Assembly: GCA_051294905.1 (NCBI GenBank)
Contig: CM119374.1
Location: forward strand, 3,720,001 to 3,784,000
Direction: 5' to 3'
Origin: Botryllus schlosseri
Taxonomy: Eukaryota
Length of the DNA stretch: 64,000 nt
Part shown: in pieces, positions 1-64,000 of the stretch
How positions within the stretch are numbered: position 1 is the stretch's first letter
Layout of the letters: each line of letters begins with the position of its first letter
Position numbers and translations under genes: made by a program
The notes under the pieces: generated by a model
The model's database searches: none
Told to the model about the DNA's origin: nothing
What the model saw: only the letters and a program-made list of their open reading frames with translations

Positions 1-27
1 TGTTACAAGCAATTGTATCACATTTAG

Positions 28-159
28 CCGAAATGCCAAAGGTACTGGCCAGAAGCCGGGAAAGAAACATGTTATGGACCCTGTCGTATCAGGAATATCG
101 AAGAGAAGACCTGCGGTACGATTGTGACGACGATATTGAAAGTACAAATCACTGAGCAG
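28..159 (+). CDS. Receptor-type PTP, D1 exon (KCxxYWP motif); gene continues upstream of the window
   Basis: tttag|CCG...CAG|gtgaat; translates PKCQRYWPEAGKETCYGPCRIRNIEEKTCGTIVTTILKVQITEQ, phase 0-0. Confidence 0.9.
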
Positions 160-1803
160 GTGAATTTTAGTTTACTAAATGCTGGTTCGTGGAAAGACCA
201 CGCTTATCATTTCGAAATAATATGGAGCATTCACTGATGCATAGGTGGGATGAGTCTCGTGTCACTGTACAACAGTGGTACTGAACAATTTTGTCTTCAG
301 CTCCGCCCTTACCAAACCATATTTTGGTTCAAGCAGCCTACAAGTTTAAATGAAGCCAAAAACAGAATACGTTATGCGCTGGGATATATGGCTAACCTAA
401 AACTTATAACAAAATCCCTCATTTGTGATCCGATTTCTGTCACTGTCTACAAAAGCCTCGAAGAATTCAATCGTAACTTCAACACGTGCAAATGAATACG
501 CTTTCGTGAGGATACTGGTGTGCAAACATAATAACGAACAGCGGATTCAGCTGGCTTTTGACACGAGGAAGATATGAAAGCGACCTAATTGAAATATTTA
601 TAAATAAGCGGCTGACCGAGATTCAAGAGATTAGCCGAGTTTTATTTAGGAAATTTGCGCACCAATTGGTCCAAACTCCTAATTTAAATTATTCGCGATG
701 ATGCTCCTGCTGAATGAAGTTAACATTATCGTCGTAGCAGAATTTAATACAGAGGTGGTGAAAGTAGTCATCGTTGGTACTCAAGTAGAATTACAAGCAA
801 CGACGTACACTTCATTTCAAGTGCAAGTAGAAGTAGCGATTCCAAGTGAATGGAAAAGTCTGAGTCCATCTGCGGGTAAATAAATTAAACTGTGTCGTAG
901 TAAAAGTAAATGTAAAGCTTACTTGATCACTTCGAAAATCAAAGATGTTCCTTTAATTACAACCTAGGATTTTGAAAAGGTCACTTGAAATTTTTGTAAC
1001 AGTGTAATAGGAAGATTTGAATCGATCCAGATGACGCGAGATATCAGCCTGACGGAGTTGGTTAAAATAGATTTCAATATTATGTCCTGTTGCAGGTAGT
1101 ATAAGCCTCCAATCTCTTGCTTTCATGGGGACAAAATCCTGAGATGCAGGGTTCGGACTGTTGAGATATCCGTTCAAGGATTTTTTTAAACATTTATCTC
1201 TATAAATTTTCCATTTTGGTAATGTTTGTTTTAAAACGCCAGGTAGATGACGCTGTGCTGTCCTGCTGTCCTAAACCAGGGGTGGGCAATTATTTTCCTC
1301 CGCGGGCCGAATGAAAAGTAGGAAATACGTTGGCGGGCCGAATGACATATTTTAGCTATATTTTCCTGATTAAATTTTATTTCTAAATTACATTGTTAAT
1401 ACATGCTCCACAGTAAATGTGTGAAAAAGTGACGGTTATTTATCTAGAAATATCTATTTGTAATCATGATTCGAACCAATGGTAAACATGACACATTTTA
1501 GCTCTCTTTTAAACCCTATCCCCGTTCTTCTATATGAAGACTCTAAAACAGTGGTTCTTAATCATTTTAGGCACTCCTCCCCCTTTATGATAGTAACAAA
1601 TTTCCCGCCCCTTATATCATGATATCACAAATTATGAAAAAGTGCTAGCAATCTTAACGGATAGTTTGATGGCATGGATGGTGATGGCTGTAGATGAGAT
1701 AACTTGGAAATATCAAAGTTGGACGATATGCAGAACAATACCTCTAAGCTAGAAGCGGGGCGGGGGGTTATTCGCGAAATTTTCATTCAACTTCGGTTTC
1801 GCG

Positions 1804-2772
1804 CAGTGTTGGGATCAAGTCACTACCTTCGAGTCACGAGTCATTTCGAGTCATTGCACCTTTTGACTCGAGTCAAGTCAAGTCAATCGATTTTCGAAGT
1901 TGACTCGAGTCAAGTCAAGTCAATCGATTTTTGGAGGTGACTCGAGTCAAGTCGAGTCAAGTCAAGTTAAGTCACGAGTCAAGTCACAATTCAAGTCAAG
2001 TTGTCTTTTCGAAGTATGAGGCATGCTTACTTCACTGCGTTTTGCTAGCTGTCTGACATAGAGATTGAGTGGTCATTGATTCTGGACCTATGAACGAATA
2101 TAGAGTTAAATATACACGCAATAAGGCGCTTTATCCCTCGCATATACGTAGAAATGCTTAACTATACGTAAGTAATTGCATAGCCTCGGATTATAGTTAC
2201 CAGCAAAAATAGAGAACAGAGAAACGAAATTATAAAATGCAATACTTTACAGATTGATATTAATACAATTCCAGCCTGCGCCAATGGTTGAGTACTATAC
2301 AAACTTTATTGGAATTCAATTTCAATAAAACAAGGTTTGTTTAAGTTAAAAACAGAGAACTGAAATATACATTTTGCTATTAAATTACTTTACTATACAA
2401 GTTTTCGACAGCGTAAGCTTCGATCACTTCGTTTGCGATCAATTTATCTGCGAGAGAACAATGGAGGCTCAGTAAAACGCACAATCACGATAATTGAATG
2501 ATTGGTCGCTTTCACGGGGGTTACACCAGCGTTTTGCGCACGATCCGAACCTATACAAGATAAAATGATTTTTATCGACATCGATTGCTTGATGACTCGA
2601 AATTGACTCGTGAATTTTGCTCCGAGTCACGAGTCAATCCACATTTCTGATATGCCGAGTCAAGTCAAGTCAAGTCATTTTAGCAAAGTGACTCGAGTCA
2701 AGTCAAGTCACACGAAAAAGGTGACTCGAGTCTGACTCGAGTCAAGTCATGACTCGAGTCATCCCAACACTG
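1804..2772 (+). mobile_element. Non-autonomous hAT-type MITE, CAGTGTTGGGAT family, copy 1 (intronic)
   Basis: TIR CAGTGTTGGGAT/ATCCCAACACTG; subterminal GACTCGAGTCAAGTC arrays; TSD imperfect. Confidence 0.88.
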
Positions 2773-3073
2773 GACTTTCGCGCCCAACTTCTGATGCTTG
2801 TTCGAGAATCCCTCCTCTGAAATGTATATGAAATAGTACAAAGCTTATTTACTTGTTCTCTGTTTTCTGACCAGCCTGCCTTGATGCTGAGCGAAGCTTG
2901 CAGTTTTTTTTTATCTTTTCCAAACCAATTCCTGTTCAGTTGATACAGACTATGGTTTAAGTCATTCAAAACACATGTTCAATGTTTCAAGTTCCAAGCA
3001 GCATTTCACGGACCGCACAGAATATACCATAGATACATATAAATGACAGGATTCTTGGACGCACAGAACTTCA

Positions 3074-3310
3074 ATATACAATTGAATGGTATATTCACAT
3101 TGAAATGAGCCCAAATGCTTCTGGCTGACAGTCGTGAGCGGTAATCGTCAGCACGCCAACTAGTAGAGAATTGGAGAGAACTGTCAACATCAATGATATC
3201 ACAAAATATGACGTCACCAATTCTCTATGTTGCTGACGATTACCCATGACCAGTGTCAGCCGAAAATAATAGGGTTCATTTCAATATGAATATACTATTA
3301 AATTGTATAT
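3074..3310. mobile_element. 237-bp foldback element made of two head-to-head Penelope-like 3' ends, each with a degenerate hammerhead
   Basis: Arms ~3074-3175 and ~3218-3310 are reverse complements; both match the PLE 3' UTR at 25110-25225. Confidence 0.75.
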
Positions 3311-3335
3311 AAATGACTCTTCTCTACCCACTTAG

Positions 3336-3484
3336 GAAGAGAATGAGGTGACTCATTATCAGTATTTGAGTTGGCCGGATCATGGTGTGCCGCAAACAAC
3401 TACGGCATTTCTCCGTCTGCACAAGCAAGTAATGACTCAATTCAGTGCTATCGATGACGAGACTCCAATCGTGGTACATTGCAG
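3336..3484 (+). CDS. PTP D1 exon with WPD loop and start of the P-loop
   Basis: cttag|...|gtaact; EENEVTHYQYLSWPDHGVPQ...PIVVHCS. Confidence 0.95.
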
Positions 3485-3556
3485 GTAACTTATATGCATT
3501 CAAGTTAACAATTACAGAAAAGATCGAGTTTATCGAATATCGATACTCCATTTCAG

Positions 3557-3686
3557 TGCTGGCGTCGGAAGAACTGGAACATTTATTGGGTTTGATTTGC
3601 TTCTGGGTGAGAGTGATCACCAACTGGATGTCTACAAATGCGTGATTGATATGCGTCAACAACGGATGGATATGGTTCAAACCAAA
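3557..3686 (+). CDS. PTP D1 exon, P-loop (SAGVGRTG) to MVQT
   Basis: tttcag|...|gtaagt; SAGVGRTGTFIGFDLLL...DMRQQRMDMVQTK; phase-2 intron inside the HCS codon, as is typical for PTPs. Confidence 0.95.
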
Positions 3687-3846
3687 GTAAGTAATTGAAT
3701 GTCGAATAAGTAATGGTACCTTGATGTGAATACAATATAATGAAATACATTGCCAATTTTCATCATAAACTCGGGTGACTTTGAGGTGGTATGTTTTCGT
3801 ACGTGGTAGGTCTTAAAACCCATGCTATATCATTACATATTTTTAG

Positions 3847-3947
3847 GGACAGTATCAATGGCTTCATAAACTGATGACGGAGCAATGCTATTTCAAGGAA
3901 ACGGACCTAGACCGGACTGAATGGCTTAATATGAATTATCATGAAAA
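3847..3947 (+). CDS. PTP D1 Q-loop end and D1-D2 linker exon
   Basis: ttttag|GQYQWLHKLMTEQCYFKETDLDRTEWLNMNYHEK|gtaagt. Confidence 0.9.
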
Positions 3948-4204
3948 GTAAGTCAATTATCCCATCAGAAGTCTGGTGTACTGATGCCGAATGAAAGTCG
4001 TTTCATAAGTAGTCATTATCATGGAAATCTGGTATTATAGTCGTCGTACGATCGTATATGATGGCATAACAGAAGAAAAGCTAAAATACCGAAGATAGTC
4101 GATCGAAATAACCCCGAAAATACACGATCATGAAATCTTCGTATAAAAATTGTAAAAGTTGTACAAGTATCATTAGGTATCACGATTTTAAGCTCACCTG
4201 TAAT

Positions 4205-5276
4205 CAGTGTTGGGATGACACGAGTCATGACTTGACTCGAATCAGACTCGAGTCAACTTTTTCGTATGACTTGACTTGACTCGAGTCACTTTTCAAAAAT
4301 GACTTGACTTGACTTGAATCGGCGCTTCAGAAATGTGGATTAACTCGTGACTCGAAGCAAATTTCACGAGTCAATTTCAAGTCATTAAGTAAACGGTGTC
4401 GAATAAATTACCCTATGTTATGTATGTTCGGGTTGTTCGCGATACGCCGTTGTCACTTGTGAGAGCAACCAGTCATTCAATGATTGTACTTTTAACTGGT
4501 CCTCCATCACAAATAAATTGACCGCAAACGAAATGATAACAGCTTACGCTGTCGTATAGTATAGGCTTACCATACGTCAAACGATGACAAAGTGGTGAAA
4601 ATTCACCGTGTTTTGAGAATTCTACTCCGGTTTTGCAAGTTGCTAATTTCTGAAAAAGTGTCCTCTTTTAAGATTTCCAAAATATGGTAACCTAGTATAG
4701 TAGCAATAAATTAGTCTCATAGAAACGCATTTTTGTTTCTCAGACCGCTCAGTGCTTACATTGCGCAGTGCTCACCTTTACCAACACTCTTAAATGATTT
4801 AAATCGAACGTATATATAGTTTATGGATTTATATTCTCACGGATGTGTACATGGGTAGTGTATTGTGCCACATCAATTTGTTCAACTTCTCGATGCTTCG
4901 CGTTCGATCCTCTATATTGGCTGATAATAACAGAATAACAGACAGCAGCATGTAGCTATACAGTTACTCGCGTATTTTATTAGCAATACAACACCTTTTT
5001 GCATGTCTATTTAACTAGATATTCGTTATTTGATTCCAGATAAAAGGCCAATTAACCTGTCCTTCGCGCAGTTAGCAAAATGTAATGACTTTGTATCATC
5101 ATTCATACTCCGAAAATTCAATTTGACTTGAATCGTGACTTGACTCGTGACTTGACTTAACTTGACTTGACTCGAGTCACCTCCACAAAACGAGTGACTT
5201 GACTTGACTCGAGTCAAAATCTGCAATGACTCGAGATGACTCGTGACTCGAAGGTAGTGACTTGATCCCAACACTG
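4205..5276 (-). mobile_element. hAT-type MITE, CAGTGTTGGGAT family, copy 2 (opposite orientation to copy 1)
   Basis: 12-bp TIRs; perfect 8-bp TSD cctgtaat (4197-4204 / 5277-5284). Confidence 0.93.
4562..4694. mobile_element. 133-bp TAGG(C/G)TTACCATA-family MITE nested in MITE copy 2
   Basis: Ends taggcttaccata / tatggtaaccta; 8-bp TSD gtatagta. Confidence 0.85.
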
Positions 5277-5383
5277 CCTGTAATATGAGTGGAGTTGTGC
5301 CCGTAGGACTTAATCGCTCGATTGTGTGGAAATATTTAAAGTCTGAACTATACATGATAGTGTTCGAATATTATTTATTGCAG

Positions 5384-5454
5384 GACAAATGATGAACTCG
5401 TTCTCCTCAATGAGTTTGAAGCTATTTATTCAAAAAGACTTACAAACCTTTCAG
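5384..5454 (+). CDS. PTP linker / D2 start exon
   Basis: ttgcag|...|gtaagt; TNDELVLLNEFEAIYSKRLTNLS; phases 2-1 fit the neighbouring exons. Confidence 0.8.
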
Positions 5455-6038
5455 GTAAGTAAAATTTAATTTGGGTCAAGTATTTATTGATCGCCGTGCC
5501 TGATCTCAACCCTGGCCATAAACAGTACGACTACATGAAAAATGCTTAATGCGTTTTAACACACGTGCAAAACGTTTTCTTTCATAAAATATGGATGTCT
5601 AAAGGTGATACTTCGTTGGAAATGTCCTCGGAGATTACTTCCCACGTTTTACACTTTTCTTACTATTAGATGTAACCGTAAAGATTCCGATTAAAGTACT
5701 ATAGTGAAGCGTCGATCGTCGAGATGATTTCACGTAGTTCTGATAACGCTGATAATTCGCGCTTACTTGACACGATCACATCATTTGCGTTATATTTATC
5801 CCGCTATTATCCACAAACAAATCCCTCCAGCACAAATTTGCTGTGCTTTGTCATATGCCGTTTACGGGCGTATTAGTAGGTTAATATTTCCTGCACGACA
5901 CACGAATAAATCGCTGGAAACTCACATATTTACATTTCCGTACGTCGAGACTTTACTTTATTGACTTACGTATTACAAAATGCTACTCATGCTGCTGCTT
6001 GCACAAAACGTAATCAAACTACAGAGCAAGGATTAGGT

Positions 6039-6332
6039 CGGGGGTGGAAAACCTGCGGCAGTAGAAGCGAATATGTGCGGCCGTTACACGTAATTTAACT
6101 AGTATGTGTTGGTGGCCGGCGACAGGCAAATTTAACGTTTCGTTCATTGAATTTTAAAAAAAATTAGAAACTTTCTTAGCGCGTAGCGCGCAACTCAAAG
6201 CTATACTTCTTAGTGATTCATTTTGAAATCTGAGCCTCACAGTACAGACTCGAACAGAAGATAAAAATGATACGCCCCATTAAGAAATACCAACTTGGAA
6301 TAGTGTGCTAACAAAAAGGTTGCCCACCCCTG
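6039..6332. mobile_element. CAGGGGTGGGCAA-family hAT MITE
   Basis: Degenerate left TIR, right TIR ggttgcccacccctg; TSD gattaggt/gattacgt. Confidence 0.7.
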
Positions 6333-6564
6333 GATTACGTCGAGACAGTGAAATATCTGGAGGACCTGAGATTTATAGCATTTAATTATTTTTTCTTTAC
6401 TACGGGAATGATTTCAGTACAAAGTTATTGATCAGCAATAGACGCAGATTAAATAAAACAATTGCTGTATTCAAAATCTCTCGTATTGAGAGAGAAAAAG
6501 AAATGTCAATTATTTAATTAGTCTCGTCGGAATAAACGATTTAATTAAAGTTGTTATATTTCAG

Positions 6565-6641
6565 CAAATGGAGCAAATGCGGTCATCGTACGACAACCAG
6601 AAGATACTGAGTGGTTAAATATTAACGCTACATTTGTTGAG
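6565..6641 (+). CDS. PTP D2 exon (INAxF motif), probable GC donor
   Basis: ttcag|ANGANAVIVRQPEDTEWLNINATFVE|gcaagt; an alternative in-frame GT donor lies at 6660. Confidence 0.8.
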
Positions 6642-6917
6642 GCAAGTATTTCGATGATGGTAATGTTACTGTCGGCTCTGTTTTCGTCCTCTTCGCTCTT
6701 GGTTGGTATTTCCGTGTCCGAGAGTAAAACAGTTTTCTAAGGTAATCAACAGATTATAGGAAACGTAAACTCCAAATGCCATCGAAGCAAATTATATGCC
6801 CTGCATTACAATATCGTGTATTCCTTACGCAGTTCCTGATGCATATTCAGTGGATATTGTAGCCATTTGAATGTACTGGGTTCCAAGAACAATAGTCCGA
6901 CACACTTTTTGCTTCAG

Positions 6918-7046
6918 GCGTACCAGAAAAAAGCGCACTTCATTGCATCTGAAGGACCGTCACATTCTACTGTTGAATATTTCCTGCGCGCACTTTGGGA
7001 TAACCAAGTTATAGAAATCATTATGCTGAACCGTCCAGCAGCGGAA
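6918..7046 (+). CDS. PTP D2 exon (IAxxGP / FxRxxW motifs)
   Basis: cttcag|AYQKKAHFIASEGPSHSTVEYFLRALWDNQVIEIIMLNRPAAE|gtacgg. Confidence 0.92.
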
Positions 7047-7451
7047 GTACGGGTTTGCATTGTTCTATTCATCTGTCCAGTATCTATTCGTTCGATTCGA
7101 CGATACTTTTGAATGTTTCCTATAAAACAGACTACTTCCTTGATGTTTTGACCACCCATGTAGCATTTTAATTTTTGTATGGACTGTTCAGGTGTAAAGG
7201 CAACGCAGCATCACATCACGGGTACCCGTAGACATATTGCAAATATATGGGGAATTGCAACTATATATACAGATTACTATAGACTATCGAGCTGTTATTT
7301 ATCATTCCCTGTATATATTGCTACGCGGAATCAATATATTTTATAACACATTGCTGCCCGTAGCATCTCATTTGAGACAGTGTCTTATCAAAGAAATATT
7401 ACCGAAGATAGGGCAGCAACCGTGAGCTTGAGCAATGTGCTTATTTCTCAG

Positions 7452-7604
7452 AATGACCAAGGACAATTTTGTGAATACTGGCCCACAGAGATCAACTCAC
7501 CTGTAACATACAACAGCATTGCGATCACCCTTCAGAGTACCCTTGAAACAATAGGAACCATCGAAAGAGTATTTTGTCTCGAGAGGCGAAATCAAAAACG
7601 TCGA
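7452..7604 (+). CDS. PTP D2 exon (CxxYWP)
   Basis: tctcag|NDQGQFCEYWPTEINSPVTY...ERRNQKRR|gtaagt. Confidence 0.92.
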
Positions 7605-8604
7605 GTAAGTGCTTATGTCTTTCTCACAATAACATATATTTTCACCAAAAATTGTATTCGGAATATTTTAACGAGCATACAAACTGTAATTACCCAGTTG
7701 ATGGACTTAGATATATAAAACTTTTATCCGAATATGAACTATCGTGGTTGAGCAGGCAAAAGAGTTTGTGCTTCAAAATAATCAATTCGGTCAAGATTTT
7801 GTCGTTATCTCACTAAACAAGGAAAATCGAATGCAAAAGGAGCATAACGATAGGCTATCAGCAAGTACGGCATAGATTTGGAAATACAGCCAGCAATAAT
7901 CAGAGTAGTGGTAATGTAAATACATCTGAATAATTGGACTATTCAACTTTTGCGAAAAATTATTGAGACGACGGATTTTAAGTCGCCAGTATATGCCTTG
8001 TAATCGGCGTTGATCAGAACCCATCAACCTACTTCGTGTTAATAGAAGGACCTTGTTTGTAATGTAAATATAGCCCAGTGAGATCTGACCTCAATTGTGC
8101 GAATGTAATACGTGTGACGTCATAGATGATGATAAGACTGTTGATAAACAAAGTTCTTTTGGATTATGCACTTCTGACGATTACTCTAATGAGTATTAGC
8201 CGAAAATATTCAAGTTTACTTCAACATAAACATGTTATCCACCTGTAGATCATCTCGTGCTGTAGGTAGAATTAAAGTAACAGTGATGTCACAGTTGCTA
8301 TTCTTTCAAAAAAAAAAAAAAAATCAGATACTCAAGCGCTATATACGACGGGTAATATGGAAAATGTCCCTTTTTTCTTCGTTTTTAGCACGATTTGCAG
8401 TTATCTTCAAGGGCTTTTGAAGTTTATATTATTATATTTAAATAGCAGCCTCACTAGACATATATTAATGGGTTCTTCAAATCGATACGGTAATTACAAT
8501 TTGTCCCAATCGACATTGGCTACCGTTCCTAATCCGAAAGTCTGGTCCAGATGTTGATTATGCATGTGACGGCCATAATGTCGGTTAATCGAAATATATA
8601 TCTC

Positions 8605-8905
8605 TAGGGTTTCTATACGTTCTCGGAGAGCGCTTTTGTCCTTTTTTTTTTGAGATTTTGTCCTCTTTTTCGAAAATTTTGGTCGAATTTACGGCCAAAT
8701 TCGACGGATATATCTCAAATAATAACCGAAGTAACGCTCCGGCGTGTATTTTGGGAGCTGAGCCGGAAAGTTGATTTTTTTTTAGTCAACCGACCACGAA
8801 GTGGAAAATTTTTTTCTATTTTTTCAGGATTTTCCTTCAGTTTACCAAGACTGAAAATTCTGAAAAAGTGTCCTCTTTTCAGATGTCCAAAATATGGTAA
8901 CCCTA
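8605..8905. mobile_element. TAGGGTTACCATA-family MITE
   Basis: TIRs tagggtttctata / tatggtaacccta; 8-bp TSD tatatctc; related to 57130-57512. Confidence 0.88.
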
Positions 8906-9163
8906 TATATCTCCATCTTAAAGTCACTATCACCATAATTCAGCAACAAATTATTCGTAGTGGTACGAAGGTTCGTGAACTTTACCAACCGATTCCGTCT
9001 TCGAGTTTATATGACGTCAGTCCGGTTATTCTTTGATTTATATCGTACGGTAATGAATGAAATATATCTGTTTAAATAACAAGTTGGGCTGTTTGAAGTG
9101 TAGCTCACGTCGTTAGTTAATGAACGAGATAAATATTCAAATAATATTGCAAATATATCCTAG

Positions 9164-9297
9164 ACAATCAAACAACATCAATTCCTACATTGGGAAAGGG
9201 ACCAAGAACCGGAGCATTATGACCTGCTGATTGAACTCATTAAGCAAACCATCGATCATACCAATGCGAACGAAGCAACGGTATTGGTGCATTGCAC
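9164..9297 (+). CDS. PTP D2 exon with degenerate WPD loop (WER) and VHC
   Basis: cctag|TIKQHQFLHWERDQEPEHY...ATVLVHCT|gtgagt. Confidence 0.92.
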
Positions 9298-9633
9298 GTG
9301 AGTGTGAATTTACATCATATAATTACATATTGAAGTGAGTTAATATTCATTTCTATTCTTAACACAGTAGTCAAATAATAATTTGATGTAGATCAAATTA
9401 TCCCAGACACTGTCGATAAGGTATACTGCTTTCGTACACTAAACAATCGTGACTGATAACCAGGATTTCATCGCTGGTGATTTAGAACTATCAGGAATAT
9501 ATTGCTGTACACATAGTTTGTCTGTCCAAAATCTCCCAGTAGAAAATTGACTGCGATGAAAGAACATTTTAGTATTTTACGCAATAACACCCAATTCACT
9601 TCACAATATCCATATTGTTTCGTTCAATTACAG

Positions 9634-9769
9634 CGATGGATTAAGAAGAACAGGCATTTTTATCGCTGTTGCGAACATCATCGCAAGAGTGGAGATGGAA
9701 GATCGAATTGACGTCGTTCGTACCGTCAAAGATCTCAAGGATATCCGACCAGGAATGGTCCAAACTCTA
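9634..9769 (+). CDS. PTP D2 P-loop exon
   Basis: tacag|DGLRRTGIFIAVANII...DIRPGMVQTL|gttagt. Confidence 0.92.
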
Positions 9770-12196
9770 GTTAGTACATATGATATCCGTATATATAACT
9801 TGACAATATGAGAATTTCACTGATGACAGGTAATTAGTCACGTGATACAATAGTCTACAACTTCCTGACAACCACCGAAATATTAAATACTAAATACTGT
9901 GTAGTAATATAGAGATGATTACATTGTTGGAGATGACGTTATGGTTTCGTTCGTTGGATTATTACAATCCAAGATTGCGATAGAATAACATATACGGCAA
10001 TGGAAATTCAGATGAAATGGTGCAGGCGCCGGGTAAGCGATATTTGTCACCCGTTAATTTGATCCACTTCGCCAAGTAGGCTATGGTGAAGTTTTAGATG
10101 TGAATATCAAGGGAGAAAGTAAAAGTAAAAGGAATATCCCGTCGGTGATATTAACACAAACAAGACTATCCGTTATAGCATTCATAAATGCAAGATTTCA
10201 TCCACAAAGGACCTTTGTTTGATCGCCGTCTCAATGCGCACTTCTCTCTAAATAAGATGAGACTCAAGTTAAAGTTGAAGCTGTGAAAACATTATTGGCT
10301 GCAGTTACTTTACAAAGTCAACGTATTCGAACTTCAGCTACATAATTGTCATTCAAAGTACCATTCCAGTCTATTTCTTTTTCATGCGACTTCGCTTATT
10401 TGCTCTTTTATCTATTGAGAGATTCCAGGCGTCTATTTTCTCTCGTTTACACTTTCTTGACACGCCCGCCGTCTTACAATATCTGGAGATGCGTCACCAA
10501 CTCGGCTTACACTTGATGCTAAAGTGGAATTAACTAAAAGGGCTGCTATCAATAGAGTTTTCACCCTTCCTACTTTAATTTGAGACCATGTTCCAAAAAA
10601 GTGCAGCTAGATATTGCAATTAGTTTTTGCTTTACTAATGGATCGATCGATCACGTTTTCTTACACAATAATCAAGAGCTCGCGTGTAATGAGCGCCAGG
10701 TGTAATGGCATAAATATATCGGGTTTCATAAACTAGGGACAACGGATCCCGACTGGCTCAGTGAATGGGCACTGTTGAACTAAATCATCGAGATACTTCC
10801 AAACCTTATTGTTATTATTCGGTAATGACGCCGAGGGTGAGACTGCCACTTCATTTTATATGGGCATTAGTTAGCGCATATTAAACATGGAATAGCCCAG
10901 AGATATTCAACCTTTTTTCGATCATGGCCAATTTTCTAGTTTGAAAACGTACTCTGGCCCAGCTTTTAGAATCTTAGCTCTGTTCAGAATAGAAATGGGA
11001 TACGGAACTTGCTATTAACGACTTCAAACGTAATTTCGGTGAATGGGATGCGCGATAGAAGCGGGGAAAAAAGTTTTATTAACATGCGCTGCGTGCCTAG
11101 CAACTAATGGCATTGCTATGATAGAACATTCATTCGAGTGATCCAATCAATTCATGAGGCTTTTATAATTATATCAAATTATAACATTTCAAATTAATGT
11201 TGATATTTGGAAATTATTAGACCGACTCCACAAATTAATGCGCTGCGCTAAATAGGCGATTCCTTGCGGTTGTACTGTATATTTTCACCGGAAGTTCATA
11301 ATCCATCATTAGTTGCAATTGCGGATATTTTTATGTTACTATGTCATGCTTACCGTAGTAATTGATAACTATATCCAATACCCGTTAGTCCAACGGGATA
11401 GTCTTGAACGACATCAACTTTCAGTTATTTTATTTCAATTATTATTGAAATGAATGTACTATTGTTGCGGTTAGTCTTGGCTCGTCATTGCCATAGGCGT
11501 AGCGATGCGGGAAATGACGCTTTCGTCCCTCTCTCATTTTTGATTCTTACCTTGTGACGCCATACGTGTCACTACGTCTCATTGATCGGAAACAACTGAA
11601 AAGCATGACGTAGCCTACTTATAATTCGACAATACCAATAGATATTTTCGGGTACAATGGGATGCATATATCTAACTTTTTGCTACCCCTTCCTACTAGG
11701 TCTTTAACCCACCTCAAAATACACGGGTTGAAAACCACTGCTGGAATAGGCGAAATAGATTAGAACTTGGTACTTGATATGATGACCTTTTACCATCATT
11801 GTAGTCATTGGAGTTCGAGATTTTGAGGGTAGCACAGCCGCCCGCAAATAATGAATGGGTCCGAGATCGAAAAAGTTTAAAAACAACTGTTAAAGACTTC
11901 TCACCGCCCGGACATTTACGACCGTGTGTGTGAAACGGCTAATACTGTGGTAAAGAACACATCGAATACTGTAGGCGGGGACCCATATTCCTAGATTTAT
12001 CCCTGGTTCGCAAATACGGCAAGAAATATATAATAATAATAAATAAAGTTATATTACTATTTTTTAAGATTTTCCATACTTTGTTATAATGAAAAAAGTT
12101 CATTTTCAGCCCCACACTTCATCTAGTTGCTGTCCCTTCGTAAGCGATGTCCATGTCGACAACTATCGTGGACTACATTTCCTCCATATATTTCAG

Positions 12197-12367
12197 AGTG
12201 ACTATAAGTGTTGTTACGACCTCGTGAAGCAATTCTTGACGCCGCAATGTACCTATGACAATCTGACATCTCAGTCGGATACAATGGGAAATGAAGACGC
12301 AGATCCAATCTATGAAAATCCAAATGCAGGCGGAGATGCAATCTATCAAAACATGAGAAGCGCGTGA
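12197..12367 (+). CDS. PTP terminal coding exon with tyrosine-motif tail
   Basis: tttcag|SDYKCCYDLVKQFLTPQCTYDNLTSQSDTMGNEDADPIYENPNAGGDAIYQNMRSA-TGA; the 11 exons total 1383 nt, in frame. Confidence 0.88.
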   Translation, partial: SDYKCCYDLVKQFLTPQCTYDNLTSQSDTMGNEDADPIYENPNAGGDAIYQNMRSA

Positions 12368-14039
12368 AAATATTCTAGCTGATTGATTACGAGTTGAATT
12401 CAGAGTGTGTGAATATTTCGTGGTGTCCTAATTTCAAATATATATTGCGGAATCAGAGATTACTATACGGACTGTTATATGAACAATATTCTGCAACAAG
12501 TGCGTTATCATGTATGTTTTGTATATTTGTAACCATGCAAGCTATACATCTCCTGTATACAACATTTATACTGTCACAGTTTCAACATATACATTGATAA
12601 CGATAAAATGGTAGCTGCATTATTTTAGCGTATTTATTTCACTATCTTCTATAGCTCTGCCGAAGTGACGCACATATGATCAAAATGTTACTTGCGAGAA
12701 GTCGACCATTTGAGCGCATACTATCGAATACCAGTGCTATCCGTTCACTGTGCAGTATGCGATGATCCCAGCGAATATACAATGTTACTCATTTGATGCA
12801 TATCATTGCATTCTATGATGCTTTACAGCAGGGTACGGGAACCTATGGGTCGCTATTTTGATGGCATTATATGGCCCCGGAATCGGGGAAATCTGATACC
12901 ATCAAGTTACGAAGTTTGTAACATCGTCAAGATAAAGTTGCTGTAACTGATCCGTCGTACCCGCCATCGTACCATACACATTGGAAATATTGGATTACAC
13001 GATGCGTTGATTTATCACAGAAAAAGGACACGTCAACAGCTATATCAAGATGCAGCTTTCAAACCCACATTATTTTTCTGATCATCAGTAAAAAATAAAC
13101 TTCCTTCGAAGTGACATTACCAATAACAAATTTATTATATTGACATAACCATCGCGAATCCCTATAGTAGCAGATTTGACTGAATGTGGCTGTAGCCATG
13201 GCTCAAATGAACGCATTGAACCGTGCATGACTACCCGCAGACCAGTTGATGTAGGCCTAAGGCAAGGGCGAGCAACTTCTCTAGTCGGCGGTCCGGACAT
13301 AGGAATATTAAGTACTAGGCGGACCTGATTGCTGAATCGATACATTATTCGCATATTTCGATACATTACTATTCCCCATGACTGTTTGATACTTTGTTGC
13401 GTCCATGGTTCTATCAAGTCGGTGCATTTCGAATCACAAGCCCTTCTTTGATTACGTTTTACCCAACTCAATTCGCGACATTCATTTCCACTTTACCACC
13501 CTGACTGCCCGATTTCCGGTAACTCTATTTCAAGTCATCAAATGAACGGTGCCAATTGAATCATTGTATCTTGTTTATGTTCGGATTGTTCGCGACACGC
13601 CGGTGCGACTTGTGAAAGCAACCAGTGTTTCACGGATGGTACGTTTCACTGATCATCCATTGACACATCACAAATAAGGTGACCGCAAACAAAATAATCA
13701 CAGCAAGCGTTAATGTACTAGCAGTAGATTAATCTAATACCAATGTATGATTTAAATCAGCGGCTCTAAACCTTTTTGAACATGCTTCCTCCTTAGCGAT
13801 GGTCAAAAAAATTGCACCCCTTGACCTCCCCATGCACTTATCTCATGCCAAGAAGAGTACATCACCTAATAGTATACATACGGTATATCTTACACCAAGT
13901 TTGAATTCGCATTCTAGTTGTTGAGTCATGCCAACTTTCACCATTCTGACAAATTACCCCCAAACGTGTTTGAATATAACGAAAAAAACATTGAAAAGAA
14001 CATCAATTTGTTTCGCGGTATGATGCATTGAGAATACTC

Positions 14040-15483
14040 CTAATACGACGGGTGTGACTGTATTTTGATACTAAATGCTTAACTCTAGGATAAGTAGCAG
14101 AAAATACATATTTCATATCAGATTCACAGTCGAGGTTGTTTCCTGATTTTGTCGTTATATTAACAGGAGTAGAAAAAAACATTTTCACGCAGGTAAGTGG
14201 ATGAAAATGGGAGATGTATGCGGATAGCCACACCACCCACACTCTTGTGAATGTTGATATAATTCTGCCAGAACTCGCTAAGTGGTAGTGCTTCAAATTC
14301 GTCTCTTGCCGTAGAATTGCGAGATACAAGATACAAAAACTCCTCTTGTAAATAGTCCGGACGAATATCCTCGTTCGGGCGAAAGGGATTCCTTGTCATC
14401 TTCCTTTCCGGAACATCGGTGTCATTCGAGTCTGGAAAATAGCGTTCTAATTCTTGTTTTAGAAGTTGAAGGTGACATTTCACCTCGGCTTTGAGCTCGC
14501 CCTTCATTTCATTTTTTTGTCGATGATAGCATCAAGGTTTTAAAATGAAGCCGCATTTCCTTTTTGAATTCGACGATGCTACAGCCCCAATTTTTTGGAT
14601 CGTGGATCGCATCATGGTATCCTTTGCGATTCGTATTCTTCCCTTGTAGGATCAGATTTAAATGATTAATGGCTTGAAAATGTGGGACTTCTTTGCTTTA
14701 TCCTGGCAATGAATCTACTTTGTGATCCAATCATTGCTGGAGCACCGTCAGTTCAGATCCCAACAAGTTTCTGCCATTTCATATCATTGTTATCAAAAAA
14801 TGTGGCGATAAGTTCGAATATATCTTCTGATTTAGTAGTCGTTTCTAAGGGTTTGCCGAATAACATGTCTTCTTCAATTGAGGTATAGGTAGACCCAACA
14901 AAGCGAGCATAGACCATCAACCGCGACAATTGCTGGCCATCATCAGTCGTTTCATCACACTGAATGGCAGAATAAGGTGATGCGTGAATCTTATCTATGA
15001 CACTCAATATCCTCTACGAACTCATCGATGCGTATTTTAATGGTAGGATTAGAAAGAGAAATCGTTGCAAGCTTTTTACTGCTCGCGTTGCCCAACACGG
15101 GCCCAGCTGTTCGTCGCACGCAGGGTTTCACCAACGGTTCGCCAATACTAGGGGTTTCTTCTCCAGGCTAGAGCTATCAAGTAAGCAATTACGAAAGACC
15201 CTTCTAGGAGTTCAGCCGATGGAGATCGGCGAAAGCACTCGCCACTTGCAGCCTTCATTTTCTCAAACGAGGATTTCTTGCTTTGGAAAAAAGAGGCTTC
15301 AATTGATGGACAGAATGTCTTTTTCTTCTCGAAATGACGCTGCAAACGAGTTGGTCTCATCGCGTCTTTCCTCAGATTTTGAAAACATATCATACATTGT
15401 GGAACAACGTCGACCTTTACAATCGTATCTATGAATCCAAATTTCATATAATCGTCGTTATACTGTCTCTTTTTGCTACTCAT
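14040..15483 (-). pseudogene. Decayed hAT transposase of the Buster/Charlie (ZBED5/ZBED8-like) group, internally deleted
   Basis: Fragments MSSKKRQYNDDYMKFGF..PQCMIC..MRPTRLQRH (BED finger), QCDETTD, ICTDGAPAMIG and C-terminal RNPF..LPFSSTYLRE; frameshifts; probable terminus cagcggctctaaacc at 13758. Confidence 0.9.
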
Positions 15484-17467
15484 ACTAGTTCAAGCGAATT
15501 GACGATGTCGATGAAAAATCACGCCAACGCTGCTGCCTACAATAATAATATTACAAAATCAACATGAGCAGAAACCTCGGCGACACTGGTGCAGACAATG
15601 TGGCGTCTGATCCGACAATGTTATTGTGACATCATCGTTCACTATACAACGATACATGATCTTGCGCTTGATGAATGTAAACCACGTAATGCCGTTCATA
15701 AAATTATCCGTTCGCTTGTCTAGCGGAATGTTCTAAAGTACAGAACGTGTAAGTTTGTAACAGTAATCCGATAAATCTTCGGACAGTGCTAGATGGAAAC
15801 AGATAACTTATGCTGATTATGTAAGAAGTATTATTATTCGGAATATTTGTGATCGAACGACTAATTCACAAATTGTTAATAAATTTTGGAGTCAGATGAT
15901 AGGCCTATAAGTTTGAAGATAATAACATGAATATGTGGTGATCGCTGTGTTAATAGTTTGAGATAAATATATACCGGTAGTGACTACAGACAGCACGGCG
16001 TCGTTATGTCTTGCCATGCTAAATTTGACCAGTCTTGGAATTGAATCAAATTGTGTTGATGTAGTGTAGCCTACTTGAGGGTGAAACCGAGTAGCTGATA
16101 TCGTGGGGGTCGGTAACCCCCAGCACGCGTGTTATTTGTGGCGCACGAGATGAATTTTCATGGCACGCCAAATAATTTGACGAACACTACATATTATAAT
16201 GATGTTTGTTGCAAAACATGCAACATAAGATTTCAAAATAGAAGAAGCTAAAATTGTTTGATTAATCAATATAAAACAGTCTTTTTGGGCAGTTTTTAGT
16301 TATCTCGGACATTTTTTCGCGCCCCGCGCGATTTACCATGACCTATAATTTCTTGATTTTGGAAAACCCACAAATATATATGCACAGCAGCCTATAATAT
16401 CGTATGAAGCCGTTTGGATGCTTTGGTCTAGGAGAGTGAACTGTGCCGCCTGTGGGGCCGCGAATATTTTGTATGAACCAGCATTTTGGCGCTGGGCATT
16501 TTCACGCCAGGAGACGCACGTTTCGTACAACATGCGACTGCCTGCGTTGTGTGCGTTGACAAAATGATTGGTGGCAATAAAACATTGAAATATAATAACC
16601 GCCAAATGTTGGCCAAAACGTTCGACATTGATATGTCCACTATCCAGGTGCCGAAATGACCGGCACGAATAGTCCAGCGCCAGCCTCTTGAGCCACACGT
16701 CTAAAATGAGACCCTCAGAGGAAAATAATGAGTCCCGTGTTGAAATGCGAATTTTGAATTGTGTTCATCTCACGAAAGGATATATTGTTTTAGTTATGTC
16801 TGATACGAGTAAGCGATTCTAGCATATTTAGAGCAACGACAACCGTTACCGCTATGCCGCGATCTTTGGAGCTTTGCAGACAAATCTAGTATCAGACGGA
16901 CTTAATAGACACTTACGTGACCTTTGACACGAACCAATCAGGCTGCAGCGGGATGTAAACAAAGAACAAGCCCGGGCAAGCTTACTATGAGCTCTTATGG
17001 GAAAAGGTTGAAAAATGAAGGTTTTAAACAAGATTACGTTGCATTGGGGATGACTGGCTTTAATGAATAGTAATAGCGTAGAACTAGTATGTGGTTGCAG
17101 CTTTTAATCTAGGATGAACATGAATGGTGGCAAGTACGCACCAGCGTGCTGTGTTCAAATGCACGGGTTTTTGACAACTTTTCTGATTAAGCGACGATTG
17201 TTGTATACTATACTATAGGATTGTGGAAATGCATATTTTGACGATTTCATAGGCTCCAGGTCTCGAGCAAAATTTTCAAGCATATCTCATGTTCAGAAAT
17301 ATATATACTATAAAATATAGCTGCTGCCACACATCACAATTTTTGTGTATTGAATATGAAACTTGAAAGCTATGGAGATTCTATCGAATTTATGGATTTG
17401 AGTGGAACAGCATCTTCTTCTAACACCGCGGAGAAAGCTACGAAGTATTTCATGGAGCGCTATGCAC

Positions 17468-18815
17468 CAGTGTTGGGATGACTCGAGTCATGACTTGACT
17501 CGAGTCAGACTCGAGTCAACTTTTTCGTATGACTTGACTTGACTCGAGTCACTTTGCAAAAATGACTTGACTTGACTTGACTCGGTCCTTCAAAAATGTG
17601 GATTGACTCGTGACTCGGAGCAAAATTTACGAGTCAATTTCAAGTCATCATGCAAACGATGTCGACTAAATCAATTTATTTTGTGCATGTTCGGATTATT
17701 CACGATACGCCGTTGTCACTTGTGAGAGCAACCAGTCATTCACTGATTGTATGTTTCACTGATTCTACATTATTACATCACAAATACACTGACCACAAAC
17801 GAAATGAGCACAGCTTGCGTTTTCGTAGTAGCAGATCAATTTAATAGCAATGTATCGCTGTTTATTGGACGGCTTTTTCCTTACATTGCACAACTTTTCC
17901 AACCCTCTTGTATGATTTAAATCGAACAAATATAGTTTATGCGTTTATATTCTCACGGATGTGTATAGATGGCTAGTGTACTATCAATTTCCTTCAACTT
18001 CTCGAGGCTTCGTATTCGATACTCTATTTTGGCTGATAATAAGGGAATGTAGCATGTAGCTCAGAGTTGTCATACTCAACTGACGTCGCGGGCCGGATTC
18101 AAATATTCAGATCACTATCGGGCCGCACCAGTCAAATGATTCCAAAATATTACTAACTCCTAACTCAATATATGCACTTTTTCGCATTCTCTGAATTGGG
18201 TGTCACTGTCAGCGATTTTCTCCTGACGATGACTAGAAATCACAACTCCGCTGTCGGGTGGTTATAATGTGGCCTAAGAACAGACTAGAAATGTGCAATC
18301 TTGAAGTAATATTTATTAGTAGTATTTCATACCACAAATTCGAGAAATGTGTTGGATAAAATCAACCTATACTCAGAATTGCTTCGCGCGGGACCGAATG
18401 AAATTATTTGGCGGGTCGTATGTTTGACACCCCTGATGTAGCTATATACAGTTACTGGCGTATTTTGTTAGCAGTTCTACGCGTGCGTGAGCGATACAAC
18501 GCATTTTTGCATGTATATTTAACTTTATATTCGTTATTTGATTCAAGATATGGACCAATTGATCTCTCTTTTACACAGCTAGTAAAATATAATGAATTTC
18601 AATGATCACTCATACTTCGAAAATCCAATTTGACTTGAATTGTGACTTGACTCGTGACTTGACTTGACTTGACTCGAGTCACCACCAAAAAACGAGTGAC
18701 TTGACTTGACTCGAATCACCTTTGAAAATCGATTGACTTGACTTGACTCGAGTCAAAATGTGCAATGACTCGAGATGACTCGTGACTCGAAGGTAGTGAC
18801 TTGATCCCAACACTG
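17468..18815 (-). mobile_element. hAT-type MITE, CAGTGTTGGGAT family, copy 3
   Basis: 12-bp TIRs; perfect 8-bp TSD ctatgcac. Confidence 0.93.
18062..18435. mobile_element. CAGGGGTGTCAAAC-family MITE nested in copy 3
   Basis: Right TIR gtttgacacccctg, degenerate left TIR; 8-bp TSD atgtagct; absent from copy 2. Confidence 0.85.
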
Positions 18816-19043
18816 CTATGCACACGATTTAGGGATAAAGATTGAGGAGACAATCCACTCTTTTTAGAAGCAATATTCTAGTGAACAGCCAATGTTATGG
18901 CAACTTGCGGAAAAGTGAGATAACACACTCAATGGAAATACACGTTCTCGGAAAATCCATTATTGATTCGTCTTGCACTTGTAAGACAGGGTAAGTAAGG
19001 AAAAAGACATTTTTTCAGAGACTTCTTCAATAGATATTTTAAC

Positions 19044-20626
19044 CAGAGTTGGATCAATTACATTATTTCAGTTCAATTACAATTACAATTACAATTACTT
19101 TCATGCATGTTTCAATTACATTACAATTACAATTACTCCATGCTAAAATATCAAATTACAATTACAATTACAATTACTCCTTGCATGCTTCAATTACATT
19201 ACAATTACAATTACAATTGCTGCTGTTGAACATGTAATTGAATAATCATAAATTCAGCCGTGCTCCTTGACAACCGTAGCGTCGTATTTAACAACAATTC
19301 AAGTCTAGTTCAGATTGTGTAGTAATAAATGCGTTTATGTGCGTACATAGTATGCTATGTAAGATGTCATTGTGACGTAATATAAGCGTGTTTTGTATAC
19401 TCGGTAATTATGGCTCACGTAATTGGAAATGTAAAATGTTATTTACCTAATTTCCTATGGGTTAGGATTAAGGATAGGGTGCAGTATGTCGTTGAAAAAG
19501 TATTATAATATATGCACGTGTTGGATTTGCGTATATAGTATATAATTAAAGAAATAATATTATTTTTATCGAGGGACGTAGGAATTAGGATGAGGAGTAA
19601 AAACAAAACCGTGCTTTGTCAGATAAGACATTATATAATATCCAGTGGTCTGGTTAGTTAGCCAGACGAAGTAACGATGCAGCATCGTGATCTGAAATCG
19701 TATTGTAGATTGCCAACCCACGGATAGATGCGCAAGATGTGATTCACGGATGAATGAACCGACAAACGTACTGCAGAGCCGGCTAAAAGCAGCAAACTCG
19801 GCTAAAAGTAGCAAACTTTGTAGTCCTAGAGCTGGCGATCCATGCGTCCAAATTTGATGCATCTGGTCTTTATCGTAAGCTATTGATGTACTAATTCCGA
19901 AAATACAAAATAAAATCTCGTCAGGGCAATGTAACTGCTCCAAAATAGCCGTTTAGGGCCGACTGTACTGAAAAGTGAGAGCGCTGCAGCAGCATGACCA
20001 CAACAATTACCAATTACGCCCAGCGATTGTTCAAAACAATGCCGATTCCCAGACTTTCACGACTATTTTGGGATGGTACCGTTGCCTGGAAATATACTTT
20101 TATTGCGGAATCAGTGCGACACTAGCTTTCGATTAGGACCATACATATCAAATTTCGACGCTTGGATCGCCAGCTATGGGACTATCAATTCTGCTACTTT
20201 TAGCCGGCTCTGCAGTTCGCTTCTCGGCGTATTCAATGGTGAGTCACGTGTTGCGAATCCATCCGTTGGTTAGTAATCTAAAAATTGTATACAATGGCAG
20301 CCGAGGCCAGCATAGCGGTAAAAATTAAAAAAAACTTCGCCCGCAAGGGCGCAGTCAAGGGCTTCCGCGAATGGATCCACCAAATTCCTTGTCGACATTT
20401 AAAGAGAATGCATTATAAGTCAATTGTTTTATGTTGTGCTTGTCAGGTCTCAATAGCAATTTAATGTAATTGAAATTGTAATTGAGCAAAATTTTTGTCA
20501 AATTACAATTACAATTACAATTACACAAAATAAAAATGCTTCAATTACAATTAAATTACAATTACATTGAAAAATGTAATTAAATACATTCAATTACAAT
20601 TACAAATTACAATTGATCCAACTCTG
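19044..20626. mobile_element. hAT-type non-autonomous element with (AATTAC)n subterminal arrays; contains a nested hairpin element at 19706-20280
   Basis: TIR CAGAGTTGGATCAATT; perfect TSD attttaac; inner inverted arms ~19706-19870 / ~20125-20280. Confidence 0.9.
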
Positions 20627-21099
20627 ATTTTAACCATGATTTATTTTCATATTAGGTTCTGATATATGCTCTCATGCATATGCATTGATTAAGACAATCC
20701 AGCACCTGAAGCTAAAAGGACTACATTGTGATTTGCATCAGCATCAGTGAGCTCCATCGTGATTGACAAGCAATCTCTCCACTGTACTCGCAACCGATCA
20801 ACTCCTGCCACAAGGTAGATTTTGGTGTATCTGGTGTTTTCAGTTTTATAACATTCCATCAAACACAAATGATCCTAGAACATTTTCATCTGGAGCATTG
20901 TTCATTCAACAAATTGGGCATCTGAATGAGCTTCAATAATGCACACCACTGGAATATCTAGACATGCACTGTTGGTACAGACTGACCATGGCACCGCGCA
21001 ATTACGATCCGTAGCATGCTATTAGGCATTACGATATTGACAATGGAACTGAATTTGCACAATTGCCGAATATGTTGCGTCATTCATTTTTAATTTTCA

Positions 21100-22830
21100 A
21101 TGTTGAATTAGAGTATGCAATTAGTCCATATATATTTGGTTAGTTGTGATACACAATGCTGCATAGTATGACACCAGACAAAATTTTATACTCCTTGATT
21201 CTTCCGATCAGCTGTTCAATATGAATACGTTCTCTCGCCATCTTTCTTGTTGTGGAACAGTCTGGCTCAGGCATTTGAAGGAGTGTAAATCACGTGCAGG
21301 AATATTTAAATCTAGATTCAATTTCTTGATTTCAGACTCAATGGTGAATCCCTTTTCTGCCATGATAGCATTGCCTGGCTCACCATAGCTGAACTCCATT
21401 ATTTTCTTACATTTCTTGTCGAATCCACATATTTAACTACTATTTCGATCTTAAATGCTCCCTGTAAATAGTTCCTGCACAAAAGTAAGTGTACCACAAT
21501 CCATCAATCCTTTCAAAGTTGTATGTGATTTATTGACAGTCAATAATCATTGTAGATTTGAGAAATCATGAATGAATGCAAATGGTGCATTTTTAAGAAC
21601 CACTTATCTACATGGCCAAAACGCGATTTAATGAAGCAGTTACATATGGCTGACCCAATAGTTAAATACTATGCTTACAGCAATACTATAAATTTGACGT
21701 CAGTGGGATAAGTCGGGCAATTCAGAAAGAATTTAATGTAGTCTAGCATAAAATTTCTGCTTCTCCGCATCTTTTGACATTATCATGCTCCTCTGAGAAC
21801 TGAACTTCACTAGCAATAATTGTCCGCCAATTTGTAATTTTCCTGGACAAGTTTACTGTTTTGTGCTTCTATACTTCTTCCAGAAATTTGATTTTCTTGC
21901 GTTTTATCCATCGACTTCCTCTTTCTGCAGCTTCATAAAAGATATCCATCAAGCCTGCACAAAATATATAATATGTTTATTTTACAGAGCAATACTGCTG
22001 TGCAGGCACCTATCAAGGCGTACTCGTCGACTCGTACAACGTATCACCGCTACCAATTTCAACTATTCGTCTCATTATTGAATATATTGTTTTCAACAAT
22101 TTCAATACATTACACACCATCAAGCAACAAAACTGGAGTGGAATAAAATGAGACACACACCAAGTCGATTGTGGCATCAAGTGTGACTGCATTTCAGATT
22201 GGACTCATTTTGAAACACAGAATTGTTTCATCTAGATCAGTGGTTCCCAACCTTTTTGACCTATCGCCCCCTTTTCAAGGTCAATACCGATCATCGCCTC
22301 CCAAATTTTGTGTACCGAAAATTGGGCATACAAACCTGTAATCACCGGCGGGTTGACTAAAAAAAGGGTCAAATTTTCGGCTCGATGTCTAATTTGACAC
22401 ACTTTTGTAACTAAATTTCCGTGGGTTGACTAAAAAAAAATAAAAATAAAAAAATGTCAGCCGTTTTGACGCGTCATCGCCCCCCCGAATCGCCCCCTTT
22501 GTCCATTTTCGCCCCCTTCGTCATTTTCGCCCCCCTAGAACGCCAAATCGCCCATGTTGGGAACCACTGATCTAGATTCTAGATTATGTCACGATTCAAT
22601 ATTTTTGGTACAATAATAGATGTCATTTTCTTAATAAAATGAGAATTCAGATGACTACAAGGAAGTCCACATGCCTTTATCCAGATTTTACATTCTTCCA
22701 TGCATGTCATTGGCTCTGGGAAAGGTAAAAGCGCACACCAGGAACGGTCTGGGTAGCCATCTCCATGTTACGCAGGCTATTAGCACAGTATTTATCCTGA
22801 TAGATACAATACACGAACTAGAACAAAAAA
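21100..22830 (-). pseudogene. THAP-domain + DDE_Tnp_4 transposase relic
   Basis: GVRFY..FPEPMTCMEECKIWIKACG (THAP, ~22665-22780); IIDC; TLKGL..FVQELFTGSI; MAEKGF..LNIP; TRKMARERIHIEQLIGRIKEY; many stops and frameshifts. Confidence 0.82.
22238..22569. mobile_element. CAGTGGTTCCCAA-family MITE with ATCGCCCC repeats, inserted in the ISL2EU transposase
   Basis: TIRs; perfect TSD atctagat. Confidence 0.92.
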
Positions 22831-23560
22831 TGACGATTTCAGCCGGGAACAGATCATGTTGCCTAACATATATCATATTAATATGATCATTGAATATGCA
22901 GACAAGTGTCCAGTGTAACAGTAATTTGCTAGATAATGATACAGACTGTAGACTACTATATACAAATGTCGATTCCATAAATAGAACGCATATAACGCCA
23001 CATAATGGATACCACACATATCCTGACTCAATATTCCTCTAATACATTCTATTCGCTACGACAATCCTATAGTATACGACTAAGGATAATACAGCAATAG
23101 TTGCTTCATCCGAAAAGTTGTCAGAAATTCATTCATTTGGACATACCATGCTGATGCGTGCTTGCCATCATTCATGCTTATTGTAGGTTATAACACTGCA
23201 TATACATACTAGCTCTACGTTATTACCATTCACCAAAGCCAGCTATTCCCAATTCAATGTAATTTTGCTAAAAACCTATATTTTTCAACCCTTTTCCATA
23301 AGAGCTCATAGTAAGCTTGCCCGGGCTTGTTCTTTGTTTACATCCTACTGCAACCTGATTGGTTCGTGTCAAAGGTCACGTAAGTGTCTATTGTGACATC
23401 AAACCGACTTGCATTGCATGATACAGGGGTTGGGACATTTTCTATCATCATAACCTCTTTGTTGGACCTGTCCTTTATTGGCTATGGTACCGAACACAGT
23501 AGAATTGGAAACGATCAAGGCAACCACAGAAGATCGATCATTTCGCGACTAAGTTTAAAT

Positions 23561-24755
23561 CAGTGATTCCCAAAGTGGGCCAGCGCATGAAATAGGCGGT
23601 TGCGTGGCGCTGACTATAAAACTGGGTGGTAGGGGGTGCTGAGAACAAATGTGGACGGTGTAGGTATAGAAGGCAAGTGCTGCGTAGTGTTGAAACGATA
23701 TATAAAAAAAGCAGCTAAATACGCAGTAAAATGTAAAATCGACTCAGTCAGGCCGGTTTAGGGTCGTCCGTCTATTTATTCAGCTGTACCGGAGAACTCC
23801 ATTATCACATGACAATGTTGATCCTGTCCATCAATGGACTAATATCGCATTCGGCATAATCCGCAGAAACCGTGATTCATTGTGTGTTGTTAGATCTATG
23901 AAGTATTTGATCTGTAAATACTCATTGCAAGGGGTGATACTGTCTTGTGTAGTTTTGATCTCTGTTTCAAACGAGCGTGGATTTTCCACAGTACGATACA
24001 GGTTCTACTTGATGGGCATATTTTCCAAAATTTACGAGTAAAATATATCCGTTCTTCGAAATGATGAAAATGACATTGTCAGGATTCGGTAATCGGCCCG
24101 TGATATTTCCCATAAATTTTGCGGCGCGTGAACTGTTCAAAGTCTCAAGCTTGCATGATCTACCCGTGCAGCTCGAATACCCGATTTTGATGGAGAAACA
24201 TTAATCAATCATCCCCCAAAAAATGAACGAGGATAGGGTGATTTGATTTCAGGATGCATTCCAATTAGAAATTCCTTACAGGATAATCTATCCATTATTT
24301 AAATTTCCTAGCATGAAATGATTGAGGAGCTGATTATATCGTAGTGCAGAACAATTTTGAGCTCAATCCAAAGTTCAATATTTCCAATCAATCGTTCTGT
24401 ATACACACAATTACATCAAGTAGAAATCCTCTCACACGAGTCGGGTTGACTTTTTCGTCGTTGCCCTTCACCGCTCATATTTGATAGAACGTGTTTTCAT
24501 TTTCGTGACCAAGTTTCTGACTCACGGCAGAAACCGACTTGGCAGTACGGGACGTGCAGACTGAAGATTTAGAATCATATCTTAACCCAATATAAAGAGA
24601 AGGATGATAATATTACACCCGCTTTATACGCCTCATTATTAGCTGTGATAAATGGAAACATTTGTTTTTTGAATTGGGCATGGTCGTGGGCAGAGGGGCG
24701 CGGGCACTATATTCGTGGTCCAGAGGGCGGTATCTGATAAAAATTGGGAACACTG
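23561..24755. mobile_element. CAGTGATTCCCAA-family non-autonomous hAT element
   Basis: TIR cagtgattcccaa / ttgggaacactg; perfect TSD gtttaaat. Confidence 0.85.
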
Positions 24756-25141
24756 GTTTAAATGATTCACTGAAAATGAGGTTGGATAGTTGGATTTTTC
24801 AGTGCCACAACTTGCTGTCGTCGTTTCAAATTACAATTTCGATTGTAATGTATATGACGTCATGAAGGTACTCACTTTCCGGTCATGAAAGTTATATTCT
24901 CTCTGTTGTCACAATATGCGTATATGTTTGAATTCAGAATCGTTATCCGTTACTTTCACTTTCGCACCTGACGAAGGAGCGGAAAAATCTCGTGTGATAA
25001 ATAAAATAATTATGTTGCAAGTGGACGCTAAATAACGTGTGAGAGCAACCAAGATCTAAATATTTTCTATATCGTCTGCTATCGGTTCAAATAAGAAACA
25101 CGCAATATGGCAGAATTGTATAGTATATTCATATTGAAATG

Positions 25142-25178
25142 AACCCGAATCTTTTCGGATGACGTTCGTCAGGGGTAA
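25142..25178 (-). ncRNA. Degenerate hammerhead at the displaced 3' end of the older PLE
   Basis: ttaccc-CTGACGA-acgtcatcc-GAA-AAGATT-C-gggtt; the stem II closing pair is mismatched. Confidence 0.6.
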
Positions 25179-25225
25179 TCGTCAGCAACTAGTAGAGAAT
25201 TGGAAAGAACATTAGATATCAACAA

Positions 25226-27410
25226 TCATGACACATTTGAATAAAATATTCATTTTATTCCCGAAGCTTTTCGGCTGACCCTCGTCAGGGGAATATCGTC
25301 AGCAATAATGCGAGAATTCGAATAACTATGTTCAGCAACAATATATATCGCTAATTATGACGTCACACAGAAAATATACAAAGTTGGGAAAACGAGAGAA
25401 CTGCAGCGTTGGCATGGAGATAGCGAAGCAAAACAAGTTAATGCGCGATTTTCAAATGATACACAAATTCTTTCTGTTGGCATAGACTAGGTTTGCTCAT
25501 AGTGATGATGGTGGACTCAAGAACAGACAAATGAAATAAATTGCGACCCTTAGCCAATATAGAGAACATGTCCTCGTGATAGTTAGCAGCACACGTATGG
25601 TTTTCTAGTAAATGTTTGCCTATAGAAGATTTTTGACCCATGGCCTGGTTATGTTCAAGAACAAGCGGATTGTTAAGCTGCGTATTTGAGATATAAGATT
25701 TGACAGACGGTTGAATGTGTTCTTTGATACGGTCCTGCAACCGTTTCGAAGTTCTCCCTACGTACCGACAATCACAGTGGCACTTAAATTCATAAATTAC
25801 GTTGCTTTGTTTTATAGCGGGGAGAACGTCCTTTCGCGTTGCAGGAAACATTGGTATCGTGGTAAAAACAACATTGGTTTTCACCGCTGGATAACAGCGG
25901 TAGACTGCTGAAGTTATCTGTTTCTCAAATCGATAAGAAACCGGGCCAATCCAAGGAAGATGAATGTACACATCCCTATTTTCACTAAAATTACTTCGGG
26001 GGTTTCTTCTGGTTTGGTATCATTCCAATGACATAACTTTTTACTTATTGTCCGCTTAATAACATACTCTGGGTATCCGTTGTCAATGAAAATTTTACGG
26101 ATGTAGTCAAGTTCAATATTCAATTTGACCTCGGAACAAATCATCAACGCCCGGTGAACCAAGGTGCCGATTAAATTGATTTTACGACTTTTTGGGCTGA
26201 AAGAGCTCCATCGAAGTTAATGACCCGAAAATGTGGGCTTCCTATAAACGGAGGTAAGGAATTTGCCATCCCGTTTCTCCACAAGAACGTCAAGGAATGC
26301 CAGGCGATTGTTAATTTCTTTTTCCGACGTGAATTGCAATGCTGGATGTAGTTTGTTTAAATTTTCCAGGAAACTATCACAGTCAGATTCATTATCGAAT
26401 ATCACGAACGTGTCATCGACATAGCGATGGTATGATAAGGGCGGTTTAATACAAGAAGAGAAGAGCTTATCTTCATGGAATCCTACAAATATATTGGCTA
26501 GAATAGGACCCAATGGTGATCCCATTGCTACACCATCAGATTGCCGGAACATGATATTGTTGAAACTAAATTCAACAGAACACACAGCGTTTCTCATCAA
26601 TTCAATGAAGGTAGCTCTCGAGAAAGGAGGAGGTATTAGCTTACCGTTATATAGAGCATCAGCGCAAATATTCAACGTCTCATTTAGTGGTACGTTGGTG
26701 AAAAGGCTCTTTATGTCGAATGAGCCTAGGAAATTATCGCGCGGGGATAGCTGTGAGCGACGCATCTCATCAGCGAAGGTAAAAGAATCGCGTACGCAAA
26801 GCGACCCGTAAAGTTCGCGAACAGGTTCCAGTATGTTGATCAACCACTTCGCCAACTTCTGTTGCATTGACCCAGTCATGCTGAGTATCGGTCTGAGTGG
26901 CACATCGTCTTTATGCGTCTTCGGTAATCCATACATACGCGATCTTTGGGAGCCAACAGGCCTGATGGAGTCATATTCTTCAGGGGATATTACGTCATCG
27001 TTTTTCAAGATTCGAAGGCGTCGTTGTAGTCGTCTTTCAGACTTTGCAGTATTGTCGTATTCCGAGACCGGGCCAAGTACAACGAATTTGGAATTATCCT
27101 CGAGAATACTCATCATCTTTGAAACGTAATCTTTCTTGTTTAAAATTACCACGCCAGTACCTTTATCTGGTTTCGTTATGTGAATATCGGGGTTGCTTCG
27201 CAGAGATTTTATGGCACGGAAGCATTCCTTTGTCATCAAGAAATCCGCTTTGTCAACTGGACATCCACAATACGAATGTGCCAAGTCCGTAAGTCTTGCT
27301 TTGAGAGCTGGCACTTCATCGATTGATTTTGCTTCACGGTGCTTCAATTGAGCTAATAGAATCTCAAATTCGGCGAAAACCTCCACACTCTTGACATTAA
27401 TTGGTGGAAT
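25226..27410 (-). mobile_element. Penelope-like retroelement (RT + GIY-YIG endonuclease), 5'-truncated, with one nonsense codon and one frameshift
   Basis: KPDKGTGVV, SFDIKSLFTNVP, GVAMGSPLGP, RYVDD; VIYEFKCHCDCRYVGRT..EH; TAA at 26217-26219, frameshift ~25990, ORF ends 25438. Confidence 0.95.
25256..25295 (-). ncRNA. Minimal type I hammerhead ribozyme (PLE 3' end, left arm)
   Basis: tattccc-CTGACGA-gggtcagcc-GAA-AAGCTT-C-gggaata: 7-bp stem I, intact core, palindromic stem III; predicted cleavage after 25263. Confidence 0.85.
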
Positions 27411-28730
27411 GCAATCTGATGGTGTAGCAATGGGATCACCATTGGGTCCTATTCTAGCCAATATATTTGTAGGATTCCATGAAGATAAGCTCTTCTCTTC
27501 TTGTATTAAACCGCCCTTATCATACCATCGCTATGTCGATGACACGTTCGTGATATTCGATAATGAATCTGACTGTGATAGTTTCCTGGAAAATTTAAAC
27601 AAACTACATCCAGCATTGCAATTCACGTCGGAAAAAGAAATTAACAATCGCCTGGCATTCCTTGACGTTCTTGTGGAGAAACGGGATGGCAAATTCCTTA
27701 CCTCCGTTTATAGGAAGCCCACATTTTCGGGTCATTAACTTCGATGGAGCTCTTTCAGCCCAAAAAGTCGTAAAATCAATTTAATCGGCACCTTGGTTCA
27801 CCGGGCGTTGATGATTTGTTCCGAGGTCAAATTGAATATTGAACTTGACTACATCCGTAAAATTTTCATTGACAACGGATACCCAGAGTATGTTATTAAG
27901 CGGACAATAAGTAAAAAGTTATGTCATTGGAATGATACCAAACCAGAAGAAACCCCCGAAGTAATTTCTCGTGAAAATAGGGATGTGTACATTCATCTTC
28001 CTTGGATTGGCCCGGTTTCTTATCGATTTGAGAAACAGATAACTTCAGCAGTCTACCGCTGTTATCCAGCGGTGAAAACCAATGTTGTTTTTACCACGAT
28101 ACCAATGTTTCCTGCAACGCGAAAGGACGTTCTCCCCGCTATAAAACAAAGCAACGTAATTTATGAATTTAAGTCCCACTGTGATTGTCGGTACGTGGGG
28201 AGAACTTCGAAACGGTTGCAGGACCGTACCAAAGAACACATTCCACCGTCTGTCAAATCTTATATCTCAAATTCGCAGCTTAACAATCCGCTTGTTCTTG
28301 AACATAACCAGGCCATGGGTCAAAAATCTTCTATAGGCAAACATTTACTAGAAAACCATACGTGTGCTGCTAACTATCACGAGGACATGTTCTCTATATT
28401 GGCTAAGGGTCGCAATTTATTTCATTTGTCTGTTCTTGAGTCCACCATCATCACTATGAGCAAACCTAGTCTATGCCAACAGAAAGAATTTGTGTATCAT
28501 TTGAAAATCGCGCATTAACCTGTTTTTCTTCGCTATCTCCATGCCAACGCTGCAGTTCTCTCGTTTTCCCAACTTTGTATATTTTCTGTGTGACGTCATA
28601 ATTAGCGATATATATTGTTGCTGAACATAGTAATTCGAATTCTCGCATTATTGCTGACGATATTCCCCTGACGAGGGTCAGCCGAAAAGCTTCGGGAATA
28701 AAATGAATATTTTATTCAAATGTGTCATGA
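27411..28730 (+). mobile_element. Inverted ~1.32-kb copy of the 3' part of the same Penelope-like element (inverted pseudo-LTR arm)
   Basis: Reverse complement of 25226-26544 with roughly 10-12 differences counted by eye; same TAA at 27736-27738; ORF ends 28518. Confidence 0.95.
28661..28700 (+). ncRNA. Minimal type I hammerhead ribozyme (PLE 3' end, right arm)
   Basis: Identical 40-nt motif; predicted cleavage after C28693. Confidence 0.85.
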
Positions 28731-31700
28731 AGTTCTGTACTCCTAAGCATATCAACAATCGTATTACAAAATATGACGTCACCAGCATGAAATGAGATCT
28801 GAAATAGGAGAGCGTCCAATGTACTATTGTAAGATGGTACGCGTACTCTTTTTGTGGACAAGGCTTGAGCTGATGTAACTTGATAAAGGTCGACTCCAAG
28901 GCACAAAGATTAAAGTGTATGCGGCCCTCCCGATGACGCGAAATCTGTCGTCTCGATGATTTTTCGCACGAGCAAGACTATCCAACAGATGTTTCCCAAT
29001 GGCAGAATTTATGGCCTTTGAACGCTCAGCGTCAAGCTTGAGCGGATGAGTCAATTGAGGGTGAGCTTTTTACAAAACGTGATTCACGTGTTCTCATAAA
29101 TCTAGGCATATGCTGGTTTATGCGTTCCGGCAAATGCTTCGACGTTCTTCCTACGTAGCCACAATAACAGTGGCACTTAAATTCGTTCACTACATTACTT
29201 TGTTGACGGGAGCAGTTGTGTTATCTTAAAATCACGTTGGTTTTCACTGCGTTGTGACACTTGTTGGCCGCGGAAATCAATTGTTTTTCAAAGCGGGTGG
29301 AATAGGACCAATCCAAGGTAGATGGATACAAACAGAGGTGGTCAGTAACGAATTACTTCTACTTTTTGGAAGTACTCAAGTAGTTTTCCTCTACTTCTGG
29401 TACTTACTCAAGTAGATCTCATTTTCTCTACTTCTACTTCTCCTTCGTAATATTTTGTGATCTACTTACTTACTTTTCGCTATTTTCAGTTTGTCAAGTA
29501 GAAGTAGTTTAATACTCCAATATCAAAGATAGCCTGAGGAATTTCGGTGCTGTTTTCACGGAGTACCAACATTAAATTTTCATAAAAGTCAAGTAAAGCC
29601 CAGAAACTTTGTTGCGTTTCGCGCAGAGTAGTTATGAAGTTACAGATTTGTTTTCACGAAAGTCTCAGTGAATATCATTCAGGTACTGGATTGCTTGGTT
29701 CCGCTCATACCGCATTGTCGCCCATACCAAATATTTCATCACAGTAAATATGGCTCACCATAACGTTTGAAACCACCGTTTCGCAATATAGCAATTACCC
29801 ATCATATCGTAATCTAGCAGCCCATGACGTGTCCTGCTAATCTGGAAAGTCCTGCTTTTCTCACGTTGACCTGTTTTAGCATATCAGCTTTGTGGACAAA
29901 AGACATTAAATTTATTTTCCGCTTTTTAGAAGTGGTATCTGTGTTTCACTATCAATTCCGAGTATCATGCTTTAAGTTCTAATTACTTTCAGTTCTTTTG
30001 TCTGCAGAACATACATGTTGAAGCATAAAAGCAAGTGTAGTATTGCCTCTATTTTCCGAAAATAAAGCTACAATAAATATAGATTTTACGATCCACAATA
30101 TTATATTATCAACGTATAATAATCGCGCAAAGTGTTGAAACCGTATCCGATACAACTTCTCCGCATTACTCTTCGCCTAAACTTGGGGTCTTATAATATG
30201 GGGTAGTGCGCCATGCCATGGTGCTCTCTAAAACGCGATCTTCTAGTAAACAAAGAGTTGGTATCGTATTTTCATATCAATACTATAATTTGCATCCCAT
30301 GATGCGAAAGAATGCTTATTCTGTCGAAATTAGATACCTCGTTGGATGCATTATTACCTATCAAGCTATCTGCACCTTCCGCATAGCTCAATTTGCAGCT
30401 TTTGACAGTCCATGCGGACGAATTAAGACTGTTTTCAAAAGTACTTACTTGAGTAGATTTAAAGTCAGTCAATTCTACTTCTACTTCAATTGGTTTCATG
30501 TGGCTTATGGAAGAAGTAATTCTACTCGTACCTGAGTAGATTTTTTTCGTCGCTACTTCTACTTCTACTCGAGTAGCTTTCTTGACTACTTTGACCACAT
30601 ATGGATATAAACATATTTGGTTCTCTATACCGCGGCTGATGACTTTTTCAGGGTAACCGTGAACAATTATGATTTTGCGGATGTTGTCAAGTTCTAAACT
30701 CAGTGTGTTACCCGAACATATCAGAAACGGTAAATGCACGAGTGTGCCGATGAGGTTTATTTTTCTACGTCGAGGGCTAAACGAATTCCAACTAGGGTAT
30801 TTGTTTGTGAATGTCGGTTTCATGAATATATATGATTCAAATTGGTTTGTATTCTGCTTTTCGACTAAAAAGTACAAATATGATATTTAGTTATTGCATT
30901 CTTTTTCTATTGTGAATCGCGAGGTCCGGTTAAGGGAGTTTCGGCGAATGGAAAACTGATCACAATCCTACTCATTCCTGAATATGACAAAAGTATCATC
31001 AAAATATCGACGATACAACAACGGTTTGATGACTCACGCTGGGAAAGAAGCTCGCCCTCTTATTATCCTACGGAAATGTTAGCCTAGATAGGTCCAAGAG
31101 GCGAGCTCATGGCTACGCCGTCAATTTGCCTACATGACATCGTTAAAGCTAAATTGAACGGAGCAGGTTGCGGCCTGTAAGAGTTTAACAGAAACGTTGC
31201 ACGGGAATGGTGGTGGTTGTACCGTGCCGACGTAAAGTGCGTTGACACAACTATATATAGTCTCTTGTAGAGTAACTTTCGTAAAGAGACTAGAGATATC
31301 AAATGAGCTTAGGAACACGTTCGAACTCGACGATTCCAGGCTTGGTATTTTACTAGCGAAAGTGAACGAATCGCGAACACATCCCATGTCGTACAATTCA
31401 CGAAGAGGTTCCAAGATGTCAATGCGCCATTCTCCCAGCTGATGTTGAGCAGACCCGGTCATATAAAGCATAGGTCTCACCCAGACATTTTGGCACTCCA
31501 TGCATGCGTCGGTCTGACAGTGTTGTATATTTTCGCCATCAAGACATCGTTTTTCTTCAACGCCAGCCGGAAGCGTACCACTCGTCCTTCAATATTTAGT
31601 GTGTTATCGAATTCCGAACCGAACTTAGCGTGACAAATTTGGTTTTTGTTTCGGAGTAAGTCTGGGCAAGCCGACCATTTTTAGTATCAGCCTATCGATT
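28731..31700 (-). pseudogene. Older, decayed Penelope-like element of the same family, split by a MITE and by the palindromic PLE
   Basis: VRPMLYMTGSAQHQL, FLSSFDISSLFT, GVAMSSPLGP, KPTFTNKYPSWNSFSPRRRKINLIG, IHLPWIGP, SAIGKHLL, ESTFIK..QKEYAYHL; many lesions. Confidence 0.88.
29333..30603. mobile_element. hAT-type element with TACTC/AAGTAG subterminal repeats, inserted in the old PLE
   Basis: Ends cagaggtggtca / tgaccacatatg; TSD gatacaaa/gatataaa; PLE homology resumes on both sides. Confidence 0.78.
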
Positions 31701-33357
31701 TTTGAGCTGGACATCGGAACATTTTCAAATTGCAAATGAGGTCCCGACTAAAAATACTGGAAACCACCCGATGTGCATTCTGCTGGTGCATTTTATAGCA
31801 ATATATAGAAGAATCGATATCATTAACAGAACTCATTCACAAAATTAACATTTAGATACATATACTAACCCCTCAAGGAGTTGGATCGATAACCCTACGG
31901 TGGGACCAAGACCAGTGCTTTTTTGGGCGTAAAGGGACTGAACAAATGTTGTTTTTGACATGGTTAGAACACAGAAGCAGATAACCGCACCTACCGATCG
32001 GATACAGTTCGCCAGACAATTTCATCCGGCCCGTTTTGAAATCTGTTGTAGACCCACGCAATCACCATAGCTCACATTGAAGATAACCCAAATCAGAACC
32101 AATGTTTTACTCCACTCCTGTATGCAGTCGATAGACGAAGTAGTTTTGCTGGTGTGACGTGATATTGAATGTAAATGTGTTTATAACTTCTTGTAAACCC
32201 CGCTAGTAGGCGCTAAAGAGTGTCAAGAGTTTGAGCCACAAAAATATGGTAGCTGATAGAGTTGAGGGGGGGGGGGGGCTTCAACAAATTTGGCGCATAA
32301 TTAATGATGATAGGTATTCGGGTATTTACTAATCTATTGTTGCATGTTGCAAGTCCAGTAACATCATTCATCCGATTTTAAATTGGGATTTCTTCAACCG
32401 CCGCATTATTTTTCTCTCGGGTACGCATTAGTAGGCCTACGTGGGGCTCAGATTGCACGGAGTCTAATATATTGAAATCGAATAATCAACTGACCGCAGA
32501 ACGGTCACCCCTGATGTATACGATTTATTAATTTGGTGGCGAAAGTTGTCAACAGATGTTAGATTAATGGTTATCAGTGATTCATATGAATTGTTGTTTT
32601 CTGGCCGTTTTGCTGGGTTCATACAGCAGCATTCCAACTCGTACGCAAACATCACACTTTGATCATAACATTTCCATTCTCTGCCTAAACTCGTAAAGCT
32701 ATTTGTGTGTCGAATTTATTTCATTGTAGTATCATTGCTAGCAGATTCTTCGTCCGTATACGGAATTCACATTGAAATGAACCCCAATATTTCAGCGGAC
32801 ACTCGTCCGGGCTAATCGTCACAACTAGTAGAGAAATGGAGAAATCTTAAGTATATATGAGAAGACCGAGGACAGTGTCAACGAGACAAGATCGAACAAT
32901 GTCCCACCGGTCGTTGACGCTAGGTCAGGGTTAGGGTCGTTTCGTCTACGGCAAAACTGTATTTTGTATCGCATAGCACAACGTGTGCTTAGAGAGGATG
33001 ACATAAATAGAACCTAAGTTTACAACTATGATTGTCGTGGACAACAGATTCTCTTCTCTCATTTTGTGGGGTCGCGAAAACAATGTGCATGGGGCTTAAC
33101 TATTCCGCCACATTATCGACAAGACTTCCACAACATACCGATGTCCTCGACTCTATCGCCTGCTTCGCTAGGTCATTTATGGAATGAGCAACACATACTA
33201 AGACCAGATCGATACTCCCTGCGCGTATTCAATTACCCAGTAATCGTACGGACTGGCCCCCAACTCGAACATGAAAAGGACTCGCATATATGACACAGAT
33301 TTGTGAATTCAGGATTTTATTACAGGAGATATATTTCTGGTCGTATTAGCAAGTTGT

Positions 33358-33893
33358 TTATTCAACTGAGCGGCAATATTTCATGACGATGCCCCGTTGA
33401 ACGTTTTTTATCGTGCCGAACATGTTAAACCTTGTCAAAACCATACCGCCTAGGATGACAGCGATGCATACCGATAGGTTACCAGCATCTATTCCTAACT
33501 CCCGATAGAATTCATCAGAATCAATCACAGCTACGAGATATATAACCCCGAATATAGGTTGGACTGTTAACGTTGCAAACCCAAGACAGGCAATATACAA
33601 TGCTACGGTAGCGCGCAATGAGCCCACCGCCCGCCTCAAGTCATTTTCGTCTTTCCGGCTCAATCGCAATTTGATGTCATGAAGATCTGGCGTGATCGGC
33701 AACCGTTGAAGGTACATCAAACAGAAAATGCATAACAGAATAGAAGTAGAAAATATTTGTGATGTCGGTTCGAAATAGCGTGGCCAAACGAAAGATGCGA
33801 CGAAGAACTCTACGGTCGCGATGAAGCCGGTTACGCACACCACCACCTGACCCTCTAGATCACGTAGGTCGGCCTTGCTCAGGTTAACCAGAT
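33358..33893 (-). CDS. Unrecognised four-TM protein, paralog 1, terminal exon
   Basis: ttgttacag acceptor, phase 1; 177 further codons with four hydrophobic segments, ending KYCRSVE; AATAAA on - at 33316-33321. Confidence 0.78.
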
Positions 33894-34360
33894 CTGTAAC
33901 AAGAGTAAGATAAGGGCGTGTACCTTCACAGGGTATACGCCCTAGCCTATGTAATACATGGTTCCGGTAATACTACAGCCGAATGCATCGAATTACAGAA
34001 GTTACCGCCTGCCGTAAATCAGACGGGTCTCTGAGAGCAATGCTACGTCGTCTCCAATCTATTTACCATTCCGAGATCGCAGAACGGAAAACATGCTAAC
34101 GGAGTGAGTGAAGAATTTTCATCAAGAAAATGGACCTAAGCTAGGACGAAAACGCCAAAAGCGGTTACATGCATCAACACGCAAACATTGCCCGAAAACC
34201 ATAACGCTTCTGGTATATAAATAGGCTACTATATTATACGAGGTCTGAGTGAATAGGCCCCTATCATTACATATTTCTTCTAATCCAATCATGCCTATGT
34301 GCACTTTAATGACATTGAAGTGTGGGAAGGGAGCAGTTGATGTACTGTCTGCATCATCGT

Positions 34361-36361
34361 GAGAGATAGAGAGAGTCCTTATTTTCATCAAACCAAAATA
34401 CATAACACACGGCAGTGGTGGTGGTACAGAAAATATACATGCACAGTATTCGGTATTAGATAGGAATGATCGATAAGACCGTGAAGGTCATCTAGTCTGA
34501 TCACACCAGCATCAAACAGGTACACTTGACTCTAAACCAGTGGTCGGGAACCTTTTGCGTCTGAAGAGCCATATTGGCCCTATATTTTCCATTTCAACCC
34601 CAAAGAGCCATACATGTCAATCCAATATTACGTCACAATTGAAAACGATGACGTCATCATAACACTTATTTGAACTCACTACATGCCCTAGTGTGTGTCA
34701 CATTTTCTCTGTGTGTCACATGCGAAACTTGAGTTACATAGATCCTTTGCTAGTGACATCTTTTTAATTGTATTACAATGAGAGCCATATGATATTTTTC
34801 GAAACTTTGAGACAACTACCATTTACAAAAGATGTAGACAACAGTTAAAGTGGTGTTAATCTACTTTCGTCAGTTATACCATCGTAGGCTCGTCTTGGTG
34901 CTCCTTTTTAATGTGAGGAGTGAGGACCCATGATCACACGCGTAGGTGGAGCCGAAAATGGTCACTACAGCCGTACACACCCACTATACGTCGGTGTGGC
35001 AAGTGAGGAATTGCATCGGTATTTTCTATCGACGTGTATGAATGACCAGATTTTGAACATTTTTACTCCCAAGATCACACTATTTTCATATTTATTGTTC
35101 GAAAATAAAGCGCGAAAGGGAAGTAAGGCACACGTGAAGCTCACACGGGCCGCATAGGTGAGGCCACAAGCCACAATCAAGCCTAACCTATGATAGCGCA
35201 ATTCATCATAAATAGCTTGTAATTGATAAGAATTATTAGTAATCATCGAATGCAACTGCTCTGAAAATATAAATATTGATCGACTTCTCAATTCTCAAAA
35301 TATTCGAACATCATTTTGCGCAACACGCCTACATTTTAACACCGGTACTTACAAAGCTACTTACTAATCAAGAACATGGACAGTGGACACTGAAAGCTAA
35401 GACGTCGTTTGTAATTTGAATTTGTTCATTTCTCGCTGTATAGATCAGAAAGACAATGTTTATTTGAAGCCTGTATGACAATTCAGACGCCGCGATGCCT
35501 GGTATTCTCTTTGATCATTTGATCAATCAACATATCGTGCAAATTTGAGATCTCAAAGCGTACGATGTCGGGTGCGGCGAACTCGCGAGTGACATTGTTC
35601 GCCGGCGCGAAAGCAACTTGAATTTTGCGATTTTGAAAAGGGTGCCCGTCTGCCCGAACCCCTAACACTGAATACGCCACTGTCTTGACCAGTCATGTTT
35701 ATACAGCCACAAGCATAATTGTTCTGGTCCAAGGAAAACATGCCAAGAAGTCGTCAAGTTGCTGCAATATTGATAAATTAAGTACAAAAATCAATATTTG
35801 ACAAAGAGCCATATACTGTACCCAAAAGAGCCATATATGGCTCGCGAGCCATAGGTTCCCGACCACTGCTCTAAACAGTCTGGCTGTAAAAAATGTTACA
35901 AAAAATGTTACAGTAGTTAAAAAAAATAGAGAAAAAAAATTAAACGATGGTAGCAAATGATCAATGAAGCGATGTCTGGGCGAGGTATAGGGCAACAGTG
36001 TTAGTGTAACGACAAGAGGTGATTAAGTAGGGCTTTTTTGAATCTATTATAGGGCAATTCACGGATATGTGGTGCTTATGCGTTCCAGATGATAGGTCCC
36101 GAGTAGTCGATGGACCTCTTAGTTGAGTTGCTATTGGGTGGGGGTAAGTAGATATTTCCTTTAGACGAGGATCTCGTGTAATGGGAGTGGACATTTTTAG
36201 CAGGCATGAAAAAGTCATCAAACACAGGAGGCAAACTATTGGAAAATTATTTGTGAATGACTTTTGATACTTCGAAGCGATATAGGTCGTCAACTTGCAC
36301 AATTCGGTGCTTGCGGTAGTAAGGCGATAGTTTGGTACGTAAAGGTACAGATGAGATCAGC
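34361..36361 (-). mobile_element. 5'-truncated CR1/L2-group (Crack/Daphne-like) LINE with a nested MITE
   Basis: C-terminal tail ~36001-36350 (VDDLYRFEV..HSHYTR..YSGPIIWN..FKKALLNHL); CT/CTAT tail at 34361; absent from the paralogous site ~46633. Confidence 0.75.
34538..35868. mobile_element. CAGTGGTCGGGAACC-family hAT element with GAGCCATA repeats
   Basis: TIRs; perfect TSD ctctaaac. Confidence 0.9.
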
Positions 36362-36705
36362 CGTATGCCTTGATGATGGACATGCAATCGGTCGGTTTGG
36401 TGTTCAGGTCTGTAACAGTACCATTTCCCTCTCCACGCAACCACAGTGTGACATTGGGCGCTTAACGGGAAGGATACGAGTTTTTCGAGCATTCATTAAT
36501 TAGATTCGATTGGGGTTCTAACCTATGAACTACAGATCGAGAATTGAACCCTCTGCCGCTTTCCCTCATTCCGGCATGTACTGACTCATTTCAAATTCCA
36601 ATAAAGGGAGCTTCATAAGAGGAAGTTCCCGATCATTGATCATACATGCAAATTAACTGTACACTCTCGCACGCTCGGTCAAATCCGCGATATCAAAAAT
36701 CTTAC

Positions 36706-36751
36706 CTTTTGGAGTCATATACAACGCTTTGAACAGATGTACGCGACCCAT
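36706..36751 (-). CDS. Probable first coding exon of paralog 1 (MGRVHLFKALYMTPK)
   Basis: 111-nt exon 36706-36816 with tag acceptor and gtaaga donor, phase 1 matching the terminal exon; conserved in paralog 2. Confidence 0.55.
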
Positions 36752-37023
36752 AATGACAACCGGCACTGGATCAACACCTCGACGCCTATTTTACTAATAC
36801 CGGATAACACGAACGTCTATAATATAAGTTACACGTAATGGCGTCACGTCAACTCGTGTAACCTACCGGTCAACTAACTGTCTCATTCAACAGCACCGAT
36901 ACCAAGTCCTACGCGAGTTCATTTTTGATATTAAGCAATTATTAGACTCGACGGCCAGAACCTATCACCTCGGAAATTCAAAGGTTGAAACCGATTGCAT
37001 TGATGATGCAGTATACTGTAGTG

Positions 37024-38699
37024 CAGAGGTCTCAAACTCAAATGTGCTCGCGGGCCAATTCCTACTTTTTGACGGCGCCGCGGGTCGCAGCACCAATAAT
37101 AGGGGAATTCAAAGTAGGCCTTATTTCCGGGTTTCGAGCATAGGCCTACTCCTGATAACTATAGGCTATATTGATCATGTCGTTACCAAAGTCAAATAGA
37201 ATCAGCGTTTGATTTTACCTTCGAATGTTGGAACAGGTAAATAACAACTTGAACATAATGGATATACTGTGCCATAGCAATAGAAATCTGCAATCGCCGA
37301 AGAATCCATTGGTGTTACAGCTGTAAAGCGTAGGCTACGACTAGTTAGTACTCGCCACATTAAATTGGCGACAATGACATATATAATGATACCCAAGATG
37401 ACACAGGATGTATTCAACTATACATCAAAGAGGTAACATGATGCCAATGGCGTTTGCCATACCTGCTTAGATATCTAAATAAGCTACGCAACGCAAGCTG
37501 CCACCTTTTGATATTTTACCATTTCTCATACCAGTTTTCATAGTTTGTTCATAGTGTCCTGTATGGTGTGGACACAAGCAAATCACACGGCTCAGTGAAA
37601 TTGGTCTACGTCACACTTTTCGTTTGGTCAAAGGAAATTTGACTGTAATTTTTGACCGGCTTGTCCAGCATTAAATTTGATAAAACGGGTATCGATGGGA
37701 AGAAACCGGGGGTGCAGACTAGATGACCTTACTATGAAGGCCGTATCGCATCTCCGTCGTCAAAGCATCTCGATGGTGCAGGCGAAAAAGAATACCACAT
37801 CTCTCTCTCTATCACCGTACTGATTGCGAAAATATTTATTTTATTCTGGTCGTGTCCCTGGAACTCTCCAAAATAAGCCTCGAATGTTGTATTGTAAGTG
37901 AGTTTGGTATTGTGACGCAACGATGCCGTCTGAGCAGCTCAGGAGCAACTGTGCATGAGAGTGAGAGTGTGAATGCTCAATCGCTTGCGCAACAATGGCC
38001 AATACGCTTGCAGCTTGCGGTGCTCCTCACCTGCTCCCAGACGTAATTGCTGCGTCACAATACCAAACTCACTTACAATGCAATATTCGAAGCTTATTTT
38101 GGGGAGTTCCAGGACCACGAGCAGAATAATTTTATATTTTCGCAATCAGTATCGCGGTAGCTTTCGATTGATACCCGTTTTATTAAATTTCATGCTCGGC
38201 AAGCCGGTAAAAAAATACAGTCAAATTGCATTTGACCAAATGGAAAGTGTGACGTACACCAATTTATCTGAGCCGTTAGATTTGCTTCTGTTCCCACCAT
38301 ATAGGACACCATGGTTTGCTGCGTGCGTGGTTGCACCAAGTCACAAAAGTCCTTCTCTGATTGTAACGTAAGTAGTACTCGTGAGTGATTCTACAGAAAG
38401 TCGCGCCCTAGTCCAAATCACAATTTTCAGTCACGAATCATCAACGGGTCATGTTTTACGATCATAAACAAGTAAAGTCACGTCATAGTTGATCTTCCAC
38501 TGCGTGGTAATTTTTGAAAGTGATGTATTAGTGAAGTTTGATGAGTAGTTTATTCAGGCTTCTGGAGTAGTTTTACAGCGAGTTGCAAGTTCTCAAGTTA
38601 AAAAAAATTAGAGTTCAATATTGTCGAATACTTCGAAATCCAAAATGCCGTCGCGGGCCGCACAAAATGGTCTCGCGGGCCGCGTGTTTGAGACCTCTG
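37024..38699. mobile_element. CAGAGGTCTCAAAC-family non-autonomous hAT element (1676 bp) with an inner hairpin element ~37808-38160
   Basis: TIRs; perfect TSD ctgtagtg; empty site ctatagtg in the paralog near 47291. Confidence 0.93.
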
Positions 38700-40493
38700 C
38701 TGTAGTGCCTTGTCGGGAGTATCAGCATATCCATAATTGGATGGTGCGGTAGCGAGCGACCAAACTCTATAGTCTTCTCAACCATAGCCCTGCTATATGA
38801 AGCACTGGCGTCGCCAATGCCGCTAGCAGCATCGGGGATGTGATTGATTGAATTCCATGCTTGAAACGATAATTATGACGAAACCGAAAATGTTTGGCTC
38901 GTCAGTGGGAAACATTTTGGCATTGGCAGGTTTCGGCACATTGTATACGAAATGCTGATGACCCGTGTCCTAGTGTCACCTAAACCGGGAAATTTTTAAA
39001 ACTAGAAAATTAGGATTGCAGTCAACGGGGAATAAATATCGGACATCTAAAAATACTCAGCAACGTTACTGAAAATTTTGGAAAACTGATGACTGAGGAT
39101 CCAGATCATATATAAAGGACCCACCTTTCAATTCGGCGTGCTGATTACTAAAAACTGGTCATCACTCTCGCCGAAACCTAGTCACGGCTTTAAGTGGAAA
39201 AGCTGGCGATGATGTGCGCAGTCATTGCAATTCTGCAATTATGAACTCGTCCCCTACGCCTTTAGATAGAAACTCAACCAAGATTATGGCATAGTTTTTT
39301 TACGTCTTGTGTAACGATTTCTATATATATCCAATCAAATTAACCAAGTACTACTACGAAAGATCTATGAATTATTCCACTGCGCCGTGCACATGCGTAT
39401 TTATTTTACTGCGTGTCAAAAATAGTTTGAGAACCACTAGGTTAATATATCTGCCAGACGTCAACAATGCTTCAAGTGAGGGAGGCTTAATAAGGTTCGC
39501 AAGTTGGGGTAGCGAAAGGATTAATATATCTGCCAAACGTCGACACTGGGTCAAGTGGACAGGATTAATAGCGGATGTAAGCTGTTGTAGCGAAAGTTTT
39601 AATGAATTTGCTCCAGTATAGTAAGTCTGCAAATGTTGAAATAGTGTCCTATTTTCAGATTTCCAAAATATGGCAACTCTACTACGCATCAAAGTCGATA
39701 GCAATTATGTCATGACAACTCTTCTGCATCCATGTCCTAACCGCACCAGGCACGAATTGATTTAAAATTTAATGAATCAATTTTGTCAACAACAATGTTA
39801 CTTGCATATATTGTGAGTCGCCTCGGTATAACGGTGGGCTCATTGGACAAGGGCAAGATTTTCTCGCACTTAGACATATGAATATCGAAGAATTCGGCGA
39901 AGATGCGTATATCATTTTGTGCAAATATTTCATCACCGATGATCCTGTTGCGAATGCAGACGCGGACTCGCATGTTGGCCGACACATTCTCTCATATTTG
40001 CGAACATAGTTAGACTCAACTCTATAAATTACGAGTGTTTCTAATTAATTATTTTCAGGAGGAGTACCAATACTAAAAGTAAGAAATCGAATGACAATAA
40101 ATCGCGCGAAGTGCTACGAGATAAATAGATATCCAGTCTAATAAATCTGCCACGAAATGTTACACCTTATGGTCATGTAAGAAGATCTTCGAAAAATGTG
40201 GCTGACCCCTGGTCAATGCATCGAAACTGATATTTTAGTCGCCAGCATCCCAAATTTCGCCGTCAGGCTTATCAAGTTTAGTTGACCTGGTAAGTTCACA
40301 GTAAATCACCTGGGTAATTTATTTTTGGATATTATAACTAATTTCGAGAAATACTTCGCGGGCTACTCAAAACCTTCTGGTCGGCTAGACCGCATAACGC
40401 TACAGTATACACCATGTCTTTATTTTATTTCAAGAAATAAGATGTAGATAGTCATGTAACATATCGTTATATCATCGGCATATCACGCATACG

Positions 40494-40751
40494 AATATTC
40501 ATGGGCAATAGCTGAATTAGAACTGCCTACCTAAACACAATTCTTACAATGCTACATCGACTAAATTGTTTGATCTTAATCAATGCATTGCAAAAATCTT
40601 TATTGCAGGATGCTGTAATAAAATATTCGTGGGCAATAGCTGAATTAGAATTGCCTACCTAAACATAATTCTTACAATACTACATCGACTAAATTGTTTG
40701 ATCTCAATCAATGCATTGCACAAATCTTTATTGCAGGATGCTGTAATAAAA
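40494..40751. repeat. Local tandem duplication, 2 x ~128 bp
   Basis: gggcaatagctgaattagaa recurs at 40503 and 40631. Confidence 0.9.
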
Positions 40752-41021
40752 TGAAGTGACACGAGGGAGGTGGACAGGAGTTCGAAATTACTAAAATGAC
40801 CAACAACTTATTTTTAAATCTATTCGAATGGAATTTTTGTAGATTCGCCGACGTGCAAAATCATTCATCATGCAACGGAAACGTTGTTTTATACATGAAA
40901 GTCGTTTTCATTAAAGATTTTATCGGGATAAATTCTGTAGACTAGCGTTATCGAAAATTCTGATTTTATAATTGTCATTCCAAAAACGTTTTACAATTCG
41001 GATATCTTACTAATACTATGC

Positions 41022-41244
41022 CAGTGGTTCTCAACCTTGAGGGGCGCGAAGAGACGGTCAACTGAATTTTTTTTTCGCTCATATTTTAATTCTCTCATCA
41101 ACAGTCATAACCTTCCACGCCCTCAAACCATCTCTTTAGGTTGCTAGCATCCCGGTTGGATTTTGTGATATGACGATAAGGGAGGTGCGAAATTTTTCAC
41201 TATCATAAATAGGGGCGTGTCTAAAAATAGGTCGAGAACCACTG
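41022..41244. mobile_element. CAGTGGTTCTCAAC-family MITE
   Basis: TIRs; TSD tactatgc/tactatcc. Confidence 0.82.
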
Positions 41245-43944
41245 TACTATCCAAATATACTGAAAAGTTACACCACATTATCAGGAATGTAATGACATGA
41301 GTCATGACTAAACATTAGTCAGATTCGAGTCGAGAATTTTTGTTGATTAGACTTGGGTCAATTTCTGTGTTGACTCTTTCTGTACTCATAACTTGGGCGA
41401 TTTTTGACATTAAAATTTTCTTCACCCTCGGCGCGATTCGGGGTAACTTGAGTGGTTTCGTTTTTACCATAACACTGTGCTTGCTCCCCATAAAAAATAC
41501 CAAGTTGAAATCGTTTGCGTCCACGAATCAATTTTTTTTCTGGTACGCTTGAGTGATTCCAATACATTTTGACTATACCGACAATCCTGATGGTCCTGAG
41601 GTCTGGAAATACCAACATGCAACAAAGTGATTATTAAAAACCTGAATTTGCATCATTAATACTTTGCCCGAATTTTTCATAGCTCTACCGTTTAACCTGA
41701 TCAAGTGGGCTGAGAATGAATAACATTTTGACAGCAATATATGGAACTACCTACATTTATCGATTTAATTCATTCAATAGGTTGAAAAAAAATTCCGCCC
41801 TTGCGTGACAAAATCTTTATCCCAATTACTTTTATAGTCGTTTATCCTACCGATTTTGGTGCTTAGCTTACATAGTAAGCCTCCAGTGATGATCTGCTTC
41901 TACAAGTAGGAAATTTATACGCTAGCTATATGATCTTAAGAAATCATGCTCTGATAACATAGAACAACAGTGTGAGGTTTCCAGTAGCCAATTTAACATG
42001 AGTATACCATCCTTCCATATGAGCCATGACGACTCGCCACTGGAATGCCGCCGTATGCTATATATGTAATAGAAATACAGCTTGATACAGAATCGGTTTA
42101 TTATCCTATGTGGTCATGGTTGTACGAGTTTTGAGTAAACGTCAAAAGGCTGTACCACGACGAAAACGGTTGAAGAGCACTGGTCTACACGATCCACTCT
42201 GAATGACAGTCAAGCTGGAAATGCTAAAGATATAAAAAAATATATATTATAAGTTGCAGTTCCAGTATCTTTCGTTGCACTACAACAAATTTTAAATAAT
42301 TCTACAATTATACCTGATCTAACTACTGGAATTCATCATAGGGACAGATTTCGTTAAAATAAAGCTTTTTTCATCTAAAATTTGTCAGTTTTTAAGTAAA
42401 AAACGTTTTGCCTGGTCACACTATATCGTAAGGACAAACAGTTCTAACCAAAAATGAAGATAAGTAGTAGAATTTTAACATTATGTCAGAAAAGATCTAA
42501 TTTGCATACATGAGGTAGAAATTTGGTCAAAATTAAGTTTTTGAAGTCAGAATCGTCCGTTTTAGGTAACAAAAATCGCCCTAGTTATGGCCTACTGTAG
42601 TACTGCATACCTACATCCAATAATGGTTAGTGTTGGTAGACACTCATTTTAACTGCATCAACTTCCAATAATTATATAATCGAAATTAAGGTATTATCGT
42701 TGCTGCTATTCCAGGGTTGTTATTTTCATCATATCCGTATGGTAAAAACGCTTTTTCCCCCTTTTCATTTTCGACTTGGACATTGTGACGCCATATGTGT
42801 CACTAGATCTAATTAAGCGGAGTCAAATTGGAAGGATGATGCGGAAAACTTAAATTTCGATTATCAGCAGATGTTTTCCGGGAATAATATAAACATTTAA
42901 CTAAACTTTCGCAATCTCCACAACTTTCCAAATAACCAAATTTGGTGTGCAGCGTTTTTTAGGGTAACCTGACAATTTATTCACTGACTGGCTTGAATCT
43001 AGAAAAAAAAGTTATTTTTGAACAGCCCTACTGTACAGTGTGCAGTTGCACACTGAGTTTTCATGACATAAATGTTATCAATTTTATAGCGTAGTCATAA
43101 GTATTGTTTTCAAAAAAGGGTTATCAACATTCAAATTGCCCGCGCAATCGTTGGTAAATCTGATGTGGCGCTTTGGCCGAAAAGGCTGGCCACCCCTGAC
43201 ATAGATAGAATTGGACATTATTCACAAATTACAATTCAGTTGCATAGAGGAAGAAAGAAGCAATATGCATCTTCGCGATGCAGTCACAAATTGATGCAAT
43301 TTTTGGAATTATACCATGGTATTGTGACAGAGCAAATATATCGCCTGGTTATAAAATTGATGTACATATAACCAAACGCTCCTTCACACTTATAAAAATT
43401 AAAAATATTTGTAGTATAGCTTAGCTGGCTGGCTCGGACAAATGATTAAGAAATACTGCAAGTCCTAGTCCTTGAATACTTACTATTTGCATGTAGACTA
43501 GACATATGCTATTTGCCTATACTTCCTAAATTTCGTTTATGACCAATGTCTATCAGTAGTGAAAGTGTGTGTGATTGTAATCAGTGCAGAGTGTAATGAG
43601 AAAATTAGTAAGATGCATCTCTGTATTAGCTGCTGAGTAACACACAAGAGCAATACTTCGATTGTTTTATCTACATTTTAATCATACAGTATGGGATGTA
43701 TGTCGTGTTCGGATGATTCATACATATTAGGTTACTAGAGAGTCCATGTTATGAAAACTGATAAAATATGAAAGAGGGAGGAAATTTAGAAAGGCAATCC
43801 TTCATGCATAGTGAATAATTCGAGCTGCGCCACAATGAAACAATTTTGCATGTCAACGTTAATCATATGTTTGAATATGTTTAATGGTTATATGATAGTC
43901 ATTTAAACGTCACTGGGCATGTAATTTTCGAGGTAAATTGGTAA

Positions 43945-44076
43945 TACTGTCGGAGTCGGGGTTGGAGTCGGAGTCGTAGTTAGAGTCGGTATTTTCAAAG
44001 ATTCAAGAGTCGGAGTCGGTCCATTGAAAATGTGTGGAGTCGTAGACGGAGTTGGAGTCGGTGGTAAAATTTATTG
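43945..44076. repeat. (GGAGTC)n subterminal array and right end (ggcaacactg) of another MITE family
   Basis: Repeated ggagtcgg; the left end was not identified. Confidence 0.55.
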
Positions 44077-45622
44077 GCAACACTGAAGTTGTGCGTACAC
44101 TACTGATGGCACACCGCGTTGCTTCATTACGACAACGTTGCCTGCATCACAATTTTTCATTATTCGGTTTTTGATAGAACAAATTCCTACGCAGTCTTGC
44201 TTCAGTTAGGATATTGCGGAACGTTAAGCATTACACCATGTCAGCCTATTTGTTTCACCTAACCGTTCATTATTCAAAATGAGCATAAAATGTTGCGTCT
44301 ACAACGGTAAGCCTATAAAGTAGGCTACAAGATGTAAAATAATAAGTTCCCCGACAGTGCAAATCTACGATAAAAAAGAAATGCAGGAATTTTGACTAAT
44401 TTTGACGAAATTTTGACTTATTTTGACATGTCCGAAAAATCGCCTGAATTATTACCTTACAACTTGGAATAAACAGTGCAGTGTAAAATGTGTTGCAGTT
44501 GCAAAACCATCAAAACCGTTGAGTAATTTTCATACCGGTAATCAGTTGCTGACATTGCAGTATTGTCCACAATGGATCACAATACCGTCTAGGGCTATTT
44601 CAGTGTGGCGAGAGAGGACATCCTTTTATCTATATATCATAAAAGTTGGTTCGATAGTAGCTTTCCGTTAGTACCGTAGTACTGCACCTGGTCGCAGCCT
44701 GGCATGTTATCAGATTCATAGCTCAAGAATCCAGCAATAAGATTGTCGATTTCTGCCATCCTTATCTATTCGAAACCCGGAGCTCAGGCGAATTACGTAC
44801 TACAAAATATCTAAAGAACATACTTTTCAGTCAGGGATATCAGTAAAGCCTACCAAAACATCTGAGACAAACGACCCTGCTGCAATGTCAAAACGAGCTC
44901 ATTGTATGGATATTCTCACATTAAATATCTTCAATAATATTAACCGTATTTCTATACCTTACAGTACATGGATTTGATGATCCGTTACGCCATTAGGTAG
45001 CAGAATTTGTTTAAATTGATCCGTTGCGCCAAGTCTTTTCATGTACCGTACTCTCTCCCTGACGAACCACCAATTCACATAACTAACGGAAGACGAAACC
45101 GCTCTACCGTAACGAAAGTGGTGACGTCTCTGCGTCTCAGGGAAATATGTCTAGTCGATATTACTGATATAATACTCACTTGTGGTTTGGTCAGTTGAAG
45201 AATATTATTTTTCATAGCCCATGATTTTATGTAATTCCAAACCTACGTATTGATTATGTTGAATGGAAAATTGATGACAAATTACCAAGTATAAATTTCC
45301 TTGGAAGTAATGGCAATTGCGAAGTGTTACATATAAACGGTAAAATACGCAGAAGTGTTGTTACGATAATAGCCCAATGTGTTTATATGCCCAAACAGTG
45401 TGACTGTACGCGGAATAATGTGTTACGAAGTGTTCGATACGAACTTGCAGATTTAGAGTGTAAAACCAGATGAATACTCCCTGCGCGTATTCAATTACCT
45501 AGTAATCGCACGGACTGGCCCCCAACTCAGACACGAAAAAGACTCGCATATATGACACAGATTTGTGAATTCGGGATTTTATTACTGGAAGAGATATATT
45601 TCTGGTCGTATTAGCAAGTTGT

Positions 45623-46155
45623 TTATTCAACTGAGCGGCAATATTTCATGGCGATGCCCTGTTGAACGTTTTTGATCTTGCCGACCATGTTAAACCTTGT
45701 CAAAACCATACCGCCCAGGAGGAGGACGATGCATAGCGATAGGTTACCAGCATCCATTCCTAACTCCTGATAGAATTCATCAGAATCAATCACAGCTGCG
45801 AGATATGTAACCCCGAACAAGGCTTGAACTGTGAACGTTGGAAACCCAAGACAGACAATATACAATGCGATGGTAGTGCGCAATGCGCCGATCGCCTGCC
45901 TCAAGTCATTTTTGTCTTCTTGGCTCAATCGCAATTTGATGTCATGAAGATCTGGCGTGATCGGCAACCGGTGACGGTACATCAAACAGCAAACGCATAA
46001 GAGTATAGAAATAGAAAACATTTGTAGTGTCAGTAAGAAATAGCGTGGCCAAAAGAGAGATGCGACGAACTCTACGGTCGCGATGACGCAGGTTATCCAC
46101 ATCACTACCTGACCCTCTAGATCACGTAGGTCGGCTTCGCTCATGTTCACGAGAT
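45623..46155 (-). CDS. Unrecognised four-TM protein, paralog 2, terminal exon
   Basis: Same acceptor and phase; ORF intact with one 3-nt indel; AATAAA on - at 45578-45583. Confidence 0.78.
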
Positions 46156-46970
46156 CTGTAACAAGAGTAAGATAAGAAGGCCGTGTACTTTCACAGGGTA
46201 TACGCCGAAGCCTATATGTTACATGGTTCCGGTAATGCTACAGCCGAATGCATCGAATTACAGAAGTTACCGACTGCCGTAAATCAGACGGGTCTCCGAC
46301 AGCAATGCTACGTCGTCTCAAATCTATTTACCATGCGACGTTTATTCCGAAAAGGCAGAACGGAAAACATGCTAACGGAGTGAGTGAAGAATTTTCATTA
46401 AGAAAATGGACCTAAGCTAGGGCGAAAACGCCGAAAGCGGTCGCATGCGGTAACACGCAAACATTGCTCAAAAAACATAACGCAACTGCTATATACAATA
46501 AACTATAATATATGAGGTCTGAGTGAATAGGTCCCTATCATTACATATTTATTCAAATCCAATCCTGCCTATGTGCACTTTAATGAAATTGAAGTGTTGG
46601 AAGGAAGCAGTCGATGTACTGTCTGCATCATCGCGATGCCTTGATGATGTAGATGCAATCGGTCGGTTTGGTTTACGGGTCTGTAACAGTACCGTTTCCC
46701 TCTCCACTCAACCTCAGTGTGACATTTGGTGCTTAACGGGTAGGATACGAGTTTTTCGAGCAGTCATTGATTAGATTCGATTGGGGTTCAAACCTAAGAA
46801 CTACATATCGAGAATTCAACGCTCTATCACTTTCTCTCATTCCTGGTATGCACTGACTCATTTCAAATTACAATAAAGGGAGCTTCAAAAGAGGAAGTTT
46901 CTGATGATGCATGCAAATTAACTGTACAATCTCACATGCTCGGTCAAAGCCGTGATAGCGAAAATCTCAC

Positions 46971-47016
46971 CTTTTGGACTGGCATACAACACTTTCGATA
47001 GACTTACGCGACCCAT
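46971..47016 (-). CDS. Probable first coding exon of paralog 2 (MGRVSLSKVLYASPK)
   Basis: 111-nt exon 46971-47081, cag acceptor, gtgaga donor, phase 1. Confidence 0.55.
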
Positions 47017-48159
47017 AATGACAACCGGCACTCGATCAACACCCCAACGCTTATTTTGCGATTAACGGATAACATCAACGTCTGCAATAGAAGTTGCAGT
47101 GCTCCACACGATATGGCGCCACGTCTCCTCATGTAACCTACCGGTTAACTATCTGTCTCATCCAACAGCACCGATACCAAGTCCTACGCGAGTTCATTCT
47201 TGATATTAAGCAATTATTAGACTCGACGGCCAGAACCTATCACCTCGGAAATTGAAAAGTTGAAACCGATTGCATTGATGACGCAGTACACTATAGTGCC
47301 TTGTCAGGAGTTTCAGCATATCCATAGCTACATGGTGCGGTAGCGACCAAAATCTATACTCTTCGCAACCATAGGTTTCCCCACCGCCGCAAATGGTGGG
47401 TATTGTTCCGGATTTATGATCGCATATTTACCGCCGAGGTGACTGAAGTCGCGACTTTATTTATTCACTGTGCATATTTCATTCCATGCACGTCAGGTGG
47501 TAACATTTTGACATTGACATGTTTCGGCACGTTGTATACGAAATGCTGATGACCCCGTGCCCTACTGTGACCTAAACCGGGAAAAAATTTAAACTAGAAA
47601 ATCAGGATTGCAGTCAACGGGGAATAAATATCGGACAGCTAAATATACCCAGCAACGTTACTGAAAATTTTGGAAAAATGATGACTGGTGAAAAGGGTAA
47701 TCACTTTCAGCCAGATCATATATAAAGGGCAATGCAGTGTGTATTGAGTTTCATAACTGATTGTTCAGTTCACGGACCCGATAATGCTAGTCCGGGTATC
47801 TCCGACGCCCAAACCATGTGTTTATAATCCACTGTTCTATAGGCTCTGTTGTAGAGCGAAAGACGACCGCGGTCTAAGTGGTTAACGCAATAATCCTAAA
47901 TAGGATTATCATCTAATTCAAGGAAGGCTTCCGAAACTTTTTACCGTCACGATACCAACTTTCAATTTGATAATGTTCCAAGACCCCACCTTTCAATTTG
48001 GCGTGTTGGTTACTAAAAACTGGTCATCACTCTCGCCGAAACCTAGTCGCGGCTTTAAGTGGAAAAGCTGGCGACGATGTGCGTATAGTCATTGTAATTA
48101 TGCAATTATGAACTCGTTCCCTACGCCTTTATATAGAAACTCAACCAAGATTATAGCAT

Positions 48160-51100
48160 CCCAGCAAACACCCGATATCCCATGGATTTACTGGTATGTC
48201 CACAATTGTTCCAACTCAGCCCACCTCCCACGGTTAGTCACTGACGACTTGCTCAGTTTGTCACAAACTGGACGTCCAGTTATGTAACTCAAGATGACTT
48301 CCAGTGGAATAAATTTTTAGAATATTCCTATTCCCGTCACCAATGAATATTCCAGAGGATGTCATAGTAGTATGTCACCTGGATGCCACGTACATAGGAG
48401 TTCATCAGGATGCCCCTACTTTGATATCGCTTTCATGGGGTCCAGCTGGCTTGTTGAAAATGGCATATTATCATTATTCTTCCCCATGTGGGATGTACAT
48501 ATCGCGAAAGAAATCGTAAGACATACAGGCTTATAGCCATTTATCAGTGTACTGGTTTTATGAAAATATATCGCAATCCTGCGGTGTATTGATTTGATGA
48601 AATTGTTAATAAGCTGAATTATAAAGAGGCATATTGCTGGACCCATATAAGCGTGCACAACTGCACAATTGTGCAGTGTGCACATCATGGCGAAATTCGT
48701 GTTCTGAATATATATCCCGATATAGCGAAATACTGGAACAAATGTGCGCATCAATGTGAAATTGTGATGCAAGTGGCGGCATCACAACGTGATTCACTAA
48801 GGATGATACGCCATGATTATTTGTAGCACACAGCACGTCTCTACAATCGCGGCCCTATCGTGAAAACCAGACAGACATCTTCAAACCAGACAGCCTTCTT
48901 CCTTCTCCGTCACGTGTTACCTGCGCAGTCTAGCGCGACGCCGCGTGCATCTGAGATTTGAATCTGAGTTGATGTCTGTGTGACTGATGAGACGAGTTTC
49001 TTACAGATAATGGACGCAGACAAAACAGTAATTGATTAGATTGAGAAGCTGTACGAAGCAAAAACAGAAGACTTGCTGTCTGTTGTTAGTGTTGTTGATT
49101 CAGAAACTCTACCTGAACCGCTCCAACAGAGAAACAGTTTGAAATGGTAAGAGTTCTAATTTTTAGAATGATGCGTAAATAGACCTAACTATACCGTATA
49201 CAATTCTTGTGAGCGTAATTTAGCTTCTCCTTTTTCGTTGATAGTTTGTGTTCAATATCGATATATGGTAGAACATTAATTGTTTGCTACGCCTCATTAT
49301 TTCTTCGAATGCAGATACGCCATACTCTGAAGTGTGAATACGCTGTAATATGATTGAAACGCCATAAACACCGATTTGCTGATTCATTCCAATAGCAATG
49401 CTTTGCTGGTCGGTAGAATGAATGTTCCTCAAGATATTGATAAAAATATCTTGTGTATTTGCGTGGTCATATAGTAATCTAAGTAATGAGGCAATTATAT
49501 ATTGCTTGATCACTGGCTAACTCTATGAAATATACTAGTTTGATTGCGCCCGAGACTGGTTGCCGCCATTGTGGATTATTCCCAATTTACAACTCTTTTT
49601 GAACTTGAAAGTATTCTGCTGACTTTTCCTTCGAAAACCTTATAAAATGAGTACATTTACTGAATAGTAGGCATATGTCTCATATACAACCTCTATGAGT
49701 AATTGAGTATGAACAAGTGCAAGTTATATACTTTGATAGGATACCATGATTGATTATTATCAAGTTCATTGTTGATGACTATGCACCTTTGCTGTACATG
49801 AAACGCTCTTGCCGTGGCCAAATTCACTATGTATATATAGCCGCATATGTGTAAATTGTCCAGTAACGTCAACGGCAAGGTAACTGATGTGATATACAAG
49901 CATATTTTTTGAACGTGATAGAAGGCATCGTTTTAAAATTGGGTTGAACCCCTCTGTAAGGTAAGGAAATGCATGTGCTGCAATCAAACCCTCAACTCAG
50001 AGCAACGGTTTGGCCTATATTGCCCAGCAAATCGCGGCTATCAGAATGTATTATCGAATTACTAATGATGATGTAATCATACTCCTTCCAAGTGTTTCAC
50101 AGCAGCCAATATTCTCGCTAACAATAACCTGATAACTGATTAGTGTGTAAACGTACTATTGGCAGCATGCTTGCACCCGCATCGGTTTGTTTTTGTTTCG
50201 CGTACTGTCAGATGACTTTAATACAACCATTCTGATTATTTCAATTTGTTAGATATCAGCAATATCTGCCATTTGTGATGACCAAGTCAAGCAGACTGTA
50301 CGAAGAATGCATTATAGAGTGCGCAGTGTACCGTCAACATAATGAAGTTTTAAACTACAGCACGGGCTTCAACTCGATAAAAAAGAGCACGGAGCAAGTG
50401 GTGCCTGTATAATATCATTTTCTGTGAGTTGCATGGTAATCCTACCTATCATATCCGAAAATCAATGTTCATAATCAGAAGCTATTCTCTGGCACCGGAT
50501 GCGAAATCCATTCATCAACAATGTCAAGTGTTGCGCCATACCCCGGTATCAAAGTTGAAGAGCAAACGAAGGTAACATAAATACTTGGATACAATTTGCA
50601 AAAACCGAAGGTGGTTGAAGAATTTTTGGTTGGTACTCAATCAGTCATAGCGTCATACATTCCTGCTCAAGTTCAAGTAGCAGTTAGTGACCGAGTGTTC
50701 AAGTAGAAGTAGATAATCAAGTTCTGAAAATTGCACGAGTATCAAGAAGTGGATTAGCCCGAATTGTCGAATTCTTTAGAGTGTAATCGTAAGTGACCAT
50801 TTTCGAATATAGGTATAGTCAAGGTGAAAGTATATCAGCATCGGTACTCCAGTAGCACCAGAAGCAACATTCTAAATTTCTACTCCAGCGTACGCAGCAG
50901 TTTACAAGCAATGTTAAAACTACAAGCGGAAATAAAATTGGAACTCAAGTAAAGCATCAAATTTCTAATCACGTGTACGTAGAGATCTATAAGGCATGTA
51001 AAAACTGCTTTTCGTACAAGCAGAAATGGAGTTAAAATAACTCAAGTAATTTGTTTGATGGAGTAGATTTGGTCTACGTCAGAAGTGGCCAACCCATGGC

Positions 51101-54100
51101 TCACGAGAAGGTTTTCAGTGTATCGCGAGTTAATTTTCGAAATTGGTTGTTATATCAATAAATAAAATAGGCAGGTAACTTATTGGCAGGTAACCGAAAA
51201 TATGATAAGCCTGACCGCGAACTTTATGATGTTGATGACGGAAAATATACGTTCCGACTCATTGGCGGAGGCAAGGGCCATCCACATTTTTGTATATGGA
51301 CATGAACTAGAATATTTCGTCGCAGATTTATTTGACTTGATATTTTTCTTGACACTTCGCGCGATTCATTGTCACTCGATTTCTAGCTTTTCTAGTATTG
51401 TTTCCCTCTCATGAAAATTAAATATGCGCCCATTCTACAGAATTGAGCCTAACTATATTCGCAATTATGTGAGAACGTATTGTCCTACAAGCGACTTCGC
51501 GCCTGTACTCGCAGAAAGATAGTCGTTGATGAAACCTTTGCGCAAAATGATAGACAGATGTTCACTGAAATCTTTGATATTTTTATATATACAAGCCCCG
51601 ATTATTCATGTCCTGGTCAATTGAGCCCAGCTGTATACAGAGGAGACCCACAATATATGCAACATTATTATTGCCCGAATTCATTCATTAACTTTGAAAA
51701 AATTTCGCTCTTGGCCCGGCTAGGACTTTTACACAGTGTTTTCATGACATGTTCGTTATCGAATTTGATTCATAGTAATATTAATATATGTCCTGTTTTT
51801 ACCATTACCTAATCCTGTTCGCTCTTATCGGACGATTAAAAAAAGGACATCAACATTAAAGTGGCCCGTGCAGTGGTTCGTAAATCTCATGTGGCCCTTT
51901 GGCCGAAAAGTTTGGCCACCCCTGATCTAGGTGTTGCATTATCATAGCATGTAATTGTAAATGACTGTTTTCAAGTAGGCTACATGTTATCAAAGTAGTG
52001 TTGTTACCCAAGTAGAAGTAGAGGTGACATCATAAATATATTATTTATATGTATCGATTTACAAGACATGATAAGACTACTCCAAGTGGAAATAGAAAAT
52101 GAACTTGAAAATTAGTCAAGTAAGTCATTCAAAGAAGTAGAGCTGGTCTTGGTGTTGCTTTCTTTGAGCATATATAATTGTTCCCAACCAGGATGCTGTA
52201 TATTCTGGCATTACGATGCTATGATGTATTATTTCTTGTAATCCATGCACGCCATATACCAAACTAATCCGCAAATCAATGAAAAGGTAATCACTTCTCC
52301 GCTGCCTGCTGCAAAGTCCATTCATCTGCAACACAAGTGGACTACGAGGAAGCAGTGAATTCTTTGTTACGTCATGCCCCGGCAAAAGTCAAAAAGCCGC
52401 AATTGAAGGTATCAATCAGTTGAGCTCATATGAAACCGGGGAGGGGTCTAAGTAGTCGGTGTTGGTGCCCAAGTAGAAGTAATGTCATAGATTCCCTCCC
52501 AAGCATAAGTAGCAATTTACAAGGTAAAGTCGACTCCGCTGAATTTAGAGACCGTGTAACCGCTTTATTCGGCCAAAAATGCTTGTACAGGAGAGAAGTA
52601 GAATTGCATTTAAAATACTCCGGCTGGTTAATGCGGACAACACCGAGTCTGTGGTTAATTCGGCCAAAGTGGGCGGAACCACACTGTGAATAAAGTAGAG
52701 TCGACTGTGGATCAAAACCGTACTGAAAGTAAGAGTAGCGATTTACAGGGTATGTCATACCTATTTCAAGTGGAAGTTAACAAGTACTCTGTAGTTTGAT
52801 GAAAGTCGATTTGGGCGTGATATCGCATTCATTAAATATGAAACTCAGTGGCGACAAACTCGCCTGATGTCGCAGACCGGACTCAAAAGCTTCAGATCGC
52901 TCGCGGGCCCCACCAATGGAGTGATTCCAAACTATTGCCTGAAAATCCGTGCAATGGTTTTTCATTTGAAACTTTATTATCAGGCCTTTCCACACAGTAG
53001 TGTAAAGATGAAATATATTTCGGATCATATGGGTTCTATTCTAGTTGCACCTATATCAGCAAACAACGAAATTGTCAATAATATGGTGATTAGGCGGCAG
53101 AATACAGTTGAAAATCAATGAAACAGTAGCTCTTCTAATATGATGCAAGTCAGTATTTTTCTATGCTACCGATGTTTTACTCGGACATGGCGGCAAACCT
53201 GGGTATGCGTTGAGGTAAACAAAGTATATAATTGTAAATACGGACGTTGGAATTTTCTTCATTGTCTTAAAAAGCGATTCAGGTTTCCCTTGAGGCCGGA
53301 TACCATTTGAGTCTTTTGTGATGCACTAGTGCGACCACAGATATTGTAATTATATTTTTGTGAATATATTGTATTCACCATGTAACTTGCATGTATCAGT
53401 TCCGTATTGCCGTTTTTGCTTCTGTTTTAGGGAAATTTTCCATAGAACTCGGAACACAATATGCAATTTTCTCCGTACTCGACATTTGCAGTGTTGAGGG
53501 ATTATTTAATGGAATTATTTATTATGAAAATTTCAAAGTGCTGCATAATACACGCATTGTTCAATCTACGCAGAATTGCTGGGCGGTCTGTATGTTTGAC
53601 ACCCCTGATGTAATGGAATGTGGCTTCTTCCAAACATGGGTTGGGTAGTCGAAGTAAAAGTAGTCAGTACTGCTCAAGTAATACATCATTTCTATTGAAG
53701 TATATGTAGTGGTTTACAGGACATGTTAAACCTACCTCGAGGAAGCAGTTAGCGTGATGTCGTAAACTTGGTCGAGGTGTCGGTTGATTTTAGCATATAA
53801 CTGTAAGTGGCGATTAACAAATTGAAGTGTTCAACGTTGGGATTATAGTGGAAGTAGAAGTAACTTGGAGTAGTGTTAACATACTTCGTAAATCACAGCA
53901 TACACCAGTATAAATTGAAGTTGAAAGGTACTCGAGTAGTTTGAAAATAGTAGATTTGGTTGTAATGTTTCATTCTTTTACCATGTAATGGTTCGAACAT
54001 GTGTAGCCGAAGTAGAAGTGGTCGTTTTTGGTAGTCAAGCTGAAGTAAGAAGTAACATCATAAATTTCTATTGAAGTAGAAGTAGCGATTTTCAAGGTAG

Positions 54101-55290
54101 TCAATTATTTCAAGTGGAAGTAGAAATATAAGTTGATAAGTACTCGAGTAGTTAAAAAAAAGTAGTCTTCGTCGAACAGGAGTAGTTAGTTCTCAAGTAG
54201 ACATCTAAGAACGTGAATCTGTAGTGAAGTATAAGTAGCGCTTTCCAAGGCGTTGTTCAACCACTTCGAGGGGAAGCAGGCAACGTAAGAATTCACTGAC
54301 ATTGCTGTATATATTTCAGGCACAAGCGCCGAAATGAAACGTTTTGGTGCAACAACTTGTGATTGCCTAAGAAAAAGAATAGGCACTCAACATAAGCAAA
54401 CGGTGCTTTGATTTAATTCTTGCATTGTGACTTTTTACTGAACCCGTTTTGTCATGCTATTTTTAAATTGTTGCTGTTTCTTTATTCCTGTGATACCATT
54501 CTATTTAATTATATTTAATATTCATTAAAATCAACGTTTTTTTCACATAGACTGTTCCATTAGCTTCGAGTTGTCCTAGCAGTTGCTGTGTCTTATATTC
54601 CTGCGACACCTTTATATGTACTTAAGCTAATGACAAACAGTTAAAGTAAGACAGCATTGAGTGGTTTTAGCAGCTGCTGTTTATTGAACCCCTGCGACAC
54701 ATTTTCTGTGATTACTTGTTGCAATATGATTTTTCACTTCATCCTTGATTGTGTTAAGTGGTGGTAGTACTCGGCTTTCACATTTTGTGTGTTCGTTAAT
54801 AGTAGTATAGCTTCGTTGATAATAACCAATATCGTATTTGTATTTTGCCAGTTTCGTTGCCCACTCGGCCAATATATGCTGTGTGTGAGCTGATATGATG
54901 TTGTATCCCATGTTGTTAGCCGTGAGGCGCTGAACCAGGTATGGAGTGGAGATGAGAAAGAGGACGAATGACACTTCCATAGGGAGTGGCGTCATGTCCA
55001 CAGTACGTCAGGCGTGTCCATAGGGAGTGGCGCCACGTGCACAGTACGTCAGGCGCGATTATTAGGGAGTGGCGTCATGTACACAGTACGTCAGGCGCGT
55101 CCATAGGGAGTGACGCCATGTCCACAGTACGTCAGGCGCGTCCATAGGGAACCACGTGACGTCCAGGCTAGGTCAGACGCGTCCGAGAGGAGTCGCTTTG
55201 TGTCCACAGCACGTCATTGTGGACGTGCTCAGAGGGCAGACAGGACGTCTTTTCCACCGGAAGTCAACTGGACGTCGAGTGTTTGCTGGG
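48160..55290. mobile_element. 7.1-kb CMC/EnSpm-like DNA transposon (decayed or non-autonomous)
   Basis: TIR CCCAGCAAACAC/GTGTTTGCTGGG; 2-bp TSD AT; empty site in the paralog at ~39292; GACGTC-rich subterminal repeats; no recognisable transposase. Confidence 0.82.
54977..55150 (+). repeat. ~4.2 copies of a 41-bp subterminal tandem repeat
   Basis: ccatagggagtggcgtcatgtccacagtacgtcaggcg(t/c)gt. Confidence 0.92.
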
Positions 55291-56322
55291 ATAGTTTTTT
55301 TACGTCTTTTGTAACGATTTTTATATATATCCAATCAAATTAACTAAGTACAACTACGAACGATCTATAATTATTCCACTGCGCCGTGCACGTGCGTAAT
55401 TATTTCACTGCGTGTCAAAAAAAGTTTGAGAACCACTAGGTTAATATATCTGCCAGACGTCAACAATGCTTCAAGTGAGGGGAGGGTTAATACGGGTTGC
55501 AAGTTGTGGTAGCGAAAGGGTTAATATATCTGCCAGACGTCGACAATGGGTCAAGTGATGACAGGATTAATAGCGGATGTAAGCTGTTGTAGCGAAAGTT
55601 TTAATGAATCCGCGGCCAACTGCGATTATTGTTTCTCTCGAAGCATCATTTTGACATCGAATGCCTATAACAAGCAACGCGATCGCATTCGATTTGGTTG
55701 ACTGGGATGACAGTGTACATATTGAACAAATGGGATCGCGGTCGTGAAAACTTGATGATTGCAGCGGCACACATAAACTTGAATATCACAAAACTACTAA
55801 AAAAATTCATCATGGAAGGTGAGAACGGTTTTAGGGTCTATCAGGGGCGCTGTTCTTGGAAATGCTATTAGTTTATGCGAATTAGCTCTAGTTTTCAAGA
55901 ATCCACTTAATTGTATTTTTTTCATCATGGTATTCAAACTTGGTAACATTCGATCAGAACGGCCTAAATTGAATGTTTCCCTATCCCAGAGAGTTGTCAT
56001 TATTGCGGGCAGTTTCGCATTAGGCACCAGCAGTAATTTTCCCCCATGCGAGTATTCCATCTACCTACAACTACATTGTTGTGATTGTATAGGTGCTGAT
56101 TACTGTAATTAGTTTACTTTGCTCTGTTCATTCCTTTCGTACCTCAGTTGCTTATATCTGTGTTGTCGAGTGCATGTCCTAGTTCCGTGAAGTTGATTGT
56201 AGCTGAATTTCAGTTAATAAAAACCTAGAAAGCTGTCAAGCAGTTTCGTCTTCGTCTACCTACGCTTTCCTCGAAAGGTCACCACAATTTTATTAACTGC
56301 TATTGACACAATCGACTCTGGA

Positions 56323-59300
56323 ATGACTTTCTCTCAAGAGAAGTGTATCCGCGTGCCGGTTCTAGATTTATTACCGAGCTCTCAAGACTCTTCGAAAGTA
56401 TTCAACCACTGGGACAAAATGTTGTCGAGCTTCATATCGTCTGCAGAGTCTTCTTTGCCATCGACCAGCAGCACGGACACTGGACAAGAATCCAGCAGTG
56501 GCCGTCCCGGGGCAGTTCTCGATAAGTTGGTTATTTTGATTGGTTATGTATCGCCAAGCGTGTACGCTTTGATCGAAGATCATGGCACGTTCGAATCTGC
56601 CATGGCACACCTAACCAAGTTATATCGGAAGAAAAAGAACATCATATATGCTCGACATTTACTCGCAACTGCTAAGCAAGACTCTGGTGAGACCGTCGCT
56701 GATTTCTCACAAAAGTTGATCGCGCTCTGTCTCGTGATTGCAATTTTGAAGCTGTTAATGCAGAAGTGCATAAAATGGAGGCCGTTCGAGATGCCCTAAT
56801 TACTGGCTTGCGGTCCTCTGGCATTAGATTGCGTCTTCTCGAACATGATGAGTTAACACTCGAAAAAGCCATGCAGATAGCAGACTCTCTTGAACGGGCG
56901 CAAGCGTTTTCCTCGTCCTATGAAATATCGCCTCCTACCGCTAACATGGTTCCGGGAAATCAGGAAATGCGGAAGACTTCACATACGCCTGATGAATCGC
57001 CTGTGTTGTCCTGCAGCTCTGAATTGGCTGCATTACAGAAGTCTCCAGAAAAAAAGAAGTGCTTATTTTGTGGCGGTTTCCATACGATGCTTCGCAAGTT
57101 TTGTCCAGCCCGAAACAGCGAATGTTTGATAGGCTTACCATACGTCCTCTTTTAAGAGGATTTGTCCTCTTTTTTGACTTCTTTGAAAGTGTCCTCGGAG
57201 GACGCCCTTTTGTCCTCTTTTTTGAGATTTTGTCCTCTTTTTTGAAAATTTAGGTCATATTTAGAGGAAATCGCGAGTGATATGCCGCAAATTAGCGCAG
57301 AAGTGAAGCTCCGGCGGGTATTTCGGAGGGAAAAGGGGTGAATTCAGCTCTGAGCGAAAAAAAGACCTTTTTTTTTTTTTTTTTTTTTTTTAGTCATCCG
57401 ATCATGAAGCGGGTAAACTTTACCTGTTTTTGAGAATTCTTCTCCAGTTTTGCTTGTCTGAAATTTCTGAAAAAGTGTCCTCTTTTTTCATTTCCGAAAT
57501 ATGGTAAGCCTAATGTTTGAGGTGTGGCCGACGGGGTCACTTTGCCAAAGTCTGCAAATTCGATTTGGCTTCGCTAGCCGGTGTACCCGGTTCTTTGAGG
57601 CGTTCGACGTTGGAAGTTTTTGTTGCTGAGAGGTTGGTCAAAGTACTTGTAGATTCGGGGGCATACGAATGCTACATTAGCTCATCATTCGCCAAAATTC
57701 TCAATCTCGTTCTTACTCCTCGGGATTACACAATTACCCTTGCATCAAAGTCATCTTCCGCTCGAGTTATTGGTCACGCATACGCGACACTTCGTATTGA
57801 AGATAAAGATTACGGCGCAACTCAATTTTGCGTCGTTGATGAACTGTGCGCCGACGTAATTATCGGCTTGGAATTCCTCAAACAGCATAAGAGAGTTATA
57901 TTTGAATTCGGTGGGCCGAAGGGAGATCTCGTAATAGGACGCAAGCATTGTGCCGTAGCTGCCGCTAAAGTGAGTGATCCGCCTGAAATATTCAAGTTTG
58001 TCGACCCAGCTGTAAAGCCTGTAGCTGTGAAGTCGAGAAAGTACAGCTCAGAGGATCGATCTTTCGCACGGACCGAGGTGTCAAAGCTCCTGGATGAAGG
58101 CGTTATAGAGAAGTCGGTATCTCCCTGGCGAGCTCAAGTTTTGGTAACCAAGGACCCTCGACATAAGAAAAGGTTGGTGATTGATTATTCGCGGACGATA
58201 AATCGATACACCCCTTTGGATGCTTATCCGCTACCAAAAATTGATGACATTGTCAATGAAGTTGCAAAAGGTGTTGTTTATAGCACGATCGATCTCAAGT
58301 CTGCGTATCACCAGGTGTCTCTCTATGCGGCCGACCGACCCTTCACAGCTTTTGAAGCTGATGGTTGTCTGTATCAATTTCGTCGCCTACCCTTCGGCAT
58401 CACCAATGGGGTCGCTGCATTTCAGCGGTTCATTGATAAATTTATAGCGGACAACCACTTGAAAGGCACAATAGCTTACTTGGATAATGTAACTATATAC
58501 GGAAGGAATCAGAAGGAGCACAATGAGAGGCTCTCTTCGTTCATGTCCGCCGCTGATTCAACAGGTCTGACTCTAAATAAAAATAAATGTGCGTTTGGGG
58601 TTTCGAAGCTCTCACTGCTCGGCCATCTGATATCCCACAATGATATTCGACCCGATCCGGATCATTTGCGACCCTTAACGCAAATGCCGGCTCCAAGCGA
58701 TACTCGTAGTCTGAAGCGCTGTTTGGGCATGTTTTCGTACTATTCAAAATGGATTCCGTCCTTTTCCGACAAAGTGAAGCCCCTCTGTGAAAATGTCGTG
58801 TTCCCCTTGCTTGAAAAACAGAGAAACGCATTTGAAACGTTAAAACAAAATCTACTTCGCGCCTGTTTGAGCTGCATCTATGATGACGAACCGTTTCAAG
58901 TTGAATGCGATGCTTACGAAGTTGCGATCGCCTCTATTTTAAGCCAAAAGGGCAGGCACGTTGCGTTCATGTCTCGAACGCTATCAAAATGCGAAATGAA
59001 ATACCCCGCTGTAGAAAAGGAAGCTTTGGCCATTGTCGAGTCTCTTCGAAAATGGGATTATCTCTTGAACCGAAATGAATTTAAATTGACAACGGACCAA
59101 AAGGCATTATCCTTCATATTTAGAAAAGACCATCCGAGTAAGATTAAAAATGCAAAGCTCAGTCTGTGGAAACTCGAGTTAAGTCCGCTAAAGTATCAAA
59201 TAATTCACCGCCCTGGATCCGAGAATATCGGACCTGATACTCTGTCTCGGGTTTGTTGTTCGTCCCCAGGCCAGCCACACATGAGCCTTGAAGAGATCCA

Positions 59301-60270
59301 TGAAGCGCTGAGTCACCCTGGGATTCGACGACTTGATCACTTTGTCCGATCCAAGAATCTACCTTTTTCTATGGAGGACGTTAAAAGAACTTGTGCTAAT
59401 TGTCAAATATGTGCTAAATTGAAACCTCGGTTCTTCATGTCTAATGAAACGAACAAGTTGATAAAAGCTACTCGACCATGGGAACGTATTAGCATCGATT
59501 TCAAAGGTCCCGTTGATGGACCCAGAAAGTTTGTACTTGTTATTATTGACGAGTACAGTCGCTTCTTATTCGCTTATCCTTGTCGCGACATGACGTCGTC
59601 AACGGTCGTCAATCGTCTCTCATCCTTGTTTTCGCTTGTCGGTGTACCGGAATATGTACACAGTGACAGGGGTGCCTCATTTCTATCTAAGGAAATCACC
59701 GATTTCTAGACACGCAAGCGTATTGCCACCAGCAAGTCGGCTCCTTATCACCCCACAGGCAATTCGCAATGCGAGAGGCTTAATCAGACTTTGTGGAAAT
59801 CCGTCAAGTTGCTTTTGGAAAGTCGGAGATTGCCGGAGAGACATTGGGAATCGGTTTTGCCGGATGCTCTGCATTCCATCCGGTCGCTCTTATGCACGGC
59901 AACTAATTGTTCTCCTCGTGACAGGTTCTTCAAGTTTGAAAGGAGATCCATGTTGGGCTACTCCATTCCCGACTGGCTTCTTCATGGCGGCACCGTACTT
60001 CTACGAAATTTTGTGCGGAACAAAGGCGACCCCCTCGTTAATGAGGTGGAACTATTGGATGCCAACCCTAAATACGCCTTAATACGTTACAGGAACGGCG
60101 TAGAATCAACGGTTTCCGTTAAGATCTCGCACCCTACCCTGTTTCTACAAAGTCTTCTGAGGCGCATGAAAGAAAGGAAAAAGAGTTTTCCTCTGTCTGC
60201 GATACGACGGAGCCGTCATCCGATGAACTTACCACCTCGTCCACAGCGAAAAAGATGGCGTTGCTTGTAA
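56323..60270 (+). pseudogene. gag-pol of the LTR element
   Basis: LVDSGA protease, YLDN RT site, CDAYE RNase H, H2C2 + D/D/E integrase; lesions: 2-nt insertion ~56726, MITE 57130-57512, TAG 59707-59709, frameshift ~60120. Confidence 0.93.
57130..57512. mobile_element. TAGGCTTACCATA-family MITE inserted in the gag zinc knuckle
   Basis: Perfect 13-bp TIRs; perfect TSD atgtttga. Confidence 0.95.
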
Positions 60271-60616
60271 AACATTTTCTCCGCGTCGCGACGAAGTAGT
60301 GGAGCCCAGTAGCAGCGCAGATGTCGAGGAACCTCCACTGCGCCGATCCACGCGCATAAGGCGCGCTCCCGAACGTTACGGGCAAGGGACCTCGTAAAAG
60401 CTAGTCCCTATTTTTCTTGGTGGGGGTGAATGTGGTGATTGTATAAGTGCTGATTACTGTAATTAGTTTACTTTGCTCTGTTCATTCCTTTCGTACCTCA
60501 GTTGCTTATATCTGTGTTGTCGAGTGCATGTCCTAGTTCCGTGAAGTTAATTGTAGCTGAATTTCAGTTAATAAAAACCTAGAAAGCTGTCAAGCAGTTT
60601 CGTCTTCGTCTACCTA

Positions 60617-60760
60617 CACTGTAAAAATTATTCTTGTTAATAAACAAGAAAAAACATGCTAGACTCGATTACTAGCTTACAGGCTTTTTCTAGTAACTCA
60701 TTACAATCTTACAAGCTAATTCTTGTTAACTCAATACAAGCCCATAGCTTGTAACTCTCT
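60617..60760 (+). mobile_element. Possible left end of a CACTA/EnSpm element abutting the 3' LTR
   Basis: TA|CACTGTAAAAA followed by cttacaag/cttgtaa/ttcttgttaa repeats; the other end is not in the window. Confidence 0.45.
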
Positions 60761-62106
60761 CTTTTTCTCTCTCACATTATACCTAAATGTTGCACCTGTA
60801 CTAGCAGTACCTATAACCAGAAAGACCCAATGTAGTCGGTGGCCATGATTGTTCGCAAATGTATAGCAAAAAGCTCATTTATTTACAGCCAATTAACTGC
60901 AGCAGATCAGCAGGCAATATACAGGCTCAAGCACAGATGGACAATAAACAGCAGCACTAGAAAAAGCAATTGTGTAAAAACAAAATTCCCATGACTTGGC
61001 CTGCAGCAGAACCAGCACGCTAACTCGAATTTTCAGGCAAGAAGCAATAATATTATAAATGTGTAAAGGCAAACTCATGAGCGTCACAACTGAATTTATT
61101 CAACAATAGTGCAGCTTGAAGACAGCATACTGAAGATGAATTGTTTGACAAGAACTCATGTAGTTTTGAAAGTAAATTATTTGGTCCAGTACAAACCTAT
61201 TCCATAACTATTTATACTTTGCAGCATCAAAATTGTCAAGTAATGAAGTATGCCGAAAACATAATCACTTAAGGCAAAATCTACTTTAGCACCCCAAAAA
61301 GCAAAACTACTTCATAACTTACCAATTTGTATATCAATGATCAATTGCATTTCAAAACTGCACATCAATTTTTATCACCCATTGAAGCGACTGCAGACGG
61401 CATACGCAGCCCTTTCATTCTTGCAATGCGGATGGAGAAGAAATGTAGAGTATTATTCATACCGCTCGCAAACTGGATATTGAATACCCAATGCAGTGAC
61501 ACAAAGCTAAAGCATATGAGAAATCTACCACGTCATTTATCACTAGCCCGTCGACGTGCACCGTCCACTTGGTCTCTTGAGTGTCAAGATGTATGATTGG
61601 GTTGGTTCTGAATTATCCTGAAAAAAGACCACACAACTGTATACTGAAAGGCAAGGAGAGTATGAAATTATATAGCCTATAATACTACCAGAGTAATAAT
61701 GGCTGATGTATTAGGTCAAAATGATAACTATGACATCAATTATACCAGAGGTGGCGAACCTTTTCGGTCGAAGGGACACACGAGATTTAGGAACAATTAC
61801 GCGGGCCACTTGAATGTTGATGACCTTTTTTAGTCGTCCGATAGGAGCGTACCGAATTAGGTAACGTTGAAAACAATACTTACATTACTACGCTTTAATT
61901 TTCATACAATTATGTCATGAAAACTATGTGTGCAAAGTGCAACTGTGCATTCGGAACTTGTGAACTATACGCCGGTATTTCCCGGTCATGGTGAACACGT
62001 CTATTTTAATGTTTCCCCATGAACACTCATTGTTTTCATGGAGCGCACTTTCTCTTTTTTGCCTTTTTCCTTTTATTTGCATTCTCTCGAATGTCGCTTC
62101 CAAAAA

Positions 62107-62119
62107 TGCTGACTCAGCA
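62107..62119. promoter_or_regulatory. Perfect T-MARE/AP-1 palindrome TGCTGACTCAGCA in the 3' region of the retroelement
   Basis: Exact consensus match ~75 nt after the stop; AATAAA follows on the - strand. Confidence 0.4.
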
Positions 62120-62194
62120 TATAATTAGTTACGAGGTTTGAGTCTGATCCGTCCGCTCCCATTTCACAGGGTTTTGCGCAAGCCGTCGTACGAC

Positions 62195-64000
62195 TTAATC
62201 CTGCTGTAAAATTTCGGCGGGAATCGGTCCTTTACACAGCACGACATCTGGATTCTGCGATTGTAACAGTTTGAGCCCTTTGTTTCTCAAGTCTTCAGCG
62301 TTCGTGCGCAGAGCCGTATTGCGCATTCTTGACTTTTCCGTTTTTGTCTTGCTCAGATGAATAAACCTCCTGTTCATTCGTTCAATGCCCAAAAGCTTAA
62401 TGTGCTTTGCATTTTCCTTGGTGGTCATATGGTATAATACCTCGCTCCTTTTGTATTCCTTATACGGAGGAGGTATTCCCTTTGTATGCCCATGTGCGGC
62501 GGCGAGTCCCCAGGCTGAAACTACAGCCCTGTCACACTTTCCCATGATGGAACTTATTTCCTCGATATCCATTGGTACACCGAGTTTCTCCCGAATTACG
62601 CGGCAGGTATCTTCCCAAGGATGGTACCCGTCAATTGCGTTATCGCAACTTTCGTGCCGGCAGTGAAACATCAATGCCCGTTGTATTCTCTCTCCGCGGG
62701 GCATTTTCAGCGCGTACCAAGGTTCTTCTCGCTTTGGGATTGTTGCCCAAACATGTGGGTCGTCGTCTCCCGCAGCCATCTCCATCCAATAAGATCGAGA
62801 CAATCCATCCGACGTGAATACTTGCAATGTGCTTAAATGGATTACCTCCTTTATTTGGAATCCCGAGAGGTGATTGAGCCATCTTTGAATCAAGGGTTTT
62901 GGGCTCGGATTCTTTGCCTTGTCCGTCATCCTTTTAAGGAGTCCAAACACCCCTGTGTTATCCGTGATTATCGTGAAGGGTAGGGCACGTAACATCGACT
63001 GCCACTTTTCCACCGAATCTTTTAGGGCTTTTAGTTCCTTTGTGCATGGGTCATAGGCTTTTGCCGCCGGAGTTACCCATTTCTGGCTGTAATAAGCGAT
63101 CGGGTACACTTCTTTAAACGGCGGTTTGCTTCCTTCCTCCGTCTGGAAGATCACTGACCCGAACCCTACATCTGACGCATCTGTTTCTACGAAAAGTGGG
63201 AGCTCCGGATCCAGATGGTACAAGACCCTGGCATTGTTGAGCGACGCCTGTGCCGTCTTGTAGTCTTGTACCAGTTCATTGGTCCAAAGTACTGGTGTTA
63301 CTCTGCCTTGTGTCGCAGGGACGTTACCGGTCAGCGCATCGAATTTAGCCAGTTTAAGGCTTAGCTCCGGGATATGCTCGGAGATGTAGCGGAGAGCGCC
63401 GATCCATCCCCGTAACTCATATATGTTATGGGGCGGTGAAAGTTCTCTCAGGGCCCTTATCCTTTCGGGCTGAACTTCGATTTCCTTTCCCGTCAGGGTT
63501 GCACCCAATAGGTTTACCCTCCGCTTTCCAATGAAGCATTTATTGACACTGACCGTCAATTTCATCTTGGCTAGTTGTTCAAATACCAGTCGTAGTAGTA
63601 CCAAATGGTCATCTACCGTTTTTGTGCTAAGGAAAATGTCGTCTATGTAGGCCTCCATAGGCGTTGCATTCTCCTCATCCGTCCGGCCATTTTGTTTCAT
63701 GTGATGTTGGTATTTTTCTATGATGGGTTTCACCACGCATTCTTGCATGTTTGCGCTCCATAGAGCAACTGCGGTCTTCAAACCCATCGGCATCTTGCGC
63801 CATCGCACGTGCATTCCTTTGATGGCTATACCCACGTATTGTTTAGACCTTTCCGTGACATCCATATGGAAATAGGCCTTCTTCAAATCTAGTAGTGAAA
63901 GTACTTCTCTGCCTTGGGCTAGTTGCTTTACATCTGGTACTAGCGGCGGAGGTACTTCTATCGATTTTATGGCTGCATTCAAGGGTTGGAGATTCTGTAC
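62195..64000 (-). CDS. Divergent Ty3/Gypsy-like RT + RNase H polyprotein with an integrase-relic C-terminus (open at the window edge)
   Basis: LDLKKAYF, MPMGL, YIDD; TDAS/KEL/TDN/DGLSR catalytic residues intact; ~200-aa tail without a canonical DDE core. Confidence 0.9.
   Translation of the reverse strand, partial: VQNLQPLNAAIKSIEVPPPLVPDVKQLAQGREVLSLLDLKKAYFHMDVTERSKQYVGIAIKGMHVRWRKMPMGLKTAVALWSANMQECVVKPIIEKYQHHMKQNGRTDEENATPMEAYIDDIFLSTKTVDDHLVLLRLVFEQLAKMKLTVSVNKCFIGKRRVNLLGATLTGKEIEVQPERIRALRELSPPHNIYELRGWIGALRYISEHIPELSLKLAKFDALTGNVPATQGRVTPVLWTNELVQDYKTAQASLNNARVLYHLDPELPLFVETDASDVGFGSVIFQTEEGSKPPFKEVYPIAYYSQKWVTPAAKAYDPCTKELKALKDSVEKWQSMLRALPFTIITDNTGVFGLLKRMTDKAKNPSPKPLIQRWLNHLSGFQIKEVIHLSTLQVFTSDGLSRSYWMEMAAGDDDPHVWATIPKREEPWYALKMPRGERIQRALMFHCRHESCDNAIDGYHPWEDTCRVIREKLGVPMDIEEISSIMGKCDRAVVSAWGLAAAHGHTKGIPPPYKEYKRSEVLYHMTTKENAKHIKLLGIERMNRRFIHLSKTKTEKSRMRNTALRTNAEDLRNKGLKLLQSQNPDVVLCKGPIPAEILQQD

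Follow-up and report, generated by a model that had tools for sequence, protein, structure and literature searches.

Two truncated Penelope-like element copies, head to head within one target-site duplication, in the Botryllus schlosseri genome

The window analyzed here, 64,000 nucleotides of Botryllus schlosseri DNA (GCA_051294905.1, contig CM119374.1, forward-strand positions 3,720,001 to 3,784,000), is repeat-rich eukaryotic sequence of ~40% GC and contains two 5'-truncated copies of a Penelope-like element (PLE) that lie head to head within one pair of target-site duplications (TSDs); the whole unit is a single insertion. Neither copy can encode an intact protein, and the insertion is both young and dead. 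Its features, together with those of its surroundings and of a miniature elsewhere in the window, are as follows (window coordinates).

3037 to 3317, no strand: miniature with the same layout, independent of the young insertion, in which two pLTR ends meet head to head (inverted-pair scan)
25100 to 25215, minus strand: 3' end of an older related PLE, with pLTR and decayed hammerhead (75% over 100 nt)
25216 to 25227, plus strand: left TSD, 12 bp (12-mer search of the window)
25226 to 27413, minus strand: long 5'-truncated copy, residues ~188-841 of an 841-aa relative, with 3' UTR, pLTR and a tail-less end
25226 to 26544, minus strand: left inverted arm (arm alignment)
25256 to 25295, minus strand: hammerhead-like motif of the left arm, identical to that of the right arm, with the repeated ATG at 25253 (descriptor search)
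25438 to 25800, minus strand: GIY-YIG region of the left arm, both Cys intact
25986 to 25988, minus strand: frameshift private to the left arm, in the linker between reverse transcriptase (RT) and endonuclease (arm alignment)
26217 to 26219, minus strand, and 27736 to 27738, plus strand: premature TAA common to both arms (alignment to relatives)
26545 to 27410, minus strand: spacer, 866 bp, with the N-terminal conserved region, PDKG and the first RT motifs (RVT_1, E=3e-10, and alignment)
27411 to 27413, no strand: head-to-head junction, a 3-nt overlap readable in either copy (arm alignment and relatives)
27411 to 28730, plus strand: right inverted arm, which is the short 5'-truncated copy, residues ~478-841 (arm alignment)
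28158 to 28518, plus strand: GIY-YIG region of the right arm, with the natural stop at 28516-28518
28661 to 28700, plus strand: type-I hammerhead-like motif of the right arm (descriptor search)
28731 to 28748, plus strand: one-sided tail, 18 nt (translation of the ORF start)
28749 to 28760, plus strand: right TSD, 12 bp (12-mer search of the window)
28761 to 31744, minus strand: decayed body of the older PLE, with 3' UTR, interrupted by another insert
28819 to 29316 and 30590 to 31744, minus strand: endonuclease and RT remnants, respectively, of the older PLE

Arms, coding content and identity

The two arms align as 1319 pairs over 1320 columns, with nine substitutions and one single-base indel (99.2% identity), and no other of the 51 inverted pairs in the window comes near them in length or perfection. 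This alignment bears out the arm coordinates, the ~99% reverse complementarity and the 866-bp spacer of the initial annotation, which had been made from the sequence alone. All ten differences fall within the outer 763 nt, leaving the inner 557 nt of the arms identical (p=0.004 for a block at that position, p=0.045 for a run this long anywhere), and the nine substitutions, which cluster, include six transversions. Each arm contains the C-terminal part of the RT, the thumb, the GIY-YIG domain, a 184-nt 3' UTR/pLTR and a hammerhead-core motif, and the spacer encodes PDKG followed by the RT motifs up to just before QxDGVAMGSP. The spacer had been annotated as the N-terminal half of the RT, which is correct with regard to PDKG and the first RT motifs, but it does not hold the N-terminus of the ORF, a median of 189 residues being absent upstream. 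An arm was also said to contain most of the ORF, but it corresponds to residues 478-841 of an 841-aa relative, or 43%.

The minus-strand frame running through the spacer is an RT (PF00078 / RVT_1, E=3e-10). A comparison with 4133 longer candidates gave 1040 relatives at E<=0.001, of which the best are 55-67% identical and mostly ~840 aa long. PDKG upstream of the RT is invariant in 13/13 aligned sequences. The left arm matches the GIY-YIG domain (Pfam PF01541) at E=2e-4 and 22.1 bits, just under the cut-off of 22.6, and retains both Cys (between GIY and YIG) and both His of the CCHH endonuclease motif; Pfam returned no PF01541 match in the right arm. A CX2-5CxxC zinc finger is absent from the RT-endonuclease linker of the query and of 120/120 relatives. 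The 3' end repeats the ORF start, with a one-sided tail, as expected of a pLTR, and the copies have the 5' truncation and short TSD of endonuclease-bearing (EN+) PLEs. By its motifs, on which the clade placement relies, the element fits an endonuclease-bearing PLE of Penelope/Poseidon-like domain layout, since PDKG, a GIY-YIG domain with CCHH at the C-terminus and a linker free of a zinc finger agree with the definition in the relevant passages of Craig 2021 (PMC8557442). Other clades were considered and rejected: the features that define Neptune and Nematis membership were not found in the query, Naiad and Chlamys have an N-terminal endonuclease where the one here is C-terminal, and Hydra elements have a DKT motif and no CCHH, where DKG and CCHH are present here. 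The best protein matches reach 67% identity when the full query is covered and 69% in a partial match, and no same-family copy above 69% identity was found among the 4133 and 6843 protein candidates scored. The family is thus without a close match in the protein collection searched, whereas the layout itself is already known.

With the 841-aa relative as reference, the long copy starts at residue ~188 and the short copy at 478, and by comparison with the 89 of 120 relatives that were scored a median of 189 N-terminal residues is missing from the long copy. The premature TAA replaces a Tyr that is conserved in 116/120 relatives and is retained at this position by the older PLE nearby. An alternative genetic code was considered for the shared TAA and rejected because the natural end of the ORF, which matches the C-termini of the relatives, is also TAA. 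Each arm also has private changes, Cys to Ser and Ile to Thr in the right arm, and Pro to Gln and the frameshift in the left; the Cys to Ser change affects the first Cys of CCHH (Cys in 116/120 relatives). One of the six coding substitutions between the arms is synonymous, and the presence of derived private changes in both arms is as neutral decay predicts. An autonomous copy would have an intact ORF and an upstream pLTR; here ~189 residues are missing and the shared stop and the frameshift interrupt what remains.

Ends, target and hammerhead-like motif

The TSD 12-mer occurs exactly twice in the window, and just 2/3000 random 40x40 pairs share a word as long. The last 2 nt of the left TSD overlap the end of the left arm, a 2-nt microhomology. 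On the right, the insertion does not end at 28730, as had been annotated, but runs to 28748, with the TSDs outside it. From the ATG at 28703 the end of the right arm and the 18-nt tail together encode MNILFKCVMKFCTPK, the tail extending the reading frame of the repeated ORF start (MNILFKCVM) with KFCTPK. The tail peptide matches the N-termini of relatives, such as MKLLFRVILKFCTTNH and MNYLLIAIFKFCTTNQ, with the pattern M..LKFCTT; K/R-F-C/S is present within the first 40 residues of 22/120 relatives overall, many of which are partial proteins, and is commoner among the nearest. The tail is therefore element RNA sequence that has no counterpart in the left copy. Within the repeated ORF start the ends map to +26..28 on the left, which is tail-less, and to +46..48 on the right, so this repeat of the ORF start is the pLTR and the extra sequence on the right is the one-sided tail of a PLE.

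At the head-to-head junction positions 27411-27413 are also the Cys codon of an F-C-x-P-P motif in the long copy. Among the 16 of 36 relatives that are at least 60% identical and cover the site, this Cys is present in 15/16 and the preceding Phe in 16/16, although across all 120 longer relatives only 33 have the Cys. The comparison with relatives of 60-69% identity makes it likely that the junction has a 3-nt overlap, or a 4-nt one should T have been the last base of the Phe codon. The junction contains no palindrome.

The young insertion sits in the 3' UTR of the older minus-strand PLE, which continues across it. When the insertion is removed in silico the flanks align unbroken to an independent paralogue at 3049-3217, and for the right-flank part 0/2000 shuffles align as well. 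This continuity of the older element argues against a foldback artefact. The view that the locus is genuine, which had relied on the private differences between the arms, thus gains stronger evidence from the TSD, the continuing host element and the coding tail, and the truncation, TSD and coding tail also support the earlier identification of an inverted, 5'-truncated PLE copy.

The miniature at 3037-3317 (280 bp) lies in an intron of a tyrosine-phosphatase gene, and its pLTR ends belong to the family of the older PLE. It is flanked by an 11-bp TSD whose copies are identical at 11/11 positions, and its arms match at 77/100 columns (77%). The tail-less end is at +21..25, with a 4-nt overlap with the target, and the other at about +49..51; the junction has a 3-nt overlap, as read off the older paralogue. 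The one-sided tail at 3048-3072 encodes LKFCASK and is homologous to the 18-nt tail of the young insertion.

The hammerhead motif itself is likely present in both arms, with self-cleavage putative. In the right arm it comprises a 7-bp stem I, a core from 28668, a 2-bp stem II and a palindromic stem III, with cleavage predicted after 28693 and the repeated ATG, at 28703, 10 nt downstream. The descriptor matches twice in 64 kb, once per arm, compared with 0.13 matches per simulated window (n=60), or 0.03 at the same stem length (n=60). The initial annotation had placed the RT C-terminus, GIY-YIG endonuclease, 3' UTR and a ribozyme in each arm; the first three are there, and the ribozyme is represented by this hammerhead-like motif. 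An Rfam scan of the whole window gave no matches at E<=1. The minimum free energy fold of the region is not a hammerhead. In an alignment of six copies 89% of 74 cells are paired (13-47% when slid), but covariation across six copies gave no compensatory pairs and nothing above shuffles, and so adds no independent support. In most of these copies the sequence of loop II could pair with 6 nt lying upstream of stem I, again without compensatory change. The motif shares with the PLE hammerheads described in the relevant part of Cervera 2014 the extra nucleotide before 10.1, the G10.1-C11.1 pair and the palindromic helix III, but helix II is 2 bp here and 6-8 bp there. Both copies extend past the predicted cut, suggesting that the templates were uncut, as reported in passages of Frangieh 2024 (PMC11167929).

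Formation of the inverted pair

The explanation that we favor, with slightly better than even confidence, is a single retrotransposition in which each of the nicked target strands primed the copying of element RNA, at two neighboring sites, and the two cDNAs were joined through a short overlap. The GIY-YIG endonuclease would have nicked both target strands 10-12 nt apart, and each 3'-OH would then have primed RT on the RNA, the two using different, adjacent internal start sites. Synthesis of the cDNAs would have stopped after ~2.2 and 1.3 kb, and they would have annealed via the 3-4-nt overlap and been filled in. The stop would have been present in the template from the outset (unless conversion of one arm by the other put it there afterwards), so that the protein was probably supplied in trans by an intact copy; the copies would since have decayed neutrally. 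So formed, the locus would have no function of its own and would have been dead on arrival. In LINE-1 twin priming, too, the second target strand primes a second cDNA that is joined by microhomology, but there the internal landing of the second primer leaves little overlap between the two pieces, whereas here the 3' end is the starting point of both cDNAs and the result is an inverted duplication of 1.3 kb.

Two-ended priming is supported by the single TSD around both copies, by ends at two different positions in the ORF start and by the one-sided tail, and the miniature repeats this pattern independently. In the portions of Frangieh 2024 concerned (PMC11167929), the purified Poseidon PLE cleaves and extends both strands, a dimer is predicted, and RT starts at a pair of neighboring internal sites, the distance between them being the length of the tail; mobilization of PLEs in trans is reported in a passage of PMC3846280. 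Counting against two-ended priming, the same portions of Frangieh 2024 (PMC11167929) record neither a difference in start site between the strands nor target homology, the identity of the inner 557 nt is not predicted without conversion or consensus smoothing, and a stop common to both arms is most simply explained by their descent from a single molecule. The identical inner block could also come from later conversion, consensus smoothing or chance. A search by title and the start of the abstract, with most subscription papers outside its scope, found no PLE paper on Penelope with twin priming and inverted copies, and nothing on point for gene conversion between inverted Penelope arms.

The shared stop and the identical inner block would both be explained by one molecule if a single cDNA had folded at the 3-4-nt overlap, which fits this scheme equally well, and copied itself to a palindrome, with asymmetric endonuclease resolution leaving the one-sided tail. 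Such self-priming is the model favored in the pertinent text of Arkhipova 2013 (PMC3846280), and tail formation by resolution appears in that of PMC8557442. However, the right arm has 18 nt of the ORF that are absent from the left copy, which as it stands cannot template the right tail; this counts against plain fold-back, which would need extra trimming or deletion in two independent insertions, and the junction is without a palindrome. The miniature gives a weak hint of two templates, its arms being 77% alike and its TSDs 11/11 identical, a contrast with a chance of ~0.06-0.13 by hand arithmetic that is biased by how the TSD was found. Taken together we consider fold-back unlikely. A combination, in which both strands prime and the long cDNA folds back, copies the inner ~560 nt and anneals to the short cDNA, would make the right arm a mosaic and predicts the identical inner block, the divergent outer block, the location of the shared stop in the inner block and the one-sided tail. 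Yet the outer differences resemble decay in both arms and not variants of working copies, and conversion after insertion, consensus smoothing or chance (p up to 0.045) give the same picture, so that this hybrid seems to us improbable.

Rearrangement at the DNA level, whether repair or recombination later added an inverted duplicate of one copy or two elements inserted separately at one position, would accord with the near identity of the arms and with the tendency of PLEs, described in part of PMC6765202, to insert into or beside other PLEs; but the unit is bounded by a single, perfect TSD pair, none of the flanking DNA is duplicated and the tail is element sequence on one side only, and we regard such an origin as very unlikely. 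Least credible of all is a library foldback chimera or misassembly: the clustering of the nine substitutions, six of them transversions, could reflect read errors in one part of a hairpin-forming sequence, but from a foldback one would expect a mirrored flank and not a direct 12-bp TSD beyond which the older element goes on, and the unbroken alignment of the joined flanks to the paralogue at 3049-3217, the coding tail and the derived changes in both arms also speak against it.

Returning to two-ended priming, a more specific proposal, which we advance tentatively and with more doubt than belief, is that the tail, the shared defect, the identical inner block and the 3-nt overlap are together the fossil of a PLE dimer copying a defective RNA from both nicked strands at once, and that the family may also use a hammerhead variant in which a 6-bp pseudoknot, formed with sequence upstream of stem I, braces the 2-bp stem II. 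If this were so, young inverted copies in the genome could decide between two-ended priming, fold-back and the hybrid.

Possible consequences and comparison with known systems

Because 1129/1300 of the right-arm 21-mers are matched perfectly in the left arm, an RNA reading through the unit would form a long duplex, and its pairing predicts a 1.3-kb stem. No source of read-through was found, and the insertion is without a 5' pLTR. No flanking host exons were found by Pfam in 148/217 ORFs (at least 45 aa, positions 1-25200) and 80/122 ORFs (at least 55 aa, 29300-56000), a scan that would miss short or unannotated exons. In the same scan phosphatase exons were seen no further than 9.8 kb; it otherwise gave a DDE fragment at 21.1 kb, along with three weak matches that fell below the cut-off. 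In transformed D. melanogaster siRNAs map to Penelope inverted regions, according to parts of Evgen'ev 2013 (PMC3681739) and PMC3136932; by analogy, siRNA from the inverted arms of the Botryllus insertion is plausible, but it is not a new idea, and if read through the locus would be one more PLE siRNA source of the Drosophila sort. The cruciform DNA suggested by the initial annotation is unlikely with an 866-bp spacer, judging from yeast, where effects linked to the structure drop steeply, and hairpin-linked fork arrest disappears, above about 8 bp of spacer (PMC8053094, in part). A stem-loop in RNA or in long single-stranded DNA is possible.

The significance of the insertion is modest, as the layout is already published for PLEs and the copy is dead. 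For Penelope or other PLEs there are published cases of inverted truncated copies, of tails on one side, of inverted arms in the kilobase range and of siRNA from inverted repeats. It is nonetheless a clean natural record of a transposition step that the pertinent passage of Craig 2021 (PMC8557442) calls still undefined. The two start sites seen in vitro for a lizard element, as given in part of PMC11167929, are matched in an unrelated family by two independent insertions in one window. The TSD and the interrupted host sequence alone suffice to tell such loci from assembly foldbacks.

In the general PLE layout outlined by the relevant sections of Craig 2021 (PMC8557442), an inverted 5'-truncated copy with a one-sided tail is typical, and the insertion agrees in having the inverted copy at the 5' end, a tail at one end, CCHH and DKG, although its tail is 18 nt and not 30-40 bp. 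By the parts of PMC3846280 that describe them, the Penelope elements of Adineta vaga are close in layout, on which the comparison is based: the Pen2a, Pen2 and Pen3 ORFs are 838-842 aa (836-852 aa in the relatives here), and they share head-to-head inverted ends, a one-sided tail, in-frame stops and insertion into another Penelope. The pLTR reaches 12 aa into the ORF there, 22 with the tail, and 9 and 15 here, and TSDs are 9-10 bp there, 12 bp here and 11 bp in the miniature. They differ in that the tail is 31 nt there and 18 nt here, where the junction is also free of a palindrome, and in that both copies here are truncated, with no direct 5' pLTR and no full ORF. The arm had been thought unusually large, a claim weakened by the 2.6-kb coding segment (Pen3 1886-4500) that lies on the opposite strand beside a full copy on scaffold_35 in Arkhipova 2013, Table S1 (PMC3846280). 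Rearranged Penelope copies of Drosophila virilis also carry long inverted repeats, according to parts of PMC3681739 and PMC3136932. Anolis Poseidon PAc, in the corresponding portions of PMC11167929, likewise has a pair of adjacent RT start sites that lie within the ORF start and define the tail, together with nicking and extension of both strands, AT-rich targets and a template uncut at the hammerhead. Its start sites, however, lie ~111-118 nt into the ORF, compared with about +27 and +47 here, its hammerhead cuts 26 nt after the ATG where the cut predicted here is 10 nt before it, and the short target overlaps seen here are unlike PAc.

Older Penelope-like elements around the palindrome

The palindrome, a dead head-to-head insertion of a young Penelope-like element (PLE), lies within an older relative whose matched pieces share ~67-80% nucleotide identity with the young element. 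Three features belong to this setting.

25100-31744, minus strand: older decayed PLE, host of the young insertion
~29334-30600: insert of ~1.25 kb interrupting the linker of the older PLE
32750-32860, minus strand: second 3' end from the older PLE family

The insert has short inverted ends and is bordered by a near-perfect 10-bp direct repeat; it looks like a non-autonomous DNA transposon. The second 3' end has a decayed hammerhead region. For the hammerhead-like motif in the right arm of the palindrome, base complementarity suggests a possible 6-bp pseudoknot between loop II and a stretch upstream of stem I (28653-28658 with 28677-28682), a pairing that is kept in most of the six copies compared, with no compensatory change among them.

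A duplicated segment and other repeats

33317-39095 and 45582-47687: duplicated segment
~56077-60620, plus strand: Gypsy-type LTR retrotransposon, in the order protease, RT, RNase H, integrase
21140-21289, minus strand: DDE_Tnp_4 fragment (Pfam E=6e-5, below cut-off)
14160-15489, minus strand: ORF pieces resembling a decayed DNA transposase, as judged by eye
1803-2770, 4205-5277 and 17467-18816: dispersed repeat family
37550-38313 and 19703-20283: older inverted repeats with imperfect arms (78-88% alike; spacers of 100-450 nt)

Matched blocks of the duplicated segment are 83-92% alike at a spacing of 8.6-12.3 kb, and it contains two hydrophobic 204-aa minus-strand ORFs with a single weak Pfam match, below the cut-off. 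Lying 4.6 kb from the palindrome and oriented towards it, these ORFs could give rise to read-through.

The LTRs of the Gypsy-type element match each other at 98% over 190 nt, and its ORF is interrupted by stops and frame changes. No Pfam match was obtained for the transposase-like pieces at 14160-15489. The dispersed repeats, which are 89-94% alike and contain short tandem units and inverted copies, are probably a MITE-like element.

A phosphatase gene with an intronic miniature PLE

28-9811, plus strand: exons of a protein-tyrosine phosphatase gene (PF00102 matches)
3037-3317: miniature head-to-head PLE composed of two pLTR ends (3' ends repeating the ORF start)

The miniature PLE, whose arms are 77% alike, has an 11-bp target-site duplication and a coding tail on one side. 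It lies in an intron of the phosphatase gene and is therefore probably transcribed. In the Pfam scan seven ORFs of this gene match PF00102, and it has two phosphatase domains, as do receptor-type phosphatases.

Follow-up and report, generated by a model that had tools for sequence, protein, structure and literature searches.

At one edge of the analysed window, the whole 64,000-nt stretch of Botryllus schlosseri DNA, a minus-strand frame encodes a reverse transcriptase (RT) and an RNase H (RH) followed by a 201-aa tail. The original prediction read this tail as a ghost of an integrase, eroded in frame into a catalytically dead relic. The question raised by the locus is what the tail is, and how an element carrying it enters the genome. 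As set out below, the frame is probably the pol end of a 25.5-kb retroelement that carries envelope-like genes but no integrase, passes through RNA and DNA-circle stages similar to those of pararetroviruses, and is inserted by its own IS1595/Merlin transposase. The features located in the window are as follows.

62195..64000, minus strand: in-window part of the pol frame (whole frame, 1276 aa, at G000:C4:3782195-3786025)
63494..64000, minus strand: reverse transcriptase core (Pfam PF00078; YIDD at 63649-63638)
62786..63211, minus strand: RNase H of the Ty3/gypsy-caulimovirid type (Pfam PF17917/PF17919)
62228..62689, minus strand: Tpt1/KptA domain at the Pol C-terminus (Pfam PF01885, PDB phmmer and hmmsearch, AF2 and Foldseek, alignment)
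~62659-62654 (Arg-His), ~62530 (Arg) and ~62371 (Arg), minus strand: Tpt1 tetrad positions (alignment)
62048..62074, minus strand: two purine runs of 13 nt, a candidate plus-strand primer (two of the eight such runs in the element)
61953..64000, minus strand: in-window part of the element (25.5-kb unit G000:C4:3781953-3807453)
61953..61974, plus strand: pol-end terminal inverted repeat (TIR), starting with GG and matching the far-end repeat imperfectly (16/22)
61945..61952, no strand: 8-bp target-site duplication (TSD), pol side (partner G000:C4:3807454-3807461, after the far end)

Within the window the frame is open over 601 aa, from 64000 down to its stop at 62195, and its full stop-to-stop length becomes apparent once it is followed past the window, where FLADTGS forms a protease-like motif; the domain order is protease-like domain, repeat insert, RT, RH and Tpt1. 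The predicted uninterrupted frame of at least 600 aa with RT and RNase H catalytic residues is confirmed, as the motifs are intact: LLDLKKAY (63895) and YIDD (63649) in RT, and ETDAS (63187), KELKAL, ITDN and SDGLSR (62812) in RNase H. The peptides quoted in the prediction are present, both peculiarities ascribed to the RT, VQNLQPLN and an insert before YIDD, are found in the Pol sequence, and a similar insert is seen, when sequences are compared by eye, in the relatives P0002, P0005 and P0012. The caulimovirid affinity suggested by the RT is a fair hint that leads to no decision, as an RT-RH profile gives equal scores to Ty3 (186 bits) and to 8r0s (185 bits), which we take to be the cauliflower mosaic virus RT, and lower ones to foamy and MLV-type RTs.

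A phmmer search among 1.84 billion representatives yielded the near-full-length relatives P0002, P0004, P0005 and P0006, 37-49% identical and originating from ENA assemblies. Three relatives have a Pfam Tpt1 match after RNase H, none has an integrase match, and in P0004/P0152 an exonuclease-endonuclease-phosphatase domain is added after Tpt1. The family RTs (relatives and seven local groups, 11 rows) form one branch with SH-aLRT 99 in a quick, midpoint-rooted tree constructed without named reference RTs, and rve and/or Integrase_H2C2 domains accompany 13 of the 15 scanned RTs among the other rows. A metagenome scan gave only six weak generic RT matches.

The tail itself matches the Pfam family PTS_2-RNA (Tpt1/KptA) at profile positions 5-177 of 177, with E 9.1e-10 and a PF01885 score of 39.3 bits against the curated cut-off of 26. 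Neither rve nor Integrase_H2C2 is matched at E<=1, and the same search with the neighbouring Gypsy element gives both. All eight sequences returned by phmmer of the tail against PDB are Tpt1. The AF2 model of the tail, built from a 16-row alignment, has pLDDT 85, and its best Foldseek match has TM 0.73 and E 2.7e-11; there are 21 matches at E<=0.001, and all 19 among the matches listed are Tpt1/KptA entries, 1wfx being presumably one of them. All 12 alignment rows share R42, H43, R85 and R138 (numbering of the 195-aa query); the last two tetrad arginines align with Tpt1 arginine positions in the hmmsearch alignments, and the Arg-His pair is assigned from its position. In the alignment, GYHPW...CDRA, formerly taken for an H2C2 finger, falls in the RNA lobe of Tpt1, and KHIKLLGIERMNRR corresponds to the motif of the NAD lobe that holds a catalytic arginine. 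The profile and structure comparison proposed for the tail thus returns Tpt1 instead of integrase, and, since a match to a known unrelated domain had been named beforehand as the finding that refutes a dead integrase, this claim falls. We conclude from the sequence and the modelled fold that the Pol tail is a Tpt1/KptA RNA 2'-phosphotransferase domain, with predicted activity.

Selection points in the same direction. In comparisons of seven close copies, with pair counts that are not independent, dN/dS is 0.03 for RT, 0.04 for RH, 0.10 for the transposase, 0.12 for gag, 0.18 for Tpt1 and 0.19 for env1, at dS of 0.2-0.3 (0.68 for env1). Stop codons are absent from the RT, RH, Tpt1 and protease segments (0/27) and are present in 2/24 transposase, 3/22 env1 and 4/16 gag segments. 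The proposed search for further copies has yielded many of them, with low dN/dS, and by these codon comparisons the Tpt1 tail is under purifying selection, which together with the Tpt1 match contradicts an eroded relic. Moreover, the domain stays in frame even in RT-deleted derivatives. RNase H leaves 5'-phosphate ends. TRPT1/KptA is described in the accessible part of PMC6582358 as ADP-ribosylating 5'-phosphate ends of RNA and DNA. As the domain is kept in RT-deleted derivatives, and a relative has a second end-processing enzyme, end protection or healing is our best guess for its function: it may cap (ADP-ribosylate) 5'-phosphate ends of replication intermediates, or remove terminal or 2' phosphates, a guess that we hold only loosely.

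Reading beyond 64000, as had been suggested, reveals gag, the protease-like domain and env-like genes; the 5' LTR expected there is absent, no terminal direct repeat being found on the focal element. In minus-strand order, from the far inverted repeat to gag, which is followed by pol and the pol-end inverted repeat, the features are:

G000:C4:3807432-3807453: far inverted repeat
G000:C4:3806230-3807246, minus strand: Merlin/IS1595 transposase
G000:C4:3803537-3806125, minus strand: env1
G000:C4:3801222-3803462, minus strand: env2
G000:C4:3798915-3801218, minus strand: mucin-like membrane ORF
G000:C4 about 3790300-3798900, minus strand: repeat arrays and small ORFs
G000:C4:3789418-3789441, minus strand: spliced leader, 24 nt
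G000:C4:3789178-3789195, minus strand: tRNA-Thr primer site
G000:C4:3785854-3788838, minus strand: gag, 995 aa, with a CCHC knuckle and an A-AAA-AAC slippery site

The anatomy of env1 fits a class I fusion protein (cleavage site, fusion peptide, heptad helices, TM). The Atlas leads for env1 are at 0.87-0.89, the env model is poor (pLDDT 47), and fold searches are uninformative; we refer to env1 and env2 as envelope-like genes, an identity resting on anatomy. Pfam scanning of 9+4 ORFs of the focal element reveals no rve or H2C2 domain, the integrase of the neighbouring Gypsy element has no tblastn match in 15 element pieces, and an integrase upstream of RT (the Gmr1-type order) was considered and rejected, none being located there. 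No tyrosine recombinase is matched by Pfam in the 13 ORFs of the focal copy, with short ORFs covered incompletely, and the element pieces contain no tRNA genes or Rfam matches.

The most plausible integrating enzyme is encoded at the opposite end of the unit. The transposase ORF matches DDE_Tnp_IS1595 (Pfam, E 1.6e-10), its DDE residues are invariant in 10/10 sequences, and its N-terminus bears a CxxC-CxxC motif. The element is multicopy, with insertions at unrelated sites and 91-94% identity among copies of the closest group. The pol-side end at window position 61953, approximately 240 nt past the pol stop, is common to nine of the ten first-compared copies, the tenth having its own inverted repeat at that end. 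Perfect 8-bp TSDs and GG termini are observed in all 23 copies having both ends, which represent seven groups and span 14-44 kb; the ends were placed by alignment, taking the best GG within 22 nt, and two of the 23 (C7a and C7b) are 97% identical duplicates in a satellite. For a copy resembling the permuted type II described below (C1:8.88 Mb), the ends were not found. A same-strand Merlin transposase is present at 56 of 62 near-full-length RH-Tpt1 loci (49 upstream, 7 directly downstream) and no paired transposase at the remaining 6/62; these loci were retained from 103 rows after leaving out partial, RT-deleted and group G rows, and 61 terminal-type transposases, from 119 rows after leaving out internal paralogues and fragments. 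Trees of RT-RH and of the transposase, each built from 24 copies, agree in their subfamilies (Mantel rho 0.93, with non-independent pairs); as kin share labels, this agreement shows long linkage and nothing more. GG-ended TIRs and 8-bp TSDs are the Merlin signature, and imperfect TIRs have also been reported (PMC8101967, accessible part). Judging from these sequence features, it is very likely that the element is inserted by its own transposase.

The upstream segment of the focal copy weakly resembles subfamily B; as only this copy differs from its six sisters, the notion of a unique upstream segment in each copy was discarded. There also exist multicopy non-autonomous derivatives lacking RT and RH, with no transposase or env match within the stretches fetched.

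A second set of observations concerns the RNA step. A 24-nt stretch upstream of gag collects piled-up RNA reads, and in 2008 reads of one run its 5' side runs directly into the template-switch adaptor and its 3' side, into many different sequences; hence we interpret the 24-mer as a trans-spliced leader, presumably that of stolidobranch ascidians. The genome contains 236 exact copies of the leader, 115 of them followed by the family GGACC motif, and the leader is exact in 30/32 family sites found allowing two mismatches. It stays exact across subfamilies whose RTs share only 56-60% identity. In close pairs, which are not independent, differences affect 2% of positions in the leader, compared with 8% in the upstream flank, 11% in the downstream flank and 31% in the five bases immediately preceding the leader, with no clear hypervariability on the 3' side (14% vs 11%). 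Among the matches listed, at least 47 of 62 pol loci have the leader 4.1-7.2 kb upstream. Two inspected TIR-bounded copies (C10:1.25 Mb and C13:16.47 Mb) have no leader, which is consistent with movement at the DNA level or with a deletion at a later stage. The sampled leader sites yielded no spliced-leader RNA gene.

In the focal copy an 18/18 match to host tRNA-Thr(AGU) is located 223 nt behind the leader. With a test set of seven tRNA types, a primer site (Thr or Ile) of at least 12 nt is found at 18/39 family leader sites, 14 of these being 18/18 matches, and at 0/22 other leader sites; 11 further family sites have a Thr match of 10-11 nt. The primer site differs between close copies. Some type II copies have the Thr site and others a different 18-mer, a pattern that would follow from re-copying of the site from the primer. 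In most subfamilies, pairing is possible between bases 1-12 of the leader and a site approximately 80-105 nt downstream, which may form a 5' structure. Priming of the minus strand by the leader itself (Tf1-like self-priming) was dropped because the pairing beats shuffles (p<=0.05) at 8/32 sites vs 7/26 other leader sites and a proper tRNA site is present. In the 3-6% of three RNA runs that was covered, pol and gag have almost no reads, and in one run the transposase end has none. We regard it as highly probable, given the leader, the primer site and the selected RT, that reverse transcription belongs to the life cycle of the element.

The leader lies in the middle of the integrated unit, so an RNA that starts there has to cross the termini if it is to contain the transposase and env. 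The permuted order gag-pol-transposase-env-env (type II) is observed at seven loci, and all four copies tested are still bounded by TIRs and 8-bp TSDs. Group G, with RT 47% identical, comprises five copies with the order leader-gag-pol (with G-patch and Tpt1)-ORF-env-ORFs and no transposase match; ORF235 of this group, considered as a second Tpt1, is unsupported (3.7 bits). Four of the five copies run pol-env-leader-gag across the RNA end junction with differing breakpoints: three copies begin at pol residues 421, 641 and 835 and end at gag residues 975, 777 and 651, and the two others are rearranged. Such permuted orders could also be produced by tandem or nested copies. A pattern covering two subfamilies gave 0 matches to an abutted TIR-TIR junction in the assembly, and none was found at the transposase end in contigs of three DNA-type runs; the small contig C125 was considered as an episome and is not one. 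A DNA circle intermediate is nevertheless likely, with the gene orders and the leader position pointing to it.

The cycle that we propose would start with transcription of circular DNA, the RNA gaining the host spliced leader, so that its order would be leader, primer site, gag, pol, abutted inverted repeats, transposase, env, env, mucin and accessory region. The minus strand would be primed approximately 220 nt from the 5' end by a host tRNA, which is tRNA-Thr in this copy and tRNA-Ile in other subfamilies; RT would copy to the capped leader and then switch to the 3' end of the RNA with hardly any homology, thereby producing the variable bases 5' of the leader. The finished DNA would be a circle, and the transposase would open the abutted repeats and insert the element with an 8-bp duplication. 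The integrated copy would need to excise as a circle for the cycle to restart, or else it would be a dead-end insertion left by a virus that passes from animal to animal. Whether particles and infection are involved we consider an even bet. We lean towards a family of enveloped animal pararetroviruses not recognised before, belonging to Ortervirales but lacking integrase, with the genome starting with a host spliced leader and a Tpt1 ADP-ribosyltransferase in Pol, one branch of which captured a Merlin transposase and regained precise integration.

Three other explanations have to be weighed against this cycle. A giant Merlin cut-and-paste transposon that moves solely as DNA, with retroviral gag-pol-env as cargo and the leader and primer site as fossils of an old retro-insertion, would account for the TIRs, TSDs and DDE transposase typical of Merlin, for the lack of LTRs, and for the existence of internally deleted and RT-less copies, and it agrees with the circle junction and RNA not being found. 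However, passive cargo would decay, which is at odds with the dN/dS of RT and the stop-free segments; the leader would not be expected to stay exact between such divergent subfamilies, nor the primer site to vary between close copies, and group G spreads without a transposase. We therefore consider this explanation improbable. More credible, yet still short of our preferred reading, is an exogenous enveloped pararetrovirus repeatedly entering the germ line via the captured transposase and leaving dead-end copies that do not re-mobilise; it would have an identical anatomy with another life history, and it overlaps the last step of the proposed cycle. It is consistent with copies that are individually divergent even in the closest group and have intact, selected genes, with silence of germ-line copies in the RNA runs tested, with related Pols in other public assemblies, and with the resemblance of group G copies to accidental circle insertions; dozens of precise TSD-flanked insertions and the multicopy RT-less derivatives suggest, on the contrary, amplification inside the host.

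A Ty3/gypsy element with integrase decayed in frame, trans-integrated or domesticated, can practically be dismissed: RT-RH is Ty3/gypsy-like and the tail occupies the usual place of integrase, but profile, structure and catalytic residues all identify the tail as Tpt1, an integrase does not generate 8-bp TSDs and TIRs, and copies are found at unrelated sites. Accordingly, of the predicted integrase-independent retroelement under selection, the virus-like and selected character stands, and the decayed, domesticated or trans-integrated character does not, an own Merlin-type transposase being likely. Returning to the proposed reverse-transcribed, transposase-inserted element, we compared it with known systems; apart from PMC7660458, the comparisons draw on the accessible parts of the sources.

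Teratorn (piggyBac and alloherpesvirus; PMC6431247, PMC10175614) is similarly a giant virus-like TIR-bounded unit with a captured DDE transposase, for which excision to a circle has been proposed, not shown. It differs in having a DNA-virus cargo, whereas the Botryllus element combines reverse-transcribing gag-pol-env with Merlin/IS1595, 8-bp TSDs and a length of 14-44 kb. Caulimoviridae (PMC7660458) share PR-RT-RH without integrase or LTRs, tRNA priming and circular DNA (the circle being inferred in our case), but are non-enveloped plant viruses of 7.1-9.8 kb with a tRNA-Met primer; the Botryllus element has an animal host, env-like genes, a separate gag with frameshifted pol, a Thr/Ile primer, a spliced-leader 5' end, the Tpt1 domain, a dedicated transposase and a larger size. 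The rearrangements of group G resemble those of endogenous caulimovirids (PMC10377300), although truncated tandems would look alike. If the cycle is correct, caulimovirus-like replication is extended to animals.

Errantiviruses/Metaviridae (PMC13524379) and Oikopleura Tor (PMC4402516) have the same CCHC gag, frameshifted PR-RT-RH pol, tRNA primer site and env-like gene. Metaviridae (Ty3/gypsy) possess LTRs, rve integrase and 4-6-bp TSDs, unlike the Botryllus element with its 8-bp TSDs and neither LTRs nor integrase; neither "transposase" nor "inverted repeat" appears in the accessible text of PMC13524379. Tor was also considered as a leader-primed element and rejected, "SL RNA" occurring 0 times in that of PMC4402516. 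Merlin/IS1595-IS1016 elements (PMC8101967) share the DDE_Tnp_IS1595 domain, GG-ended TIRs and 8-bp TSDs, the range for Merlin/IS1595 transposons being 8-9 bp; the Botryllus element is larger and has retroviral genes and RNA-derived features, and its transposase contains CxxC-CxxC, whereas Merlin elements are described in this source as having no zinc-finger domain, and "reverse transcriptase" occurs 0 times in its accessible text. The leader, the primer site and the selected RT argue, indirectly, against DNA-only (class II) movement.

DIRS/Ngaro elements have a circle intermediate. They also combine an LTR-type RT-RH with a substitute integrating enzyme (PMC12440569), which is a tyrosine recombinase, and in the Botryllus element a DDE transposase, accompanied by protease, env-like genes and TSDs. 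Spiretroviruses (PMC11071296) similarly join a retro-type gag-pol with a spike-like glycoprotein, their genome topology being left open by the authors; integrase is named among their genes, and one supplement entry shows an integrase-like core. Tpt1 or IS1595 terms are absent from the accessible supplements of that paper, and overlap with spiretroviruses may exist. In the literature covered, which includes few subscription journals and not Repbase, we found no account of a retroelement combined with a Merlin transposase or of a Tpt1 fused to Pol.

Cellular Tpt1/KptA/TRPT1 (PMC6333775, PMC6582358) have the same two-lobe fold, Arg-His-Arg-Arg tetrad and NAD-lobe motifs; in Pol the domain is fused to RNase H in a polyprotein, HGT reads HMT/HIT, and the Arg of IRA is replaced. 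The role of Tpt1 outside tRNA splicing is treated as an open question in these sources, and here it gains a defined substrate context beside RNase H. Known gag-pol reverse-transcribing elements integrate via rve integrase, via tyrosine recombinase, or not at all (PMC12440569). If our reading is true, the action of a cut-and-paste transposase on a circle made by reverse transcription is a fourth integration route, and a retrotransposon with DNA-transposon ends bridges class I and class II elements. Moreover, transposase-free (group G) and transposase-bearing states coexist in one genome, so that the gain of integration can be studied. The element belongs to none of the families tested, being pararetrovirus-like with the integration system of a DNA transposon.

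Non-autonomous derivatives of the element have been identified at three loci (G000 stands for assembly GCA_051294905.1, and C1, C2, etc., for its contigs), with RT and RNase H deleted and the spliced leader and gag retained; the protease–Tpt1 ORF of these derivatives stays in frame and comprises about 860 aa. Larger subfamilies of the element also contain a second, internal Merlin-type transposase, approximately 40% identical to the terminal one.

G000:C15:3.77 Mb, C2:30.30 Mb, C16:18.31 Mb: non-autonomous derivatives
L055:2163-3068 (a genomic stretch) and about 25 similar rows of the transposase search: internal Merlin-type transposase, 9–20 kb upstream of pol

Two element copies, at G000:C7:15.81 and 15.86 Mb, lie within a 177-bp satellite array, are 97% identical and share a target duplication. 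Copies of different subfamilies adjoin or nest at G000:C16:20.59-20.66 Mb and C3:31.12-31.18 Mb.

In the focal copy, the approximately 600 bases upstream of the leader (L021:9442-10000) differ from six sister copies and weakly match subfamily B; recombination may lie behind this segment. In some copies (stretches L030, L062, L077, L116) the last 4–11 bases of the leader are duplicated immediately 3' of it, with no AG preceding the duplicate. The leader also stands at the head of several unrelated families of repeats (L151, L152, L154, L153, L155, L157, L158), one having direct repeats spaced 1.8–1.9 kb, and another adjoining TAA runs.

The window also carries an ordinary Ty3/gypsy element, the rve integrase of which is present and interrupted by a stop, and the LTRs are short (97.9% identity over 190 aligned bp).

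56075-60618, plus strand: LTR-bounded Ty3/gypsy element
about 57130-57513: inverted-repeat insertion of roughly 380 bp in its gag

KptA/Tpt1-domain sequences of the host genome itself are clustered at G000:C3:19.31-19.43 Mb and C14:5.157 Mb, the top score among them being far above that of the element's Tpt1 domain. In the related Pol proteins P0004 and P0152, Tpt1 is followed by an exonuclease–endonuclease–phosphatase domain.

Finally, the divergent sister lineage, group G, carries env and Tpt1, is devoid of the transposase, and has permuted insertions.

G000:C3:28.66-28.68 Mb, C1:0.97 Mb, C1:23.96 Mb, C2:22.03 Mb, C12:19.13 Mb: group G copies

We consider group G a candidate endogenous animal pararetrovirus.
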